Shown here in pieces: positions 1 to 64,000 of a stretch of DNA of 64,000 nucleotides. The stretch covers positions 832,001 through 896,000 of the forward strand of contig OZ241841.1 of the NCBI GenBank assembly GCA_965202665.1, in the 5' to 3' direction. The DNA comes from Candidatus Spongiisociaceae bacterium (GTDB lineage Bacteria > Actinomycetota > Acidimicrobiia > Spongiisociales > Spongiisociaceae). The position numbers were made by a program, and so were the translations under genes. Each line of letters opens with the position of its first letter. Position 1 is the stretch's first letter. The notes under the pieces were generated by a model. That model was not told the origin of the DNA and did not search any database. It saw only the letters and a program-made list of their open reading frames with translations.

Positions 1-397
1 CCTGATGCAAATCCACCGGTTGGCCGGCGGGCAACCCGTCCAAGATGGAGTCGGTAATCCGTTCCGCCAGCCGGCGCAACTCCCCGCCCAGGCGCCGGCG
101 GCTGCGTATCCAGCGGCCCAGCAAGGCCCCGTGGAAGGCGTGCTCCCTCCCCTCCATATGCAGAATCACCCGGCCGTGCACCGCCGACGAGCCGGGGCCG
201 AAGGGCAGGGGGCGGAAACTGCCGGAGTCGGACAGCGCCCGTTTCACATCCGAGTGGCGGGTGACCACCCAGCTGGCGAGCGGTTCGCACCAGAATATGG
301 GGTTGCGGGCGCGGGCTTCCCGGTACAGGGGAAAAGGGTCGGCTTCCCCGACCGCCACCGAGGCGAAGCGGGCGGAAATGTCACAGGGGGCGGTCAT
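1..397 (-). CDS. Cytochrome P450, N-terminal part (runs off window start)
   Basis: Not in ORF track. Manual minus-strand translation from ATG 397: MTAPCDISARFASVAVGEADPFPLYREARARNPIFWCEPLASWVVTRHSDVKRAL...ILHMEGREH, a typical bacterial P450 N-terminus. The heme Cys would lie outside the window. Confidence 0.75.
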   Translation of the reverse strand, partial: MTAPCDISARFASVAVGEADPFPLYREARARNPIFWCEPLASWVVTRHSDVKRALSDSGSFRPLPFGPGSSAVHGRVILHMEGREHAFHGALLGRWIRSRRRLGGELRRLAERITDSILDGLPAGQPVDLHQ

Positions 398-445
398 AAT
401 CCATGTTCAAATTGGGTCGGCTAACCTTTCGGGGACGCGGCGGCA

Positions 446-462
446 TTGTATACGGTATACTA
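446..462. promoter_or_regulatory. Palindromic GTATAC-G-GTATAC site, GntR/FadR-type operator candidate overlapping a TATACT -10 box
   Basis: TTGTATACGGTATACTA in the divergent P450/dctP intergenic gap; resembles TTGTATAC-type GntR boxes. Confidence 0.5.
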
Positions 463-515
463 CTAGGACCGTCCCCTGGAGACGCATCCGAAAAAAACCA
501 AGGAGGCAAAACAAA

Positions 516-3322
516 ATGCGCAAACTCACCGTCCTTATTCTCGCCCTGTCTTTACTGGCGGTCGCCTGCGGGGGCGATAGCGGCGAGACTACGACCACCA
601 CCGCCGCCCAGACCACCACCACGGCCGCCGCGGCCGCCGAAGAACCGGCCGCGACCACGACGGCCGCGCCCTCCCCGGTGGACGATCTGCCGGAGTTGAC
701 GGTGAATGTTGGGCATTCGGGGGCTCCGGACGGGTTTGCGGATGTGGCTTCGGTGCGGTTCAAGCAGTTGGTGGAGGAACGTTCGCAGGGGAAGATCACT
801 GTTGAGGTGTTTCCCAGCGGCCAGTTGGGAGGCGAACGGGAGTTGGTGGAAGGGGCCCAGATCGGGTCGGTGGACATGGCGGTGGTCCTGGCCGGGATTC
901 TGGAATCCTTCGTCCCCGACTTCGGGGTGCTCAACCTGCCCTATCTGTTCGACAACCGGGATCACGTGTTCTCCACCCTGGACGGGGAAGTAGGCGAAGG
1001 GCTCCTGGGCCTGCTCGACGATGTGCAACTGAAAGGATACGCCTTCGGGGAATTCGGGTTCCGGTCCATGATGACCGCCCCCCGGCCGATAAACACCCCG
1101 GCCGACCTGGACGGAATCAAAATCCGGGTCCCCGAATCCGACCTGTATATAGAAACGATGAGCCGGCTGGGGGCCACCCCCACCCCCATCCCCGGCCCGG
1201 AGATTTTCACCTCCCTGCAAAACGGAGTGGTGGAAGCGCCCACTGTCGCTGACCGAGACGCCGCTCTGCTGATGGTCGGATCCCAAGACCTGTGGAACCG
1301 GGCTGGTCAAACAGGCCGCCCACGCGGTCATCGAAGACGACGCCGGTTCGCCGAACTCCGAAACCAAGGATGGAGCATCACCGAAGTAGACAAAGCCCCC
1401 TTCCGCCAAGCAGTCGCCCCCATCTACGACGCCAACCCCGACCTGGAACCTCGCCGGGCACCGACGTGGACGCGTTGCCGGAGTTGACGGTGAATGTTGG
1501 GCATTCGGGGGCTCCGGACGGGTTTGCGGATGTGGCTTCGGTGCGGTTCAAGCAGTTGGTGGAGGAACGTTCGCAGGGGAAGATCACTGTTGAGGTGTTT
1601 CCCAGCGGCCAGTTGGGAGGCGAACGGGAGTTGGTGGAAGGGGCCCAGATCGGGTCGGTGGACATGGCGGTGGTCCTGGCCGGGATTCTGGAATCCTTCG
1701 TCCCCGACTTCGGGGTGCTCAACCTGCCCTATCTGTTCGACAACCGGGATCACGTGTTCTCCACCCTGGACGGGGAAGTAGGCGAAGGGCTCCTGGGCCT
1801 GCTCGACGATGTGCAACTGAAAGGATACGCCTTCGGGGAATTCGGGTTCCGGTCCATGATGACCGCCCCCCGGCCGATAAACACCCCGGCCGACCTGGAC
1901 GGAATCAAAATCCGGGTCCCCGAATCCGACCTGTATATAGAAACGATGAGCCGGCTGGGGGCCACCCCCACCCCCATCCCCGGCCCGGAGATTTTCACCT
2001 CCCTGCAAAACGGAGTGGTGGACGCCACCGAAGCGCCCATCTTCGCCGCGGTGACCCAAAAATATTACGAAACGCCGCTGGAGCACCTGTCGCTGACCGA
2101 GCACATCTACGCCGCTCTGCTGATGGTCGGATCCCAAGACCTGTGGAACCGGCTGGGCGACGCCGGGCAAGCCCTGGTCAAACAGGCCGCCCTCGACGCC
2201 GTCGACCACCAACGGAAGCAAAGCATCGAAGACGACGCCGGATACATCGCCGAACTCCGAAACCAAGGATGGAGCATCACCGAAGTAGACAAAGCCCCCT
2301 TCCGCCAAGCAGTCGCCCCCATCTACGACGCCAACCCCGACCTCGCCCAATGGGTAGAACGCATCCGCGGCGTAATCGGCGGAACCTCGCCGGGCACCGA
2401 CGTGGACGCGTTGCCGGAGTTGACGGTGAATGTTGGGCATTCGGGGGCTCCGGACGGGTTTGCGGATGTGGCTTCGGTGCGGTTCAAGCAGTTGGTGGAG
2501 GAACGTTCGCAGGGGAAGATCACTGTTGAGGTGTTTCCCAGCGGCCAGTTGGGAGGCGAACGGGAGTTGGTGGAAGGGGCCCAGATCGGGTCGGTGGACA
2601 TGGCGGTGGTCCTGGCCGGGATTCTGGAATCCTTCGTCCCCGACTTCGGGGTGCTCAACCTGCCCTATCTGTTCGACAACCGGGATCACGTGTTCTCCAC
2701 CCTGGACGGGGAAGTAGGCGAAGGGCTCCTGGGCCTGCTCGACGATGTGCAACTGAAAGGATACGCCTTCGGGGAATTCGGGTTCCGGTCCATGATGACC
2801 GCCCCCCGGCCGATAAACACCCCGGCCGACCTGGACGGAATCAAAATCCGGGTCCCCGAATCCGACCTGTATATAGAAACGATGAGCCAGCTGGGGGCCA
2901 CCCCCACCCCCATCCCCGGCCCGGAGATTTTCACCTCCCTGCAAAACGGAGTGGTGGACGCCACCGAAGCGCCCATCTTCGCCGCGGTGACCCAAAAATA
3001 TTACGAAACGCCGCTGGAGCACCTGTCGCTGACCGAGCACATCTACGCCGCTCTGCTGATGGTCGGATCCCAAGACCTGTGGAACCGGCTGGGCGACGCC
3101 GGGCAAGCCCTGGTCAAACAGGCCGCCCTCGACGCCGTCGACCACCAACGGAAGCAAAGCATCGAAGACGACGCCGGATACATCGCCGAACTCCAAAACC
3201 AAGGGTGGAGCATCACCGAAGTCGACAAAGCCCCCTTCCGCCAAGCAGTCGCCCCCATCTACGACGCCAACCCCGACCTCGCCCAATGGGTAGAACGCAT
3301 CCGCGGCGTAGTCGGCGGATGA
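516..3322 (+). CDS. dctP: TRAP substrate-binding lipoprotein with three tandem DctP domains (first copy deleted/frameshifted)
   Basis: RBS AAGGAGG, lipobox LAVAC, Thr/Ala linker, DctP motifs (FPSGQLGGERELVEG, DLDGIKIRVP, LQNGVVD). Frame shifts within about 1232-1470. Confidence 0.85.
688..3319 (+). repeat. Tandem 936-bp repeat x3 (units start at 688, 1476, 2412; first unit 788 bp)
   Basis: Identical shadow ORFs at 706/1494/2430; units 2 and 3 differ at only about 5 positions near their ends. Confidence 0.95.
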
Positions 3323-3362
3323 CCTCCCGCGGAGTCGGAGGGCCCGGGGAACGGCCCGACCG

Positions 3363-3908
3363 ATGAACAAAGCCCTCAACGGGTTCCACCTGTTGAGCGC
3401 CGGCCTGGAGCGGGGCCTGCGGGTCCTGCTCGGGCTGGTGTTGGCCGTCCTCACCGGCATACTCTTCCTGCAGGTAATCATGCGGTTCGTGTTCGTCAAC
3501 TCGCTCACCTGGGCGGAGGAAGTGCCCCGCATCATCCTCATCTGGCTGGTTTTCCTCGGGCTGATCCCCACCGTCAAAGGCCAGCACCTGATCATCGACG
3601 TGCTCGGCGACCGGCCCTGGCTGCGCTATCTGAGCACGGCCGTGAAATGGGCGGTGCTGGTGTTCTTTTTGGTGAAAGGCATCGACGTGGTGACCAAGGT
3701 GATCGGCCAGAAAATGCCGGTCACCGGCATCTCCCGGGCCTGGCAGTACGGGGCCGCCCCGGTGGGGGCGGGGATAGCGGCCATCGTGGGCATCGACGAG
3801 TTCATCGGCCTGATCCGCAGCCGGGCCAAGGAAACCTACGAGATGGAGAGCGTGCTGTCGGCGGCCGGAATGGCCGGAGAAGAAACCGAAACCGCGGGCG
3901 CCGGCTAG
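3363..3908 (+). CDS. dctQ: TRAP small permease
   Basis: QVIMRFVF..LTWAEEVPR motif, 4 hydrophobic segments, between dctP and dctM. Confidence 0.9.
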   Translation: MNKALNGFHLLSAGLERGLRVLLGLVLAVLTGILFLQVIMRFVFVNSLTWAEEVPRIILIWLVFLGLIPTVKGQHLIIDVLGDRPWLRYLSTAVKWAVLVFFLVKGIDVVTKVIGQKMPVTGISRAWQYGAAPVGAGIAAIVGIDEFIGLIRSRAKETYEMESVLSAAGMAGEETETAGAG

Positions 3909-3912
3909 CCCA

Positions 3913-5193
3913 ATGGAACTGTTCCTGGTTTTTTTGACCCTGTTCGGGTTGCTCATTCTGCGCGTTCCCATCTTCGCCGCCCTGGCCGGGGCCACCATCG
4001 TGGGGATACTGCTGGAACCCCGCCTGACGCTTTTGGAAGTGGTGCGCAACTCCATCATCGGCATCGACTCGCTGGTGCTGTTCGCCGCCCCCCTGTTCGT
4101 GCTGGCCGGCAACCTGATCCTGGTGGGCGGGGTGTCGGAGCGGCTCATCGGATGGGTGGACAACCTGTTCGGGTTCAGCCGCCTGCGCCTGGCCTACGTC
4201 AACGTGTTCGGTTCCATGTTCTTCGGCGGCATCTCCGGGTCGGCCACCGCCGACTCGGCCGCCATCGGATCGGTGCTGGTCCCGGCGATGAAACGGCAGG
4301 GCTACCCCACCCCCTATGCGGCGTCGGTGACCGCCGCTTCCAGTTCCATCGGCATCATCGTCCCCCCCAGCGTGCCCATGATCCTGGCCGGGGCGGCCAC
4401 CAGCGTGTCGGTCACCAAACTGTTCGTAGGCGGATACGGACCGGGGTTGCTCATCGCCCTGTCGCTGGCGACGGTGGCTTACCTGCGCCGCCCCAAAGGA
4501 TGGCAAGCGGAGCGCATCAGATGGAACTGGAAACGGATGGGGGTGCGCACTTGGCGGGCCCTGCCGGCCTTGGTGTTCCCGGTGGTGATAATGGTCGGCA
4601 TTCTGGGCGGAGTGTTCACCGCCACCGAAGCGGCGGCGGTGGCGGTGGTGTACGCCCTGTTGGTTTCCCTGCTCATCTACCGGGAACTGGGCTGGAAAGG
4701 CCTCATCAAGTCGCTGTCGGATTCGGCCATGTTCGCGGCGGTGCTGTTCATCATCGTGGCCACCGCCCAAGCCTTCGGGTGGTATCTCACTTACACCCGG
4801 GTGCCGCAAAAACTGGCCGACTTCATGCTGTCCGTCTCCGAAAGCCGGGTGGTGGTGATTCTGCTGATGATTCTGCTGCTGCTGGTGGTGGGAACTTTCA
4901 TGGAAACGGTGCCCATCGTGCTGGTTCTCTACCCCATTCTGGAGCCGATCGCCGTCCAAATCGGCATGGACCCCATCCACTACGGAGTGACTTTCATGGC
5001 CGCCATCGCGGTGGGGCTGCTCACCCCTCCCTACGGGGTGCTCTTGTTCGTCAACTCCAAAATCGCGGGCATCCCTTCCGCCCAACTGATCCGGGCGGTG
5101 ATCCCGTTCGTCATCGCCCTCGTCATCGACGCCCTGATCATCGCTTTCGTTCCGGCGTTGGTGCTGGGCCCGGTTGAATTATTCTTCGGCTAA
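3913..5193 (+). CDS. dctM: TRAP large permease
   Basis: FFGGISGSATADSAAIG, IIVPPS, GVFTATEAA, GLLTPPYG motifs. Confidence 0.95.
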   Translation: MELFLVFLTLFGLLILRVPIFAALAGATIVGILLEPRLTLLEVVRNSIIGIDSLVLFAAPLFVLAGNLILVGGVSERLIGWVDNLFGFSRLRLAYVNVFGSMFFGGISGSATADSAAIGSVLVPAMKRQGYPTPYAASVTAASSSIGIIVPPSVPMILAGAATSVSVTKLFVGGYGPGLLIALSLATVAYLRRPKGWQAERIRWNWKRMGVRTWRALPALVFPVVIMVGILGGVFTATEAAAVAVVYALLVSLLIYRELGWKGLIKSLSDSAMFAAVLFIIVATAQAFGWYLTYTRVPQKLADFMLSVSESRVVVILLMILLLLVVGTFMETVPIVLVLYPILEPIAVQIGMDPIHYGVTFMAAIAVGLLTPPYGVLLFVNSKIAGIPSAQLIRAVIPFVIALVIDALIIAFVPALVLGPVELFFG

Positions 5194-5219
5194 CGGACGA
5201 CAGGAGGCAAGGAGGAACC

Positions 5220-6662
5220 ATGAACCAGGAAACCAACCCCGCGACCGGCCCCGGGCGGGAAACATACCGGATCCTTTCCTTCGTGAACCACGTCCCGGTG
5301 CATCCCGACCTGGGCGGGTTCTTGGAGCGGGCCCGCCGGCTGGGCGTGGACGCGGTGTGCTCGCAGGGCACCGGAATGGACTTCGGCCCCTACATGCTGG
5401 GCTCCGGCACCCAATTCACCACCGACAACTTCAAAGACAACGTGCGCCCCTACCTCAAGTTCGCCCGGGAGTTGGACATTCCCTTCATCCTGTCGGTGGG
5501 AATAGCCGGGGGGCGCATACAACTCGACGCCTGCCTGGAGCGCATCGACGAAATCGCCGCCGAAGAGGACCTGCCGCTGCGGGTGGGGGTGATCGACGGA
5601 GAAGTGGACCGGGAGGCCCTGGCCGAACGGTTGCGGAACGGGGGGCGGGCCCGGCGGGCGGTGGACTCCCCCGCCCTGTCGGAATGGCTCACCCCCGAAG
5701 ACGCGCTGGCCTCCGAACACATCGTGGCCCAGATGGGACCGGAGCCGATCATGGCCGCCCTGGAGGCGGGAGTGGACGGGGTGATCACCGGCCGGGCCTT
5801 GGACGTGGGGGTGTACATGGCCCCGGCCCTTTTAGCCGGGTTCCCCAAAGGCCCGGTCACCCACCTGGCCAAAGTCATCGAATGCGCCGGCCTGGCCCTG
5901 CATCCCGGCGATCCCAGCGAACCCATCTACGGCGTTGCGGACCGGGAGGGGCTGACCGTGTATCCGCTGAGCGGCAACCAGCGGGCCACTCCCCGCTCCA
6001 TCGCCGGCCATTCCATGTACGAACGGGACAACCCGTTCCGGGAGCGCAACCCGGGCGGCTACCTGGACCTGACCGAAGCCTGGTACGAACAGACGGCGGA
6101 CGGCGGGGTGCGTTCGCAGGGGGCGGCGTGGGTGGACGAGCCGTACACGGTGAAACTGGAGGGGGCGCGGCGCAACGGCTACCGCACCGTCTCCTTCTTC
6201 GGGGTCCGCGAACCCCGTTTCATCGCCCAACTGGACGGCTTTTTGGACAACATCCGGGAAACCCTGCGCGCCTCGCGTCGCTTCGGGCATCTGGACGAAG
6301 GCAAGCATTACACGATCACCTTCGACCAGTACGGGCGCAACGGGGTGCTGGGCCCCAACGAGCCCCTGCTGGACCGGGTTCCGCACGAGATCGGCCTGCT
6401 GGTGGACGTGATCGCCGAAACCAAAGAACTGGCGGAAAGCCTGTCATACTACGTTTGCATGGAGTTGTGGATCAAGCCCTATCCGGGGCGGCAGACCACC
6501 GCCGGCAATTTGGCCACCCGCTTCGCCCCGCCCACCATCAACGTGGGCGACGCCTACTCTTTCAACGTGTGGCATCTACTGGAGTTGGACGACCCGACCG
6601 AGCTGTTCCCTTACGAAATAGCGGATTTCCCCCGACGGGCGGGGGCGGGAGGGCCGCAATGA
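5220..6662 (+). CDS. AtuA-like (DUF1446) protein
   Basis: GTGMDFGPYMLGSG, VAQMGPEPIMAAL..GVDGVITGRALD, AKVIEC, HSMYERDNP motifs; followed by DUF4387. Confidence 0.75.
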   Translation: MNQETNPATGPGRETYRILSFVNHVPVHPDLGGFLERARRLGVDAVCSQGTGMDFGPYMLGSGTQFTTDNFKDNVRPYLKFARELDIPFILSVGIAGGRIQLDACLERIDEIAAEEDLPLRVGVIDGEVDREALAERLRNGGRARRAVDSPALSEWLTPEDALASEHIVAQMGPEPIMAALEAGVDGVITGRALDVGVYMAPALLAGFPKGPVTHLAKVIECAGLALHPGDPSEPIYGVADREGLTVYPLSGNQRATPRSIAGHSMYERDNPFRERNPGGYLDLTEAWYEQTADGGVRSQGAAWVDEPYTVKLEGARRNGYRTVSFFGVREPRFIAQLDGFLDNIRETLRASRRFGHLDEGKHYTITFDQYGRNGVLGPNEPLLDRVPHEIGLLVDVIAETKELAESLSYYVCMELWIKPYPGRQTTAGNLATRFAPPTINVGDAYSFNVWHLLELDDPTELFPYEIADFPRRAGAGGPQ

Positions 6663-6976
6663 CCGCCTTGCGCGATCTGGCCGGAACCTTGCGGAGCAAA
6701 AACTCCGACCCGTTCAGCACCACCTTCGACGTCTTCTTCGACGACGAAGCCGCCTACCAGCGGGTGAAGCGGTCGGGGGTGGTCAACGCCCCGGACATCG
6801 CCCGCCTCTACGGGCTGACCGAGGACGGGGTGCTGGGCATCTACTTCCTGGACGCCGCTTTGGCCTTCAAAGTGACGCTGGCCAAAGACATACCCTCCTC
6901 CGACCCGGCCTGCAAAGACGTGTTCGGCGCCCATCAGCACCTGCAGTTGTCCAACATTGAAATTCCGGATCCTTGA
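6659..6976 (+). CDS. DUF4387 family protein
   Basis: ATGA overlap with upstream stop; LRSKNSDPFSTTFDVFF...DVFGAHQH. Confidence 0.8.
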   Translation: MTALRDLAGTLRSKNSDPFSTTFDVFFDDEAAYQRVKRSGVVNAPDIARLYGLTEDGVLGIYFLDAALAFKVTLAKDIPSSDPACKDVFGAHQHLQLSNIEIPDP

Positions 6977-7003
6977 ATCCGGCAAGCGACAGGAGGTAAC
7001 ACT

Positions 7004-7573
7004 ATGACCGTTCTGCTGGATCCCACCGCCGAAGAGTTCCGCCGGTTCGCCGCCGGGGAGGAACTGAAGCCGATCGAAGCGGCCGAGTTGAACGTGGCGG
7101 TGCTCAACTCCCGCTGGGAGAGCATGACCCGCATCTCCCAGATCCTGGACGAGCGGCTGGCCGACCGGCCCGATGTGGGACGGGTGGACCATTGGAAAAT
7201 CAAGCACTCCGAGCCGACTCCCGAAGACGTGCTGGACCAGATAACCGGAACCAGCCACTTCGCCATCCTCGGCTTGGGCAACTGAGGGGCGTGCACCGCG
7301 TGGAGTTGCCACGATGGAACCGAACTGAGAAGAAGGAACATCCCCACCGTGTTGCTGATCACCGAAGCCTTCGAAGAGTTGGCGGCCGCCACCCTGCTCA
7401 GCCGGGGGATGCCCGACCTGCCCATGATCGTCCTGCCCCACGAAACCGAGGTGCTGACCATGGAGGAGTTGCGCCCCATCGTCAACCGGGCCGTCGACTA
7501 CGACCTGTTCCCGCTAATGGACGCGGCCAAAGAAGGGGCCCTCCGGGACATCGGCTCCGCCGTCGAAATGTAA
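7004..7573 (+). CDS. UGSC-family selenoprotein (Sec at TGA 7283-7285, motif U-G-A-C), 189 aa
   Basis: Track ORFs 7004-7285 and 7349-7573 are in frame and separated by one TGA: ILGLGN-U-GACTAWSCHDGTELRRRNIPTVLLITEAF. RBS CAGGAGG upstream; SECIS-like hairpin downstream. Confidence 0.85.
7296..7317 (+). other. Bacterial SECIS-like hairpin
   Basis: CCG-CGTGG [AGTTG] CCACG-a-TGG; stem begins at +11 after the UGA, G in second loop position. Confidence 0.65.
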
Positions 7574-7597
7574 ACGGGCGGGGAGGACGATGACTCC

Positions 7598-8653
7598 ATG
7601 AGCGCGGTTTCCTCGCTTACCTCCCGGGCGTTGGAGGCGCCGCCGGGGGCGGACCTGGACGAAATCCAAGACTGGTTTCACGAACGGGACCTGTCGGACG
7701 GACTGCCCGTCATCCCCCCCACCCCGCACCGGGTGGCGGCCATGGTGGAAGGATCGGGCCTGCCCGCCGCGCGCGAAGTGGGGGTGATGAACCCGGAGCG
7801 GGGCCTGGCCACGGTGGAAAAACTGGCCGTAAACGCGGTGATGGCCGGGTGCCGCCCCGAATATATGCCGGTGGTGACGGCGGCGGTGGAGGCGATGTGC
7901 GAGCCGCTGTTCAACCTGCACGCCATCCAATCCACCACCAACCCGGCCACTCCCCTGTTCATCGTCAACGGCCCCATCCGGCGGGCGATAGGAATGAACA
8001 CCGACCGCAACCTTTTAGGGCCGGGCAACCGGGCCAACGCCGCCATCGGACGGGCGGTGCGCCTGGCCATGCGCAACATCGGAGGGGCGTACGTGGGCGT
8101 GGACCAGGCCACACACGGCAGCCCCGCCAAATACACCCTGTGCATCGCCGAAGACGAAGAGTCCAGCCCCTGGGGCCCCCTGCACGCGGACAAAGGGTTC
8201 GAGGCGGCTGATTCGGTAGTGACCGCGGCCGGGGTGGAGTCGGTTATCAACAGCACCGCGGTGTGGTGGACGGCCCCTTCGCTTATGAAAATGCTGGCTA
8301 AGACGATGCGCACCACCGCCACCAGCCAGTTTTTCTCCCGGGGAACCCTCACCCTGATGATGAGCCCCGCCCACGCCGGGGTGTTCGCCCGGGCCGGTTA
8401 CGGCAAGGAACGGCTGCGGGAAGAACTTTGGGAGGCGGGGAAGGTGCCTTTGTCCGATTTCCCGCCGGAGGGGAACATCCCGCAGGGGGAATGGACGACG
8501 GACGGGGACAAAGTGCTCCTGTGCGAGTCGCCCGCCGATCTGAACCTGATCGTGGCGGGCGGAACCGAAGGCAACGCCTCCCATTCGGTGTTTTTCTCCG
8601 GGTTCTGCCTGTCAAAAGGGGTGAGCAAAAAAATAAACTGGAGCGGACGGTGA
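7598..8653 (+). CDS. Conserved UGSC-associated hypothetical protein (DGLPVIPPT family)
   Basis: SDGLPVIPPTPHRV, ATVEKLAVNAVMAGCRPEYMPV, PGNRANAAIGRA, THGSPAKY, EDEESSPW. Confidence 0.75.
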   Translation: MSAVSSLTSRALEAPPGADLDEIQDWFHERDLSDGLPVIPPTPHRVAAMVEGSGLPAAREVGVMNPERGLATVEKLAVNAVMAGCRPEYMPVVTAAVEAMCEPLFNLHAIQSTTNPATPLFIVNGPIRRAIGMNTDRNLLGPGNRANAAIGRAVRLAMRNIGGAYVGVDQATHGSPAKYTLCIAEDEESSPWGPLHADKGFEAADSVVTAAGVESVINSTAVWWTAPSLMKMLAKTMRTTATSQFFSRGTLTLMMSPAHAGVFARAGYGKERLREELWEAGKVPLSDFPPEGNIPQGEWTTDGDKVLLCESPADLNLIVAGGTEGNASHSVFFSGFCLSKGVSKKINWSGR

Positions 8654-9771
8654 GCGGGCTGGGCGAACGGGTGCTGTCGGCCGCCCGGGCCCGGATAAGC
8701 CCGCTGGTGGACGAGTGGGAACGGTCGGGGACCTCTTTGGAAACGATGCGGGAGTTCTCCCGGGAGTTGGGTTTGACCTCTTTGCGCACTCCCGCCCATC
8801 GAGGGGGATCCCCCCGCCCGTGGGCGGAAATAACGGGAGCGGCCCGCAGCCTGGGGCGGGTGTACCGGCTGTTCGGACTGGTGCTGGTCAACAACGTGAT
8901 CGCCTCTTTTCTGGGCGAGCGGGGCTCGGACGGGCAGTGGGAAAAATGGGGGGCCCCCATTCACCGGGGAGACGCCCTGCTGGTGCTGGCCCTGACCGAA
9001 GAGGGGGCGGGCAACGACTTGGCGGCCATCGCGGCTTCAGTGACGGAGGAAGCGGGGGGCGGGTTGCGCCTCCGAGGGGAGAAAGTGTTCGCCCCGGGCG
9101 CCGACCAACTGCCGGGGGTGGTGACTTTGGCCCGGCACGGGGAGGGAACCTCCGTTCTGGCGGTCCCCACCGACGCGGAAGGGGTTTCCGTCCAGCCGAT
9201 GGGAAAGGGAATGTCGTTGCGGGGGGCGGCGATTTGCCGGGTGGCGTTCAACGACTGCCGGTTGCCTTCCGACCATCTGATCGGAACCCCCGGCCGGGGA
9301 TTGGAAGAGTTGCGCCCCCACCTGTTGGGCAGCCGGCTAAACACTTCCGGGCTGGCTTTGGGGGCGGCTGAAGAGGCTTTGGAGTTGGCCGCCGCCCACA
9401 CCGCCTCCACCGTCCGCTTCGGAAAACCTTTGAACCGGCTGGGAGCGGTGCGGCAACGGCTGGGGGACATGGCGTCCCGCGCCTCCGCCGCCAAAGCTTT
9501 GCTGGAGGCGGCGGCGGCGGCCTTGGACGACCGGGGCCCGCAGGCCGAAGCCCTGGTTTCGTCCGCCAAAGCCTTCATCACCGACACGGCGGCGGCGGTG
9601 ACCGGCGGAGCGCTGGAACTGTTCGGCGGATGGGGGTTCTTTGAGAACCGGCGGGTGGAAAGGCTGGTGCGGGAAGCGAAGCTGGGCTTGGCGGTGGACG
9701 GGGCCAACGACATCCACCGCGACATAGTCGCCCGCAGTCTGAGTCGGGGCGAACCCGGGAAAGGAGGCTAA
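8650..9771 (+). CDS. Acyl-CoA dehydrogenase family protein (divergent)
   Basis: GTG overlapping upstream stop; LALTEEGAGND, LRGEKVF, RFGKPL, LFGGWGF, DGANDIHR. Confidence 0.8.
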   Translation: MSGLGERVLSAARARISPLVDEWERSGTSLETMREFSRELGLTSLRTPAHRGGSPRPWAEITGAARSLGRVYRLFGLVLVNNVIASFLGERGSDGQWEKWGAPIHRGDALLVLALTEEGAGNDLAAIAASVTEEAGGGLRLRGEKVFAPGADQLPGVVTLARHGEGTSVLAVPTDAEGVSVQPMGKGMSLRGAAICRVAFNDCRLPSDHLIGTPGRGLEELRPHLLGSRLNTSGLALGAAEEALELAAAHTASTVRFGKPLNRLGAVRQRLGDMASRASAAKALLEAAAAALDDRGPQAEALVSSAKAFITDTAAAVTGGALELFGGWGFFENRRVERLVREAKLGLAVDGANDIHRDIVARSLSRGEPGKGG

Positions 9772-10524
9772 ATGAGCGGCGGAACGGCCATTATCACCGG
9801 AGGGGGCAGCGGCATCGGCTGGAAAATAGCCGAGACCCTGTTGGAGCGGAACCCGGACTTGGGGTGCGCCCTGGTGGATTTGCAGGAGGGTGAGTCCGGG
9901 GCGTTGCGGGAGCGGTTTCCGGAGCGGGTCCTGGTCGTGCCGTCGGACGTAACCGATCATCGGGCGGCGGAGCGGGCCGTGTCGGAAATAGCCGCCTGGC
10001 GTTCCCCGGTGCGATGGCTGGTCACCTGCGCCGGGGTGCAGATCGCGGGGGACAGTTTCGAGATGGACCCGGACGACTGGCGCAAAGTGCTCGACATTCA
10101 CCTGTCGGGGACTTTCTTCTGGTGCCAGGCGGCGGGCCGGGAGATGCGCCGCCACGGGGGCGGGGCGATCGTCACTATGGGTTCGATTGCCATGTGGTTC
10201 GGTTTTCCGGGGCGGGCCCCTTACACGGCCGCCAAAGCGGGCATCGGGGGTTTGACCAAAGTGCTGGCGGTGGAATGGGCCCCGTACGGGATCCGGGTGA
10301 ACGGGATCGCGCCGGGGATGATCCGCACCCCCCTGTGGGAGCGGGCCATGCGCAACGGCCTGGTCAACTTGGAGGACTCCGAGGCCGCCCACGCCATGAA
10401 GCGGCTGGGGGCCGCTTCGGAAGTGGCGGAGGCGGCCGCCTGGCTGCTGTCGGACGCCGCCTCCTATGTGACCGGCGACGTCCTAAAAGTGGACGGCGGG
10501 TTCCGGGCTTACAAGATCGACTGA
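9772..10524 (+). CDS. Short-chain dehydrogenase/reductase
   Basis: TGGGSGIG, YTAAK, IRVNGIAPG. Confidence 0.95.
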   Translation: MSGGTAIITGGGSGIGWKIAETLLERNPDLGCALVDLQEGESGALRERFPERVLVVPSDVTDHRAAERAVSEIAAWRSPVRWLVTCAGVQIAGDSFEMDPDDWRKVLDIHLSGTFFWCQAAGREMRRHGGGAIVTMGSIAMWFGFPGRAPYTAAKAGIGGLTKVLAVEWAPYGIRVNGIAPGMIRTPLWERAMRNGLVNLEDSEAAHAMKRLGAASEVAEAAAWLLSDAASYVTGDVLKVDGGFRAYKID

Positions 10525-10555
10525 TTTCCGAGTTCCGAGGGAAGGGAAAGAAGAC

Positions 10556-11560
10556 ATGAGCGACAAAATCAACTGGGATCGGGTGCAGGCCTATCTGGGC
10601 AGGAGTTCCACCCGGGCGGTGCTCAAGCCGTACGGGTTTCCCGACATCACCAACCCGTTCACGTCCCGCTACGCCGATGTGGATGTGGCCCCCCGCTGGG
10701 ACATCCCCGACGAGACGGCGGTGTCGGTGGCGGTCACCGGCGGGTTTTTCATGACCCGGGACAACCCCAATCAGCCGATAAGCCCGGAGGCGATCGTGGA
10801 GGCTTCCCGTTCCTGCATGGAAGCGGGGGCCACCTCCTTGCATATTCATGTGAGAAACGAACAGGAGTTGTCCATTCTGGATCTGCAGCGGTTCGTAAAC
10901 GTGTTGGAGCCTTTGCACGAGGATTTCCCCGGTTTGTACATTTCGGCGGGCGAGGTGGCGGTGGGAGAAGAAGACTGGGAGGATATGCAGAAGTTGAGCG
11001 GGTCGGGGTTGGTAGCCGGGTCGCCGGTGAACACCACCGCCACCTTCGTGGGGGACACCCTGTTCGCCAAGCCCCCGGCGGTGATGATCGAAAAAGCCCG
11101 CATACTGCAGGATTCGGGGGTGAAACCGGAAATCGCGGTTTACACGGACGCCGATGTGGACAACGCCGACCGTTACCTGATCAAATCGGGGTTGGTGAAA
11201 CCGCCTTTCTTCTGGGTGGTGTTGCCCGCTTTGCCCGGCGGCAGTCCCATGCACAACCCGCACCAGATGGTGCAGGGCCTGAAGCGGATAGTGGATTCCA
11301 TCTTCGACATCGACCGGGAGTCGGTAATTTCAGTGTGCGCGGCCGGGCGGGCCTCGGTGTTTCTGGTTACTTTGGCGGTGTTGATGGGTTTGCACGCCCG
11401 GGTGGGGATGGAAGACACGGTGTGGCGGTTTCCGCATAAGGACGACCTGGTGGCCTCCAACCTGGAAACCTTTCAGACCATCGCCGGGATAACCGAGCTG
11501 CTGGGCCGCCCGGTGATGTCGGGGGCTCGTTTCAAAAGCATGCTGGGCATAGCGGAGTAG
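10556..11560 (+). CDS. Beta-keto acid cleavage enzyme (BKACE/DUF849, Kce-like)
   Basis: AVTG..NPNQPISPE, GATSLHIHVR (Zn HxH), HARVGMEDT. Confidence 0.9.
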   Translation: MSDKINWDRVQAYLGRSSTRAVLKPYGFPDITNPFTSRYADVDVAPRWDIPDETAVSVAVTGGFFMTRDNPNQPISPEAIVEASRSCMEAGATSLHIHVRNEQELSILDLQRFVNVLEPLHEDFPGLYISAGEVAVGEEDWEDMQKLSGSGLVAGSPVNTTATFVGDTLFAKPPAVMIEKARILQDSGVKPEIAVYTDADVDNADRYLIKSGLVKPPFFWVVLPALPGGSPMHNPHQMVQGLKRIVDSIFDIDRESVISVCAAGRASVFLVTLAVLMGLHARVGMEDTVWRFPHKDDLVASNLETFQTIAGITELLGRPVMSGARFKSMLGIAE

Positions 11561-11568
11561 GAGCCCCG

Positions 11569-11817
11569 GTGGCGACCGAAGCCAAAATCCGGGAGTTGCT
11601 GGCCCCGTTCATAACCGGTCTGGAAGCCGACGGCTACCAGTTGAAAGTGAGCCTGCAACCGGACCGCATCGATCTGCGGGTGGAGGCGGGCCCCAAGGCG
11701 TGCGCCGACTGCCTGATCCCCAAAGGAATGATGGAGGAAATGTTCCGCTCCCGCCTAACCGAAGAAGCCACCGGCCTCCCCCACGCCAACCTAACCCTAG
11801 CCCACCCCCTAGATTAA
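11569..11817 (+). CDS. Small NifU-C-like CxxC protein
   Basis: LEADGYQL...ACADCLIP pattern, 82 aa. Confidence 0.65.
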   Translation: MATEAKIRELLAPFITGLEADGYQLKVSLQPDRIDLRVEAGPKACADCLIPKGMMEEMFRSRLTEEATGLPHANLTLAHPLD

Positions 11818-12329
11818 TTCCGGGCGGGCCGACCGGTAACCGACGGCTCCGCCGCCAAAGCAAACCGGGCTTTTTCAACCTCCTCCCTGTCCCATCCCAT
11901 AGTCGCGCAAACCATTTCATCAAGAGACGCCCGGACGACATCACCGTCCGCCGTCGCGCAAACCGTTTCATCCAGAGACGCCCGCACCAAGTCGCCCTCC
12001 TGGTCCCGCAACCGCAACAAGGGACGGTCGGCAACCCGCTGGAAATGGTCCGCCAAAGCGGAAACCTGAACACGAACCCCCGCCGGAGAGCGGTCATTCC
12101 TGAGTTCTCCTAGCGATCCGTCACCAACATCCTGGTCAAGTACACCTAACAGTTCATCGGCAAACCACTTAGCGGTTGTTTGGATTAATAGGGTGGCAGG
12201 GAATTTAACTGGGGTCCAGTAATTTCTTTCGACCCTTTCCCATCCCTAGGAAACGCACTTGATCCCACCGGAACAGACGCCGTCGACTACGGCTACCGCG
12301 TCGGGGCCTTCATAGGGGTCACCGTCCAT
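11814..12329 (-). pseudogene. Interrupted reading frame; C-terminus resembles the tail of a type IIG-like R-M enzyme
   Basis: ATG 12329 coupled to MTase stop, in-frame TAG at 12248-12246, 51-bp internal duplication, ends VRASLDE..C...W....E.AR.ALAAEPSVTG. Confidence 0.45.
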
Positions 12330-13867
12330 CAGTTTGTGTCTTTGCGGCAGCTGAGTGCCTTAGCCAACTCCACGAGCAGTCCCCCGGCAGAGGACGTATC
12401 CAGCCCGGCCTCTGCCAGCGCATCTTTCACTTCGGTTGGAACCTCGGACGCCGCTTTGGCGGCCCGGCGTTCCTCCATCTCCCGGACCACCTCGGTCACT
12501 TTTCCCCCGTAAGTTATACCGTGACGCTCCAGCAACTTGGCGGTCAGGTAGCCCATCGGCCGGTCGCCTTTGGTGGCGTTGCATCCTCCGCAGAGAAGTT
12601 GCAGGTTCGAGATATGATCGGAACCGCCTTTGGAACGGGGGATGAAATGGTCCACATGATGCCCTGACTTGGGGAAGAAGTCCCCGCACCCCGCGCACAA
12701 CCCGTCCTGCTCCCCCCACAGCCATGTCTTGTGCGTATTCGGGTCGGGGAGGTCGCCCATATCGGTGCGCTTAGGCAGGTCGGTGCGATGGATGGCCAAC
12801 GTGGAAGGGAGGCCGAGTTGCTCGCCCATCCGCTCATCTGCTAGGCGGGCACACTCCGCTGAGATGTCAATCCCCACCCACCGACGTTCCAGTTTCTCCG
12901 CCGCGATAGCCGCCGTAGCGCACCCAGCAAAGGGGTCTAAGACGACATCCCCCTCGTTGGTGGAGGCTTTGATGATCCGTTCGAGCAACGCGGTGGGTTT
13001 CTGGGTGGGGTAGCCGGTGCGTTCCGGGTGCTGGCGGGCGACCGGGGTAATGTCCGTCCAAACCTGAGGGGCGGACACCCCTTTAGGTTTGTCCGTCAAG
13101 TCCACGATGCGGCCGTAACTTGGATTCTCCCGAACGCTATCCGGCACCTTGCTCCAATCGTACACCAACAGTTGCCGCTCCCCGCTACTGCGATCCCTAT
13201 TGCTGTTATACCCCTTATCAAGTTGCCTTTTCTTAGCATCGGTCATCACATATTGTTTATTGAACGTGTAGTCGTCGGAAACTGAATAAAACAGGATGAT
13301 GTCGTTGTTCTTCTGGAAGTGGCGGGCGGCGTTCGTCCACTTATTGTAATGCCACACAATCTCGTTGCGGAAGTTGTCGCTCCCGAAGATAGCGTCGAGC
13401 GCCAGCTTCAGCGAATGGGACTCCGTCGGGTCGCAGTGCAGATATATGCTCCCCGTAGGTTTCAGCACCCGCCGCATCTCCAACAGCCGCATCGCCATGT
13501 AAATCAGATATGACATTGTGCCGTCGCCACGGGCGTCCCTTGCGGCGAGGATGATGTTGTGGAGTGCCTGGTTGTCATGCTCTAACAGTTCGTGCCACGC
13601 CAGATCGACATCAGACAGATCCCAGAGATCCTTGAAGGCGGCCACCGCACCTTTGCCGCCCACCGGGGCACTCCACTCTTTCTTACTATTGAAAGGTGGG
13701 TCAAGGTAGATAAGGTCGACGCTGTCGGAATTCATGCCCCGCAACACGTGCAGGTTATCGCCGGTGAAAATGGTACGGTTGCGGATGTCGCCGATGGCTT
13801 TGTCGTCCTCGGCACGGGCCGGACGAGTGTCCTGTTTAGTGGCGGTCTTCGCAGGTTTATCCGTCAT
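12329..13867 (-). CDS. N6/N4 DNA methyltransferase (beta order) fused to C-terminal HNH nuclease
   Basis: IYLDPPF, YPTQKP, VLDPFAGCAT; CAGC...HHVDHFIPRSKGGSDHISNLQLLCGGCN. Confidence 0.92.
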   Translation of the reverse strand: MTDKPAKTATKQDTRPARAEDDKAIGDIRNRTIFTGDNLHVLRGMNSDSVDLIYLDPPFNSKKEWSAPVGGKGAVAAFKDLWDLSDVDLAWHELLEHDNQALHNIILAARDARGDGTMSYLIYMAMRLLEMRRVLKPTGSIYLHCDPTESHSLKLALDAIFGSDNFRNEIVWHYNKWTNAARHFQKNNDIILFYSVSDDYTFNKQYVMTDAKKRQLDKGYNSNRDRSSGERQLLVYDWSKVPDSVRENPSYGRIVDLTDKPKGVSAPQVWTDITPVARQHPERTGYPTQKPTALLERIIKASTNEGDVVLDPFAGCATAAIAAEKLERRWVGIDISAECARLADERMGEQLGLPSTLAIHRTDLPKRTDMGDLPDPNTHKTWLWGEQDGLCAGCGDFFPKSGHHVDHFIPRSKGGSDHISNLQLLCGGCNATKGDRPMGYLTAKLLERHGITYGGKVTEVVREMEERRAAKAASEVPTEVKDALAEAGLDTSSAGGLLVELAKALSCRKDTN

Positions 13868-13878
13868 GATTGTTGCAA

Positions 13879-14136
13879 TTACGTCTCTCGCCGATTACCG
13901 GCAGGCCGGTTCCGAGCATCCGCCAACCCTTGCTCCAGTCGGGCGTCAGCATCTCCGAGCGCCCCTCGGCGATTGCCTATTTCCCCCTCAAGCACCACCC
14001 TGGAACCGTCTACATCCACCAGCACGTCAAGCCGCCGCCCCCCAGGCTGTTTTACCTCCGCCTCAGCCTGAAGCCCCTGTTCCCGCAACAATTGCGTAAA
14101 CGCTATGTTGATCTTTTGCTCGTACCCGGATGCCAC
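13879..14136 (-). pseudogene. Truncated N-terminal PD-(D/E)xK-like domain of an R-M enzyme
   Basis: EQKINIAFTQLL...RRLDVLV...VVLEGEIG; loses coherence after GLADA, directly upstream of the MTase. Confidence 0.5.
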
Positions 14137-14178
14137 CGAGGACCCTCCGCTGTTGCCCGATTCCAAGAATTGGCAAAA

Positions 14179-14205
14179 ACGCTACCCCCCCCCCCGTTTT
14201 GTCAA
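14179..14205 (-). promoter_or_regulatory. Sigma70-like promoter with a G11 tract in the spacer
   Basis: Minus strand TTGACA-AAAC-G11-TAGCGT, 15-nt spacer; C11 at 14185-14195. Confidence 0.6.
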
Positions 14206-14388
14206 GTCAATCCCGGTCGGAGGGGAATTGGGAGGCTGCCAAACAGGCCAGGGGCCTACGCGTAAATGGGGTGGTACGGGGTTAGGGTTCCTCCGGTGTA
14301 CTCCGTAACGAACTCACCCCGCAACCAGAATCAGGGCAGGATCGGGCTTACAGGGACGTGAGGAGTGGCTGGTGAACAGCCGACCTGC

Positions 14389-15216
14389 TCAGTAGTATCG
14401 GCGGGGCCTGCGCCGTCGGTTGTTTGACCTGCCTGGTGGCCGCTTGCTATAAGATCGGCCCGACGGCCCTCCCGATGACCGGCCCTTCTGGTGACCGGAA
14501 CTGGTCGATGACCGGCGGTTGCTGGATCTGCTTTTTCTTTCATTGTCCGCCGCCATCTCCGCCAAGCCCGCCAGGGCCATGCCTATTACCGCCACCACGG
14601 CGGCCGCCGCGACTGCCAGCAGGACCACGCACCATAGGACCGTCCGCCACCCGCCGTACGCGATCTCCTCCCCGCGGGCCCGGTGCCGCCAACCGCCGGT
14701 GAACAGGAGGGCCAGCCTGCCCACGGCCCATACCGCCATAGTCGCTATCAGCCCCACCTGGTAATCCGTCATATTAATCAACCCCGTCCCCAAGGCGACC
14801 ATCGCCACGGCTCCCAGGGCCTGCCATCCGCTCCAGCCCGCAAACAATCTCTTCTTCGCCCACTCGCGGAGGCGATGCCGCCAATGGCATTCGCAACCGT
14901 TGCGGATGTAGGAGACGGCGGCGGCTTGCAGGCGCGGGTTGGTCCGGGGCCGGGTTTCCCCCTGCTCCAAAACGCCCACTACCCAATAGTTGCATCGCGT
15001 GCATAACAGCCCCCGGACGGCTTCGCACGAATGACAGTGATCGATGTTGCTTAAACGCCGTTCGGGTTCTCTCCCATGACGTTTCCGGTAGGCCGCCTGC
15101 ACCTCCGGCCAGGTCCGCTCACATATCTGGCAACGGGGGCGGCTGAGAATCTTCTCCTTCTCAGCGGTGGAGATGTTGTATCTTTCCTCCGGCGTGGGGT
15201 ATCGGCCCTTTCGCAT
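14389..15216 (-). CDS. Endonuclease VII-like (His-Me) domain fused to transmembrane helices
   Basis: RYNIS...CQIC...NIDHCHSCEAVRGLLCTRCN; three hydrophobic segments; R/S-rich tail. Confidence 0.75.
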   Translation of the reverse strand: MRKGRYPTPEERYNISTAEKEKILSRPRCQICERTWPEVQAAYRKRHGREPERRLSNIDHCHSCEAVRGLLCTRCNYWVVGVLEQGETRPRTNPRLQAAAVSYIRNGCECHWRHRLREWAKKRLFAGWSGWQALGAVAMVALGTGLINMTDYQVGLIATMAVWAVGRLALLFTGGWRHRARGEEIAYGGWRTVLWCVVLLAVAAAAVVAVIGMALAGLAEMAADNERKSRSSNRRSSTSSGHQKGRSSGGPSGRSYSKRPPGRSNNRRRRPRRYY

Positions 15217-15283
15217 AGCGGCCAAGCGTAGCGAATGTTATGCGATGCCTCCATCTTGCCAACGCTCTAAAGCAGGGGCGGGT

Positions 15284-16204
15284 TTAGAGGCGGGTCATTA
15301 GGTGTTGGACGGACATTAAATCCAAGTGGCCGCCGCCGCCGTTTTTGAAGAGCGTGATGCGGTCGGGGCCGGTGCGGCCCTGCGCGCCCGCGGCCAGTTG
15401 GTAGTGGTCGGCCAAAATGCGTTCGGGTGTTATCACTCCGGAGGCCAGCGGGATGGCCAACTCTCCGGTTTCCAACGCCGAATCCCGGGAGTCTACGAAA
15501 ATGTCCGCTTGGGCGACGGCCCGGTCGTCCGCCTCCCGCATGTGCGGCAGGTAGGAACCGACCAGATCCAGATGGGTTCCGGGGGCCACCCACCCGCCCC
15601 TTATCAGCGGCTCCACCGTCATCGTGGCGCAACTGATGACGTCGGCGGCCCGCACCGCCGGTTGCAGATCCCCGGCGACGGCGATGTCGGCGGGCAGGTT
15701 TCCGTCCGAAAGTTCATCGACCAACCGTTGCGCCCGGGCCGGGGTGCGATTCCAGACGGCCACCCGCTCCAACATTGGGCGGACGGACAGATGAGCCCTG
15801 ATCAGATGAGGGGCCATGGCCCCCGCTCCCACCATCAGCAGAAAGCGGCTGTCCTCCCGGGCCAGAAAACGGGCGCCCAGGGCGGAATCGCAGGCGGTTT
15901 TGAACCAGGTGAGGGCGTTGCCGATGATGACCGCCTCCTCCTGCCCGGTGTCCGGGTTGAACACCGCGTAAAGGGTGTGGACGGTGGGCAAATCCCGGTT
16001 GCCGGGGAAGATGGTGGCCAGTTTGATCCCCAACCCGGATCCGGGCGCAAACCCGGCCCGGGCCAGCAGGCCGTTGCCCCGCCCGTCCCCCGTATAAACA
16101 TCCCCCACCGCCGCCGCCGCCGACCGGTGCCGCTCCTCCAAAAAGTCAATCAGCGGCCCATAATCCAACAGCCCCATAGCCTCCTCATGCGTTATCACCC
16201 TCAT
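15284..16204 (-). CDS. Ornithine cyclodeaminase/mu-crystallin family protein
   Basis: GIKLATIFPGN, KTACDSALG, VGAGAMA, ADVISCAT, ITLFKNGG. Confidence 0.92.
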   Translation of the reverse strand: MRVITHEEAMGLLDYGPLIDFLEERHRSAAAAVGDVYTGDGRGNGLLARAGFAPGSGLGIKLATIFPGNRDLPTVHTLYAVFNPDTGQEEAVIIGNALTWFKTACDSALGARFLAREDSRFLLMVGAGAMAPHLIRAHLSVRPMLERVAVWNRTPARAQRLVDELSDGNLPADIAVAGDLQPAVRAADVISCATMTVEPLIRGGWVAPGTHLDLVGSYLPHMREADDRAVAQADIFVDSRDSALETGELAIPLASGVITPERILADHYQLAAGAQGRTGPDRITLFKNGGGGHLDLMSVQHLMTRL

Positions 16205-16222
16205 CAGCTACCACTTACCAAA

Positions 16223-17551
16223 TCAGTCTTTCATTTCTTTTAATTTGCTAGCCAAATTTGTTGACGCAATAAAGGCTTTTTGCTTACCAATTTGTTCCAG
16301 TTCTATAAGATCTATTCCACCTAAATACAGTAAATCATTACGGGCGGTGTTAAGAGAAACATCATGTCTATTAGCGTGACCGCGAAAGGTATACAGCCTG
16401 TCAGGATTTCTAAGAGCATCACTAAGCAATGCACGCTGGCGATAGTTCAATTCTGGAATATCACCTATTATACTGTCGACTTCTTGATTTCTCTTCAATA
16501 CGCTATCTACGTAAGTGGATAATCCTTGGAAAGCCTTGTCTAATACGTTTAGCTGATGAATCAAAAAATATGTCAGGTCATTATCGTTGGTCTCCGAATA
16601 TAAAAAGGAGTCACGATACTGTCCAGGTGCTTTATGCAACACGGCCGAAATTGAAACATATTCCATTAACCAATAGTCCCCCCGTAAGGCAGACCAATAA
16701 AAAAGTCCACGAGCCGTTCTACCATTGCCATCAGCAAATGGATGAATATAAGCTAACCAAAAATGTAACAATATGGAATGTAACAAAGGATGGGTAAATC
16801 CACCATTAGCACCGTTGGCAAAATCACATAACCTTTTTATCCGTCCCATAATCTCCTCTGCCCGCGGCGGCATGAACATTATTTTGTCTAACTCATCGAC
16901 AACTTTTGCTCTGATATCTCCTGGCCTTTGAAATCGGCCACAATCATCTGGATTTTCTAAAGTACCTTCTGTTAATTTTGCATGTATTTCACAAATCAAA
17001 TCTGGCGATAAATCTCTATTTGTTATCTCTCGTATATAGCGTATAGCATTATAATTGTTAGAAATCATCCTCTCAGAAATATCACGAGGTTTTTGTCCGC
17101 TACGAAGCATTTCTTTCGCTCTGACGCGTGTGGTAGCCGCACCTTCCAGTTGTGAAGAGGAAATGGCCTCCTCAATTATTCCTCTTACTCGATAGCTACC
17201 TCTTGTGGTAGGATTCAAAGTAGCGATTGGTGAAGCAAGCCTGCCTGTCGCCCGCATGTCAAGATTATGAAGGTGCTCCAAAACCGGATCAACCAAGCTG
17301 TAACGAAAGTAATCACCTTTTGTATTTAAAATAGGAGATGAACGAGCTATAGTATTCCTATTTAAAGCCAACCCTGCCCACCACTCATCTGTCGTAAGCC
17401 CAGCGGGCGGCGGGCGACGTCGAACCTCTTCCCAATGGAGATACCGACCATCCACAGTCGGACCTACATCTAAAACCCGATTCAAATGAATAGGGTCAAT
17501 CTTGATTAGAACATCATTAATCGCCGGAGGGTCTTCGGGCAACCGAGTCAT
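16223..17551 (-). CDS. Fic family protein with C-terminal wHTH
   Basis: HPFADGNGRTAR catalytic motif, SSQLEG inhibitory motif, TARNDL tail; visibly AT-rich. Confidence 0.93.
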   Translation of the reverse strand: MTRLPEDPPAINDVLIKIDPIHLNRVLDVGPTVDGRYLHWEEVRRRPPPAGLTTDEWWAGLALNRNTIARSSPILNTKGDYFRYSLVDPVLEHLHNLDMRATGRLASPIATLNPTTRGSYRVRGIIEEAISSSQLEGAATTRVRAKEMLRSGQKPRDISERMISNNYNAIRYIREITNRDLSPDLICEIHAKLTEGTLENPDDCGRFQRPGDIRAKVVDELDKIMFMPPRAEEIMGRIKRLCDFANGANGGFTHPLLHSILLHFWLAYIHPFADGNGRTARGLFYWSALRGDYWLMEYVSISAVLHKAPGQYRDSFLYSETNDNDLTYFLIHQLNVLDKAFQGLSTYVDSVLKRNQEVDSIIGDIPELNYRQRALLSDALRNPDRLYTFRGHANRHDVSLNTARNDLLYLGGIDLIELEQIGKQKAFIASTNLASKLKEMKD

Positions 17552-17652
17552 TATACCTACCTTTCCATTCCATGAGGTCAGCACTCACCAGACATCCAAT
17601 CCTGCCTGGCACTGCGCCAGTATACGATCCGACCATCCTAAATGTCAAATCG

Positions 17653-17827
17653 CCCCCACCCCCAACTGTCAATTTACTGTCAACAACTGTCAAAATGACA
17701 CTTGGCCGCCCCAACCCCCACCCCCAACTGTCAATTAACTGTCAACAACTGTCAAAATGACACTTGATCGCCCCAAACCCCCACCCCAACTATCAATTAA
17801 CTGTCAACAACTGTCAAAATGACACTT
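17653..17827. repeat. Three 62-bp tandem units built of ACTGTCAA sub-repeats
   Basis: CCCCAACTGTCAATT(T/A)ACTGTCAACAACTGTCAAAATGACACTT ending at 17703, 17765 and 17827. Confidence 0.95.
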
Positions 17828-18524
17828 AGGGGGCGGCGGGTGGGAGGTCGAAGGCTAAGACCAGCTCGGCGGAGACGCGGGATTGGCCGTTGGCCCCGGC
17901 TCTCAAGCGGGGGGTTACCACGCGGGCGGCGTCGACTAGGGCGAACCCCATTTCCAGCAGGGTTTGCGTATGCCAGGAGGCTACATTTTGACGTCGGCCC
18001 CTCCGGATGTGGTCGGAGATGTTCAACAGCAACCGCCCGCCCGCCCGCAGCACCCGGGCCGTCTCCCGCCAGGCCCGTTCGTGAAACTCCCGATATTGGG
18101 GTCCCCAGTGCAACACCCCCGAATTGTCCTCCGACAGATTGCGTCCCAGGTCGTGGGTGTAACTGCGACGTAACGACCCGTCCCGGGCGTTGTGATGGTC
18201 GGCCAGCCGGTTTCCGTAGGTCGGCGAGGTGACCACCGCGTCGAACCACCCTTCATCAAAGGGCAGAGCCAAGGCGTTGCCCACCCGCGTGTCGGGGTGG
18301 AGGCGCGCCCATTCCGGTTCCAACTCCACCCCCCAGGTGCGCATCTCCCACTCCACCATCCCCGGCAGTTCGTGCACCCGGCCCACTCCGGCGAAAGGAT
18401 CCAGCACCCGCCGGTGCTCCGGCCCCAGCAACCCGGCCAGCGCGGGCAGGATAGCGGATGAGAACACCGCCGGATGGGCCACCCCCGTCTCATAGAGTTT
18501 TTTCGCCGGGGGCCCTCCGCTCAT
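17826..18524 (-). CDS. Small orphan DNA amino-methyltransferase
   Basis: HPAVF, VLDPFAGVG (motif I) preceding VTSPTY (motif IV), RVLRAGG. Confidence 0.75.
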   Translation of the reverse strand: MSGGPPAKKLYETGVAHPAVFSSAILPALAGLLGPEHRRVLDPFAGVGRVHELPGMVEWEMRTWGVELEPEWARLHPDTRVGNALALPFDEGWFDAVVTSPTYGNRLADHHNARDGSLRRSYTHDLGRNLSEDNSGVLHWGPQYREFHERAWRETARVLRAGGRLLLNISDHIRRGRRQNVASWHTQTLLEMGFALVDAARVVTPRLRAGANGQSRVSAELVLAFDLPPAAP

Positions 18525-18575
18525 AATCGGAAGCATACCCATGCCCCTCCGCCGGCGGGATGGCAAACTACGGGC

Positions 18576-19469
18576 ATGTCCCGAATCACCAAAGAATGTC
18601 TCTGCATCTGGTGGGCGGCGGCCCGGCCCCGCACCTTGTGGGCGGCGGTGGCCCCGGTTCTGGTCGGAACGGGACTGGCCGTCGGCGACCGGGTTTTCCG
18701 GCCGGATGCGGCGGCGGCCGCCCTGCTGGGGGCGCTGGCCATCCAGATCGCGGCCAACTTCGCCAACGACGCCTCCGACGCCAAACGGGGAGCGGACTCC
18801 CCCGACCGGGTGGGGCCGCCCCGGGCGGTAGCCAGCGGGGCCCTGCCGGAAGGCCGCATCTGGTACGGGGTGTGGATCATGTTCGGGTTGGCGGCGATAG
18901 CGGGCGTTTATCTGACGGCCGTTGCCGGATGGGCGATCCTCGCTTTGGGCGCGGCGTGCGTCCTAGCCGCCTTGGCTTACACCGGGGGCCCGCTTCCCTA
19001 CGGCTACCGGGGGCTGGGGGAAGTGTTCGTGTTCCTGTTCTTCGGGTTGGCGGCCACCGTCGGCTCCCGCTACGTGCATGACATGACCGCCCCCGCCGCC
19101 GCCTGGCTGGCGGCCGTCCCGGTGGGGTTTTTAGCCGTCGCCATCCTGGTGGCCAACAACGTGCGGGACGTTGAAACCGACGCCGCCGTCGGCAAACGCA
19201 CCTCGGCGGTAATACTGGGAGAATCTTTCGCCCGCCGCCTCTACGCGCTGCTGGTAGTCGGGGCCCATGTTTTGGCGGCGGGGCTGGCGGCGGCCGGCCT
19301 CCTCCCCCGTTGGAGCGCCCTGGCCCTGCTGGCCGCGCCCTGGGCGGTGCGGCCGGTGCGGGACCTGATGTCAACTGCCGGGTCCGACCTGACCGGGGCG
19401 TTGGAAACCACCGCCCGCCTCCATCTGCTGTTCAGCCTCGGCTTGGCGATAGGGGCCGCCGTCGGCTGA
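18576..19469 (+). CDS. menA: 1,4-dihydroxy-2-naphthoate polyprenyltransferase
   Basis: [42 protein letters not shown]. Confidence 0.95.
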
Positions 19470-19484
19470 CCCCGCCCGCGCCTT

Positions 19485-20732
19485 TCAGGCGGAGGCCGGA
19501 ACTTGCAACGAGCCCGACCCTGCACCGGGGCGGGGTTCGCCGGGGAGGCCCAATGCCCGTTCGCCCAGAATGTTTTTCTGCACCTCTTCGGTGCCGCCGC
19601 CGATGGTGAGGGCCCGGCTGAACAGGAACCCGCTCATGAACCGGCGCTCCTCCCCCGTCGGATGGCCCTCCCGCAGCAGGCCGTCGCCGCCCATGAGGTC
19701 CACCGCCAAATTCATCACCTTCTGGGCGAACCGATCCGATGCCAGTTTCTGGATGGCCGCCTCCATCCCCACCGGCCCGCCGCCGCCCCCGTTGCCGGAA
19801 CCGCCGCCGCCCACCGCCGCAGCCGTCAAAGCCCGCTCCTCCAAACAGTCGATGACCTTCTGTTCGATGAAGGCCTCCGCCAACCGATCCCGCAACAGGG
19901 GGTCATCCGCCGGCCGGGAGACGGCCCACTTCCAGAAGTCGGCGAAAGGCGGCCCCAGCCCCCACAGCATCCCCAAACCGGTGGACAGGCTGATCCGCTC
20001 GTTGGCCAAAGTAGTGACCGCCGCCCGCCACCCCCCGTCCACCTCCCCCACCACCATGGAAGCCGGAATCCGCACATCGGTCAGGAACACCTCGCAGAAC
20101 TCCCACTCGCCGGTCATCTGCCGGATGGGCCGCACCTCCACCCCCGGGGCGCGCATGTCCAGCAGAAAATAGGTTATGCCGTCGTGCTTGCCCGCCGCCG
20201 GGTTGGTGCGGGCCAGGAGAATCCCCCAGTCGGAATCATCCGCCCCCGAAGTCCAGATTTTCTGGCCGCTGACGATGAACTCATCCCCGTCCCGAATCGC
20301 CTTGGCGCTCAACCCGGCCAGGTCGCTGCCCGCGTCCGGTTCGGAAAACAGTTGGCACCAATGCTCCCGCCCGGCCAGCATCGGCTCCAAAAACCGCTCC
20401 TTCTGCTCCGGCGTCCCATGGGCCAAAATGGCGGGGCCGGCCCAGCCGATCCCGATGACGTTGGAAGGGGCCGGAGCCCCCGCCCGCACCAGTTCTTCGG
20501 TCACCACCCGTTTGTGAAGCAAAGTCAGCCCCCGACCCCCGTACTCCTCCGGCCAGTGGGGGGCCACCAGCCGGGCCTCCTGCAGTTTGGCGTGCCAAGC
20601 CCCCAGCGGGGTGCCGGCGGCGGTGGTGAAATGTCCCGCCTCCGCCGGATAGCGGGCCGGATCCCACTCCCGGCCCACAAACTCCCGCACCTCCCGCCGG
20701 AAAGCCCCCCGGTCGGGCGCCGCGCTGGTCAC
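19485..20732 (-). CDS. Acyl-CoA dehydrogenase
   Basis: WCQLFSEPDAGSDLA, GQKIWTS, TIGGGTEEVQKN. Confidence 0.95.
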   Translation of the reverse strand: MTSAAPDRGAFRREVREFVGREWDPARYPAEAGHFTTAAGTPLGAWHAKLQEARLVAPHWPEEYGGRGLTLLHKRVVTEELVRAGAPAPSNVIGIGWAGPAILAHGTPEQKERFLEPMLAGREHWCQLFSEPDAGSDLAGLSAKAIRDGDEFIVSGQKIWTSGADDSDWGILLARTNPAAGKHDGITYFLLDMRAPGVEVRPIRQMTGEWEFCEVFLTDVRIPASMVVGEVDGGWRAAVTTLANERISLSTGLGMLWGLGPPFADFWKWAVSRPADDPLLRDRLAEAFIEQKVIDCLEERALTAAAVGGGGSGNGGGGGPVGMEAAIQKLASDRFAQKVMNLAVDLMGGDGLLREGHPTGEERRFMSGFLFSRALTIGGGTEEVQKNILGERALGLPGEPRPGAGSGSLQVPASA

Positions 20733-20768
20733 TGAACTCCTCCTCCGCTTGACAACCTACGACCCATT

Positions 20769-21602
20769 TTACAAGGAGCGCAAATGGTCGGCGATTTCAG
20801 CCGCCGTCAAATCCGGCCGTTCCATTACCATCAGATGGCTCTGCCCGGTCATATAGGCGGTGACGATGTTGGGGAAACCGGCGGAAATGGCGGGCATGGT
20901 TTCGCTCAGCATGCTCCGCTCGTCGGAGACCAGCAACCGCACCGGAGCCTCCACCTCCCCGATATGGGCGAAGGCGCCGCATTCGGCGCTGGCTGCGAAA
21001 ACCTCCGACTCCGACTCCGGGGAAAGAACCAGGGCGGCGCCCTGCGGATGGGGACGGAACCCCCCCTCCAGGTAACCGGCGAAGGCCTCCTCGTGCCAGT
21101 CGGCGAACAACGGTTTGGAACGGTAGGAGCGGGCCGCCTCCTCCACCGACGGAAACACCGGTCGGCGCCGGGCGGCCAGAACCGACAGCGGGTTGTCCGG
21201 ACGGCGCCGGTAGGGGGGCGGCATGAGAACCGGCTCCACCAACACCATTCCGGCGAAAGTCCCCGGAGACAGGGTTTCGGCCATAACCACCGCCGCCCCG
21301 CCCATGGAATGGCCCACCCCCACCAGGCGGGCGCCCCCTCCCAACTCCTTCGCCAAGGCGGCCAGGTCCCGCCCAAACGTCCGCCAAGTGACCGGGGTCG
21401 GCAAAGCGGGCGATGAGCCGTGGCCGCGGGCGTCCCAAGCCGCAACGGAAGCCTCCACCCCCAGCTCCCGCAACCCGGCCACCGTCGGCCGCCACACCTC
21501 TTTGCAGAACCCGGTGGCGTGCCCCAGAAGCAACAGGACGTCCGGCGAGCCGGGGTAGCAGTCCGCGGCCAAACCGGCCGCCGTAACCGATTCAACTTTC
21601 AT
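20769..21602 (-). CDS. Alpha/beta hydrolase
   Basis: HATGF, DARGHG, GHSMGG, C-terminal His. Confidence 0.93.
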   Translation of the reverse strand: MKVESVTAAGLAADCYPGSPDVLLLLGHATGFCKEVWRPTVAGLRELGVEASVAAWDARGHGSSPALPTPVTWRTFGRDLAALAKELGGGARLVGVGHSMGGAAVVMAETLSPGTFAGMVLVEPVLMPPPYRRRPDNPLSVLAARRRPVFPSVEEAARSYRSKPLFADWHEEAFAGYLEGGFRPHPQGAALVLSPESESEVFAASAECGAFAHIGEVEAPVRLLVSDERSMLSETMPAISAGFPNIVTAYMTGQSHLMVMERPDLTAAEIADHLRSL

Positions 21603-21655
21603 AGGCGGCTTTCCCGTCGGGCGCCCGCCCCGCCGCCCCGGTAGTCTGAGGGCCC

Positions 21656-21880
21656 ATGACCTCCCCTATCACCAAAACCGTCCGCCTCGCCGGCCAAGCC
21701 GGCACCGTGGAGGACGCCATCTCCACCGTGCTGGGCCGGGCCGCCCACACCATCGAACGCATCCGCTCCTTCCGAGTGGTGGAAATCGGAGGCGAGGTGG
21801 CCCCGTCCGGGGTGGCGGCCGCATACCGGGTGACGGTGGACATCACATTCGAGGTGAAACCCGGAACCGAAGCCCGGTGA
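21656..21880 (+). CDS. Dodecin-family flavin-binding protein
   Basis: 74 aa, EDAI...A..TI..IR.F.VVEI.G...YRVTVDITF. Confidence 0.75.
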   Translation: MTSPITKTVRLAGQAGTVEDAISTVLGRAAHTIERIRSFRVVEIGGEVAPSGVAAAYRVTVDITFEVKPGTEAR

Positions 21881-21883
21881 CAA

Positions 21884-22672
21884 CTATTCGCCGGTGAAGC
21901 GGGGAGGGCGCTTCTCCAAGAAGGCCCGCACCCCCTCCCGGCCGTCGGCGCTGGCCGACAGGGCCCCGATGGAGCGGGCTTCCATTTCCATCTGCGTCTC
22001 CAACGTGGCCGACGAAGACTCCGCCAGCAATCTTTTCACCGCCCCGTAGGCCAAGGTAGGCCCGGCCGCCAAGCCCTCCGCCAGATCCCGGGCTTCGTCC
22101 AACAACCGTTCGTCTTCCACCACCCGGGTGATCAGCCCCCACTCGACGGCCTCTTCGGCGCTGAGCATCCGGTTGGTCAGCATCAACTCGGCCGCCCGGC
22201 GCATCCCCACCAGCCGGGGAACGAAAAAAGTGGAGCTGCCGTCCGGGGAGAGGGCGGCGGCCGTGTACTGGGAGGCGAAACGGGCCGAGGCGGCGGCCAG
22301 GGAAATGTCGCAGGCGGCGGCCAGGCTGAAACCGGCCCCGGCGGCCATTCCGTTCACGGCCGCGATCACCGGGGCGTCCATCCGGTTGAAACGGGAAACG
22401 GCGGCGTGGAAGTAGACGGTCATCTCTTTGATCAGCGACGCCGGGTCGTCCGTCTCCCCGAACGAGGCCAGGTCGCCCCCGGCGCAGAAAAACCGCCCGG
22501 CCCCGGTGATGATCACCGCCCGCACCTGCGGGGACTCATCGCAGTGCAGGGAGGCGTGCATCAACTCCCGCATCACCTCCATGTCCATGGCGTTGCCCCG
22601 TTCCGGGCGGTCCAAGGTGATGGTCGCCACCCCGTCCCCGGTTTCCATCCGAATCGTCTGAAAATCAAACAT
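21884..22672 (-). CDS. Enoyl-CoA hydratase/isomerase
   Basis: FCAGGDL, AAVNGMAAGAG, LSPDG, EGVRAFLEKR. Confidence 0.95.
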   Translation of the reverse strand: MFDFQTIRMETGDGVATITLDRPERGNAMDMEVMRELMHASLHCDESPQVRAVIITGAGRFFCAGGDLASFGETDDPASLIKEMTVYFHAAVSRFNRMDAPVIAAVNGMAAGAGFSLAAACDISLAAASARFASQYTAAALSPDGSSTFFVPRLVGMRRAAELMLTNRMLSAEEAVEWGLITRVVEDERLLDEARDLAEGLAAGPTLAYGAVKRLLAESSSATLETQMEMEARSIGALSASADGREGVRAFLEKRPPRFTGE

Positions 22673-22708
22673 TCGCCCCTCCTTTTCTACGCGGCGGCAT
22701 CCCCGGCG

Positions 22709-25408
22709 TCAGCAGTCGATGCGCCATGGGTCGACCGCCTCCGGGTCAATACCATACCGGTCTATGGCCTCGCCCACCGCCGACGGCTCCATCTCCCCCG
22801 ACTCGGCCAACTTGGAAAGCACGGCCACCGTCAAATGCGGGCCGTCCACTTCAAAAAACCGGCGCAGGGACTCGCGGGTGTCCGACCGTCCGAACCCGTC
22901 CGCCCCCAGCGATATGTAAGGCTGGCTGATCCAACGGGACACCTGGTCGGGCACCAATCGCATATAGTCGGTTACCGCCGCCACCGGGCCCTCCACTCCG
23001 GCCAAGTTGCGGGCGACCAACGGAGCCCGGGGCGGAAGCCCGGGGTGGAGCCGGTTCCACCGCTCGGTGGACAGGGCGTCGTCGCGCAACATCCCGTAGG
23101 AGGTGACGCTCCACAACTCCGCCCCGATCCCGTAGCGCTCCCACAGTTCGTCCCGCGCCCAGCGGGCCGCCCCCTGAGCGGGGCCGGAGAACAAAATCGC
23201 CGCCCGGCGGGAGCCGTCGCCGGGGGGGGCGGCGAACCGGTACATTCCCCGGATGATCCCCTCCCGGGCCCCTTCGGGCAGGGCGGGTTGCCGGTAAGTC
23301 TCGTTGTAGATGGTGATGTAGAAGATGATGTCGTCTTCGTCCACGTACATCCGTTGCAGCCCGTGCTCCGCGATCACCGCCAACTCGCAGGCGAAAGCCG
23401 GATCGTAGGAAACCACCCCCGGGTTGGTGGCGGCCAGGATGTGGCTGTGCCCGTCCTGATGTTGCAACCCCTCCCCGGCCAAAGTGGTGCGCCCGGCGGT
23501 GGCCCCCATCAGGAAACCGCGGGCCCGGGCGTCGGCCGCTTGCCAAATCAAATCCCCCACCCGTTGAAAACCGAACATGGAGTAGAAGGCGAAAAAGGGA
23601 ACGGTGGGGACCCCCCGGTCGGCGTAGGAAGTGCCGGAGGCGATGAAACTGCACATGGAACCGGCCTCGGTAATCCCCTCCTCCAGTATCTGGCCGTCCT
23701 GGGCCTCCTTGTAGGACAGAAGCAGGCTGGCGTCGATCGGTTCGTATTTCTGCCCTCCCGCGGCGTAGATTTTCAGCTCCCGGAACAGGGCGTCCATCCC
23801 GAAAGTGCGGGCCTCGTCGGGCACGATGGGCACCACCCGCTCCCCGAACTCCGGATCCCGGCACAGGGCCCGCAACATTCGGGCGAAAGCCATGGTGGTG
23901 GAAGCCTGCATGTCGCCGCTGCCCTCGTGGAACTCCCGGTAGACGGCCGGGTCGGGGAGGCGGAGCGGACGGCTGATGCGAACCTGACGGCGGGGCAGCA
24001 ACCCGTCTAGGAACTTGCGGCGCCCCATCATGTACTGGTATTCGGGGGAGTCCGTGCCGGGCCGGAAATAGGACAGTTCCCGGCCGTCCTCCAAATCTTC
24101 TTCGGGGATGTCCTCTTCCAGGCTGAGGCGCACCCGCAACTCCCGGAACTGCTCGTTGGACATTTTTTTGACCTGATGGGTGGCGTTGCGGCCTTCGATG
24201 TCCGGCCCCAAAGTCCATCCTTTGATGGTTTTGGCCAGGATGACGGTGGGCGCCCCCTCCTGTTCGGTGGCCGCCTTGTAAGCGGCGTACAACTTCTTGT
24301 AGTCGTGGCCGCCCCGGGGCAGTTTCTCCAAGTCGGAGTCGGACAGGTGGGACACCAACCGGCGCAAGCGCGGGTCGGGGCCGAAAAAGTTCTCCCGAAT
24401 CTCGGCCCCGGGGGTGTCGCTCCATCGTTGAAACTCCCCGTCCACGGTGGCGTTGAGCCGGTTCAACAGCACCCCGTCCACATCGCGGGCCAAAAGGTCG
24501 TCCCACCCCCATCCCCAAATCACTTTGATCACATTCCAGCCCGCACCCCGGAACACCGCCTCCAGTTCCTGGATGATCTTGCCGTTGCCCCGCACCGGTC
24601 CGTCCAGCCGTTGCAGGTTGCAGTTCACCACCCAAATCAGGTTGTCCAACTGCTCGCGGGCGGCCAAGGTGATCGAACCCAGCGTTTCCGGCTCGTCGGC
24701 CTCCCCGTCCCCCAGGAAGCACCACACCCGGGATTCGCCGGTGTCGTCCAAGCGCCGGTGGTGCAGATAGCGGTTGAACCGGGCCTGGTAGATGGAGGAT
24801 ATCGGACCCAGACCCATGGACACGGTCGGGTACTCCCAAAACTCGGGCATCAGCCGGGGATGGGGATAGGAGCTCAGCCCGTGGCCGGACAGCTCCCGGC
24901 GGAAGTTGTCCAAATGCTTCTCGTCAAGCCGGCGCTCCAAAAAGGCCCGGGCGTAAATGCCGGGGGCGGCGTGCCCCTGGAAGTAGACATGATCGCCCGG
25001 CTCCCCGTCGCTTTTGCCCCGGAAAAAATGGTTGAAACCCACCTCGTAGAGGGCGGCCGAGGAGGCGAAGGTGGACAGATGGCCGCCGATTCCCTCCGCC
25101 GCCTTGTTGGCCTTCACCACCATCACCGCCGCGTTCCACCGCACGAAACGGCGAATGCGCCGCTCCAAATGCTCGTCGCCGGGGAACCACGCCTGCTCTT
25201 CGGCGGGGATGGTGTTTACGTAGGGGGTGGAGATGGTGGCCGGATATCCGATCTGCAACTCCCGGGCCCGTTGCATGAGCGAGGAAATAAGGAACCGGGC
25301 GCGGGTGCGGCCGCGCTCCCCCGCCACCGCCTCCAACGACTCCATCCACTCCCGGGTCTCGTCGGGGTCGATGTCCGGCAGCTGATGGAAATATCCGTCG
25401 ATCATCAT
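22709..25408 (-). CDS. aceE: Pyruvate dehydrogenase E1, homodimeric type
   Basis: DIDPDETREW, GGHLSTFAS, YPHPRLMP, GDGEADEPE, GEGLQHQDG. Confidence 0.98.
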   Translation of the reverse strand: MMIDGYFHQLPDIDPDETREWMESLEAVAGERGRTRARFLISSLMQRARELQIGYPATISTPYVNTIPAEEQAWFPGDEHLERRIRRFVRWNAAVMVVKANKAAEGIGGHLSTFASSAALYEVGFNHFFRGKSDGEPGDHVYFQGHAAPGIYARAFLERRLDEKHLDNFRRELSGHGLSSYPHPRLMPEFWEYPTVSMGLGPISSIYQARFNRYLHHRRLDDTGESRVWCFLGDGEADEPETLGSITLAAREQLDNLIWVVNCNLQRLDGPVRGNGKIIQELEAVFRGAGWNVIKVIWGWGWDDLLARDVDGVLLNRLNATVDGEFQRWSDTPGAEIRENFFGPDPRLRRLVSHLSDSDLEKLPRGGHDYKKLYAAYKAATEQEGAPTVILAKTIKGWTLGPDIEGRNATHQVKKMSNEQFRELRVRLSLEEDIPEEDLEDGRELSYFRPGTDSPEYQYMMGRRKFLDGLLPRRQVRISRPLRLPDPAVYREFHEGSGDMQASTTMAFARMLRALCRDPEFGERVVPIVPDEARTFGMDALFRELKIYAAGGQKYEPIDASLLLSYKEAQDGQILEEGITEAGSMCSFIASGTSYADRGVPTVPFFAFYSMFGFQRVGDLIWQAADARARGFLMGATAGRTTLAGEGLQHQDGHSHILAATNPGVVSYDPAFACELAVIAEHGLQRMYVDEDDIIFYITIYNETYRQPALPEGAREGIIRGMYRFAAPPGDGSRRAAILFSGPAQGAARWARDELWERYGIGAELWSVTSYGMLRDDALSTERWNRLHPGLPPRAPLVARNLAGVEGPVAAVTDYMRLVPDQVSRWISQPYISLGADGFGRSDTRESLRRFFEVDGPHLTVAVLSKLAESGEMEPSAVGEAIDRYGIDPEAVDPWRIDC

Positions 25409-25534
25409 AAGCCCGCTCTCCTTTGCCTCTAACCGGGGAAACCCGGCCCCGCCGATATTCTACCCCGTCCGTTCCCGCCTCCGCCCCGACCGGCCGTTCC
25501 CGTCGCGCCCGGGCGAAACGGGTATCTTGGAGGT

Positions 25535-26713
25535 ATGAAATTTTGGGCCCTCGATCCGACGGTCAGTCATCTCAACCACGGCTCGTTCGGGGCCGTCCCG
25601 CTCCCGGTTCTGGAAGCCCAGCGGCGGTTGCGGGATCGGATGGAGGCCAATCCCACCCGCTTTATGCTGGAAACCTACCAACCGATGCTGGACGCGGCCC
25701 GGGAGCGGCTGGCCGAATACGTGGGTGCCGACCCGGAGGGGCTGGTTTTCGTCCCCAACGCCACCGCCGGGGTCAACGCCGTTTTGCGTTCCTTGGAATC
25801 AACTTTGCGGCCGGGGGACGAAATCCTCATCACCGACCACACCTACAACGCCTGCCGCAACGCGGCGCAGGTGTCGGCCGCCCGCACCGGGGCCGAGGTC
25901 GCCGTCGCCGGTTTCCCCTATCCGATAGCCGGGCCCGAACAAGTGACGGAGGGGGTGATGGCGGCCGTCACCGACCGCACCCGGCTGGTGATGCTGGACG
26001 CGGTGACTTTTTCGTCGGCCATCGTGCTGCCGCTCCGGGAAATCGTCGCCCGGCTGGAACCGGATACGGCGGTGCTGGTGGACGCCGCCCACGCCCCGGG
26101 AATGGTAGATTTCGACGTGGCCGAAATCGGGGCCTCCTACATCACCGCCAACTGCCACAAATGGATGTGCGCCGCCAAAGGGTCGGGGTTTCTCTATGTG
26201 CGCCCGGATCGCCGGAAAAGCATCTACGCGGCGGTGATCAGCCACGGCTACAACGGGGCCTGGCCCTCCACCGGCGGACGGCTGCATCAGCAGTTCGACT
26301 GGACCGGCACCGACGACCCCACCGCCTGGCTGACCATCCCGGAGGCGATCGACGCCATGGCCTCCCTGCAACCGGACGGGTGGGAGGGCGTGCGGCGCGC
26401 CAACCGCCGACTTTGCCTGCAAGGGCGGGATGCGCTTACCGGGGCTTTGGGCATCCCCCCGCCCGCGCCGGACGAAATGCTGGGTTCCATAGCCTCTTTC
26501 CCGTTGCCGGGGCCGGCCGGGTCGGGCGTGTTCGATCCGCTGATGGGGAGGTTGCGCTCGGAGTGGAACATGGAGGTTCCGGTGTTCGCCCACCTGGACC
26601 CCCCGCAACGGCTGTTGCGCATTTCCGCCCAGCAGTACAACCGCCCCGCCGAATACGAACGGCTGGCGGAGGCCCTGGCGGCGGAACTGAAACGGGAATC
26701 CTCTCTCGGGTAA
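25535..26713 (+). CDS. PLP class V aminotransferase (isopenicillin N epimerase / Cys desulfhydrase-like)
   Basis: HLNHGSFGA, VDAAHAPG, NCHKWMC, DWTGTDDP. Confidence 0.9.
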   Translation: MKFWALDPTVSHLNHGSFGAVPLPVLEAQRRLRDRMEANPTRFMLETYQPMLDAARERLAEYVGADPEGLVFVPNATAGVNAVLRSLESTLRPGDEILITDHTYNACRNAAQVSAARTGAEVAVAGFPYPIAGPEQVTEGVMAAVTDRTRLVMLDAVTFSSAIVLPLREIVARLEPDTAVLVDAAHAPGMVDFDVAEIGASYITANCHKWMCAAKGSGFLYVRPDRRKSIYAAVISHGYNGAWPSTGGRLHQQFDWTGTDDPTAWLTIPEAIDAMASLQPDGWEGVRRANRRLCLQGRDALTGALGIPPPAPDEMLGSIASFPLPGPAGSGVFDPLMGRLRSEWNMEVPVFAHLDPPQRLLRISAQQYNRPAEYERLAEALAAELKRESSLG

Positions 26714-26797
26714 TTCCGTTGCGGACAGAGGCGGGCGGCGGGCCGGGCCGGGTCGGTTTTCAACTTAAAATATTCCGGTGGTAAAGTGGGGCGCGTA

Positions 26798-26953
26798 ATG
26801 ACAACCCCCCCTGACATCACCCGCTTCATCGACGACTGGTTGATGGAGCGCCGAGACCAGATTTCGGAACTCACCGTGGACTTTGCGCTGGATGTGCGCA
26901 ACATGGTCCTGCAACTGGAGGAAGTGGAGGTTCGGGAGCCGGTCGGGGTCTAA
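26798..26953 (+). CDS. Small 51-aa acidic protein (below ORF-track cutoff)
   Basis: MTTPPDITRFIDDWLMERRDQISELTVDFALDVRNMVLQLEEVEVREPVGV; GC3-rich codons, fills the intergenic gap. Confidence 0.65.
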   Translation: MTTPPDITRFIDDWLMERRDQISELTVDFALDVRNMVLQLEEVEVREPVGV

Positions 26954-26969
26954 GCCCGCCCGGTCGGAC

Positions 26970-27815
26970 TCAGCGCAGTCCGGCGAACAAGTCGTCCTCC
27001 CGAAACGGAGCCTCCGTCGTGGAGAACACCCGTTGGAAGGTTTCGCTCCCCAACACCTGCGGCCATTCCTCCTCGGGAACCTGCAACATGAACCAGTCGT
27101 CGGGGATCTGGGTGCGATGGGCGCGGGCCGCCTCCACCTTTTGCCGAACCCAGGGCAGGACGTCCACCGTAGCGGTAATCTCCTCGTCGGGAACCCCCCC
27201 TTGGCGGGCCCGCTCGGCTTCCTCCTCGGTCATCCGTCCCTGCTTCACCCAGTTCTCCGCCATCCTCCGCACCCGGGAGCGGGTCCAGGCGCTCATGTAA
27301 AGCTTGGCCGCCCGCCACTCCGCTTGGCCGTCCTCCAGCGGGAAACGGCGCAGGTCGCGGGAACCGAAAAAAGCGGCCATGCCCACCCGATGCACCTGGA
27401 TATGGTCGGGGTGGCCGTATCCGCCGTAGGGGTCGTAGATGGTCATCACCTCCGGCCGATAGCGCCGTATCAGGGCCACCAATCGCCCCACCGCCTCCTC
27501 GAAGTCGGCCCGCCAGAAACAGTCGGGATGGCCGTTGGGTTCGGAATCCATCATTCCCGAATCCCGATATCCGAGGAAATGGTGATGCTCCACCCCCAGC
27601 ACCGCCAAGGCGTCGGCTAACTCCTTTTGCCGTATTTCCACCAGCCGGGGCTTGATATCATCCGGGTTGTCGTAGTTGTGAACCTCCCCTTCGGCCCCGT
27701 CGGTGGCGGTGACCACCACCACCTGCTCGCCCGCCGCCGCGTATTTGGCCAAGGTCCCGCCGGTAGAAGTCACCTCGTCGTCGGGATGGGCGTGAAATGA
27801 GAGCAGTCCGGGCAT
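26970..27815 (-). CDS. PIG-L deacetylase (Mca/MshB mycothiol family)
   Basis: HAHPDDE, YRDSGM, YDPYGGYGHPDHIQVH, AHRTQI. Confidence 0.9.
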   Translation of the reverse strand: MPGLLSFHAHPDDEVTSTGGTLAKYAAAGEQVVVVTATDGAEGEVHNYDNPDDIKPRLVEIRQKELADALAVLGVEHHHFLGYRDSGMMDSEPNGHPDCFWRADFEEAVGRLVALIRRYRPEVMTIYDPYGGYGHPDHIQVHRVGMAAFFGSRDLRRFPLEDGQAEWRAAKLYMSAWTRSRVRRMAENWVKQGRMTEEEAERARQGGVPDEEITATVDVLPWVRQKVEAARAHRTQIPDDWFMLQVPEEEWPQVLGSETFQRVFSTTEAPFREDDLFAGLR

Positions 27816-27908
27816 AGCCTCTCCTGTAGCGGGATGGTGCGCAAGATGCCAGGATACCCCAACCGCCGCCCGGCCCAAACGCGCGCCTGCGCCGCCCGCC
27901 CGGCCCGG

Positions 27909-28916
27909 CTATCCGCCTATGTAGCTCATTTCCACTTTGGGGAGGCGGACGGTGGCTTGGGAGCGCATCTCGGAGTAGCGGTCGGCGCGGGCCTCCCACA
28001 CCGCGGCGGCCGCGGCTGCGATCTCGTCTTCCCGGCCGCCCCGGCGTAGAACGGCGCGCAGATCGGTTCCGGTCGCCGCGAACAGGCAGGTGTAAAGCAT
28101 CCCCTCCGCCGACACCCGGGCCCGGGTGCAAGTGGAGCAGAAAGGGTTGGTGACCGAAGAGATGAAACCCACCTCGCCCGCGCCGTCCGCATACCGCCAG
28201 CGGCGGGCCACCTCCCCCGGATAGTTGGGTTCCACCGGCTCAATGGGGAAACGGGCGTTGACCGCTTCGATCAGCTCCGCCGCCGGAACCACCTCGTCCA
28301 TCCGCCATCCGTTGGTGACCCCCACGTCCATGTATTCAATGAAACGGAGAATGTGGCCGGTGTCTCGGAAATGCTCGGCCATTTCCACCACCCCGTCCTC
28401 GTTCACTCCCCGTTTGACCACCATGTTCACCTTTACCGCCAGCCCGGCCGCGGCGGCGGCGTCGATCCCGGCCAGCACCTCCGCCGCCGGAAACCCGACG
28501 TCGTTCATCGCCTGAAAGACCGCCTCGTCCATGGAGTCCAAAGAAACGGTGATGCGGGACAGCCCGGCCGCGGCCAAATCGGCCGCTTTCCGCTCCAGAA
28601 GCGACCCGTTGGTGGTCAATGTCACCTCGCAGTCGGTGGCCTCCGCCAGCATTTTGACAAGCCGTTCGATGCCTTTGCGCAACAACGGCTCCCCGCCGGT
28701 CAGCCGCAACTTGCGCACCCCCAACCGCTCAAAGGCCCGGGCGATGACGGTCAGCTCTTCGAAGGTGAGCAGCAGGTCGCGGGCCAGAAATTCGTATTCC
28801 CGGTTGAAGATCTCAGCGGGCATGCAGTAGCGGCAACGGAAGTTGCACCGGTCCGTAACGGACAGGCGCAAATCCCGCACCCCGCGGCCTGCGACGTCGA
28901 CTACCCGGTTTTCCAT
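27909..28916 (-). CDS. moaA: GTP 3',8-cyclase
   Basis: LSVTDRCNFRCRYCMP, FCSTCTRAR...TCLF, C-terminal MSYIGG. Confidence 0.98.
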   Translation of the reverse strand: MENRVVDVAGRGVRDLRLSVTDRCNFRCRYCMPAEIFNREYEFLARDLLLTFEELTVIARAFERLGVRKLRLTGGEPLLRKGIERLVKMLAEATDCEVTLTTNGSLLERKAADLAAAGLSRITVSLDSMDEAVFQAMNDVGFPAAEVLAGIDAAAAAGLAVKVNMVVKRGVNEDGVVEMAEHFRDTGHILRFIEYMDVGVTNGWRMDEVVPAAELIEAVNARFPIEPVEPNYPGEVARRWRYADGAGEVGFISSVTNPFCSTCTRARVSAEGMLYTCLFAATGTDLRAVLRRGGREDEIAAAAAAVWEARADRYSEMRSQATVRLPKVEMSYIGG

Positions 28917-29060
28917 GGAAACAGGATACATCATTCAGCGGAAACGCCCTCCGCAACCCCTCTGGGAAAATTTTTTTGCCGCTCTGACCTGGCATTTTGC
29001 GAGAACGCGAAAAAACGCCCTTGAAAAGTTTTTGAAAATTCGTATGTTGGGAATGTAGCG

Positions 29061-29597
29061 ATGAAAATCCTACGACTCTTCGGTTCCGGCAACACGGACG
29101 ACCGCACCGGCCTCAACCCCGTCGCCAGGCGGGTAGTGCGGGTCGCTCCCGGTTGCCGGCCCACACACCCGACGGCGGCGGCCGCTGTTCACCGCGCTGG
29201 CTTGCTTGGGGGCCAGCGCGGGGCCGCCGCCGTTCAGGTGTTGCTGTCCATCGCCGTCGGCCTGCTCTTCACCCTCACTTTGACCAACGCCCTGCTGATG
29301 CTGTACGGCCGCGCCGCTCTGCAACACGCGGCCGACGCCGGGGCGCGGGCGGGAAGCCGGGCCGGCGACGGTAACGAAGCCGCCGTCTGCCAACGGACGG
29401 CCGACCGGGTCATAGCCGACTTGGCCGCCCTTTACATCAGCCACGCCGCGGCCGCCTGCCGGCTGGCGGAGAACGCAGGCGGCGGCGAACTGGTGGCCGC
29501 CGTCGTCCAAGCCGACCTGCCGCCGGTGTTCGACGGGTTGGGACCGAGGTGGAATTTCACCATCCGCTCCGCATCCGTCCGGGAGCCGGGGCAATGA
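29061..29597 (+). CDS. TadE-like pseudopilin
   Basis: QRG|AAAVQVLL hydrophobic helix, LQHAADAGARAG. Confidence 0.75.
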   Translation: MKILRLFGSGNTDDRTGLNPVARRVVRVAPGCRPTHPTAAAAVHRAGLLGGQRGAAAVQVLLSIAVGLLFTLTLTNALLMLYGRAALQHAADAGARAGSRAGDGNEAAVCQRTADRVIADLAALYISHAAAACRLAENAGGGELVAAVVQADLPPVFDGLGPRWNFTIRSASVREPGQ

Positions 29598-30025
29598 ACG
29601 GCCTCCGCCTGCTCATCACCAGCCAGAAAGGCAGCGGGGCGGTGGAACTGCTGTTGATAACCGCCTTCATCCTGGTTCCGGCGGCGATGCTGCTGTTGGG
29701 CCTGCCCGCCCTGCTGGAATACCGCTCGCTGGGGGACGCCGCCGCCCGGGAAGCGGCGCGGGCTTGCGCGATCGCCCCCGACCCGGCCGCCGGCCAGCAA
29801 CGGGCGCAGGACGTAGCCCGCCGGATGCTGGGCGAACGGGGCTTGGACCCGCAACAGGTGGAAACCCGCATCGACTGCTCGCAGGAGTGGTCCCCGGGGA
29901 GCGAAGTCAGCGCCCGCATCTCCTATCTGGTCCCCGCGTTGCGCGTTTTGGGAATAGGGGATGTGGGGAGCATCCGGGTAAGCCGGTCCTACCGGGAAAA
30001 AATCCAGCCCTATCGCAGCCGATGA
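29594..30025 (+). CDS. TadE-like pseudopilin
   Basis: QKG|SGAVELLL, AAAREAARA, paired Cys. Confidence 0.85.
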   Translation: MNGLRLLITSQKGSGAVELLLITAFILVPAAMLLLGLPALLEYRSLGDAAAREAARACAIAPDPAAGQQRAQDVARRMLGERGLDPQQVETRIDCSQEWSPGSEVSARISYLVPALRVLGIGDVGSIRVSRSYREKIQPYRSR

Positions 30026-30984
30026 GACGGCCTTTCCTTTTTACGCGCACCCGGCTTCCGCGGCAAACGGCCCGTCCCGCCGCCCGGACGCGGGCGCGCC
30101 TCCCGATAAGGGGCCTGGCGGCGTTGGCGGGAACGGCGGCGGTGATCCTGGCCCTGCCCGCCCCGCAGCTGGAGGCGGCCGGCGAATGGGGCGCCGTCGC
30201 CTGCGAAATGGTGGACGGGGCGCAGGTGTGCCGCCGTTGCGAATACGTCAACTACGCCTTGGAATGCGTCATAGAAGGAAAATACCGCCCCTCCCCCCGC
30301 CTCTATTGGACCTCCTGGAAGGCGATCGGGCCGTGCGACGGGTCGGTCTGGGACTCGCACGATGTCATCTCCGGGGTTCTTTTCAAGCGCAGCCTGTACC
30401 GGGAGAAAAACGGCCGTCGGGAGTTCATCCGCTCGCAAAACGAATGCGTGGACGACGGCGGACAGCGGGCGTGGGAGGAACTGGAACGCCGCATCGCCCA
30501 ACTGCCCGCCCCCAGTTTCGACCGCTCCCCGCGCCAGGTGGGGGTGACCGGATTGGAAACCAGGCTTTGGTACGAACCGCCCGCCCGCATCGCCCCCGTC
30601 ACCGCCCGCATCCGACGGCCCAACGGCCTCAGTTACCGGGTGCAAGGGCGGTCTTGGATACGCACCCTCACCTGGGATATGGGGGAAGGGGAGGTCACCG
30701 AACGGATCATCTCCTATCCGGACTCCGGCGAAGGGGGCTACGGATCGTCGGGGCGGTGGCTGGCCGGCCACACCTACCGAACCACCGCCCGCCGGGCCGG
30801 ACACGCCGCCGGCGAATACCCGATCCGGGTGACCGCCACCTGGGCCGGACAGTACCGGGCCGACATGGGCCACGGATGGAGCGCCTGGCTGCCCATCCCC
30901 GAAACCTTGCGAGTGAGCCGCTCCTTCACCTACCGGGTGCGGGAAATCACCTCGGTTCTCGGGCCGGTGGAAAGTAAAAAATGA
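30022..30984 (+). CDS. Secreted Cys-rich Tad-associated protein with PKD-like C-terminus
   Basis: Signal-like segment; GVTGLETRLW, WDMGEG, HTYRT, VTATWAG. Confidence 0.65.
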   Translation: MRRPFLFTRTRLPRQTARPAARTRARLPIRGLAALAGTAAVILALPAPQLEAAGEWGAVACEMVDGAQVCRRCEYVNYALECVIEGKYRPSPRLYWTSWKAIGPCDGSVWDSHDVISGVLFKRSLYREKNGRREFIRSQNECVDDGGQRAWEELERRIAQLPAPSFDRSPRQVGVTGLETRLWYEPPARIAPVTARIRRPNGLSYRVQGRSWIRTLTWDMGEGEVTERIISYPDSGEGGYGSSGRWLAGHTYRTTARRAGHAAGEYPIRVTATWAGQYRADMGHGWSAWLPIPETLRVSRSFTYRVREITSVLGPVESKK

Positions 30985-31436
30985 ACAGCGTTATTCTGCT
31001 AGTGCGTTCCCTGCGGAAACTGGTCACGACTGAACGCGGGGCAATGGCGATCTGGGCAATGGGACTTTTGCTCCTGTTGTTCTTCGCCGGAGGCATGGCT
31101 CTGGATCTGTGGCGGGTGCTGTCCCGGCACGGAACGGCGGCCGCCATCGCCGACAAAGCGGCGGCGGCCGGAGCGGGCGAATTGGATGAAGACGCCATGC
31201 GGGCGGGCGAACTCCGCTTAGCGGGCGGGGAGGCCGAACAGGCCGCCCAAAACTTCGCCCGCAGCCAACCGGCGTGGAACCCGGACTCTATGTCCGTGCG
31301 CGCCCAATCCTCCGTTGCCGCGATCGAGGTGATCGTGAGCGACCAAGTGGAGTTGACGTTGCTGGCGATGTTCGCGCCTCCCCAAGGCGTAACGGTGCAA
31401 GCAGCGGCCACCGCCTATCCCCGGTGGGCGGGGTGA
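30981..31436 (+). CDS. TadG-like pseudopilin
   Basis: ERG|AMAIW..LLLL..GMALDLWR..ADKAAAAGA. Confidence 0.8.
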   Translation: MNSVILLVRSLRKLVTTERGAMAIWAMGLLLLLFFAGGMALDLWRVLSRHGTAAAIADKAAAAGAGELDEDAMRAGELRLAGGEAEQAAQNFARSQPAWNPDSMSVRAQSSVAAIEVIVSDQVELTLLAMFAPPQGVTVQAAATAYPRWAG

Positions 31437-31481
31437 TCAGCGATGCGGAACGCGCCTAAGGAAGCGACGCGGAGGTCACTC

Positions 31482-32543
31482 ATGAACAACATTTTCACCT
31501 TGCCCCGGCTGGCGATCGGCGTGATGCTGACGTTGGCGATAACGGCGGCCGCCTGCGGCGGCGCGGGGGAACAGGCGGTCCCGCCCCTGACCACCGAGGT
31601 CCCGGATGCGGCCCCGGCCGCCACCGAGCCGCCCCCCGCCGCGACGACCACTCAAGCGGCGGATGAACCGGAGACGGCGGCCCTGCAACCCGTCAGCCCG
31701 GACACCACCTGGGTAACCACCACCGAGGCGACCACCACTACGGCCGCGCCCGCTACCACCGCGGCAACCGCCGCCACTAGCCCGGCGACGACCACCACCG
31801 AGAAACCCGCTCCAACAACAACAGAAGCGCCCGCCGCCACCAAGAGCGCAACCACTACCACGGAAATAACTACCACCACCAAGGCCGCAACCACCACCAC
31901 GGAGGCGACGACCACGACCGTTGCAACCACCACAACGGAACCACCCGCCACCACCGAAGCACCAACGACAACCACCTCCCCGCCAACCACCGCCGCCAAC
32001 GCCGGACCGGTCATCTCCATCCCCCAACCAGGCGACGACGTACCCGCTATCAATAGCTTCGGAAAACGGGTGGACTTCTCGGCTTTTCCCGAGGTGACCA
32101 ACATTATCCCCTGGGAAATCTGGAATTCTGAAGATATAGAAAATATGCCCGAATGGACCTTTATGACCTTTACTCCCGGACCCAGCCGTAAGCGTTCAAC
32201 AATGGGGATAATGCTCGGTGCTTGGTCCAAGCCAATGTCACTCCAGGTAGGAACCGCTATTTACGGATCCCCGGAACTAGTAATAGGCTATCCTACACCT
32301 CCCGGAGTTTTAGAAGTTTTTGTAGTGAAGAGCATAACTCCCTTCCCAGATTATATAGATGATGCCTACAGATTAAATAACAAAACCATTTACCAAGTGA
32401 GGGTTTGCGGTGTTACCCCGGAAACCATCAGTTGGGGAATTGAGTGGGGACGACACGCCTACTTGGGAGAAGACGGTTTATATCGTCTCATAGGCAGTGA
32501 TACCTATGGTGAAGATGGATTCTGCAATGGCAAACTTCATTAG
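31482..32543 (+). CDS. Thr-rich stalked lipoprotein with low-GC C-terminal domain
   Basis: RBS GGAGG, lipobox TAAAC, long T/A/P linker, globular tail with a Cys pair. Confidence 0.8.
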   Translation: MNNIFTLPRLAIGVMLTLAITAAACGGAGEQAVPPLTTEVPDAAPAATEPPPAATTTQAADEPETAALQPVSPDTTWVTTTEATTTTAAPATTAATAATSPATTTTEKPAPTTTEAPAATKSATTTTEITTTTKAATTTTEATTTTVATTTTEPPATTEAPTTTTSPPTTAANAGPVISIPQPGDDVPAINSFGKRVDFSAFPEVTNIIPWEIWNSEDIENMPEWTFMTFTPGPSRKRSTMGIMLGAWSKPMSLQVGTAIYGSPELVIGYPTPPGVLEVFVVKSITPFPDYIDDAYRLNNKTIYQVRVCGVTPETISWGIEWGRHAYLGEDGLYRLIGSDTYGEDGFCNGKLH

Positions 32544-34343
32544 CTACCTCCTCCGCTACACCCTGCCCATTATAGCTCTCAGCGGGCTGACGTTGGTCCT
32601 GATAAATGGTGATGCCAGTGCTGATCTGACCGGTAGCGACCACCGTCATTCGGGTACCTGGCGCAAAGAGATATCCCACGCTAATTGGTGGAGGCCCCTT
32701 GGTGGAGGGTCCTCCGTCATTACCGACTGCCAAGGGACAACACATTGCGGCACCCACACCAAGCGCGGTTACAGATGGCTCAAGCACAACACAACAGTCA
32801 CTTGGCTGTGCTCCTATGGCGGAAAGGCGTGGAAGACCTATCACAACAGTGATTATGACGGGCCGTCGTCACCGCCGAGCGACGCGCAGGGAACCCGGGT
32901 ATGCCGAAGCCAGTTGCATGTCGCCACCACCACTACCACCCGACCGGCGCCTACGACCACGACGACTACAACCGTTCGCGCAGACGAGCCCCCGCCTACG
33001 CCGTCACCGCCCACTACGCCGCCTCCAAGTCGGCCGCGTCCCGCTCCTACTACGACCACCACCACGTTGCCGCCCATTCCAGAGGGCTGGAATGCCCGAT
33101 GCGGTCCGTTCGTTTACAGAAAGAACAAGGCTATCACCGAAACGGAACTGCCGTCCTACGGTTCGGGGTCGCACTACCTGTCGGGCCGACTGCCGCCCGG
33201 CATTTCCTGGCGCGCGGTGCGGATCGACCCGCAGGATCGCAGCTGGCGGCTAGTGAGAATCAAAGGCAAGCCCACCCGGACCGGGACTTGGACTGTTCGT
33301 CTACGCACCGCCGTTCCGGGTCCCGACCCTTCCATCAACTGCACCTTCCAGGTGGTAGACCCCTCCTGGAGAGGCGGTTGCTCTTTCTACCTGCGCCAAG
33401 GGCAATACGCCAATCTCAGGTTGCCGTATTACGGGCCGGGCAGCTTCACCTACCGGTGGGGAAGCGGGCAAATTCCGCCCGGTATGAACAGGATCGGAAT
33501 GACGGTGAGCGGCCACCCGCAGAGGGCCGGGCGTTTCTCCGGTCTTTGGCAAGCATTCGCCCGCGGCAATTCCCGGTACCCCTTCAGCTTCATCCGCTGT
33601 TCGTTCCGAGTGGCCAGCGCGCCGCCCACCACAACCACCACCACGACTTCCACCACAACGACCACCACCAAACCGCCGGTGTCCTGCTCCTGGCGGGTGA
33701 ACAGGTCGGCGGTAAATACGGTCAAAACCAAAATCGGATGGGAAACCCACATCCCCCTGTCCGCGGCGGGCCGGGCCGACCCTCCCCACCCGGACATTCC
33801 CGGCGGACGGAAGTACCTGGTGGTTACCGGCGACTTCGGCGACGGGGTTTTCCCGGACGTGTGGCCGGTGTGGGACGCCGGCGCCGCTTTGAACGTGTCC
33901 GACACCGGCGGTTGCGCGTGGACGGCGCAATCCGTCGTAACCGGGTGCGGCAACTATTTATGTGGAACGAGGCGGACGCGGCGGTCATCAGGCGGGTTTC
34001 CCCGGTGACCGCGGAGCGGTGGGACCGAATGGACGCCGGTCAGCGTTCCCGCCTGCAAGGGCAAATCAGGCGGGAATGGCGGCGGTTGGACGACGAAGCG
34101 GGCCAGATCGACAAAGTGATTCTGGGGTCGTCCTGCCCGATCGCAACGTCCGCCGCCAACCGCTCCCGCCTGTGCCAATGGGGGCTGCCCCATCCCGGAG
34201 TGTACGAGTGGCGGGTGTCGGTGACCTATTCAACGGTGGAGGAAGCCACCGGCGACGCGTTGGAAAGCGAGCTGACGGTCGCCTCCGGCGCCGACCATTT
34301 CGTCCGATTGGTGGACCACGCGTCCTACCAGGGAAGAAGATGA
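32527..34343 (+). CDS. Large secreted adhesin-like protein, frameshifted near 33941
   Basis: Signal peptide, T/P linkers, Ig-like LPPGI/IPPGM..SG.P repeats; coding continues in another frame (RVRQLFMWNE...GVYEWRVSV) to 34343. Confidence 0.65.
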
Positions 34344-34354
34344 AGGAGAACCCG

Positions 34355-34963
34355 ATGAACAAACGAATCAGCCGGTCAACGACCAATCGGGGGTTGCGCC
34401 TGCGCCTTTTGGCGGCGGGGTTTTTGACCCTGGCGACGGCCGCCCTGATTCTGGCCTTCGGCCGCTCCTCGGCGGAACCGATGGCGACGGTGGCGGTCAC
34501 TTCCGAACTTTGGGAGGAGGGGGCCGCCGCCGGATACGCCGCCATGCAGGTGCCGCAGGGGCTGGCCTCGTTCTTCGTCTCCCCCGATCAACTGAACGGC
34601 CGGGTGGCGGCTATCGATCTGCAAGCGGGGGTGTTCCTGAGCGACTCCCTGTTGCGGGCCAAAGGCTCCGGCGAAAGCGAAGAACAGGCCCCCGAACCGC
34701 CCGGAACCACCCGGGTGCGGCTGAACATGGACATCGGGTTGTGGCCCCAGCCGGGACCCCGGGCGGGGGAGGCGGCGGTGGTGGCGGACGCTTGGGGAGG
34801 GTGCGGCCTGGCGGTGCTGGAACTGTTGGAAGTGGAACAGGGCGGGATGATGACGGTGCGGGTCACCCCCGAGTTGGCGGCCGCCCTGGCCTCCGCGCCG
34901 CGCCTTTTGGCTTGGCCCCCGGCCTCCGACGGATGGCCCCTGTGCGGGGCGGGGAGCGCCTGA
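34355..34963 (+). CDS. SAF-domain/RcpC(CpaB)-like protein
   Basis: RBS AAGGAG, N-terminal TM, GRVAAIDLQAGVFLSDSLL; directly upstream of the ATPase. Confidence 0.6.
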   Translation: MNKRISRSTTNRGLRLRLLAAGFLTLATAALILAFGRSSAEPMATVAVTSELWEEGAAAGYAAMQVPQGLASFFVSPDQLNGRVAAIDLQAGVFLSDSLLRAKGSGESEEQAPEPPGTTRVRLNMDIGLWPQPGPRAGEAAVVADAWGGCGLAVLELLEVEQGGMMTVRVTPELAAALASAPRLLAWPPASDGWPLCGAGSA

Positions 34964-36592
34964 ATGTTGCTGTGCGTCTCCGATCGGCATCTGCCCGCCG
35001 ACGCCGGGGAGTGGGTGATGGCCGCCCTGATGGAAGGGGTGACCGCCCGGGCGCCGGGAGTGGCCTTCATCAGGTCCTCCGATGAAACCGGGGTGCGCGG
35101 ATCGTCGGGATCGGTGCTGGCCCTGACCGACGACGAACCGACTGAACGTTTGCGGGCGGCGGCGGCCGGGGCGGCATGCGTGGTGCGTCTGACCGCCGGC
35201 GCAGGGGCCGGGGTGCGGGCCTGGCTGGGTTTGGACTCCGGCCGGGGATGGCGGGTGCCGGTAGCCGCGCTGATCGTCACCGACCAACCGCTGGCCGACC
35301 GGGCCGGGTTGCGGGAACGGACGGGAGCGCAACTGGTGCGGCGGATACCCACCGTCCCCGACCGTCGGACTTTGCGGGGACTGCGCCGGGTGGGCCGGTG
35401 GGCCTCATCGGCCGCCTCCGCCCCCCGCCGCTTCGACAGCGCCGACCGGCAAACCCGCCGGGGAGCGGCGGTGATCCAAGCCGAAGAAAAACTGAAAAAC
35501 CTGCTGGCCGAACCCGGGGTGGAGGAGTTTCAGATCCGGGGCGGCGAGTCCATGACCGTGCAGTTGGCGGGCGGCCTGATGGAAACGCGGGAGTCGCCTT
35601 TCCGCTCCGAACGGGAACTGATCGAAGCGGTTCGCTTCCTGGCCACGTTCAACGCCGGGGAGCGGCCGCAACGGTTCGATCCGATGAACCCGCGGCTGGA
35701 CATCCGAGTGGGGGACCATTGGCGGTTGCATGCCGAAGGGTTCGTAGTGCAACCGGCCCATCTGGTGTTGCGCTCCAACATGGCGGGGAGGATGAGCCTG
35801 GCCGACCTGGGTTTGGCCGAAGATCGCCTCAACCGAATTTTGCTGGAAGCGGTGACCGGCCGGGTACGGGCCAACGTAGTGATCGCGGCCGCTATGGGAG
35901 GCGGCAAAACCACCCTCTGCCAGGCTTTGCTGGCCCACCTTCCCGACGACGAACGGGTGGACACCATTGAAGATACGCCGGAGTTGCGGTTGGCGGAATA
36001 CGGCATTCACCGCTCCGCCTACGAACGTCTGACCCGCGACCCGAACGCGGACGGGGTGGGCAAGCACAGCATGGCCGACCACATCCGGGACGCCAAGCGG
36101 GCCAACAGCAGCAAACTGGTGGTGGGAGAAGTGCGGGGGGAGGGCACCCTGGCCCTGCTGGACGCCATGTCGTCGGGGATGAGCGGCTGCCTGGCCACCC
36201 TCCATTCCCAGCCGGGGGCGGGGGTTTTGGAGAAACTGGTGGCTTACGCCTGCTCGGAGGGGGCGGAACCGGATTACGCCCGCCGTCAGATCGCCTCCGG
36301 GGTGCATCTGCTGGTGTGGCTGGGCCGCAACGACTTGGGGGAGCGGGTGATAGCAGATGTGACGGAACTGACAGGCATCGACTGGGAAACCGGTCAAATA
36401 GAAACCCGGTGCCTGTGGCAGTTGCGACCGGGCGACCTGTGGGCCAAACCGGCGTCGATTCCCAACGGCCGGATCGGCCGCCTCTACCGGTCGGCGGGAG
36501 TGGAAGTGCCGGACGCGCGAACCCTTCCCTCCACCGCCCCGCGCATAGTGGACAACCGGTTGGAACCGGTCGGCGCCGAGGAGCGGACATGA
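34964..36592 (+). CDS. tadA: Tad pilus assembly ATPase (TadA/CpaF) with N-terminal extension
   Basis: AMGGGKTT Walker A, TIEDTPEL, LVVGEVRG Walker B, LATLHS. Confidence 0.9.
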   Translation: MLLCVSDRHLPADAGEWVMAALMEGVTARAPGVAFIRSSDETGVRGSSGSVLALTDDEPTERLRAAAAGAACVVRLTAGAGAGVRAWLGLDSGRGWRVPVAALIVTDQPLADRAGLRERTGAQLVRRIPTVPDRRTLRGLRRVGRWASSAASAPRRFDSADRQTRRGAAVIQAEEKLKNLLAEPGVEEFQIRGGESMTVQLAGGLMETRESPFRSERELIEAVRFLATFNAGERPQRFDPMNPRLDIRVGDHWRLHAEGFVVQPAHLVLRSNMAGRMSLADLGLAEDRLNRILLEAVTGRVRANVVIAAAMGGGKTTLCQALLAHLPDDERVDTIEDTPELRLAEYGIHRSAYERLTRDPNADGVGKHSMADHIRDAKRANSSKLVVGEVRGEGTLALLDAMSSGMSGCLATLHSQPGAGVLEKLVAYACSEGAEPDYARRQIASGVHLLVWLGRNDLGERVIADVTELTGIDWETGQIETRCLWQLRPGDLWAKPASIPNGRIGRLYRSAGVEVPDARTLPSTAPRIVDNRLEPVGAEERT

Positions 36593-37386
36593 ACCACACC
36601 GGCTGGATGCTGGCCGCCGCCGGGTCCTTGGGCTTGATAGCGACCCTGTGGCCCGTCAATCCGGGCGGGAGCGCCTGGTTCGCCGCCTACCGCCGTCCGA
36701 TGCGGTCGGAACTGCGGTGGGTGGCCCTCCCCTCGCTGGCGGCCGGAGTAGCCGCAACCTGGCCGGCGGGGATTCTGACCGGCCTTTCCACCGCGCTGTT
36801 AGTAGGAGTGTGCGCCGCCACCGGGCGGGTGATGGCGGCCAGCCGCCGGGCGGTGCGCCGCACCGAAGCGATGTCCCGCTTGACGGCGGTGCTGGCCAAC
36901 CAAGCCACGGTGTCTTCCACGGTGATGGAAGCCCTGTCCCGATCGGCTCCGCTGATCACCGGCCCGGTGGGACAGGCGGCCGCCCGCTTGGCCGAAGAAT
37001 GCGCCGCCGGGAATGTGCAAGCCGCCGCCGACGCCTTCGTGCGAGCGGTGCCCGCCGCCCCCGCCGAATGGCTGGCCGACATCGTTTCCATCACCGCCGC
37101 GGGCGGCGGACGGGTGGGGGATGCGCTGTCGGCCCTGGAAACCCGCACCGGGGAACATGCGGCTACCGTGCGCCTGTTCCACGCCAAAGTGGCGGTCCTG
37201 CTCCCGCAACTGATAGCGGTGGTGGCGTTGGGAGCGGGGATGGTGGCCGCGGTGGCGGCAGCCGCGGCCGATGTGGCCTCCTGGCTGGCCGGCCCGCAAG
37301 GTCAAATAGTCACCCTGCTGACGGCGGGGCTGACCGCGTTGCTGTCCATCCGCATCCTCCTGCCCGCTTGGAACGGGGTCCGCTGA
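36589..37386 (+). CDS. TadB-like platform protein
   Basis: TM segments, GGRVGDALSAL, position after the ATPase. Confidence 0.7.
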   Translation: MNHTGWMLAAAGSLGLIATLWPVNPGGSAWFAAYRRPMRSELRWVALPSLAAGVAATWPAGILTGLSTALLVGVCAATGRVMAASRRAVRRTEAMSRLTAVLANQATVSSTVMEALSRSAPLITGPVGQAAARLAEECAAGNVQAAADAFVRAVPAAPAEWLADIVSITAAGGGRVGDALSALETRTGEHAATVRLFHAKVAVLLPQLIAVVALGAGMVAAVAAAAADVASWLAGPQGQIVTLLTAGLTALLSIRILLPAWNGVR

Positions 37387-38114
37387 TGGCCCTTCTCTGG
37401 GCGGCCGTCGCCTCCGCCACCGCAGCCGCGGTGTTGTTGATCCTGCGCGATCCCCGCCCCGACCCGCACGCCGAGGAACTTACCGCCTTGGGATGGTCCC
37501 CTTTCACCATCCGCATCATCTCCGGAACGGCCGGCCTGCTGTTGACCGCGGCGATCCTGATCGTCGGGTGGGCGACGGCCGGTTGGCGGACGGGGGCGGC
37601 CGTCGGGCTGGGAGTCGGAGCGTGGCTGCCCCGCCTCCTGCCGTTGCTTCTGCGCTCGGCGGCCCTGGCCGGCTACCGAACCGGCCGGGACCGGGCCCTT
37701 TTGACATGGTTGCAACGGGTGCGCCTCTATTCGGCGGTGGGGACGCCGCTGGCCGCGGCCGCGGTGGAAGCCGCCGAGCAGGTGCCCGACCGGGCGTTCG
37801 CCTCGGTGGCCGCCGGCATAGACGCCGCCTTGGAAGAGGGCCGGGATCCGATCGCGGCCGCCGCCCGCCAAGTGGCCGGTTCTTCAGCGGAGACCCTGCT
37901 GGCCACCATCACCACCGTGGAACGATCCGGGGCGGGCAGCGCCGAACTGATCGACCGGATCGTGGACCGGGCCATCGGAAGCCTCACCGCCGTCCGCCGT
38001 GAAAACATCGAACGGCAAAGCCGTTCCCTGATTACCGCCACCACCCTCATCGCCCTGCTCAGCGGCCTGCTGATCATGGCGGCGGTGGCCTTTACCTTGC
38101 CGGGTCTGACATGA
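37386..38114 (+). CDS. TadC-like platform protein
   Basis: TM segments, LYSAVGTPLAAA, VERSGAG, position in locus. Confidence 0.7.
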   Translation: MALLWAAVASATAAAVLLILRDPRPDPHAEELTALGWSPFTIRIISGTAGLLLTAAILIVGWATAGWRTGAAVGLGVGAWLPRLLPLLLRSAALAGYRTGRDRALLTWLQRVRLYSAVGTPLAAAAVEAAEQVPDRAFASVAAGIDAALEEGRDPIAAAARQVAGSSAETLLATITTVERSGAGSAELIDRIVDRAIGSLTAVRRENIERQSRSLITATTLIALLSGLLIMAAVAFTLPGLT

Positions 38115-38163
38115 ACCCGGTGCGAGTTCTTCCCCGTAAGCAAGCAACGAGAAAGGAGATTCG

Positions 38164-38403
38164 ATGGAATCCCCGGTAGTTCGGATCATGCTGATCGCGG
38201 CGGCGGTGGCCGCCGCCGCGGCGGTAGTGGCCATCATGTGGACGATGCTGAACACCAACGCCCCGGACACGGGGCCTGGTCAGATCGACTACGGCCGCGT
38301 CACCACCGAGCAGCTGTGCAAGGCGGTGGACGGAACGTGGACCGCCGCTTCCAAAAGCTGCGCGGCCCAAACGACCACCACCACCTTGGCGCCCGGCAAC
38401 TGA
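38164..38403 (+). CDS. Putative Flp-like major pilin
   Basis: RBS GAAAGGAG, 79 aa, hydrophobic N-helix, C-x11-C loop. Confidence 0.55.
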   Translation: MESPVVRIMLIAAAVAAAAAVVAIMWTMLNTNAPDTGPGQIDYGRVTTEQLCKAVDGTWTAASKSCAAQTTTTTLAPGN

Positions 38404-38448
38404 GAAGAAAGGAGGCTACGGGAACCAAAACGGGTTCCGGGAAACCTG

Positions 38449-38856
38449 ATGGAAGCGGCGCTGGCGGTTCTGAAAACGGCGGGGATGACGGCGATGATCG
38501 TCGGCCTGATGTTCACCTTGTTCGTGAAGCACACGGCCCGCATCGCCGCCGCCTCCGCCGCCGACCGTGCCGCCGCGGCCGCTTCCGACCGGTTGGGCTC
38601 CGACTGGGACTGTCGGGAAACGGGCCCCGCCTGGGAGGAGGCGCAACAGCTGGCCGCCCGGGCCGTTGTAGACAGCGTGACCGGGCTGGGTTCGGTGATC
38701 CCCGTCGGAGTGCGGGTCACCGCCTCCCCATCGTGCGTGGTGACGGTGACGGTCACCGCCGCCGCGCTGGGGGTCCGCTCCTGGCTGGGGGCGCAAGCGG
38801 TGCGGTGCTCCCCCGCTCCGTCGGCGGCGGAGATTCCCCTACGGCAACTATGTTGA
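38449..38856 (+). CDS. TadE-like protein
   Basis: N-terminal hydrophobic helix, AAASAADRAAAAA; start uncertain. Confidence 0.55.
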   Translation: MEAALAVLKTAGMTAMIVGLMFTLFVKHTARIAAASAADRAAAAASDRLGSDWDCRETGPAWEEAQQLAARAVVDSVTGLGSVIPVGVRVTASPSCVVTVTVTAAALGVRSWLGAQAVRCSPAPSAAEIPLRQLC

Positions 38857-38871
38857 AAGGAGGGTTGCGGA

Positions 38872-39360
38872 ATGGATGAAGCGATCGCCTTGCTGTTCCT
38901 GGCCCCGGTGCTGATTTTCGGCCTGTGGCTGGCTGATTTCACCGGACGTTCCGCTATGGCGGACGGACGGGCGCAACTGGCGGCCTTCGCCGCGGCCGCA
39001 GCCGCCGCCGAGAAGATGGACCGCGCCGGGAACGCGCAGCACCACATAAACAACGCCACCCGCGACGCCCGCGATACGGCTGTCACCGCCATGTTGGGCG
39101 CCTGCCGGGAAATCGGCCGCGGTTTGGCAACCGTAATGTTCGTGGATGAGGAGGGCGCGGCATGGACTTGGAGAACCTGGCGGCAGTCGCCCGCCGGAAC
39201 CGTTCTGAACGAGGTGCGGGTCAAGGTGAAATGCCTCATCGCCCCCTCCCCTTTCTTCAACCGGCTGCGAACCGGCGAGGCGGCGGTGTTGATTCGCCGC
39301 CCCGACTCCCCGACGCCGGTTCCGACCGGCAAACGCCCGCTGGGAACGAGCGGCGGATGA
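38872..39360 (+). CDS. TadE-like protein
   Basis: RBS AAGGAGG, EAIALLFLAPVLI..GR...RAQLAAFAAA. Confidence 0.6.
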   Translation: MDEAIALLFLAPVLIFGLWLADFTGRSAMADGRAQLAAFAAAAAAAEKMDRAGNAQHHINNATRDARDTAVTAMLGACREIGRGLATVMFVDEEGAAWTWRTWRQSPAGTVLNEVRVKVKCLIAPSPFFNRLRTGEAAVLIRRPDSPTPVPTGKRPLGTSGG

Positions 39361-39698
39361 CCGCCCCCCTGCTGGCCCTGGCTTTGGCGGCGACGATGTC
39401 CCTGATGATGATGACCCTCAACGATCACGCCCGTTCGGTCAACCACCAAGAATTGGCCTACGCGGCCGCGCAAGCCCAAACCGAGCATCTGATGGCCGAC
39501 TGCGCAACGGGCGACTGCGCCCTCCCCGCCGGCACGCAAGCCTGCAAAATCGGAGATTCCACCCTGCAGGTAACCGCGGAACTGCCCTGGAAACCCCGCA
39601 TATGGTCCGGCCTGACCCCCGCCGTCGGCCGCTACCTAATCCACCTGGAGGTGGCAACCAACCCCCTGCTGAAAACGCTAACCCCCTGCCCAACCTGA
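39357..39698 (+). CDS. Pseudopilin-like small protein
   Basis: ATGA overlap, hydrophobic N-terminus, LAYAAAQA, several Cys. Confidence 0.55.
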   Translation: MTAPLLALALAATMSLMMMTLNDHARSVNHQELAYAAAQAQTEHLMADCATGDCALPAGTQACKIGDSTLQVTAELPWKPRIWSGLTPAVGRYLIHLEVATNPLLKTLTPCPT

Positions 39699-39708
39699 CC
39701 AAACCCGG

Positions 39709-40209
39709 CTAGCGAAACTTCCAGCCGGTTCTAAACTCATCGGCGTACTTCCTGATCGGAAAAAACCTAGCCGAATTGGTGAAAGCGTTTGATGTGAAAT
39801 AAGCCTTGGGGAAACCCTCCGGCAACCATTTCACGCGTCGGCGATGCCGGTAGCAACAGTCAACGTAAAAATAATCGCTGATGACCTGTCCGATGTAGAC
39901 TTTCTCGTCCATCTGATCCGGATAAACCATCAAATCCCCACGCTCAATTTTATTAACAAACGTATGCAGGTGCTCGACATAGATACCCACCTGTATGGCG
40001 TTTATATCAGGATTTAGGGGCTGATAAAGGGCCTTGTACATCTCCCGGGTCTGCGGCAGTTGCGACAAATCGGGCATGCAGTCTTCATCAATAGCCGCCA
40101 CTTGCTCATCTAGGAAAAGACGGCGCCCCAGTTGCGGCCGCGTTCCCCCGCGAATGCCCCATACCTGAGTTTCTTGCACGGCCAACCGGCCTCCTCTCGT
40201 TGCACCCAT
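39709..40209 (-). CDS. Stand-alone N-terminal (EVE/PUA-like) domain of Mrr-type restriction proteins
   Basis: WGIRGG, PDLSQL, FVNKIERGDLMVYP, YIGQVISDY, RRRVKWL; AT-richer than flanks. Confidence 0.65.
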   Translation of the reverse strand: MGATRGGRLAVQETQVWGIRGGTRPQLGRRLFLDEQVAAIDEDCMPDLSQLPQTREMYKALYQPLNPDINAIQVGIYVEHLHTFVNKIERGDLMVYPDQMDEKVYIGQVISDYFYVDCCYRHRRRVKWLPEGFPKAYFTSNAFTNSARFFPIRKYADEFRTGWKFR

Positions 40210-40282
40210 CTTAGCAACAAGTCATCGCACTCCTGCAAGCGAGTTGCGGTAAACCCGGGGGGAGAATGGAAGTTTTGTCCGA

Positions 40283-40747
40283 TTAGAGGGCGTTGGGGAA
40301 GCCTTGGCGGCGCCAGGCTTCGTACAACGCGACGGCGGCCGCGTTGGACAGGTTCAGGCTGCGGCGGTCGGGCAGCATCGGGATGCGCACCGCCGCCGTC
40401 ACCGACGGGTGGGACAGAATCTCCTCCGGCAAGCCGGAGCTTTCTTTGCCCAGCAACAGGGCGTCGCCCGGCCGGTAGTCCGCCTCCGTGTGCCAAACGC
40501 CGCCCGAACCGGAGAAGGCGAACACCCGGCGCGGAGACGCCGCCGCCAGGTAATCCTCGTAGCCGGCGTGCTCCGCCACCCGGGCGTACTCCCGGTAGTC
40601 CAATCCGGCCCGGGTCAGGCGGGCGTCGTCCATGGCGAACCCCAGCGGATGAATAAGGTGCAAGTCCGCCCCGGTGTTGGCGCACAAACGGATGATATTT
40701 CCCGTGTTGGGCGGAATCTCCGGCTCATGGAGAACCACCTGAAACAT
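40283..40747 (-). CDS. trmL: tRNA (cytidine/uridine-34-2'-O)-methyltransferase
   Basis: EPEIPPNTGNIIRLC, RAGLDY, RSLNLSN. Confidence 0.97.
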   Translation of the reverse strand: MFQVVLHEPEIPPNTGNIIRLCANTGADLHLIHPLGFAMDDARLTRAGLDYREYARVAEHAGYEDYLAAASPRRVFAFSGSGGVWHTEADYRPGDALLLGKESSGLPEEILSHPSVTAAVRIPMLPDRRSLNLSNAAAVALYEAWRRQGFPNAL

Positions 40748-40768
40748 CGTCCGCCCCGCCGCCCGGCC

Positions 40769-41428
40769 TCAAAACAGGCGCAGGCTGTTGGACGGGAGCC
40801 CCCGCAACTCGTCGTAGTCCACCGCTACGCATTTGATTCCCCGCGCCTCGGCCAGCACCACCGCCTGCGGAGCCAAAGACGCCGCCGCCAAAATTCCCCG
40901 CAACGGGTGCAGCCGGGGGTCGTTGCCCAGCCGGTCCAGATAGCGGGTTATCTGCTCCACCCCGTCCAGTTCCCCTCTCCGTTTCACCTCCACCGCCACC
41001 GTGTCCCCGTTGGAAGCCCGGCACAGCAAATCCACCGGGCCGATGTCGGTCGGATACTCCCGCCGGATAAGTGACAGCCCGTCTTCCAAAACCTGCGGAC
41101 GTTCGGCCAGCAGACGTTGCAGTTCGTCTTCCACCCCGTCCTTCTCCAACCCCGGATCCGCCCCGAAATCCTCCTGATGCTCAAAAAACACCTCGGCGAT
41201 GTTGATGGCCAACTCCTCCCCTTTGGAATTGGACACCACCCACCGCCCTTCGGATTCGGTCAACGTGTTTGGCGAGTTCATCCAGTTGAGAGGCTTGTAA
41301 GCCCCCCCGTCGGCGTGCACCGCCACGCATCCATCCGCCTTCACCATTATCAGGCGAACAGCCTCCGGCAGATGGGCGGAGAGGCGGCCCCGGTAGTCCA
41401 CCGAGCAACGGGCGATGAGCAGGCGCAT
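40769..41428 (-). CDS. nucS: Mismatch endonuclease NucS/EndoMS
   Basis: [39 protein letters not shown]. Confidence 0.97.
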
Positions 41429-41626
41429 AACCGCCAGGTTACCCACACGCCCCCCGCCGGCCCGGATTCGCCGCCCCCCGTTTTTCGACCAAATCCAAGA
41501 CGCCTTGTTTCGGCTTCCTACGAGAGACTGAAAACACCTGGTAGAAGGCCTATTTCGGGCCGTCGCGACGAGAATTGGGGAGGGCCGGCGTCGGGCGGGC
41601 GGTGAAAACAGGCGGGTTGCCTTAAA

Positions 41627-42898
41627 ATGGGACCGGTGAATACGTCCCATCAGGCAACGGGCCGACCGGCGGAGGGCGGGCGGGGGGCGGCGGTGTTCAT
41701 CGCCCCCTCGGCCGCCTACCGGATCGACGACTACGTGGACTCCGCCCGGCGGTTGGGTGTGGATTTGGTTATCGCCACCGAAGCCAACCATTCCCTGGCC
41801 GAAGACATGGGGGCTTCCCTGATTCCGATTGACTTCGACCACCCGGCCGAGGCCGCCGTCCGCATCGCCGCCGCCCGACCGGTGATAGAAGCGGTAACCG
41901 CCCTCGACGACCGGGGGGTGGTGATCGCGGCCGCGGCCGCCGAGTTGCGCGGCTTGCCCCACAACCCGGTGGAGGCGGTGCGGGCCTCCCGCAACAAGGC
42001 GGAAATGCGCCGTCGCCTGGCCGGAGCTGTCCCCGCCCCCGCCCATCGCACGTTGCTGCCCTCGGGCGGCTTGGCGGACGCGGCGCGGGAGGCGGTTCGG
42101 GAAATCGGGTTGCCGGCTGTTGTCAAACCGGCCGGGTTGAACGGCTCCGCCGGGGTGATCCGCGTCGACCGGATGGAGCAGGCGGGGCCGGTGGCGGAGC
42201 GGGTGGGAGCCATAGCCGCCGAACACGGTCAACCGGAAGCGGAAATACTGGTGGAAGAGTTCGCTCCGGGGCCGGAGGTGGCCGTGGAAGGGCTGGTCGC
42301 CGGAGGAGTGTGGGAAACCTTGGCCGTATTCGACAAACCCGACCCGCTGGACGGCCCGTTCTTCCCGGAAACCCACTATGTGACGCCCTCCCGCCACCCC
42401 CGGCCTTTAGTAGAAGAGGCGCAACGGATAGCCGCCCAAGCCGCCCAAGTTTTGGGCATCGTGCGGGGCCCGGTGCACGCCGAACTGCGCCTGGGCCCGC
42501 CACTGCGGCTGTTGGAACTGGCCGCCCGGCCCATCGGCGGGCTATGCGGACGGGCCCTGCGGTTCGGGCTGGCCGACACCCCGCTGGAAGATCTGATTAT
42601 CCGCAACGCCCTGGGGGAACGGGTGCGGGGGACCCGCTTGGCCCCCGGGGCGTCGGGGGCGACGATGATTACCGTCCCCCGCCCGGGGGTGTTCGCCGGA
42701 ATAGACGGGACGGAGCAAGCCCGGGAGCTGGAGGACATCACCGGAGTGGAAGTGAGCTTGATAACGGGGCGGGAAGTCCGCCCGTTGCCGGAAGAGTCCG
42801 TTTACCTGGGGTTTGTGTTCGCCCGGTCCGCCCGCCCCGATCGGGTGGAAGCTGCCCTCCGCCAAGCCACCCGGCTGCTTCGCGTAAAAATGGAGTGA
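41627..42898 (+). CDS. ATP-grasp domain protein
   Basis: [44 protein letters not shown]. Confidence 0.9.
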
Positions 42899-42993
42899 AA
42901 GCCGGCGGGCGGCGGCCGGTTCAGGCTCAAAGTAAGAAACTGACGACGATTAATATGGGGGCGGCGGAGGGGAACGACCGAAGGGACAAGATC

Positions 42994-44457
42994 ATGCGAC
43001 GCTTTATTTTGCCGGCGATTTTGATCTTGGCGGGCGCGGCCTGCGTCAGCCGGAGCGAAGTGGTTTTTGAAGGCGAGATTCCGACTTCCGCCGCCCCCGC
43101 CGCGCCGGAATCGGCGGTCGCTCCCGACTCTGCCGCCCCGACGACGGAAACCGCCCCGCCCTCCAACCCCGCCTCCGGGGAAACCGGCCCCGACCGCCCC
43201 ACTGAAAATTCGGCCGCCCCCGATGCCCCCGCCCCCGCACCGGCACCGGTCGCCCCCCTAACGTTGTCCGACTCCCCGCTGGAAGCCATTCCCGGCCGGA
43301 TCGTGGTCAACGGACCGCAAGTGGATTCGGTGTACGTGCTGGGACCCGACCCGGACCCGCTCGTCCTCTATCAGGAGCCGGGCGGGTTCGCCGCCCAACC
43401 CACCTGGTCTCCGGATGGGGGGAGGGTGGCCTGGTCGCAAAACACCGGGACGGTCCCGTCGGTGGTGGTGCGTTCGCTGGCGGACGACGGGGAGAATAAA
43501 TATCCCACCCCTTTCGCCCCCTTCTACATCCAGTGGCGCCCGGATGGGAGGGCTTTGGCTTTGCTGGGCCCCACCCTGGGGGGAACCGGACTGGCGGTGT
43601 TGGATCTTGACCGAGGGGAGGTGGCCTTCAAAAACTCGGCCCTTTCCTTCTATCTGCAATGGTCGCCCCGGGACGAAGACCGGATGATCACCCACTTGGA
43701 TTCGGCCCGGCTGGAACTGCTGCGTCCGGACGGCAACGACGTCACCCCCCTGTCCGCCACCCCCGGCGGTTTTCTGTCGGCGGTGTGGACGGCGGACGGG
43801 CGTTCGGTGGCCTACGTCAAGTCGCCCGATCAGACCGGCCCCGGCCCCCCCTACCAACTGGCCCTGCTGGATGTGGAATCGGGGAATGCGGCGGCGCTGG
43901 CCGAAGGGAACGGCTTCTTCGATTTTGATTTCTCCCCGGATGGGCGGCGGATGGCTTATTCGGTGCGAACCCTGGAGGGGGAAACTCAAATGTTTCTACT
44001 GGATTTGGAAAACGGCGGGTCGGAGAAAGTGGCGGCCCCGGGGGTGTTCGCCTGGCAGTGGAGTCCGGACAGCCGCAAAATCCTGTTGCTGGGCTTGGAG
44101 GGGGGCCTGGTTTCCCTGCAGGTTTATCAGAAAGGAAAAATCACCTCCTATCAGAGCATCGTCCCCACTGACAATTTCCTGCGCAACTACCTGCTGTTCT
44201 GGGGGCAGTACCGGCTCAGCCTGGACTTGTGGGCCCCGGACAGTTCCGCTTTCGTGTTCACCGCCGCCGACCGGGGCCAGGATCGGGTTTTTCTGCAACG
44301 TTTGGACGATGAGTTCCCGGTGTTGCTCGCCCCCGGTTCCATGGCCGCCTTCTCCCCCGCCGACCCGGCCTTCCTTCCCCCGGCCAACGGCTCGGAGGGG
44401 GGCGGCCAAGCCGACGAAGCAGCGGGGGACGGCGGGGCGAACGGGGCGAACCTCTAG
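42994..44457 (+). CDS. Lipoprotein with TolB/PD40-like beta-propeller
   Basis: Lipobox GAAC, Pro/Ala linker, repeated WSPDG/WRPDG/FSPDG. Confidence 0.85.
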   Translation: MRRFILPAILILAGAACVSRSEVVFEGEIPTSAAPAAPESAVAPDSAAPTTETAPPSNPASGETGPDRPTENSAAPDAPAPAPAPVAPLTLSDSPLEAIPGRIVVNGPQVDSVYVLGPDPDPLVLYQEPGGFAAQPTWSPDGGRVAWSQNTGTVPSVVVRSLADDGENKYPTPFAPFYIQWRPDGRALALLGPTLGGTGLAVLDLDRGEVAFKNSALSFYLQWSPRDEDRMITHLDSARLELLRPDGNDVTPLSATPGGFLSAVWTADGRSVAYVKSPDQTGPGPPYQLALLDVESGNAAALAEGNGFFDFDFSPDGRRMAYSVRTLEGETQMFLLDLENGGSEKVAAPGVFAWQWSPDSRKILLLGLEGGLVSLQVYQKGKITSYQSIVPTDNFLRNYLLFWGQYRLSLDLWAPDSSAFVFTAADRGQDRVFLQRLDDEFPVLLAPGSMAAFSPADPAFLPPANGSEGGGQADEAAGDGGANGANL

Positions 44458-44466
44458 GGGCATCGG

Positions 44467-45120
44467 GTGCGGGCCTTCGTCTTCTGCGGGGGGGAACCCG
44501 TTCCGGCGGAACGTTGGGCGGGGCTGGCCAAACCCGACTTGGCGGTGGCCGCCGACTCGGGAGCGGAGACGGCTGTCGGGGCCGGGTGGAAATTGGATGC
44601 GTTGGTGGGCGACTTGGATTCCATCTCCGCCTCCGTCTTGGAACAGGTGCGGGAATCCGGGGCTGTGTTGGAAACCCATCCGGCGGACAAGGACTCCACC
44701 GACTTGGCTTTGGCCCTGCGGTGGGCGGCGCAGCGGGGAGCGGAGGCGATAACGGTGATCGGGGGCGGCGGGGGGCGGATGGATCACCTGCTGGGAAACG
44801 CGGCGGTCATCTGCGACCCGGCTTGGGCCGGGGTGGAAATACGCTGGATCACCGCCCGGGAAACCGCCTACCCGGTGCATGGGGAACTAAAACTGACCGC
44901 GGAACAAACCCCGGAGGGGACGACGGTGAGCGTGCTGGCGGTGGGCGGCGCCGCGACAGGGGTTACATTGCGCGGACTGCGCTGGCCGTTGCGATCCGCC
45001 CGGCTGGAACCTTGGTCGTCGCTGGGAATCAGCAACGCCTCCCGGGGCGGGCCGGTGACGGTGCGGGTGGAAAGCGGGACGGCGCTGACGGTGGTCAACC
45101 GCCCGTATCAAGCGGGGTAG
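44467..45120 (+). CDS. thiN: Thiamine pyrophosphokinase
   Basis: AADSG, GDLDS, DKDSTD, GGRMDHLLGN, GLRWPL, GISN. Confidence 0.95.
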   Translation: MRAFVFCGGEPVPAERWAGLAKPDLAVAADSGAETAVGAGWKLDALVGDLDSISASVLEQVRESGAVLETHPADKDSTDLALALRWAAQRGAEAITVIGGGGGRMDHLLGNAAVICDPAWAGVEIRWITARETAYPVHGELKLTAEQTPEGTTVSVLAVGGAATGVTLRGLRWPLRSARLEPWSSLGISNASRGGPVTVRVESGTALTVVNRPYQAG

Positions 45121-46082
45121 ACCCCGGGGTTGGCGCAACGGGGCATGCGGCGTCCGGTGAGGGCCGCCGCCAAGTTTTGGGCGGCCATCTCCGCCATGCG
45201 GGTGCGGGTGCGCACCGTGGCGCTGCCGATGTGGGGAACGATCAGGCAGTTGGGGGCCGCTACCAGCGGATGGTCGGCGGGGATGGGCTCCGGGTCGGTC
45301 ACATCCAAGCCGGCGGCGGCGATGGTCCCGTCCGCCAAAGCCTCCGCCAAAGCTTCGGCGTCCACCACCGGGCCGCGGGAGGCGTTGACCAAGGTGGCGG
45401 TCGGCTTCATCCGGCGCAGGGCGTCGCGGTCGATCAGATGCCGGGTGTCGGCGGTCAACCCGACCAGGACCACAACATGATCCGCCTCCCCGCACAGGTC
45501 CGGCAACGAGCGGAACTCCGCTCCCAGCCGGGCCTCCGCCTCCGCATCCCGGCGGCGGCGGTTGTAAATTATCCGCATCCCGAACCCGGCCGCCCGCCGG
45601 GCCACCGCCTGCCCGATCCGTCCCAACCCGATTATTCCCAAGGTGGAACCGTGCAGGTCGTAACCCAGCATTCCCCGCGGGTCCCATTCCCCCCACTCCC
45701 CCGCCGCCACCTGCGCCATCCCCTCTTTGAAGCGGCGGGCGGCCGCGATCAGCAAACCGAAAGCTACGTCGGCGGTGGTTTCGGTCAGCACATCCGGGGT
45801 GTGGCCCACCGGAATGGCCCGTTCCGAGCAGGCGGCCAAGTCAATGTTGTCCACCCCCACCGCCATCTGGCTGACCGCCCGCAACCGGGGGGCGGCCTCC
45901 AACAGTTCCCGGTCAATCCGGTCGGTGAGCATCACCAGCAAACCCTCCGCCTCACCGGCCCGGGCCAGCAACTCCCCCCGGGGAATGGGGCGATCCTCCG
46001 GCCATATCCACACCGGCCCCACCGGCTCCAGCATCTCCTCCACCACCCGGAAAGTCCGGCGGGTAACCGCCACCCGCGTCAC
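45108..46082 (-). CDS. D-isomer 2-hydroxyacid dehydrogenase (glyoxylate/hydroxypyruvate reductase)
   Basis: TPDVLTETTAD, GLGRIG, NASRGPVV, GLDVTDPEP, PHIGSAT. Confidence 0.95.
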   Translation of the reverse strand: MTRVAVTRRTFRVVEEMLEPVGPVWIWPEDRPIPRGELLARAGEAEGLLVMLTDRIDRELLEAAPRLRAVSQMAVGVDNIDLAACSERAIPVGHTPDVLTETTADVAFGLLIAAARRFKEGMAQVAAGEWGEWDPRGMLGYDLHGSTLGIIGLGRIGQAVARRAAGFGMRIIYNRRRRDAEAEARLGAEFRSLPDLCGEADHVVVLVGLTADTRHLIDRDALRRMKPTATLVNASRGPVVDAEALAEALADGTIAAAGLDVTDPEPIPADHPLVAAPNCLIVPHIGSATVRTRTRMAEMAAQNLAAALTGRRMPRCANPGVYPA

Positions 46083-47806
46083 AGTACTTGCGCCCGCTGC
46101 AAAGCCTCCCCCACCTCCCCCGCCCCCGAATAGGTAACCGTCAACTCATCCTGGGCCCGCGTCATCCCCACGTACAGCAACGATTTGACACCATGAATAT
46201 CATCCTCCCCACCGGGGACCCAAACCAGATTGGCCCCGCAGATAAACACCTTCCCGAACTCCAACCCTTTGAACTGGTACAGGTTGGCGATTCGCACATT
46301 GCCTTTTGCGTTGATCACATTCTCCTTGCCACCACTAAATATATGAGCAAACGAAATATTCCGAACGGTAAAGGCTCGCTTCAACTCAGATACCATACTG
46401 CTGTTTCCAGAAATAACTGCTACATCGTCAGGTGATGCTCCTCTTTCCAGATGTTTGGAAACCCGTTCAGCAACTTCGGCGGCTTCCCTAGTAGTATCCG
46501 CGCAAGCTACCACTCTAGGAGGCAAACCAGTGCGACGGGACGCCTCCGGCGGAACCACCGCTGTCTCATCATCCGGATCAAACTTGCCATCCGTCCAGTC
46601 CGAGGAACCGGTTAGGAAGTTCATGGCGAACTCCAGTATCTCCCGGGTGTTGCGGTAGTTGACCGTCATAATGCTGGAACGTCCGCGGGCGGTTAACTCC
46701 GGCGGATTCCAAAGTGTCCGGCGACGGTATATGTCCTGGGCGCTGTCATAGGCCACCACGAAATCCTTCTCTTCCGGATGTCCCGGCCTTACCATCGCGT
46801 AAGCGAGGTCAAGATGGGATTTCCGCAAGTCCTGGGCTTCATCCACCAAAACCAGGTGATACAGATCATCCGCTGGCCAATGGGAAACCATCTTTAGCGC
46901 CTCCTGTCGCAACCTTTCCCAACCATCCTCCGTTTTGAGATTGAACTTCTTTCCAGAGTGACCCGCAATTCCTTTGGCCAGCGAATCCACCGTTTGAACG
47001 GTGATATTCTTATGCTCCCTCGCCAACTCTTGCAAGGCCAGAGACAACGCTCTGTTGAAGCAGAGTAGCAACACCCGATACTGGGGAAAATGGCGGGCTA
47101 TGAAACGGGCGCGGTGCAGGAGCACCAAGGTCTTGCCGCTCCCCGCCACCCCTCTGATACGCCGGTAACCGGGACCTAAATATTCGGCCAGTCTTTCCTG
47201 TTGCCGGTCCATAACCGCAAAAACGTCTTCTTCGTCGCCGGGAGGACTGAAAACCAGCTGGTTGTCCCGAACCGGCTTTTTGATAACTATTTTCGGATTG
47301 ACCGCCGCCCGGGCCGCTTTTTCCTGCTCCTCGGTCAACGGCCCGCCCTGGTTGGACAGAATGCGGCCAATGGCTCCCCGAAAGGCGGACGAAGCCAGAT
47401 CTTCGGCGAACAGAACCGTCTCGCCCGCTTCGGCGAGTTCGACGCTTAACGATCCCCCTCGTTTCGTATCAGGCAAAGCCAACACGTTCTTGACCGGCAA
47501 GGAAGCAATCGGCTCCGCCTGAGCCCCCCGTCCCAGGTTTTTCAGCTCTTCTGCAACCTGCTGGCGAACTTCCTTAGCTTCGGGGGTGAACTTGCGACGC
47601 CTGGCCTGGCGGGAACGTTCCGGAGGTGCTTCGATCACCAGAATTCCGGCCGCTGGGTCTAGGAGGACCAAAAACTTATGTTCTTCTTCTTTCAGCCAGA
47701 CGGTCACCTCCTCCGGCAGGTTATCCCGAGCGGCCCGGGCTATGCTTTGCAAACGACGAGAGACGTTGTTGCGGCTAGGCAGATTCTCCGGCAACAAGAA
47801 GGCCAT
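46079..47806 (-). CDS. SF1 UvrD-like helicase with degenerate NERD-like N-terminus
   Basis: GVAGSGKT, LVDEAQD, YDSAQDIY, NYRNT, FKGLEF, LYVGMTRA; N-terminal FLVLLDPAAGILVIE. Confidence 0.85.
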   Translation of the reverse strand: MAFLLPENLPSRNNVSRRLQSIARAARDNLPEEVTVWLKEEEHKFLVLLDPAAGILVIEAPPERSRQARRRKFTPEAKEVRQQVAEELKNLGRGAQAEPIASLPVKNVLALPDTKRGGSLSVELAEAGETVLFAEDLASSAFRGAIGRILSNQGGPLTEEQEKAARAAVNPKIVIKKPVRDNQLVFSPPGDEEDVFAVMDRQQERLAEYLGPGYRRIRGVAGSGKTLVLLHRARFIARHFPQYRVLLLCFNRALSLALQELAREHKNITVQTVDSLAKGIAGHSGKKFNLKTEDGWERLRQEALKMVSHWPADDLYHLVLVDEAQDLRKSHLDLAYAMVRPGHPEEKDFVVAYDSAQDIYRRRTLWNPPELTARGRSSIMTVNYRNTREILEFAMNFLTGSSDWTDGKFDPDDETAVVPPEASRRTGLPPRVVACADTTREAAEVAERVSKHLERGASPDDVAVISGNSSMVSELKRAFTVRNISFAHIFSGGKENVINAKGNVRIANLYQFKGLEFGKVFICGANLVWVPGGEDDIHGVKSLLYVGMTRAQDELTVTYSGAGEVGEALQRAQVL

Positions 47807-47818
47807 AATCCGTCAACT

Positions 47819-50800
47819 CTAGATAAGCGCCCGGCCCGTCGCCGTCAGAACCAAGGTTTTGTATTCGGTTCCATTCCACTCCCGGGGCTCTTCATCCACC
47901 AGTTCCTCCTCTATCATCCCCTCGAAAGTCCTAGCAACACCCTCCGCGCCTAGGAGGCGCAATCGGCCGCGGAGCGGGTGCGCCTGCAGTTCATTGGGCA
48001 ACAGTTTCGCCCCCCGCTCACCGGACAAGCAATTTTTAAGATTACGGTCGGAAAAATTGCGACCGTCCGCCCAATCCAACAAATACAGTATCACCCGCCG
48101 CGGCTCGATGGACTCCACCAAGCGCTCCTTGGTGACCTCCGTCTTGGCCCAAGGGCGGGGCAGATCAGGGGTGCAAGCATCGCATCCGCCGCAACGACCC
48201 GAGCCGTCGCTGCCAAAATATTCAAGGAGCGAAGCCCGCAGGCAGGATATTTTCTCCCGGGCGAACTTGCGCGCTTGCAACGCCTTCTGTTCCACGATTT
48301 CCTTACGCTCATTGCTCAGCTGGTCCGCTTGCGACCAATCCGGTTCCGCATCCAACAACCTTTCCACCGTCCACCCGTATTTCCATGTTGGGAAAGCGAC
48401 GATGTTGCGCCGGGCTAACTCGAACAGGTCCGACTCCGCCTGCGGGATAGAGCAACCCAACCTCTCCGCCCAGATGGGGCTGTATCTGCCCCCCTCCGAC
48501 TCAACTAGTTTCAGTATCCGCCCGGCTCTTTCCGCCAACTCCGGTTTTTCTTCCTGTAGCTCCTCCACCTTGTTCCGAGAACGGGCGTCGGCGATCACCC
48601 GGCCCTCTAACACAAAGTCCTGCTCTCGGCGCACCGCTCCTATTTTCCCCAAATAATGCAGGGCCAGTTGCGCCGCCTCTTTCCGGGAACGGCCTTTTTC
48701 ATCTCGTAATAAGTCGTCCAAGTCCAAATGATTGCTCCCCAAATCCAGCCTCGCCCACGCCTTTTTCAAATCCTCGCGAGAGGGTACCGCATTATCGACG
48801 AAAAACTGGTGTATGCGGCAGTCGCGCGGGGTGGTTAGCAACACGGCGGTTCCCTTTTCCAATTCGCGGGCCGCCCGGCCTGTTTCCTGCACGTATTCTT
48901 CAATGGAGGCTGGCATCTCCAAGTGGACGATGAGGGCTATGTTCGGCTTGTCAATACCCATGCCGAAGGCTTTGGTGGCGACCACCACGTCGATCTCATC
49001 GTGGATGAACGCATCCTCCACATAGTTCCTCTCCTCACCGGTCATTCCGCCGTGATAAGCGCGCGCCGAAACGCCTGCGGCCCGCAACATGGCCCCCAAA
49101 TTGGCCGCATCCGCCTGCCTGGGAACATACACGATGGCGCTCTGGTCGCGGAAGCAATCCACGATCTTCGCCACCTTCACCACTCGGTCGTCAAAATCTT
49201 TACATTTTTCCCGGTAATACCGAATTTCGGGACGGTCCGGGAGTTGAACAATCTGCCGGGCCGTATCGTCCAAGCCCAGCAAATCCCGGGTTTCCCCGAT
49301 AGTCCGGCCGGTGGCGGTGGCGGTGACCGCCAAAGTGGGAACCCGCTTCCCGCAGATTTCCTCCAATGCTTTCGGGATCAACGAGTATTCGGGGCGGAAA
49401 GCATGACCCCATTGGGAGATGCAGTGGGCTTCGTCCACCGCCACCCGGGACACTTCCACCTTGGCCAAGCGACTGCGGAAATTGGGTGACCAGAGCCGTT
49501 CCGGGCTCACATACAGCAGTTTGTACGACCCCCGGGCCGCCTCCTCTAAAATATCGTCCTGTTCGCTTTGCGGCACCCCGCTGTAAATACCAGCCGCCGC
49601 GGTTACCCCCCGGGCCCGCAGATTGTGAATCTGGTTGCGCATCAGGGCGATGAGGGGTGAAATCACCAGCGTCACCCCGGGGGACAACAGGGCGGGCAAC
49701 TGATAGGTAAGGGACTTGCCGGAACCGGTGGGCAACACCGCCACCGCATCCCTGCCCGTCATAAACGGGATCATCGTTTCCAGTTGGCCGTCGCGCCACT
49801 GCTCATGACCGATCAACCCCCGGGCTTCCTCCAACAGGTTCACGATTAACTTCTCGTCCGGCTCCTCCCCGCTGGCAACCCTCCGATCCAACCCCAACTG
49901 CAACACCTGGTTTTCCCAAGGGTCGGCGCTGGTTATGCTACTTATTTTCTCCCTGAGTTCATCGTCGAACTCAAAACCCAAATGTTCGGCTATCTTCTGA
50001 TAGGCCTCCTCCCGGGACGAGACTTCCTTTACGGCGGGCGGCCCGACCAGGCTTTTCAGCAACAAATGCTGATAGGAACCGGGACGGCACAACCGGTTGT
50101 CCAACACCGCCGAAACTCCGATATCGGTTTCGGTTCTGATCAGCCTCCCCACTCCCTGGGCGAAGCGCAACCCCGCCCGGGGAACCATATAATGGGTGAA
50201 GGGGTCTTTGTCTTTTAGTTCCATCTGTTCCATGCGGGCCCCGGCCACCGGATCGGCGGGCGAATCGAACGGCACCTTCTCGATGAGCAGGAGGCTCAGC
50301 GACTCACCGGGAATGTCCACCCCCTCCCAAAAAGAGCGGACGCCCAACAGGCAGGCTGGGATTTGGTTGCGCATTTCTTCCATTAGCTGCGCGGCGGGGC
50401 CTTCGCCTTGCGCCAACAGGGGAATCCCCAACGCCTGCAAAGGCGGGCGGGCGTGGTCCCGTACGCTTTCCAAACGGGCGCGGGCGGTAAACAAGGCCAT
50501 GGACCGCCCGCCGGTCAGGGTGAACAGACGGGGTATTTCCTCCGCTTCCGCCTGTTCGAATAGCTCCAACAGGGACCCCCGGGGGGCGGGCAGATAATCG
50601 GTCAGCAACAGCAGGTGATTCTCCGGCAGTTGCTCAAAGGGCGTGGGCACCACCTCGCGGCGGGCCGTCCCCAAACCTAAAACGTCGAGCAGGTAACTGA
50701 AATCGCCTCCGACTTGGAGGGTGGCCGAAGTCAGGCAAACCGAATCAAGTTTCTCCCACAACTCTCCCAACTGACCGGAAATGGAAATGGGCGCCCGGCG

Positions 50801-52783
50801 CAACGACCACCGCCAGGCATCGTCCTCCAAATCCAGATGGGCGATGTTGATCCACTCCCAACCTTCCTCCGACCACAGCACCGAATCGATCAGCTTGCCC
50901 TGGGCGCGAGCGGCGCTTCCCAGACGACGCACCTCGTCTTCCAAACGATGGCGCTGATACCTGCCTCGGGGCTCTTCGGGAACGGTAACTTCGTTGAAGG
51001 CCTCCGTCATCCCTCGCAGGGCGTCCCGTAACTTTTTGCCCGCCTCCGTAACCGCCCGATAGTGGGGATTTTTGGTGTCCGAACCGCGCCGGATGCGGTA
51101 GGAAACCCCGAACCGCTCGGCTTCCTCCCGGCCCCGTCCGGTGCGGCTGCGCACATATTCCGCCAGCGGGGACTCCAAATCGGGCAGGGCCGCCGCCGCC
51201 TGCTGGGCGGCTTCCCGCAAAGCCGGCAAAGAAGGATCGGCGGCGGCTATTCCGGCTTCGGACAGTCGTTGAATAATTCCCCGCCGGCCGAGCACTGCTT
51301 CGCACAGCAAATGAACATCCCGCCCGGTCACCTGTTCGGTGAGGGCGGAGGTGACCGAATCCTCCATGTTGTGGGCCTCGTCCACTATCAGGCCCCGGAC
51401 TGGTTCCATCGCCTTGCTCATTATCACCAAGGCGTGGTTGACCACCGCCACATGGGAGGTGGCCACCCGGTCGCAGGCCCTTTGGTAGAAATCCAATCGG
51501 CCCAGTTGCGACGACTGATCCGCTTGTTCTTCGGTTCGCAACTTCCAGCGGAGGATTTCCCATTCGGGAACCGTTCCTTCGATGGCGAAAGCGCGCAGAT
51601 CCTCCCAGTCGCCCGTGGGGGTTTCCGCCGCCCAGCCGGCCAGCAAAGCCAAGACCAGGGCCGACCCGGGTTCGAACCCGCCGGCGTCCAATTCGGCGGC
51701 CAGGGATTCCAGGCTCAGGTAGTTGTTCATGCCTTTCAGAACCACCCAGCGGAAAGGTTCCAACCGCTCCTCCAGTTCCAGCAAGGTGGCCATTATCTGG
51801 TCTTGCAGGAGGCGGGTGTGGGGGGCCACCGCCACCGGGGTTCCGGCGGCCCGGGCGTATTCAACGGCCGGGACCAGATAGGCCAGGGTTTTGCCGGTGC
51901 CGGTGGGGGCCTCCGCCAGCAACCTTTGTTTATCGGCCAAAGCATCGGCTACTTGTTGCGCCATCTGCCGCTGTTGCGGACGGGGACGGCGCCCGTCGGT
52001 CATCAACCGGCCTCCTTCTTCAAAGTAGGACAGCACCGCGGGGATGTCATACTTCCCGCTGGGATGCAACGGGGCGGCGGAGGATGGTTCTTCCAGGATT
52101 TCCGCCAGCGGCGGAGGGGCGGCCACCGGTTCCAAAAACTTCGCCCAGGGGTGGCCGCCGGCACCCAGAATCCACCGTTGCAGGCGACGGGCCGGGTTGT
52201 CCTCGTTCAGAATCTGGAGGAGGCGCACCATGATCTGTTGCGTCAGCCGGGCGTCTTCCACGGCTTGGTGCCGCTCCCGTTCTTCGGCGATGGCGAAGTG
52301 CCGGAGCAGATGGTCAATGCCCCGCCCGGGCGGTGGGGCCTCGCCCCGTACGCCGCGGAGGGCGTTGCGTCCCGCCCGCGGGAAAACCAGGTGGGCCAAC
52401 TGCAGGGTGTCCAGCCGCTCCCCCGCCGGAACGGGCAGGCCGGCCTCCCGCAGGGCCATGTCCAATATCGGGAAATCAAAATCGAACCCGTTGTGGGCTA
52501 TCAAAGGCAGGCCCCCCGCCCACTCCAGAAACTCCCGCATCACCTCATCCAAAGGAGGGGCCTCCCGGACATCCTCGTCGACCAGCCCGGTTAACTCGCT
52601 CACCTCCGGGGAGATGCCCGTCTCGCACCGCACCAGCTTGCTGAAACCTTCCCCATCGGCGAGCCGGGGGCCCTGGCCGATGACCGCTCCCACCTGGATG
52701 ATCCGGTTCTTCTCCGGACTTACCCGGACGTGGGTGGTCTCCAAATCGAAGACCACATATTTGTCTCCATTCGTGAAAACCAT
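47819..52783 (-). CDS. DEDDh exonuclease-DinG helicase-RecQ helicase fusion
   Basis: FDLETT/HNGFDFD/HQAVEDA; APTGTGKT/VDEAH/SATL/FWEGVD/QGVGRLIR; LPTGSGKS/DEAHCISQWGH/AFGMGIDK/QETGRAAR/C...CGGCDAC. Confidence 0.92.
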   Translation of the reverse strand: MVFTNGDKYVVFDLETTHVRVSPEKNRIIQVGAVIGQGPRLADGEGFSKLVRCETGISPEVSELTGLVDEDVREAPPLDEVMREFLEWAGGLPLIAHNGFDFDFPILDMALREAGLPVPAGERLDTLQLAHLVFPRAGRNALRGVRGEAPPPGRGIDHLLRHFAIAEERERHQAVEDARLTQQIMVRLLQILNEDNPARRLQRWILGAGGHPWAKFLEPVAAPPPLAEILEEPSSAAPLHPSGKYDIPAVLSYFEEGGRLMTDGRRPRPQQRQMAQQVADALADKQRLLAEAPTGTGKTLAYLVPAVEYARAAGTPVAVAPHTRLLQDQIMATLLELEERLEPFRWVVLKGMNNYLSLESLAAELDAGGFEPGSALVLALLAGWAAETPTGDWEDLRAFAIEGTVPEWEILRWKLRTEEQADQSSQLGRLDFYQRACDRVATSHVAVVNHALVIMSKAMEPVRGLIVDEAHNMEDSVTSALTEQVTGRDVHLLCEAVLGRRGIIQRLSEAGIAAADPSLPALREAAQQAAAALPDLESPLAEYVRSRTGRGREEAERFGVSYRIRRGSDTKNPHYRAVTEAGKKLRDALRGMTEAFNEVTVPEEPRGRYQRHRLEDEVRRLGSAARAQGKLIDSVLWSEEGWEWINIAHLDLEDDAWRWSLRRAPISISGQLGELWEKLDSVCLTSATLQVGGDFSYLLDVLGLGTARREVVPTPFEQLPENHLLLLTDYLPAPRGSLLELFEQAEAEEIPRLFTLTGGRSMALFTARARLESVRDHARPPLQALGIPLLAQGEGPAAQLMEEMRNQIPACLLGVRSFWEGVDIPGESLSLLLIEKVPFDSPADPVAGARMEQMELKDKDPFTHYMVPRAGLRFAQGVGRLIRTETDIGVSAVLDNRLCRPGSYQHLLLKSLVGPPAVKEVSSREEAYQKIAEHLGFEFDDELREKISSITSADPWENQVLQLGLDRRVASGEEPDEKLIVNLLEEARGLIGHEQWRDGQLETMIPFMTGRDAVAVLPTGSGKSLTYQLPALLSPGVTLVISPLIALMRNQIHNLRARGVTAAAGIYSGVPQSEQDDILEEAARGSYKLLYVSPERLWSPNFRSRLAKVEVSRVAVDEAHCISQWGHAFRPEYSLIPKALEEICGKRVPTLAVTATATGRTIGETRDLLGLDDTARQIVQLPDRPEIRYYREKCKDFDDRVVKVAKIVDCFRDQSAIVYVPRQADAANLGAMLRAAGVSARAYHGGMTGEERNYVEDAFIHDEIDVVVATKAFGMGIDKPNIALIVHLEMPASIEEYVQETGRAARELEKGTAVLLTTPRDCRIHQFFVDNAVPSREDLKKAWARLDLGSNHLDLDDLLRDEKGRSRKEAAQLALHYLGKIGAVRREQDFVLEGRVIADARSRNKVEELQEEKPELAERAGRILKLVESEGGRYSPIWAERLGCSIPQAESDLFELARRNIVAFPTWKYGWTVERLLDAEPDWSQADQLSNERKEIVEQKALQARKFAREKISCLRASLLEYFGSDGSGRCGGCDACTPDLPRPWAKTEVTKERLVESIEPRRVILYLLDWADGRNFSDRNLKNCLSGERGAKLLPNELQAHPLRGRLRLLGAEGVARTFEGMIEEELVDEEPREWNGTEYKTLVLTATGRALI

Positions 52784-52863
52784 TCGGCAACCATAGCCCG
52801 CCGGCCGGGTTTGCCCCATTTGCCGTTCTCTAGTATTCCGGACAACCGGCGAGGGGAAAGACG

Positions 52864-54819
52864 ATGGATGAGCGGGCGGTCGGGCGGACAATCGAATGGC
52901 ATAAGGCGGCGGAGCCGGGGGAGCTGCCCCCGGGACGGGTGAAGACGGCGACCGCCGGGTTGCGCACCATCTGCCTAACCAACTTCGCGGGCGAATACGG
53001 GGCGTTGGACAACCGTTGCCCCCACCAAGGCGGACCGCTGGGCGAAGGCTCCATCGAGGACTGCTGGTTGCGTTGCCCGTGGCACGGCTACGACTATCAC
53101 CCGCTCACCGGCCAACCCCCGGAGGGGTTCAGCGATTCGGTGGCGGCCTACCCGGTGGAGGTGCGCTCCGACGGGATCTACGTGGGCGTGCCTCCCGAAC
53201 CGGAGCAACTTCGCACCGTGTCCGATGTAATGGTGGAAACGATGATCAACTGGGGCGTCGCCCATGTGTTCGGGATGGTGGGCCATTCCAACCTGGGGTT
53301 CGCCGACGCCATGCGCCGGGCGGAGGAACGGGGCGAGTTGACGTTCATCGGAGTCCGCCATGAAGGGGCGGCCTCTTTCGCAGCCTCCGCCTACGGCAAG
53401 TTGACCGGCCGCTTGGCGGCCTGCTTCGGCATCGCCGGGCCGGGGTCCACCAACCTGCTCACCGGCTTGTACGACGCCAAAGCGGACCGGGCCCCGGTGC
53501 TGGCCCTCTCCGGGCAGGTGCCTTCCCGGGTGAGGGGGCGGGGGGCCTTCCAGGATCTGGACCTGGGCGCGGCCTTCGCCGACGTCGCCCGCTACTCGGA
53601 AACGGCCCTGCCCGATTCCGACCACGCCGAACTGACCTCCCTGGCCTGCAAAACCGCCCTGTTGGAACGGGATGCGGCCCATCTCATCCTGCCCGATGAA
53701 GTCCAGTACCAACCGGCCCCCGGCATTCCCGCCGGAGGACCCGGCGGACGCATGGGCTCGCGGAAAATCCGCCCGCCCGACGAGTCGTTGCAGCAGGCGC
53801 TGGACCTGCTGGGCCGCTCCCGCCGGCCGGTGATCGCGGTGGGGGCGGGAGCCCGGTTCGCCATGGAAGAGATCATCCGCCTGGCGGAACGGCTGGGCTC
53901 CCCGGTGCTGACCACTTTCAAAGCCAAAGGCTTCATCTCCGACCGTCATCCGCTGGGGGCGGGGGTGCTGGGGCGTTCCGGCACGCCGGTGGCCTCCTGG
54001 CTGATGAACGAGTCGGATGCGGTCCTGGTTTTCGGGGCTTCCTTCTCCAACCACACCGGCATCGCCGATTACAAGCCGATCATCCAGGTGGACGACGACC
54101 CGGCCGCCCTGGGCCGCTTCCATCCGGTGGAGGTCCCGGTGCAGGGGGAGGCGGGGGAGACGGCCCGGTTGTTGTTGGAGCTTTGTCCCAACGCTCTCCG
54201 AACCGCCGACCAACGGGAGGATGTGACCCGGCGGTGGTCTATATGGCGGGCGGAGAAGTCATCCCGGGAGGGCGACCGTTCCCAAGCGGGAATTTCGGCG
54301 GCGGCCATATTCGCGGCGATGACCCGCCGTGTGGATTCCCGGGCGGTGATCTGCGCGGACGTGGGCAACAACACCTATTCTTTCGGACGGTATTTCGAAG
54401 CCGACCGGCAGGATGTTTTGATGTCCGGCTATCTGGGCTCCATCGGTTTCGGCTACCCGGCGGCCATGGGCGCCTGGGCTGCCGCCCCCGACCGGCAGAT
54501 CGTAGCCGTCACCGGCGACGGCGGGTTCGGCCAGTACATGGGCGAGTTGACCACCGCCGTCAAATACGGGATGAACATCACCCACCTGTTGCTCAACAAC
54601 CATTCCTTGGGAAAAATTTCCAAAGAACAGCGGGACGGCCGCTACCAAGTGTGGCAAACCGGTTTGCGCAACCCCGACTTCGCCGCCTACGCCCGGCTGT
54701 GCGGAGCTTTCGGACTGCGGGTAACCGACCCCGCCCGCTTGGACGACGCCTTCGCCCAAGCCTTGGCCCACCCCGGCCCGGCCCTAGTGGAAATAATCCA
54801 AGACCCCCTGCTCATCTAA
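52864..54819 (+). CDS. Rieske-fused thiamine pyrophosphate enzyme (pyruvate oxidase-like)
   Basis: CPHQGG...CPWHG; RHEGAA; GDGGFGQ...NN. Confidence 0.92.
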   Translation: MDERAVGRTIEWHKAAEPGELPPGRVKTATAGLRTICLTNFAGEYGALDNRCPHQGGPLGEGSIEDCWLRCPWHGYDYHPLTGQPPEGFSDSVAAYPVEVRSDGIYVGVPPEPEQLRTVSDVMVETMINWGVAHVFGMVGHSNLGFADAMRRAEERGELTFIGVRHEGAASFAASAYGKLTGRLAACFGIAGPGSTNLLTGLYDAKADRAPVLALSGQVPSRVRGRGAFQDLDLGAAFADVARYSETALPDSDHAELTSLACKTALLERDAAHLILPDEVQYQPAPGIPAGGPGGRMGSRKIRPPDESLQQALDLLGRSRRPVIAVGAGARFAMEEIIRLAERLGSPVLTTFKAKGFISDRHPLGAGVLGRSGTPVASWLMNESDAVLVFGASFSNHTGIADYKPIIQVDDDPAALGRFHPVEVPVQGEAGETARLLLELCPNALRTADQREDVTRRWSIWRAEKSSREGDRSQAGISAAAIFAAMTRRVDSRAVICADVGNNTYSFGRYFEADRQDVLMSGYLGSIGFGYPAAMGAWAAAPDRQIVAVTGDGGFGQYMGELTTAVKYGMNITHLLLNNHSLGKISKEQRDGRYQVWQTGLRNPDFAAYARLCGAFGLRVTDPARLDDAFAQALAHPGPALVEIIQDPLLI

Positions 54820-54832
54820 CATAAGGAAGGAA

Positions 54833-55054
54833 ATGATGTTTGATTGGAGCTCTTGCCCGGAGCTGGAATCCGTCCCCGGCAAAGTGAGCGGCGCTTGGGT
54901 GTTTAAAAACACCCGCGTACCCGTACGCGCACTGTTCGAGAACCTGCGTTCGGCGACTGTTGCTGAGTTTTGCGAGATGTTCCCGCCCGTTACGGTGGAA
55001 CAAGCCCGGCATGTCTTAGATTGCGTGTCGACGCACTTGAAGGATCGGGCCTAA
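54833..55054 (+). CDS. DUF433 family protein (antitoxin-like)
   Basis: PGKVSGAWVFKNTRVPVRALFENL; RBS AAGGAAGG. Confidence 0.85.
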   Translation: MMFDWSSCPELESVPGKVSGAWVFKNTRVPVRALFENLRSATVAEFCEMFPPVTVEQARHVLDCVSTHLKDRA

Positions 55055-55067
55055 AAGCCGGGGGCGG

Positions 55068-56261
55068 TCAGTTGCGGGGGATTTGGGTCCAGGGGACTTC
55101 CTTGTCCACTCTTGGCTCGCCGGGTAGGCCCAGCACCCGTTCGCCGAGGATGTTGCGCATCACCTCCGAGGTTCCGCCCTCGATGGAGTTGGCCCGGGAA
55201 CGCAAGAAGTTCTTCTGCGGATCCCGTTTGCCCAAGGCCGCCTCGTCGGGGCGCACCATCTCGTAGCCGGACGGGTAGCCCAAACCCTCCGCCCCCAGCA
55301 GTCCCAGCGCAAAATTGTGAATATTCTGTTGCAACTCGGCCCACTGCAACTTGCTGGTGGAACCCTCCGGGCCGGGAACCCCCAACTTGGCCGTCTCGGC
55401 CGCCCGAATCCCGGTTAGGCGCAAAGACTCCGCCTCCGCCCACAGCGAGGCCAGTTTGTCCCGCCTCGCCGGGGTGCGCTCGGAGGGCGGCAAAGTCAGC
55501 CACAGGTCCACCGCGTCCCCGATCGCCCCGCCTCCGCGCGGCGTGGGCAAAGTACCGATGGAAACCCGCTCGTGCATCAGGGTGGTGATGGCCACCGACC
55601 AACCCTGCCCCGTCGCGCCCAGCCGGTTGGCGTCCGGCACCCGGGCGTCGGTCATGTACACCTCGTTGAACTCGGCCTCCCCGGTCAGCTGGCGCAACGG
55701 GCGCACCTCCACCCCCTCCTGCTCCATATCAATGATGAAATAAGTCATTCCCCGGTGCTTGGGGACATCCGGGTCGGTGCGGGCCACCAACAGGCCCCAC
55801 TTGGAAGTGTGGGCCAAAGTCGTCCACACTTTCTGCCCGTTCACCACCCACTCATCGCCGTCCCGCACCGCCCGGGTGGCCAAACCGGCCACATCCGACC
55901 CCGCTCCCGGCTCGGAAAACAGCTGGCACCATATTTCCTCGGCGGTGAACAGGGGACGCAGGAAGCGCTGTTGCTGTTCGGAGGTGCCGTGCTCCACCAC
56001 GGTGGGGGCCCCCATGCCGTATCCGATCATGTTGCGGTTCAGGTTGGCGAACGAAACCCCGGCTTTGCTGAGCGACTCGTGCACCCGGTTGCGAAAACTG
56101 CGGTTGACGGCCAGCCCGCCCTTTCCCTCCGGGAAGTCCACCCAGGCCAAACCCAAGTCATACTGCGCCCCCCAAAACTCCATGTCGTCGGTAACCCCGG
56201 GCGGGAACTCGTCCATCAACCGGGTCAGCCGGTCCTCAATCAGTTCGGCGCTCATTGTCAT
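55068..56261 (-). CDS. Acyl-CoA dehydrogenase
   Basis: WCQLFSEPGAGSDVA, GQKVWT, SIEGGTSEVMRN. Confidence 0.95.
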   Translation of the reverse strand: MTMSAELIEDRLTRLMDEFPPGVTDDMEFWGAQYDLGLAWVDFPEGKGGLAVNRSFRNRVHESLSKAGVSFANLNRNMIGYGMGAPTVVEHGTSEQQQRFLRPLFTAEEIWCQLFSEPGAGSDVAGLATRAVRDGDEWVVNGQKVWTTLAHTSKWGLLVARTDPDVPKHRGMTYFIIDMEQEGVEVRPLRQLTGEAEFNEVYMTDARVPDANRLGATGQGWSVAITTLMHERVSIGTLPTPRGGGAIGDAVDLWLTLPPSERTPARRDKLASLWAEAESLRLTGIRAAETAKLGVPGPEGSTSKLQWAELQQNIHNFALGLLGAEGLGYPSGYEMVRPDEAALGKRDPQKNFLRSRANSIEGGTSEVMRNILGERVLGLPGEPRVDKEVPWTQIPRN

Positions 56262-56270
56262 CCTCCCATC

Positions 56271-57176
56271 TTAGCCGGCCAACAGCTTACCCAGCATTTT
56301 CAACTCGTCCGCGGAGCTGTCGGGCACGATGTAGGATCCGATGTCCCGGATCTCCTCCAGATGATCCCGCACCTGCTCGGCGGAGGGAACAGCCCCCGGG
56401 CCGGCGAACCATCCTTGGTTCACCCCGAGGAACACCCGGCCGAACCGCCCGCCCCCCGCCGTCCAAATCTGATGGGTGAACCCGCACTGTTCGGAGGCCA
56501 AAAAGACCGCCAGCGGGGTTACGCAATCGGGGGAAACATGCTCCTGCAACGGCCCCAGCAGGTTTTCGGTCATGCGGGTGGCGGCCACCGGAGCGATGGC
56601 GTTGGCCTTGATCCCGTATTTGGCCCCTTCCACCGCCGTCACGTTCATCAACCCCACCAATCCCATTTTGGCCGCCCCGTAGTTGGCCTGCCCGAAGTTG
56701 CCGAACAGGCCCGAGGCCGACGAGGTGAACACAATCCGTCCGTATCCCCGTTCTTTCATCACTCGAAAAGCGGGCCCGGTCACGTGAAACGCCCCCCGCA
56801 GGTGCACGTCCAGCACCGCATGGGCGTCGTCCGCCTCCAGGTTGGCGAGGCTTTTGTCGCGCAGAATTCCGGCGTTGTTGATGACCGCATCCACCGTCCC
56901 GAAGGCGTCCAGGGCGGTCCGCACTATGCTCTCCCCGCCCTCCGGCGCGGCCACCGAATCATAGGAGGCGACCGCTTCGCCTCCCCCCGCCCGGATTTCC
57001 GCCACCACTTCGTCGGCGGCCCGCGCCGACTCCCCCCCGCCGTCCACCGCCCCGCCCGGATCGTTCACCACCACCCGCGCCCCCCGGCGGGCCAACTCCA
57101 AGGCGTAACCCCGTCCCAGTCCCCGCCCGGCCCCGGTGACCACCGCCGTTCGGTTGTCGAAAACTATGTCGGGCAC
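56271..57176 (-). CDS. SDR, MFE-2-like 3-hydroxyacyl-CoA dehydrogenase
   Basis: TGAGRGLG, VVVND, NNAGILRD, GNFGQANYGAAK. Confidence 0.93.
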   Translation of the reverse strand: MPDIVFDNRTAVVTGAGRGLGRGYALELARRGARVVVNDPGGAVDGGGESARAADEVVAEIRAGGGEAVASYDSVAAPEGGESIVRTALDAFGTVDAVINNAGILRDKSLANLEADDAHAVLDVHLRGAFHVTGPAFRVMKERGYGRIVFTSSASGLFGNFGQANYGAAKMGLVGLMNVTAVEGAKYGIKANAIAPVAATRMTENLLGPLQEHVSPDCVTPLAVFLASEQCGFTHQIWTAGGGRFGRVFLGVNQGWFAGPGAVPSAEQVRDHLEEIRDIGSYIVPDSSADELKMLGKLLAG

Positions 57177-57179
57177 CGG

Positions 57180-59045
57180 CTACCCTTCTTCGTCCGCGGC
57201 GTACATTTCCTCGATCTGCGTTGCGTATTTCTCCAGCACCACCCGTCTTTTAAGTTTCAGGGACGGGGTCAGTTCATCGGTTTCCGCCGACCAAACGTCG
57301 GGGACCACCGCCCAACGTTTGGCCTGCTCCACCCGGGCCGCCTGCTGATTGGCCTCCTCCACCGCCCGGCCGATTTCCGCCAGCAACGCCGGTTCCTTGC
57401 TGAAGCCGGCCATGTCCTGAAAGTCCACCCCGTTGCGGGCCGCCCACGCCGGGGCCGCCTCCTCGTCCAAAGCCACCAGCAAAGTCAGATAGCGGCGGCC
57501 GTCCCCCACCACGCAGGAGTGGGCGATGAGCGGGTTCTGGGCCAGCAAATTCTCCAACCGGGCGGGAGCCACGTTTTTGCCGGCGGCGGTGATGATGATC
57601 TCTTTTTTGCGGCCGATAATGGACAGGAAACCCTCTTCGCCCAAACGTCCCAAGTCGCCGGTGCGCAACCACCCGTCCTCTCCGAACGCGGCCGCGGTGG
57701 CCTCCGGGTCCCGGTAATAGCCTTCGGTCACCAGCCCGCCCCGCATCAGGATTTCATCGTCTTCGGCGATGGCCACCTCCACCCCCGGCATGGCCCGCCC
57801 CACCGAGCCGATCCGGTCCGCCCCGGGGCGGTTGGTCACTCCCGGCCCCGACGATTCGGTCTGTCCGAACAGCTCGTAGACCGGAATCCCGATCCCCCGG
57901 AAGAAAATCAGCAACTCGGGGGCGATGGGGGCGGCCGCTGAAAACGCCAGAATCAACTCGTCCAGCCCCAAGCCGTGCCGAATTTTGCGAAAGACCAGCC
58001 TTTCCGCAAACCACAGTTTGACGCGGTCGGCCGCGGACGGCGACTCCCCCGCCTGCCGGGCCCGTTCCACATTGGAGCCAAGCTCCACCGCCCCCGTCGC
58101 CAGCTGGCGTTTGGCCTTCTTCGGTTCGGCCTGCAGTTTGGCCGACAATCCGGCCTGGAACTTCTCCCACACCCGGGGCACCGCGAAAAAACCCTGCGGG
58201 CGGTGGGCCTGCACCGCGGCCAGCACATTGGCCAAATCCGGTTCGTACCACACCGACCCGGCCCGCCACACGCCGGTGTAATGGCTGGCCATCCGCTCCC
58301 CCAGATGGGCCAACGGCAGATAGGAGACTATGCGCAGATGGTCGGGCAGCTCCGGGAAGGCGCGGGCGATGCATTCGCTGGTCCACAGCACATTGCGATG
58401 GCTGATCATCACCCCCTTCGGGTCGCCGGTAGTGCCCGAGGTGTAAATGAGGGTGGCCAGGTCGCCCGGCCCCGCTTCAGCCGCGGCCCGCTCCACGATT
58501 CCCGGATCGGCGGCCAGCGCCCCCCGCCCCCGGTCCAACAGTCCCTCCCAGGTGAGGTCGCCCTCCCCCGGGGTGAAATCATCCGGCGGGTCCATCACCA
58601 CCACATGCCGCAACTCGGGGATCTCCGACCGCACCTGCGACCATTTCTCGTAATACTCGGCGTTTTCCAAGATGGCGACTTTCGCCCCGCAGTGCCCGGC
58701 GATGTAGGAAACCTGGGAGGGGGCCAACGTGTTGTACATAGACACCGGGACCGCCCCGGCGAAAATGGCCCCCAAATCGGCCATGACGTGCTCCGGACGG
58801 TTGGAGGCCATAATCGCCGCGAAGTCGCCCTTCCCCATCCCCAGCGACAGCAAACCGGCCGCCGCCTCCCGCACCCGGTCCCGGTAAGCGGACCAACTCA
58901 TGGTGCGCACGCCGTCCGGTTCCGTCCATTTCAGGGCGGCCCGGCTGCCGAACCGTTCCGCGTTGCGGTTCATCACGTCCACCAAGGTCATGTCCCCGAT
59001 GGCGGCCGCTATCTCGTTGCGTTCCTGTTCAACCTTGGAATTCAC
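57180..59045 (-). CDS. Long-chain fatty acid-CoA ligase
   Basis: YTSGTTGDPKG, YLPLAH, FGQTES, TGDLG, ELTPSLKLKR. Confidence 0.95.
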   Translation of the reverse strand: MNSKVEQERNEIAAAIGDMTLVDVMNRNAERFGSRAALKWTEPDGVRTMSWSAYRDRVREAAAGLLSLGMGKGDFAAIMASNRPEHVMADLGAIFAGAVPVSMYNTLAPSQVSYIAGHCGAKVAILENAEYYEKWSQVRSEIPELRHVVVMDPPDDFTPGEGDLTWEGLLDRGRGALAADPGIVERAAAEAGPGDLATLIYTSGTTGDPKGVMISHRNVLWTSECIARAFPELPDHLRIVSYLPLAHLGERMASHYTGVWRAGSVWYEPDLANVLAAVQAHRPQGFFAVPRVWEKFQAGLSAKLQAEPKKAKRQLATGAVELGSNVERARQAGESPSAADRVKLWFAERLVFRKIRHGLGLDELILAFSAAAPIAPELLIFFRGIGIPVYELFGQTESSGPGVTNRPGADRIGSVGRAMPGVEVAIAEDDEILMRGGLVTEGYYRDPEATAAAFGEDGWLRTGDLGRLGEEGFLSIIGRKKEIIITAAGKNVAPARLENLLAQNPLIAHSCVVGDGRRYLTLLVALDEEAAPAWAARNGVDFQDMAGFSKEPALLAEIGRAVEEANQQAARVEQAKRWAVVPDVWSAETDELTPSLKLKRRVVLEKYATQIEEMYAADEEG

Positions 59046-59079
59046 TGGCTTTCTCCTCTGCTCTTGGAAGCCGGGGCCC

Positions 59080-60249
59080 CTACCGGACCGCTCCCGACCT
59101 TCGCAGTCTACCAACCGCCCCGGGCGGGAAACCGGCCTCGGCCAAAATCTGGTCGGTGTCCGCCCCGGGACGGGGAGCGGGGGCGGGCGGGGGCGGGGAG
59201 GTGCGGGAAAAACGGGGGGCGGGAGCGGGTTGCGGCCGCCCGTCCACTTCGGCGAACAGGGAACGGGCCCGGTTGTGGGGGTGGCGGCGGGCCTCGCTCA
59301 TGGTCAGCACCGGGGAAACGCAGGCGTCGCCCTCGGAGAAAAAATCGGTCCATTCCCGCCGGGTGCGGGAGGCGAAGGCCCCGGCCAGGCGGGCCCGCAA
59401 CGGCGGCCACGCCGCGGGCTCCCGGGGGTCGCCCAAATCGGAGCCGTCCACCCCCAGCCGTTCCAGCAACTCGGCCAAAAACTGCGGCTCCAAAGCCCCC
59501 ACCGCCATATATTCCCCGTCGGCCGTCTCATAGACATCGTAAAACGGGGCCCCGGTGTCCAACAAGTTGCTCCCCCGCCGGTCGCTCCACATCCCGCGCG
59601 CCGCCCAGTCGTGGGTCATGGTCATCAGCAGGGCCGCCCCGTCCACCATTGCCGCGTCCACCACCTGCCCCTTCCCCGAGCGGCGGGCTTCCAGCAGGGC
59701 GGCCAGCGCCCCCACCGCCAGCAACATCCCTCCCCCGCCGAAGTCGCCCACCAGGTTGATGGGCGGGGTGGGCGGCCCGCCCGCCCGTCCCATATGGGCC
59801 AGGGCCCCCGCCAGGGCGATGTAGTTGATGTCATGCCCGGCGGCGGGGGCCAGCGGGCCGGTTTGCCCCCAGCCGGTCACCCTCCCGTACACCAGCCGGG
59901 GGTTGCGCTCCCAGCATTGCCGGGGGCCGATCCCCAGCCGTTCCGCCACTCCGGGCCGGAAACCTTCCAGCAGGATGTCGGAGGAGGCGGCCAAAGCCAG
60001 CGCCACCTCCGCTCCGCCGGTTTGCTTCAAATCCACCACGATGGAACGTTTGCCCCGGTTCATCATCTCCGGATGGTCGGCGGTTGGCGCGGCGGGCGGA
60101 GCGGCGGCTGCGGCGGCGACGGGGGCGGACGGGCGGTCCACCCGCACCACCGACGCCCCCAGGTCGGCCAGCACCATCCCCGCAAACGGAGCCGGTCCCA
60201 CTCCGGCCAACTCCACCACCCGCACCCCGGCCAGCGGGCCGCCCATCAC
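59080..60249 (-). CDS. CaiB/BaiF family, alpha-methylacyl-CoA racemase-like
   Basis: GVGPAPF, NRGKRS, EGFRPGV, GHDINY, GDFGGG. Confidence 0.93.
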   Translation of the reverse strand: MMGGPLAGVRVVELAGVGPAPFAGMVLADLGASVVRVDRPSAPVAAAAAAPPAAPTADHPEMMNRGKRSIVVDLKQTGGAEVALALAASSDILLEGFRPGVAERLGIGPRQCWERNPRLVYGRVTGWGQTGPLAPAAGHDINYIALAGALAHMGRAGGPPTPPINLVGDFGGGGMLLAVGALAALLEARRSGKGQVVDAAMVDGAALLMTMTHDWAARGMWSDRRGSNLLDTGAPFYDVYETADGEYMAVGALEPQFLAELLERLGVDGSDLGDPREPAAWPPLRARLAGAFASRTRREWTDFFSEGDACVSPVLTMSEARRHPHNRARSLFAEVDGRPQPAPAPRFSRTSPPPPAPAPRPGADTDQILAEAGFPPGAVGRLRRSGAVR

Positions 60250-60270
60250 CCGCGCCCCGGCCCCGCCCCG

Positions 60271-61437
60271 CTAGGAGGAGGATTCCGGCCCGGATTCATC
60301 GGTCTCATCGGGCGGGTCGGGCCGGTCGGGGGAGGCGCGGTCGGAGCCGATCATCGACTCTTCCACCTGATGGCGTTCGATGAAAGTGGACACGAAGGCC
60401 TGCAGGGTGGCGGTGGCGGGCAAGGCGATTAGAGCCCCCACCACCCCCAGCAGGGCCGCCCCCACCAGCACCGACCCGAAAGCCACCGCCGGATGCAACG
60501 ACATCGTGCCCGCGGTGATGCGGGGGGCCAGCAACAAGTTTTCTATCTGTTGGTAGACCACCAACACCGCCAACACGATGACGGCGCTGCGCACCGAATC
60601 GCCGAGCGCCACCAAAGTGGGGGCCACCGCCGCCAGGTAGGTGCCCACCGCCGGCACGAACTGGGAAACCACCCCCACCCAGATGGACAGGGCCAACGCG
60701 AATTCCACTCCGATGATGCGCAACGCGACATAAGTGAAGATGGCCGAAGCCAAAGCCAGCAAAGCCCGGGAGTAAACGTAGCCGCCGGTTTTGTCGATGG
60801 CGATCTCCCACATGCGGGCGATTTCCTTCTGACGGCCGGGGCGGAAAACCGACAACAACATCCGCCGCCAGCGGGGGCCGTCGGCCAGCAGGTAGAAAGT
60901 GAACAGGCCGATGGTCAGCATCTGCACCACCAGGCTCAGCACCCGGGAGCCCAATCCCAGGGCGCTGTTGGCCAGGGTGCCCGCGTAACTTTGCAGGGTT
61001 CCCTGCAGGTTGCTGAGGCTGTCGGTCAGGTTGGACAAGTTGATGGACAGGTTGAAGCGGTTGTTCAGCCAGTCGGTGACGGTGGTGACCCAATTGGGAA
61101 TTTCCGACACCAGGTTGCCGATCTGGGTAACCAGGGGGGGAAGGGTGACGGCTACGAACAGGGCCCCCACTATGGCCGCTCCCAGGAACACCACCGCGGT
61201 GGCCAAGCCCCGTTTCCAACCCCGGCGGGCCAAAAAGACCACCGCGGGCTCCAAAGCGAAAGACAGGAACAGCGCCACCAACAGGTTGATGAGCACCCCA
61301 CGCATCCGCCCCAAAGCCCAGAACGCGAAATAGGCGACGGCCAGCGACCCGATGACCAAGAAGACCAGGCGGGGAATCCAAGGGGGCATCCCGTCGCGGG
61401 CCGGCGCCGCCGGGCGAGGCCCCTGTTCCATGCTCAT
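60271..61437 (-). CDS. AI-2E family transporter
   Basis: Multi-TM, YQQIENLLLAPRI..LHP, GALIALP. Confidence 0.93.
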   Translation of the reverse strand: MSMEQGPRPAAPARDGMPPWIPRLVFLVIGSLAVAYFAFWALGRMRGVLINLLVALFLSFALEPAVVFLARRGWKRGLATAVVFLGAAIVGALFVAVTLPPLVTQIGNLVSEIPNWVTTVTDWLNNRFNLSINLSNLTDSLSNLQGTLQSYAGTLANSALGLGSRVLSLVVQMLTIGLFTFYLLADGPRWRRMLLSVFRPGRQKEIARMWEIAIDKTGGYVYSRALLALASAIFTYVALRIIGVEFALALSIWVGVVSQFVPAVGTYLAAVAPTLVALGDSVRSAVIVLAVLVVYQQIENLLLAPRITAGTMSLHPAVAFGSVLVGAALLGVVGALIALPATATLQAFVSTFIERHQVEESMIGSDRASPDRPDPPDETDESGPESSS

Positions 61438-61515
61438 CCTCCTCGCATCTGGGTCGCCGATCGGATTATTCTGGGCAACGAAAACTCAACTTTAGCAAGC
61501 CGGCGGGAGGTCGGA

Positions 61516-63492
61516 ATGAACAAACCGGGCGGGTCGTCGGAGATTGCGTGGCGGGCGGGACCGGAAGATTTGGCCCGTTCCCGCACCGCCGAATTCATGG
61601 CCCGGCACGGGATAGCCTCCTACGGGGAACTGCTGGCCCGCTCCACCGAGGACATCCGCTGGTTCTGGTCGGCGGCGGCGGACTACCTGGGCGTCCCCTT
61701 CGCCGAGCCCTACCGGCAAGTGCTGGACGAGACGGAGGGCCCGGCCTTCCCGAAATGGTTCACCGGCGGGGTGATCAACATGTCCGCCGCCTGCCTGGAC
61801 CGCTGGGCCGCCCTCACCCCGCACCGTACGGCCCTGGTGGCGGAACGGGAGGACGGTTCCCGTTCCTCCTTCACTTTCGGGGAGTTGCTGGAGATGGTGG
61901 AGCGTACGGCCGGGGCCCTGGCCGAGGCGGGCGCGGGGCGCGGGGACGCGGTTGCCGCCTACCTGCCGATGTCGGAGACGGCGGTGGCGTGCATGCTGGC
62001 CGCCGCCCGCCTCGGGGCGGTGTTCGTGCCCATCTTCTCCGGATACGGACCGGAGGCGGTGGCGGAGCGTCTGGCCGCCGCCCGCCCGGCGGCGCTGGTA
62101 ACCGCCGACGGCTATACCCGTCGGGGGCGGCCGGTGGCGATGAAGGAAGTAGCCGACCGGGCCTCGGAGATCTCCGGCTTTCCCCCCGCTACGCTGGTGG
62201 TTTCCTACGCGGGGCGGTCCGATGTGCCTTGGACGGCCGGACGGGACCGTTCCTTTGAGCGGGCTTTGGAGGCCGCCGAGCGACGGGAACCGGCCGCCAC
62301 TTCCAGCGAGGACCCGGTGTTGCTGGTCTACACCTCGGGCACCACCGGCCAGCCGAAGGGGGTGGTGCACGTGCACGGCGGGCTGACCGTGAAACTGGCC
62401 GCGGAGGGGGCTTTCCAGTTCGAAATGCGCACCGAAGACCGGGTGATGTGGGTGACGGACATGGGATGGGTGATGGGTCCGTGGTCGGTGGTGGCGGGCC
62501 TGGCCAACGGGGCCTCGGTGGGTTGCTACGACGGGGCGCCCGACTTCCCCGACCCGGGCCGGGTTTGGCGCCTGGCGGAGTCGCTGGGTTTGACGGTGCT
62601 CGGCGTCTCCCCCACCCTCGTCCGGGCGCTGCAACCGCATGGGGCGGAAGCGGCCCGGGCCGCCGACCTGTCCCGGTTGCGGGCTTTCGGTTCCACCGGC
62701 GAACCGTGGAATCCCGACCCATGGTGGTGGCTGTTCCGGGAAGTGGGCGGGGAGCGCATCCCCATCATCAACATTTCCGGAGGGACCGAAGCGGGGGCCT
62801 GTTTTCTGTCCGCCCACATCATGCAAGGTCTGAAACCGACCTCGGTGGGCGGTCCCTCCCCCGGAATGGCGATGGAGGTTTACAACGGGGAGGGGCGGCC
62901 GGTGCGGGGGGAGGTGGGGGAACTGGTGTGCGTCAAAACCTGGCCCGGGATCACCCGCGGCTTCTGGGGCGGGGATGACCGGTACTTCTCCACCTACTGG
63001 GGGAGGTGGCCCAATGTTTGGGTGCACGGCGACTGGGCTTCGGTGGACGAAGACGGGTTCTGGTTCCTGCACGGGCGCTCCGACGACACCCTGAACGTGG
63101 GAGGGAAACGGGTGGGGCCGGCCGAGATCGAATCGGCGGCGGTGGAAATGCCGGAGGTGATGATGGCGGCCGCGGTGGGAATACCCGATCCGATCAAAGG
63201 GGAGTCCATCGCCCTGTTCGCGGTCCCCGCCCCGGGGGTGGAACCGGACGAGAAGTTGGCGGAGGCGGTGGCGGAGGCGGTGGCCGGCCGGCTGGGGAAG
63301 GCTTTCCGTCCGGGGACGGTGCGGTTCGCGGACGACCTGCCCCGCACCCGTTCGGCGAAGATCATGCGACGGGTGGTGAAAGCCCGCGCCTTGGGCCAAC
63401 CTGCGGGCGACCTGTCCGGCTTGGAAAACCCCGCCGCCGTGGAAGCCATCCGCCCCTTACGGTCAACGCCCGATCATTCGGCGGGTTGCTGA
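61516..63492 (+). CDS. Acetyl-CoA synthetase-like AMP-binding enzyme
   Basis: RBS GGGAGG; YTSGTTGQPKG, TDMGW, SGGTE, GRSDD, PRTRSAK. Confidence 0.93.
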   Translation: MNKPGGSSEIAWRAGPEDLARSRTAEFMARHGIASYGELLARSTEDIRWFWSAAADYLGVPFAEPYRQVLDETEGPAFPKWFTGGVINMSAACLDRWAALTPHRTALVAEREDGSRSSFTFGELLEMVERTAGALAEAGAGRGDAVAAYLPMSETAVACMLAAARLGAVFVPIFSGYGPEAVAERLAAARPAALVTADGYTRRGRPVAMKEVADRASEISGFPPATLVVSYAGRSDVPWTAGRDRSFERALEAAERREPAATSSEDPVLLVYTSGTTGQPKGVVHVHGGLTVKLAAEGAFQFEMRTEDRVMWVTDMGWVMGPWSVVAGLANGASVGCYDGAPDFPDPGRVWRLAESLGLTVLGVSPTLVRALQPHGAEAARAADLSRLRAFGSTGEPWNPDPWWWLFREVGGERIPIINISGGTEAGACFLSAHIMQGLKPTSVGGPSPGMAMEVYNGEGRPVRGEVGELVCVKTWPGITRGFWGGDDRYFSTYWGRWPNVWVHGDWASVDEDGFWFLHGRSDDTLNVGGKRVGPAEIESAAVEMPEVMMAAAVGIPDPIKGESIALFAVPAPGVEPDEKLAEAVAEAVAGRLGKAFRPGTVRFADDLPRTRSAKIMRRVVKARALGQPAGDLSGLENPAAVEAIRPLRSTPDHSAGC

Positions 63493-63860
63493 GTCCGGGG
63501 GCGGTTCTTTTTCTTGTTCTTCTTTTTGGATTTGCGGGCTTGGGCGGCGCTTTCGGCAACCAGGGCGGCGATCCGGGAAAGGAAAGCCAAAAACAGGCCG
63601 ATGCCGGCCAGGATGAAGAAAACGGTAACCAGTTTGCCGGCGGCGGTAACCGGGGCGAAGTCCCCGTAACCGACCGTGGTCATCGTGATAATCACAAAGT
63701 AGAAGCTGTCCAGCACGCTCCAGCCCTCCACCCGGTTGTAGAACAGGACGCCCAAAAGAATCAGGACCAGCACCGAGGACAGCAGCACCCGGAACTCCGG
63801 GTCGGTCCATCCCATGCGGATCGCCCGGCCCAAATGCCGAAAAGCCACCAACAGCAACAT
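63474..63860 (-). CDS. Minimal 2-TM potassium channel
   Basis: DSFYF..ITMTTVGYGD selectivity filter between two TM helices. Confidence 0.92.
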   Translation of the reverse strand: MLLLVAFRHLGRAIRMGWTDPEFRVLLSSVLVLILLGVLFYNRVEGWSVLDSFYFVIITMTTVGYGDFAPVTAAGKLVTVFFILAGIGLFLAFLSRIAALVAESAAQARKSKKKNKKKNRPRTQQPAE

Positions 63861-64000
63861 GGCCGCCAGGCTACCCGCTAAGCATTTTTTTCGCGTTCTT
63901 GCGCGATCATCGCATATTCGGAGAATTCGCCCGCGCCCGCCCCCGCCCGCTCAACGGGATTGCCGGGCGATCACGTAGCGGGAGACCAGGAGAATTTGCT

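Follow-up and report, generated by a model that had tools for sequence, protein, structure and literature searches.

A stop codon within a UGSC-family gene of Acidimicrobiia very likely encodes selenocysteine: the gene, its candidate recoding hairpin and its conserved operon

What does a TGA codon in the middle of a conserved gene encode, and what would the protein containing it do in the operon around it? This question is raised by a locus of Candidatus Spongiisociaceae, analysed in a stretch of 64,000 nucleotides of contig OZ241841.1 (hereafter, the window); the genome consists of one contig of 2.77 Mb, with 64% G+C and 94% completeness. Positions 7004–7573 of the forward strand form a single 189-codon frame with a lone TGA at 7283–7285 (codon 94), and a Shine-Dalgarno-like AGGAGGT (6991–6997, +) lies 5' of its ATG start. 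The original prediction had joined two open reading frames in one frame through this TGA, and the read-through translation indeed gives the peptide as first proposed, HFAILGLGN-U-GACTAWSCHDG, in which the U-x-x-C motif takes the form U94-G-A-C97. Standard gene callers were expected to split such a gene, and translation table 11 does break the frame into 7004–7285 and 7349–7573. Sequencing error is ruled out as the origin of the TGA, because positions 6900–7700 were found to be identical, without any difference, in contigs of four of four public runs (three studies; one run is possibly the source of the assembly). A reverse-strand reading of 7004–7573 was rejected, having neither a conserved frame nor a family. 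Judged from comparison of sequences, the mid-gene stop codon very likely encodes selenocysteine (Sec).

The read-through protein was found to match the Pfam family UGSC (PF24696) with 106.7 bits against a cut-off of 25. The match spans the TGA, from residue 4 to 164 and from profile position 2 to 163 of 172, bearing out the proposed identity as a UGSC-type selenoprotein. Against NCBIfam NF041046, the score was 72.5 bits, below the equivalog cut-off of 125; therefore, the protein is filed under the Pfam family and not under the narrower NCBI equivalog. What is new here is a further member of a known family, since the family and its fusion partner were already published in 2007–2008, according to the accessible text of PMC1976440 and PMC2398784. 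Its sequence places the gene in a divergent UGSC subfamily tied to a TRAP-CmlAB-ACAD-SDR-BKACE operon. With 255 sequences, UGSC ranks fifth in frequency among the selenoprotein families of the Global Ocean Sampling survey (PMC2398784, Table 2), and it appears without a listed function in the accessible text of a 2026 review (PMC13188914), in agreement with the earlier description of such proteins as functionally uncharacterised. In the accessible text of the literature searched, no UGSC function, link to PrdB or operon was found to be described. The ESM Atlas gave no usable named match for Cys-form UGSC once PF24696 was skipped.

The UGSC family is present in 46 of 151 genomes sampled from the class Acidimicrobiia. 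A second Acidimicrobiia subfamily with the motif A-D-U-G-S-C (L038–L053, L107–L136) was also observed; it has a longer hairpin, a GUG loop in 37 of 49 TGA loci, and a partner gene that usually lies upstream. In Paracoccus ferrooxidans, the annotation breaks a TGA-form UGSC gene (L089:7411–7980) into two hypothetical proteins; this gene lies about 4 kb from selB.

How conserved is codon 94? The nearest named UGSC locus has 92% protein identity, and TGA occupies codon 94 in all 23 related genome loci. Among eight metagenome loci, seven have TGA and one has TGC, some loci being near duplicates; over the 31 and 53 loci read, the codon is TGA or TGC and never TAA, TAG or TGG. An alignment of 150 representative proteins (517 pass E 0.001) holds 139 homologues with a residue at the Sec column, comprising 130 Cys (the protein library may write U as C), 6 Ser, 2 Gly and 1 Trp, and C97 is kept in 133 of 140 rows. 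Five other representatives stop at the residue preceding the Sec column or slightly upstream, as split calls would. TGC or TGT was read directly in the DNA of locus L036 and of 11 of 18 plasmid loci. This pattern of Cys and TGA is the one for which an alignment of homologues had been proposed. The Sec machinery, also named in advance as a check, was found in full: selA, selB and selD above their cut-offs, and a tRNA-Sec (selC). The selD gene itself carries an in-frame TGA. In addition, selA was found in four of four near-complete relatives with TGA-form UGSC and was above its cut-off in none of five genomes in which the UGSC copies listed are free of a stop. The TGA-form SAR324 single-cell genome (1.9 Mb, completeness not given) yielded no selA. 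It is this conservation, together with the Cys homologues and the Sec machinery, that makes the case for Sec, and folding energy forms no part of it.

Could the TGA instead be a true stop, in a split gene or pseudogene, or be read as Trp? Databases contain both halves of the gene as separate entries (P0125–P0127, P0130), and an A/G-rich stretch lies upstream of the GTG at 7349. However, a split gene would leave the most conserved residues, G95–T115, untranslated, and the restriction of codon 94 to TGA or TGC also argues against this reading. Three database homologues (P0002, P0003 and P0004) show Trp at the Sec column, the finding that the original prediction had regarded as refuting. P0002 is 97% identical to locus L031 and P0003 is 93% identical to L033, and the DNA of both loci has TGA; judged from these two of the three, the Trp entries are most simply TGA rendered as Trp by a gene caller. 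TGA is the commonest stop in the genome (571 of 1,016 long open reading frames) and also terminates the UGSC gene in 20 of 23 relatives, so TGA does not generally serve as a Trp codon here. Trp recoding of codon 94 was rejected on these grounds, and a true stop or a Trp codon is barely credible.

The original prediction also placed a SECIS hairpin 11 nt past the UGA. A candidate hairpin does begin there, at 7296–7317 (+), with a conserved core at 7299–7313, a top stem of 5 bp (7299–7303 paired with 7309–7313) and an AGUUG loop (7304–7308) that lies 18 nt past the UGA. The bacterial SECIS model, as given in the accessible text of PMC13188914, has a loop of 3–9 nt with a G in the first two loop positions, a distance of 16–37 nt from the UGA, a stem of at least 4 bp and a minimum free energy of −7.5 or lower, and the candidate hairpin falls within all four constraints (AGUUG, 18 nt, 5 bp, −13.9 kcal/mol). 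The model as implemented here has low specificity in this GC-rich genome, being passed by 26.4% of 1,500 random TGA sites, and the folding energy has a z of only −0.79, with 44 of 200 shuffles as stable. Hairpin energy was accordingly rejected as evidence for Sec. The position and loop of the predicted hairpin thus stand, but its stability is no better than that of shuffled sequences.

Support for the hairpin comes from synonymous constraint, compensatory change and a shared loop, all read from alignments. The conserved pairs are the top stem, which forms in all 20 distinct rows, and two lower pairs only; the pair 7297–7316 forms in one of the 20. A compensatory double change from G-C to A-U was observed in L011 (reached by 20 of 500 shuffles) and recurs in the 29% G+C loci L030 and L031, and the AGUUG loop is lost in the Cys-form L036, which has TGC. 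All 24 loci encode Ser101 by AGT, which makes up 3.1% of the Ser codons of the genome, and 22 of the 24 encode Thr98 by ACA (genome usage 1.9%). Mean codon entropy was 0.31 over the six hairpin codons versus 0.95 over the 73 others, in sequences that are related. The same AGUUG loop, 16–18 nt past the UGA, occurs in three codon frames among five UxxC genes of the genome, namely the UGSC gene, a PrdB-like gene and three tandem thioredoxin-like genes; four of the five came from a screen blind to the loop sequence, and the fifth came from the loop pattern. The AGUUG-hairpin pattern has no genome-wide enrichment (17 of 58,373 TGA sites versus 8–15 at control distances), and the UGA of selD itself has no AGUUG loop. 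Nothing near an Rfam gathering score was found in 6600–8700, and a promoter and terminator scan gave matches at chance level only.

Several observations lie beside the hairpin. A purine-rich stretch with rare Arg codons follows it (7319–7340), in which codon 109 is AGA in 20 of the 23 loci with Arg there (genome usage 1.2%); this stretch may be part of the recoding signal. The three tandem genes are thioredoxin/TlpA-like, with the motif W-U-x-x-C (TGA at G000:C1 2363555, 2364871 and 2365983, +), and two of them have lipoprotein-like N-termini. The PrdB-like selenoprotein gene (PF07355; L037:1390–2307, TGA at G000:C1 1545658), with the motif V-U-P-V-C and its own AGUUG hairpin, is represented in databases by truncated halves of 167–198 amino acids and by full-length Cys forms.

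In what operon does the UGSC gene lie? Neither this operon nor the partner gene had been noticed in the original prediction. Upstream, family matches identify a TRAP importer (1292–5193, +) composed of a two-domain dctP (1292–3322), dctQ (3363–3908) and dctM (3913–5193). This is followed by an AtuA-family protein (5220–6662, +; PF07287), a homologue of citramalate lyase CmlA (PDB 9erq_A, E 1.1e-70), and by a DUF4387 protein (6659–6976, +; PF14330), a homologue of CmlB of that enzyme (PDB 9erq_B, E 1.4e-15). Downstream of the UGSC gene and its partner are an acyl-CoA dehydrogenase (ACAD) family frame (8428–9771, +), the true start of which is probably near 8650 because the family match begins at about residue 78; a short-chain dehydrogenase/reductase (SDR) identified by family match (9772–10524, +); and a beta-keto acid cleavage enzyme (BKACE/DUF849; 10556–11560, +) that does not reach the cut-off of any NCBIfam subfamily. 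Across the 22 Acidimicrobiia-type loci, to the extent that their flanks allow comparison, the genes retain the order dctP-dctQ-dctM-AtuA-DUF4387-UGSC-partner-ACAD-SDR-BKACE, and SAR324 retains it with ACAD displaced. In unrelated plasmids, the neighbours of the UGSC pair include CoA transferases, CoA ester lyases, ACADs, aconitase X, and TRAP/TTT importers. The operon likely breaks down an imported organic acid. It contains no glutamate mutase or methylaspartase gene; therefore, its substrate may differ from that of CmlAB. Literature since 2023 gave no match for citramalate lyase together with Enterobacteriaceae and methylaspartate, and DUF4387 is not named in the AtuA-related literature among the matches listed.

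An 82-aa CxxC protein (11569–11817, +) follows BKACE. It is weakly Nfu/NifU-like, a label that refers to an hhalign probability of 46% against one frame, which we take to be NifU-type, and it has no Pfam or PDB match. It was found in eight of the 31 near loci, from which its profile was built, and a domain of this type is fused to UGSC in five of 150 representatives and in Arthrobacter. Most near loci with a flank past BKACE lack the gene, as do 16 of the 18 plasmid loci and 51 of the 54 short loci.

A TrxB-like gene was found in eight of the 18 plasmid loci; if the 764 places in 7.3 Gb were spread evenly, about 0.02 would be expected in the 0.22 Mb examined, a figure to be read with megaplasmids being richer in metabolic genes than this background assumes and with the haloarchaeal loci being kin; three of the eight matches are only 30–33% identical. 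In Roseovarius, trxB lies directly beside the UGSC pair, and the order in Arthrobacter is trxB-trxA-partner-UGSC. No TrxB-like gene was found in the 31 near loci or the 54 short loci, and the genome's own trxB lies about 515 kb from the UGSC operon.

At the edges of the operon, a third copy of dctP, partial and frameshifted or mosaic (window 45–1487), precedes the tandem two-domain dctP, and relatives likewise carry tandem dctP domains. After the operon, a DNA methyltransferase fused to an HNH-like domain (12329–13867, −) and a Fic-like gene (16223–17584, −) in a stretch of different codon style were labelled from their sequences.

The gene directly downstream of UGSC (7598–8653, +) encodes a 351-aa partner with a conserved Cys85 (7850–7852). 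Its AVNAVMAGC region matches the domain "Unknown_1" of Zhang and Gladyshev (2008), shown fused to UGSC in Figure S1A of PMC2398784. Of 7,997 candidates scored, 6,185 are homologues of this protein, for which no Pfam match rises above noise. It adjoins UGSC in 23 of 23 genome loci and in 53 of 54 loci of the family or class (Acidimicrobiia), the exception being cut by a contig end. In plasmid loci, which were chosen by the partner (18 of 24 records, near duplicates skipped), UGSC is adjacent or fused to it in 17 of 18, and long fusions of the two occur in 10 of 150 representatives, together with two partial ones. All 92 aligned homologues and all 10 fusions have Cys85, as do 21 of the 22 plasmid copies in which this position is occupied.

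The predicted model of the partner has a pLDDT of 94. Its top Foldseek matches are class I fumarate hydratases (E 2.9e-4), with a TM score of 0.28–0.33, an rmsd of about 16 and a Z of 6.0, tied with chorismate mutase and encapsulin. No fold match reached a Z of 8 in searches that barely covered the residues before about 120; values of up to 6.8 were common to chorismate mutase, encapsulin, and tubulin/FtsZ domains. A PDB sequence search with the partner profile gave nothing under E 2. ESM Atlas clusters of the partner carry automatic thioredoxin-type names and no Pfam family, recognition being below a reliable level. The C-terminal part was observed to resemble the FtsZ/tubulin C-terminal domain, with a score at background level. 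In haloarchaeal plasmids (L096, L098, L104 and L106), two partner paralogues surround a single UGSC gene of the Cys form, an arrangement suggestive of three subunits.

The UGSC protein itself is predicted, with a pLDDT of 92, to consist of five strands alternating with helices, without a hairpin, and U94-G-A-C97 is placed at the junction of strand 3 and the helix that follows it. The model matches flavodoxin, receiver and LacI-type domains generically (496 chains with a Z of at least 8, top rows tied at 10–12), and thioredoxin is absent among the Foldseek/VIA rows listed. In thioredoxin, the CxxC motif follows the first core strand, and the topology includes a beta-hairpin. The strand-helix order predicted for UGSC does not fit this topology, and the fold is probably flavodoxin-like, a thioredoxin-like fold being the less probable reading of the predicted model, whereas a thioredoxin-like fold is assumed for UGSC in the accessible text of PMC2398784. 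In the PDB, no sequence match of the UGSC profiles fell below E 0.03, and those to FtsZ were weak; a weak resemblance of UGSC to the FtsZ N-terminal domain was likewise at background level.

Is the active site related to those of known selenoprotein reductases, as the original prediction proposed by drawing a parallel with GrdB? In PrdB of Peptoclostridium acidaminophilum, U-G-T-C is followed by L-E at +14/+15 and G-I-P-T at +18 to +21, and the UGSC consensus, U-G-x-C...L-E-x-x-G-I-P-T, has a register identical to that of annotated PrdB. Profile comparison by hhalign gave 70.7% (E 3.8e-5, 75 columns) against 14 PrdB-type sequences, a score inflated because these had been selected with a pattern resembling the UGSC motif; it gave 28.9% against a merged PrdB set and 12.9% (E 0.0022), in the same register, against 38 unselected PrdB-type sequences. 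The controls were 36 paralogue families (best 32%, on nine columns; next 1.4%) and 60 column shuffles (at most 3.9%), and with the Cys columns masked, UGSC and PrdB still gave 54–77%. In the genome, neither of the UGSC and PrdB HMMs finds the other's gene; the second match of the UGSC HMM is a frame that is presumably FtsZ-like. PF07355 has no match to the UGSC protein at E 0.01 and finds only one gene in the genome, at a separate locus (G000 1545277). No GrdE/PrdA-type (pyruvoyl proprotein) family match was found for the partner, and the PrdB-like profile has no solved relative in the PDB. The parallel therefore holds in its register and above controls, for PrdB-type sequences, but not in single-profile cross-detection, and its scores range from 12.9 to 70.7%. 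On sequence grounds, common ancestry of UGSC and PrdB is somewhat favoured.

What would this protein do? We consider, with a probability of roughly one in two, that UGSC and its partner act as a PrdB/GrdB-like reductase on an imported organic acid, recycled by thioredoxin. SelB would almost certainly bind the AGUUG hairpin, leading to insertion of Sec at codon 94, and the two proteins quite probably form one enzyme. In the predicted flavodoxin-like fold, the Sec motif would sit where strand 3 passes into the following helix, and the partner would hold the substrate and contribute Cys85. The selenolate would attack a carbon or sulfur of the substrate, C97, perhaps together with Cys85 of the partner, would resolve the selenolate adduct, and re-reduction would proceed through NADPH, thioredoxin reductase and thioredoxin, perhaps by way of the small CxxC protein; the even odds given above apply to these three steps jointly. 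In this genome, the thioredoxin system would be the housekeeping one. The TRAP-imported acid would be processed by the CmlAB-like, acyl-CoA dehydrogenase, SDR and BKACE steps of a putative catabolic route. The reductase is favoured because of the dedicated trxB/trxA neighbours of other UGSC copies and the PrdB register.

Two other functions were weighed against it, the main rival being an iron-sulfur (Fe-S) enzyme. Aconitase and class I fumarase contain a [4Fe-4S] cluster with three irons held by the protein and one free for substrate. UGSC and its partner might similarly form a hydro-lyase or isomerase, with U94, C97 and Cys85 of the partner holding three irons and the fourth free for substrate, the small CxxC protein delivering the cluster, and the product feeding the CmlAB-like lyase. 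The two proteins have exactly three near-invariant Cys/Sec positions, which fit Fe-S ligation equally well, and no other operon gene appears to be an obvious Fe-S client. The fusions of the Nfu-like domain to UGSC, and the aconitase X, CoA ester lyase and isocitrate lyase/PEP mutase genes beside other UGSC copies, are what favour this alternative, together with the fumarase matches of the partner; Nfu1 passes [4Fe-4S] clusters to client enzymes (accessible text of PMC5014551). The G-x-C-G-A-C-T stretch also matches, on nine columns, a paralogue family that we take to be 2Fe-2S-type. However, the fumarase match is weak and tied with unrelated folds, the Nfu-like label refers to a single frame, and the CxxC gene is missing from most loci, as described above. 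Moreover, an Fe-S enzyme would leave the trxB/trxA neighbours and the PrdB likeness unexplained. Such a hydro-lyase is somewhat unlikely, and the stronger proposal, an undescribed class of selenium-ligated Fe-S enzymes that would be loaded by a dedicated Nfu-like protein and make a hydroxy acid for the CmlAB-like lyase, is less likely still. If true, a selenoprotein among the most abundant in the ocean would serve carbon catabolism rather than antioxidant defence.

It has also to be asked whether UGSC is a general thioredoxin-type thiol-disulfide oxidoreductase or antioxidant that only maintains its partner or other operon enzymes. The predicted strand-helix alternation without a hairpin, with the motif after strand 3, argues against this, as do the flavodoxin, receiver and LacI-type matches of the model. 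Near-obligate pairing or fusion with one partner inside catabolic clusters likewise favours a dedicated enzyme, and a general oxidoreductase appears quite improbable. The reductase thus remains the preferred reading.

Another UGSC member is in itself routine, yet UGSC genes are split by gene callers. The function is directly testable, because the compact operon contains enzymes of known chemistry (CmlAB homologues, BKACE and the TRAP binding protein) and its conservation extends from Acidimicrobiia as far as SAR324. The label "thioredoxin-like" would be corrected by the flavodoxin-like model and the PrdB-like register, and the Nfu-like third component sets a reductase clearly against an Fe-S enzyme as the two options. 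Elsewhere in the genome, ARAGORN reported a tRNA with anticodon TTA ("tRNA-Stop"; G000:C1 1560765–1560846, −), which may be a pseudo-tRNA or the remnant of an attachment site.

How does this locus compare with known systems? With the published UGSC family, it shares the Sec position of the UxxC motif, a near-full PF24696 match and the pairing with Unknown_1; it differs in having U-G-A-C, with Ala at this position in 22 of 140 rows. The two-subunit citramalate lyase CmlAB (PDB 9ERQ, 9EVF) is a likeness of the operon neighbours, at moderate identity, and not of the selenoprotein. Compared with class I fumarase and aconitase-type hydro-lyases, UGSC and its partner have three conserved thiol or selenol residues that might serve as ligands, but these would be split over two proteins and include Sec, and the structural scores are at background level. 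With PrdB/GrdB, represented by the PrdB-type sequences compared, UGSC shares U-G-x-C followed by L-E-x-x-G-I-P-T in exact register. In those systems, a Sec subunit works with another protein that binds the substrate and with a source of dithiol (accessible text of PMC13188914). Unlike PrdB, UGSC lacks the N-terminal part of about 140 residues, and it has UxxC whereas GrdB has UxxCxxC. Its operon is without grdA, grdC and prdA, and its partner is not GrdE/PrdA.

Follow-up and report, generated by a model that had tools for sequence, protein, structure and literature searches.

Does a protein that joins an exonuclease to two helicases of opposite polarity, encoded beside a third helicase, destroy foreign DNA or maintain the DNA of its own cell? 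This question is raised by a gene pair in the window analyzed here, the whole 64,000-nucleotide stretch of contig OZ241841.1 from a Candidatus Spongiisociaceae bacterium. We propose that the pair is a mobile, accessory two-gene module, predicted to act as a bipolar helicase-nuclease that opens and breaks down foreign DNA, a reading whose chances we regard as evenly balanced. The features of the locus are listed in Table 1.

Table 1. Features of the gene pair (positions in the window)
Feature	Position	Strand	Details
Partner gene (P0002)	46079..47806	(-)	575 aa; pseudo-NERD and compact SF1 helicase
Inactivated NERD (PD-(D/E)xK) domain	47282..47806	(-)	aa 1 to about 175
SF1 helicase core	46127..47209	(-)	aa 200-560; K225, DEAQD 322-326, TR 549-550
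Exonuclease-DinG-RecQ fusion gene (P0001)	47819..52783	(-)	1654 aa, open from ATG at 52783
DEDDh 3'-5' exonuclease domain	52232..52756	(-)	aa 10-184; D13 E15 D103 H172 D177
DinG-type SF2 motor	50024..52009	(-)	aa 259-920; FeS cysteines lost (pseudo-FeS)
DinG-RecQ linker	49820..50023	(-)	aa 921-988; lowest conservation in the fusion
RecQ-type SF2 motor	48794..49819	(-)	aa 989-1330
RecQ zinc-binding site	48170..48322	(-)	aa 1488-1538; C1514 C1531 C1534 C1537
-10-like hexamer TATGGT	52790..52795	(-)	6 nt upstream of fusion ATG

Organization of the fusion gene and its partner

The sequence-only reading had described a protein of about 1650 residues with intact DEDDh, DinG-type, RecQ-type, and Zn-site motifs, and all of these residues are indeed present. 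Pfam places RNase_T at residues 10-184 of the fusion, Helicase_C_2 at 752-912, DEAD at 999-1162, Helicase_C at 1205-1306, and RecQ_Zn_bind at 1488-1538, while NCBIfam assigns residues 259-920 to DinG and 990-1344 to RecQ. The DinG motor carries K298, DEAH (468-471), SAT, and Q876/R880/R883; the RecQ motor carries K1023, DEAH (1117-1120), TAT, and Q1299/R1303/R1306. The exonuclease, DinG, RecQ, and Zn-ligand residues are conserved in 45 or 46 of the 46 aligned homologues. The C-terminus beyond the Zn site is likely a winged-helix tail; RQC (PF09382) is annotated for one homologue of the fusion (P0105), and no HRDC match was found in the fusion. The TATGGT hexamer is likely part of a putative leaderless promoter, and hexamers resembling it, judged by eye, lie upstream of related loci.

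The second gene, described in the same reading as an SF1 helicase starting 12 bp downstream, is an open reading frame separated from the fusion by positions 47807-47818. Its helicase residues (K225, DEAQD, and TR) are invariant in all 58 aligned partners. In the same 58 proteins the catalytic Asp of the NERD domain is replaced by Tyr, Phe, or His and the catalytic Lys is missing, with Pro in its place in 57. The loss of this catalytic site and the loss of the FeS cysteines from DinG are two features that the earlier reading did not mention. A dead partner nuclease, with no self/non-self marker accompanying the pair, weighs against a defense function. A four-domain fusion that includes the partner was rejected, the partner profile being unmatched in 148 representatives.

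The best fold matches of the partner model (pLDDT 64, pTM 0.47) are SLFN11 and UvrD, at similarly low TM scores (0.3-0.47) that do not separate the families, and Schlafen and HelD cores fit it about as well as UvrD does. This fit would suit a role in RNA or R-loop processing, with RNA as the substrate of the DEDDh domain and with motors that remove RNA-DNA hybrids or stalled complexes. Exo-DinG proteins degrade ssRNA (PMC11981726), and a DinG exonuclease of Listeria is reported to clear unprocessed rRNA (PMC12774634). However, the fold scores are low, a RecQ with a Zn site is a DNA motor, and the distribution is patchy and mobile; we consider a role on RNA very improbable. No RNA holder was listed.

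The pair has a GC content of 0.601 (partner, 0.561) versus 0.676 in the flanking genes, and a GC3 of 0.71 versus 0.83. The earlier remark that part of the pair is richer in AT than its flanks therefore stands, and a similar dip occurs at only 3 of 20 related loci.

The low conservation of the linker, and a few copies that are split by frameshifts, though within DinG and never at the junction, could suggest an assembly chimera or a chance read-through of two genes. However, all domains lie in one chain in 120 of 120 homologues among the matches listed, and DinG and RecQ share a single chain in 89 clusters at 50% identity. The junction near 49900-50000, which the earlier reading had singled out for checking, is crossed by single contigs of runs X11, X4, X7, X18, and X6, from four other studies (P3, P4, P5, and P7); an identical contig of X2 (study P2), which may be the source and is counted apart from these, crosses it as well. 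The homologue layout and the independent contigs rule out a chimera, whose probability is practically nil, and the fusion is real.

Relationship to known fusions and helicase systems

The sequence-only reading did not recognize the architecture as a named system. This is correct for defense systems: PADLOC matched none, and its matches span single domains only, those to Dpd (DpdF), PsyrTA, and type IV CRISPR CasDinG covering just the RecQ or DinG core. The triple fusion itself, however, was named in 2005 as a DnaQ-DinG-RecQ protein ('REC_DNA') on plasmid pTT27 of T. thermophilus HB27 (Omelchenko et al. 2005, PMC1274311). The HB27 homologue (WP_011174436.1, 1649 aa) is 32% identical over 1517 aligned residues (profile E 9e-182). 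The homology extends over the whole length, including the Zn site and tail, and the two proteins share domain order, length, and all motor, exonuclease, and Zn motifs. Unlike the present fusion, which is chromosomal and fixed in its clade, the Thermus gene lies on a megaplasmid and has no NERD-SF1 partner within 10 kb. It is strain-variable, sits about 6.7 kb from cmr genes, and is highly permissive in Tn-seq, hence accessory and dispensable, all of which favors the defense reading. Distant fusions are borne by Thermus, Meiothermus, and Deinococcus plasmids, and the 20 distant clusters looked up for taxonomy gave only Chloroflexota and Deinococcus names. No plasmid-borne close copy was found, and in a scan of 25 of 64 parts none of 34 viral loci extends as far as the RecQ half.

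The DinG halves of the fusions form one clade separate from native DinG. The present one groups with Thermus and other fusions, which rules out its birth from native dinG. The four FeS cysteines occur in 0, 0, 0, and 6 of 52 close members versus 57, 50, 42, and 58 of 62 distant ones; most distant fusions keep all four, a point not in the 2005 description, whereas the present subfamily has lost them. On these alignments, the loss marks a subfamily within the Thermus-type fusion family. In the freely readable literature we found no functional study of the fusion or its Thermus homologue beyond the 2005 mention, and no FeS-less subfamily with a fixed partner. The architecture is thus already known, and it is the FeS-less, partnered, mobile subfamily that was not found in print. 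The main text of a 2025 DinG review never uses the word 'RecQ'.

ExoDinG of S. aureus and B. subtilis (TIGR01407, PDB 8zef/9ii8) has the same DEDDh exonuclease and FeS-less DinG motor, but it has neither a RecQ half nor a partner and ends after motor domain 2 at about 900 aa, where the fusion continues for 730 residues. The fusion scores below the ExoDinG cut-offs (TIGR01407, 376 < 547.7 bits; PRK08074, 439 < 789). The S. aureus protein lacks FeS cysteines (PMC11981726) and is nonetheless an active 5'-3' helicase (PMC12345164); that such a protein can be active is consistent with the defense reading. WRN likewise combines a DEDD exonuclease and a RecQ motor in one chain, and the RecQ part of the fusion matches WRN structures. 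In the fusion, however, an entire DinG motor lies between them, HRDC is missing, and nothing outside the RecQ core points to orthology. The partner resembles NERD+UvrD proteins (Nhi/AbiO-like nuclease-helicases) and matches PADLOC C3a187, RTasNERD-Hel, at E 2e-50; its nearest outgroups are NERD-SF1 proteins located beside defense systems. Proteins of the Nhi/AbiO type have an active PD-(D/E)xK site, in contrast to the partner, whose pairing with the fusion is obligate.

Distribution, mobility, and genomic context

The patchy distribution that the earlier reading had proposed to check was observed: among 24 genomes of the host family, 17 contain the module, and in a phylum sample it occurs in none of 400. 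Fusion and partner stand together at 20 of 20 loci, and their distances correlate with each other at 0.92-0.95, versus 0.71 and 0.58 with RpoB. Copies that are additional or swapped are found across the boundaries of genera and orders; in five genomes the module is present twice, and several of its copies are broken. One extra copy consists of only the two genes, flanked by direct repeats of 507 bp (99%) from the 3' end of rseP. Judged from these comparisons, fusion and partner are transferred horizontally as a unit among sponge-dwelling bacteria. This behavior favors defense and argues against repair.

Conversely, 18 of the 21 genomes in one clade keep the module, mostly by vertical descent, a high share for a defense system. 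This would better suit accessory repair or fork rescue, in which an Exo-DinG crosslink or fork enzyme, joined to a WRN-like RecQ motor and an SF1 helper, replaces the native FeS DinG in the clade; we consider this alternative somewhat doubtful, yet not far behind defense. A separate DinG is found in 0 of 18 family carriers versus 4 of 7 non-carriers, those four being sister genomes, again in favor of repair and against defense. However, this exclusion is a single event on one branch, all seven other carriers (reached via named loci) retain a separate DinG, and a full DinG is altogether absent from 3 of the 21 genomes in the clade and from 11 of 16 others in the order. General displacement of DinG by the module was therefore rejected, being true in the host family only, and the fusion DinG does not derive from the native one. 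In S. aureus, both Exo-DinG activities are required for crosslink resistance (PMC12345164), which supports repair. The neighbors at some loci, uvrA/uvrB (4 loci, one genus), ogt, tag, and fpg, also support repair and count against defense, although RecO- and UDG-type repair genes occur in blind control regions too. With general patterns, a LexA box was found in 0 of 26 upstream regions and a PafBC-type motif in 2 of 26. SOS or PafBC-type control of the module was thus rejected; these counts speak against repair, and the lack of LexA boxes favors defense.

Enrichment in defense islands, which the earlier reading had suggested checking, was not found locally. Toxin-antitoxin, restriction-modification, or defense-type families flank 13 of 21 loci versus 6 of 12 blind 13-kb control regions (p 0.72), a comparison with a small control, classes assigned by hand from Pfam and PADLOC names, and cluster representatives rather than every copy. 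This result weighs against the defense reading and fits repair. No dpd, psyrA, or cas companions were present among the scanned flanking proteins of 21 loci. We nevertheless favor defense because of the contexts of the relatives. A distant fusion (G576) shares an operon with type III Res and Mod and an SNF2 protein, with ZacA nearby. By eye and uncounted, NERD-intact partner relatives lie beside Zorya, BrxHI/SngC-like, Tmn, KwaB, and ZacBC genes, as well as type I and IV restriction, McrBC-like, and Druantia/Dpd-like genes. In terms of systems, the contexts on which we base defense are a type III RM operon, Zorya, Kiwa, Tmn, and Azaca.

A possible mechanism and its alternatives

Known bipolar helicase-nucleases are multi-subunit SF1 machines, and RecC contains an inactivated PD-(D/E)xK fold. 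RecA needs a 3' tail, which a 3'-5' exonuclease would eat. The model of residues 259-1346 (pLDDT 89.5, pTM 0.82) is compatible with one rigid bipolar motor, which favors the defense reading, although pTM is silent on whether both DNA channels point the same way, a point against it. The opposite polarities within this predicted rigid chain, and the resemblance of the partner's dead nuclease fold to RecC, could also suggest RecBCD/AdnAB-like end resection for homologous recombination. However, the host genome carries AdnAB-type UvrD-PDDEXK genes in tandem (products of 1034 and 1147 aa), together with UvrD and a RecQ of 618 aa, and PDDEXK_1 matches occur in 41 of 41 relatives. Because these genes are retained, the module is no substitute for RecBCD, and its replacing AdnAB or RecQ was ruled out; its being additive to core repair favors defense. 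Moreover, the only live nuclease is a 3'-5' enzyme, which would take away the 3' tail. RecBCD and AdnAB combine SF1 motors with a RecB nuclease, in contrast to the SF2 motors and DEDDh exonuclease of the fusion, and PDDEXK_1 matches neither fusion nor partner, the host's genes of this kind lying elsewhere. The likeness is an analogy only, of two motors possibly on opposite strands and an inactivated nuclease fold, and resection is very improbable. Of the RecBCD-like machine proposed by the sequence-only reading, the bipolar motor is plausible and the repair resection is unsupported.

For the defense reading, we propose the following mechanism, based on family biochemistry and the model. DinG would pull the 5'-ended strand (5'-3') and RecQ the 3'-ended strand (3'-5'), so that both would travel in the same direction along the duplex, locked in a fixed arrangement. 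The DEDDh domain would trim the freed 3' strand, leaving no tail on which RecA could be loaded. More tentatively, the partner might use its SF1 core and dead nuclease fold to bind single-stranded or forked DNA, and might load or license the fusion where phage or plasmid DNA has ends or replication intermediates. A bolder version seems rather unlikely to us: a three-motor anti-invader machine, combining a single-chain rigid bipolar SF2 helicase and 3'-5' exonuclease with a separate SF1 sensor switch whose nuclease died at pairing. It would be an independent all-SF2 reinvention of RecBCD for DNA destruction instead of recombination, exchanged between sponge symbionts as a cassette of two genes.

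If the proposal is correct, the DinG-RecQ bipolar motor would be a second solution, built from a different helicase superfamily than the multi-subunit SF1 machines. Its chain is kept in 89 distant sequence clusters, unstudied since 2005, and can be tested directly in a dispensable Thermus gene. In the sponge-symbiont variant, the paired losses of the DinG FeS cluster and the partner nuclease site point to a division of labor.

The fusion gene and its partner

The gene of P0001 (the fusion) encodes an exonuclease, a DinG helicase and a RecQ helicase with its zinc site in one chain, as the sequence-only reading had proposed. Profile matches place these domains, and all checked catalytic and ligand residues are kept in 45 or 46 rows of an alignment of 46 homologues. 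The downstream SF1 helicase gene of that reading (P0002, the partner) is likewise present, with a UvrD-like core whose Walker A, DEAQD and motif VI are invariant in 58/58 aligned rows. The reported AT-richness of the pair holds here (GC 0.601 vs 0.676 in flanking genes), but similar composition occurs at only about 3 of 20 related loci and is not a family trait. The TATGGT hexamer near the ATG suggests, by its position, a leaderless transcript and agrees with the start codon chosen earlier. A search of 26 upstream regions gave no LexA box.

Features of the gene pair, its window and related loci
Feature	Position	Strand	Basis
Fusion gene, 1654 aa	47819-52783	-	ORF
Partner gene, 575 aa, 12 bp beyond the fusion gene	46079-47806	-	ORF
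Fusion, RNase_T	aa 10-184		profile match
Fusion, DinG	aa 259-920		profile match
Fusion, RecQ	aa 990-1344		profile match
Fusion, RecQ zinc site	aa 1488-1538		profile match
TATGGT hexamer	6 nt upstream of fusion ATG		sequence
rseP 3'-end direct repeats, enclosing the two-gene module only	L023:5118-5624 and 13022-13528		
Short AT-richer ORF, resembling PADLOC candidate PDC-S02 over the latter's N-terminal half (E 2e-22)	window 39709-40209	-	
nucS (mismatch endonuclease), 4.6 kb 3' of the pair	window 40769-41428	-	
Rieske domain fused to pyruvate-oxidase-like TPP enzyme, divergent from the fusion	window 52864-54819	+	
DUF433 antitoxin-like gene	window 54833-55054	+	
500-aa ORF, no Pfam or PADLOC match	window 32506-34008		
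Low-GC stretches (0.45-0.50; 0.535)	window 16001-18000; 32001-33000		
Zorya I operon, then Dna2/NAM7-type helicase and 825-aa NERD-like SF1 protein	L045:1-10478		
SF1 protein with Pfam NERD, divergent from the fusion (genome G674)	L139:13847-15535	+	
Separate 1792-aa RecQ-UvrD fusion, two motor superfamilies in one chain (G020:C1)	L190:6702-12080	+	
Related RecQ-UvrD protein, heading the type III RM operon of genome G576	L140:6733-12000		
Large defence-like operon (L140, L138, L141): three unknown genes, RecQ-UvrD fusion, type III Res, Mod, two small genes, distant exonuclease-DinG-RecQ fusion, SNF2 protein >2400 aa; beyond it an AddAB-like pair and ZacA	G576:C36:194000-236000		

An assembly artefact is ruled out. 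All 120 matches listed in a homologue search carry the exonuclease, DinG and RecQ domains (identity 46-93%; coverage 98-100% in 117), and single contigs of four other sequencing studies (P3, P4, P5 and P7; identity 95-99%) span the DinG-RecQ junction, which had been raised as a possible chimera. Among the best 150 matches of a 50%-cluster profile search, 89 proteins are at least 1500 aa long; both DinG halves and RecQ are covered in 89/89 and the exonuclease too in 63, and the DinG-RecQ tandem is therefore the conserved core. The module is real and conserved. P0351-P0373 are DinG-RecQ fusions lacking the N-terminal exonuclease, with long C-terminal extensions that have no Pfam match. In the same clade, P0374 and P0383 are exonuclease-DinG proteins with about 450 unassigned C-terminal residues where RecQ would be.

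The partner lies directly 3' of the fusion, 0-194 nt apart, in 20/20 loci of related genomes. It also adjoins the fusion in 9/9 close loci from a named scan, two of which may duplicate loci among the 20, and at three further loci. Its NERD domain is inactivated: the Asp column is Y, F or H in 58/58 partners and the Lys column Pro in 57/58, at positions where outgroups show PDF...EVKD. The 825-aa protein of L045 is among the partner's nearest outgroups; at L139, the usual partner is also present downstream. The FeS ligands are likewise lost from the DinG half, the four ligand cysteines being found in 0, 0, 0 and 6 of 52 close members vs 57, 50, 42 and 58 of 62 distant ones.

A Thermus-type family and its predicted working

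The architecture, which the sequence-only reading did not recognise, was named in 2005 for the Thermus thermophilus plasmid pTT27 (Omelchenko et al., PMC1274311). The pTT27 protein WP_011174436.1 (1649 aa) is 32% identical to P0001 over 1517 residues with all motifs kept, and the fusion is a member of this uncharacterised Thermus-type family. In a Tn-seq study, the pTT27 recQ is highly permissive and belongs to the shell pangenome (PMC13140390); from location and annotation, we infer that this recQ is the fusion homologue. PMC11143384 lists the Thermus fusion simply as RecQ, and 'RecQ' is absent from the main text of a 2025 DinG review (PMC11981726). No functional study of the fusion was found in the literature, nor was the FeS-less, partner-bearing variant found in print. 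Up to a distance of 10 kb the Thermus copy is without such a partner, unlike the module here. In a copy on a Deinococcus plasmid, another UvrD lies upstream of the fusion.

An AlphaFold2 model of fusion residues 259-1346, built from the 46-row alignment, reaches pLDDT 89.5 and pTM 0.82; the latter, for a two-motor chain, suggests a defined mutual placement of DinG and RecQ. In structure comparison, DinG structures match one half of the model and RecQ structures the other; none of the solved chains listed spans both. DinG moves 5'-3' and RecQ 3'-5'. In the simplest reading, the fusion would be a bipolar motor, one motor per strand, whose exonuclease would trim the 3' strand. The partner, a compact SF1 protein with a weak model equally like SLFN11 and UvrD, may sense ssDNA or forks and load the fusion, and the two proteins may bind each other. 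We predict that the module works as a bipolar helicase-nuclease. Helicase activity is reported for one Exo-DinG without FeS cluster (PMC12345164). The fusion is not an ExoDinG proper, and the module does not belong to RecBCD/AdnAB, Dpd, PsyrTA or type IV CRISPR.

Distribution and history

Of 24 host-family genomes, the same 17 contain both fusion and partner, and the two are missing from a phylum sample (0/400 genomes); the fusion occurs in 3/300 of a class sample. The module is found in 0/16 other genomes of the order, a count that, like the 41/41 for PDDEXK_1 in relatives, includes the unpublished genomes G028 and G039; none of the other findings depends on these two. Named carriers are Acidimicrobiia, including Ca. 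Poriferisodalis and Ca. Poriferisocius, and sequencing runs containing the window stretch include sponge metagenomes.

In quick trees with RpoB as the one marker, carriers fall in one clade of four genera (18/21 genomes), the three non-carriers forming one small subclade. Most module copies track the host tree, with exceptions: those of two genera pair as sister groups, a genome carries the type of a different genus, an extra copy clusters with those of Acidimicrobiales, and a copy from Poriferisodalis clusters with those of the host family. The correlation between fusion and partner distances is 0.92-0.95, and that of each with RpoB is lower (0.71 and 0.58), descriptive values since kin are not independent. 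Five genomes have two copies. At locus L023 one extra copy consists of the two genes alone, bounded by direct repeats (507 bp, 99% identical) of the 3' end of rseP, within the operon tsf-pyrH-frr-cdsA-dxr-rseP-ispG-proS, and no integrase lies inside this repeat-bounded module. Copies are frameshifted, truncated or stopped at at least seven loci, some possibly through assembly errors.

Repair or defence

The host genome keeps tandem UvrD-PDDEXK genes (AdnAB-type, as read from architecture), UvrD and a separate RecQ; therefore, the module is no stand-in for end resection. The RecBCD-like role proposed from the opposed motors is thus not supported. A 3'-trimmed product would also be unable to load RecA in RecBCD fashion, which favours destruction or clean-up, and resection is very improbable. 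A role on RNA or R-loops is also very improbable.

An accessory repair role is a tentative possibility. The host and 17 related carriers have no other DinG, present in 4/7 non-carriers; however, this exclusion is a single branch, and 7/7 carriers reached via named loci keep a DinG (G674 is without). The native FeS DinG is of separate origin from that of the fusion. Flanks vary by genus and are mostly metabolic; uvrA/uvrB adjoin four loci of one genus, and a small number of other loci have ogt, tag or fpg alongside. In the window, the PDC-S02-like ORF is flanked by a gene read by eye as trmL-like and by a Tad-like locus. The DUF433 gene has an insert on either side, of 140 and 344 bases, in contigs of related strains, and in a genome of the same genus a type II methyltransferase takes the place of the Rieske-TPP gene. 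RecQ-UvrD frames of 1784-1841 aa like that of L190 occur in G008, G014, G015, G018 and G019.

Genomes of the host's kind are rich in defence, TA and RM genes, according to PMC12008989. The defence-island enrichment suggested earlier was not found locally: such genes lie within about 6.5 kb of 13/21 loci, and in 6/12 regions of 13 kb taken blindly from the same genomes (p 0.72). The contexts of relatives differ. In G576, a distant fusion is part of an operon that also encodes Res and Mod of type III, a RecQ-UvrD fusion and an SNF2 protein, and the Thermus copy lies near cmr genes. NERD-intact partner relatives adjoin Zorya, BrxHI/SngC-like, Tmn, KwaB, ZacBC, restriction and Druantia/Dpd-like genes, large neighbours that were chosen by eye from about half of 30 loci, which gives no rate. 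Because these contexts, not the local flanks, carry the signal, we propose that the module may serve in defence, a reading to which we give an even chance.
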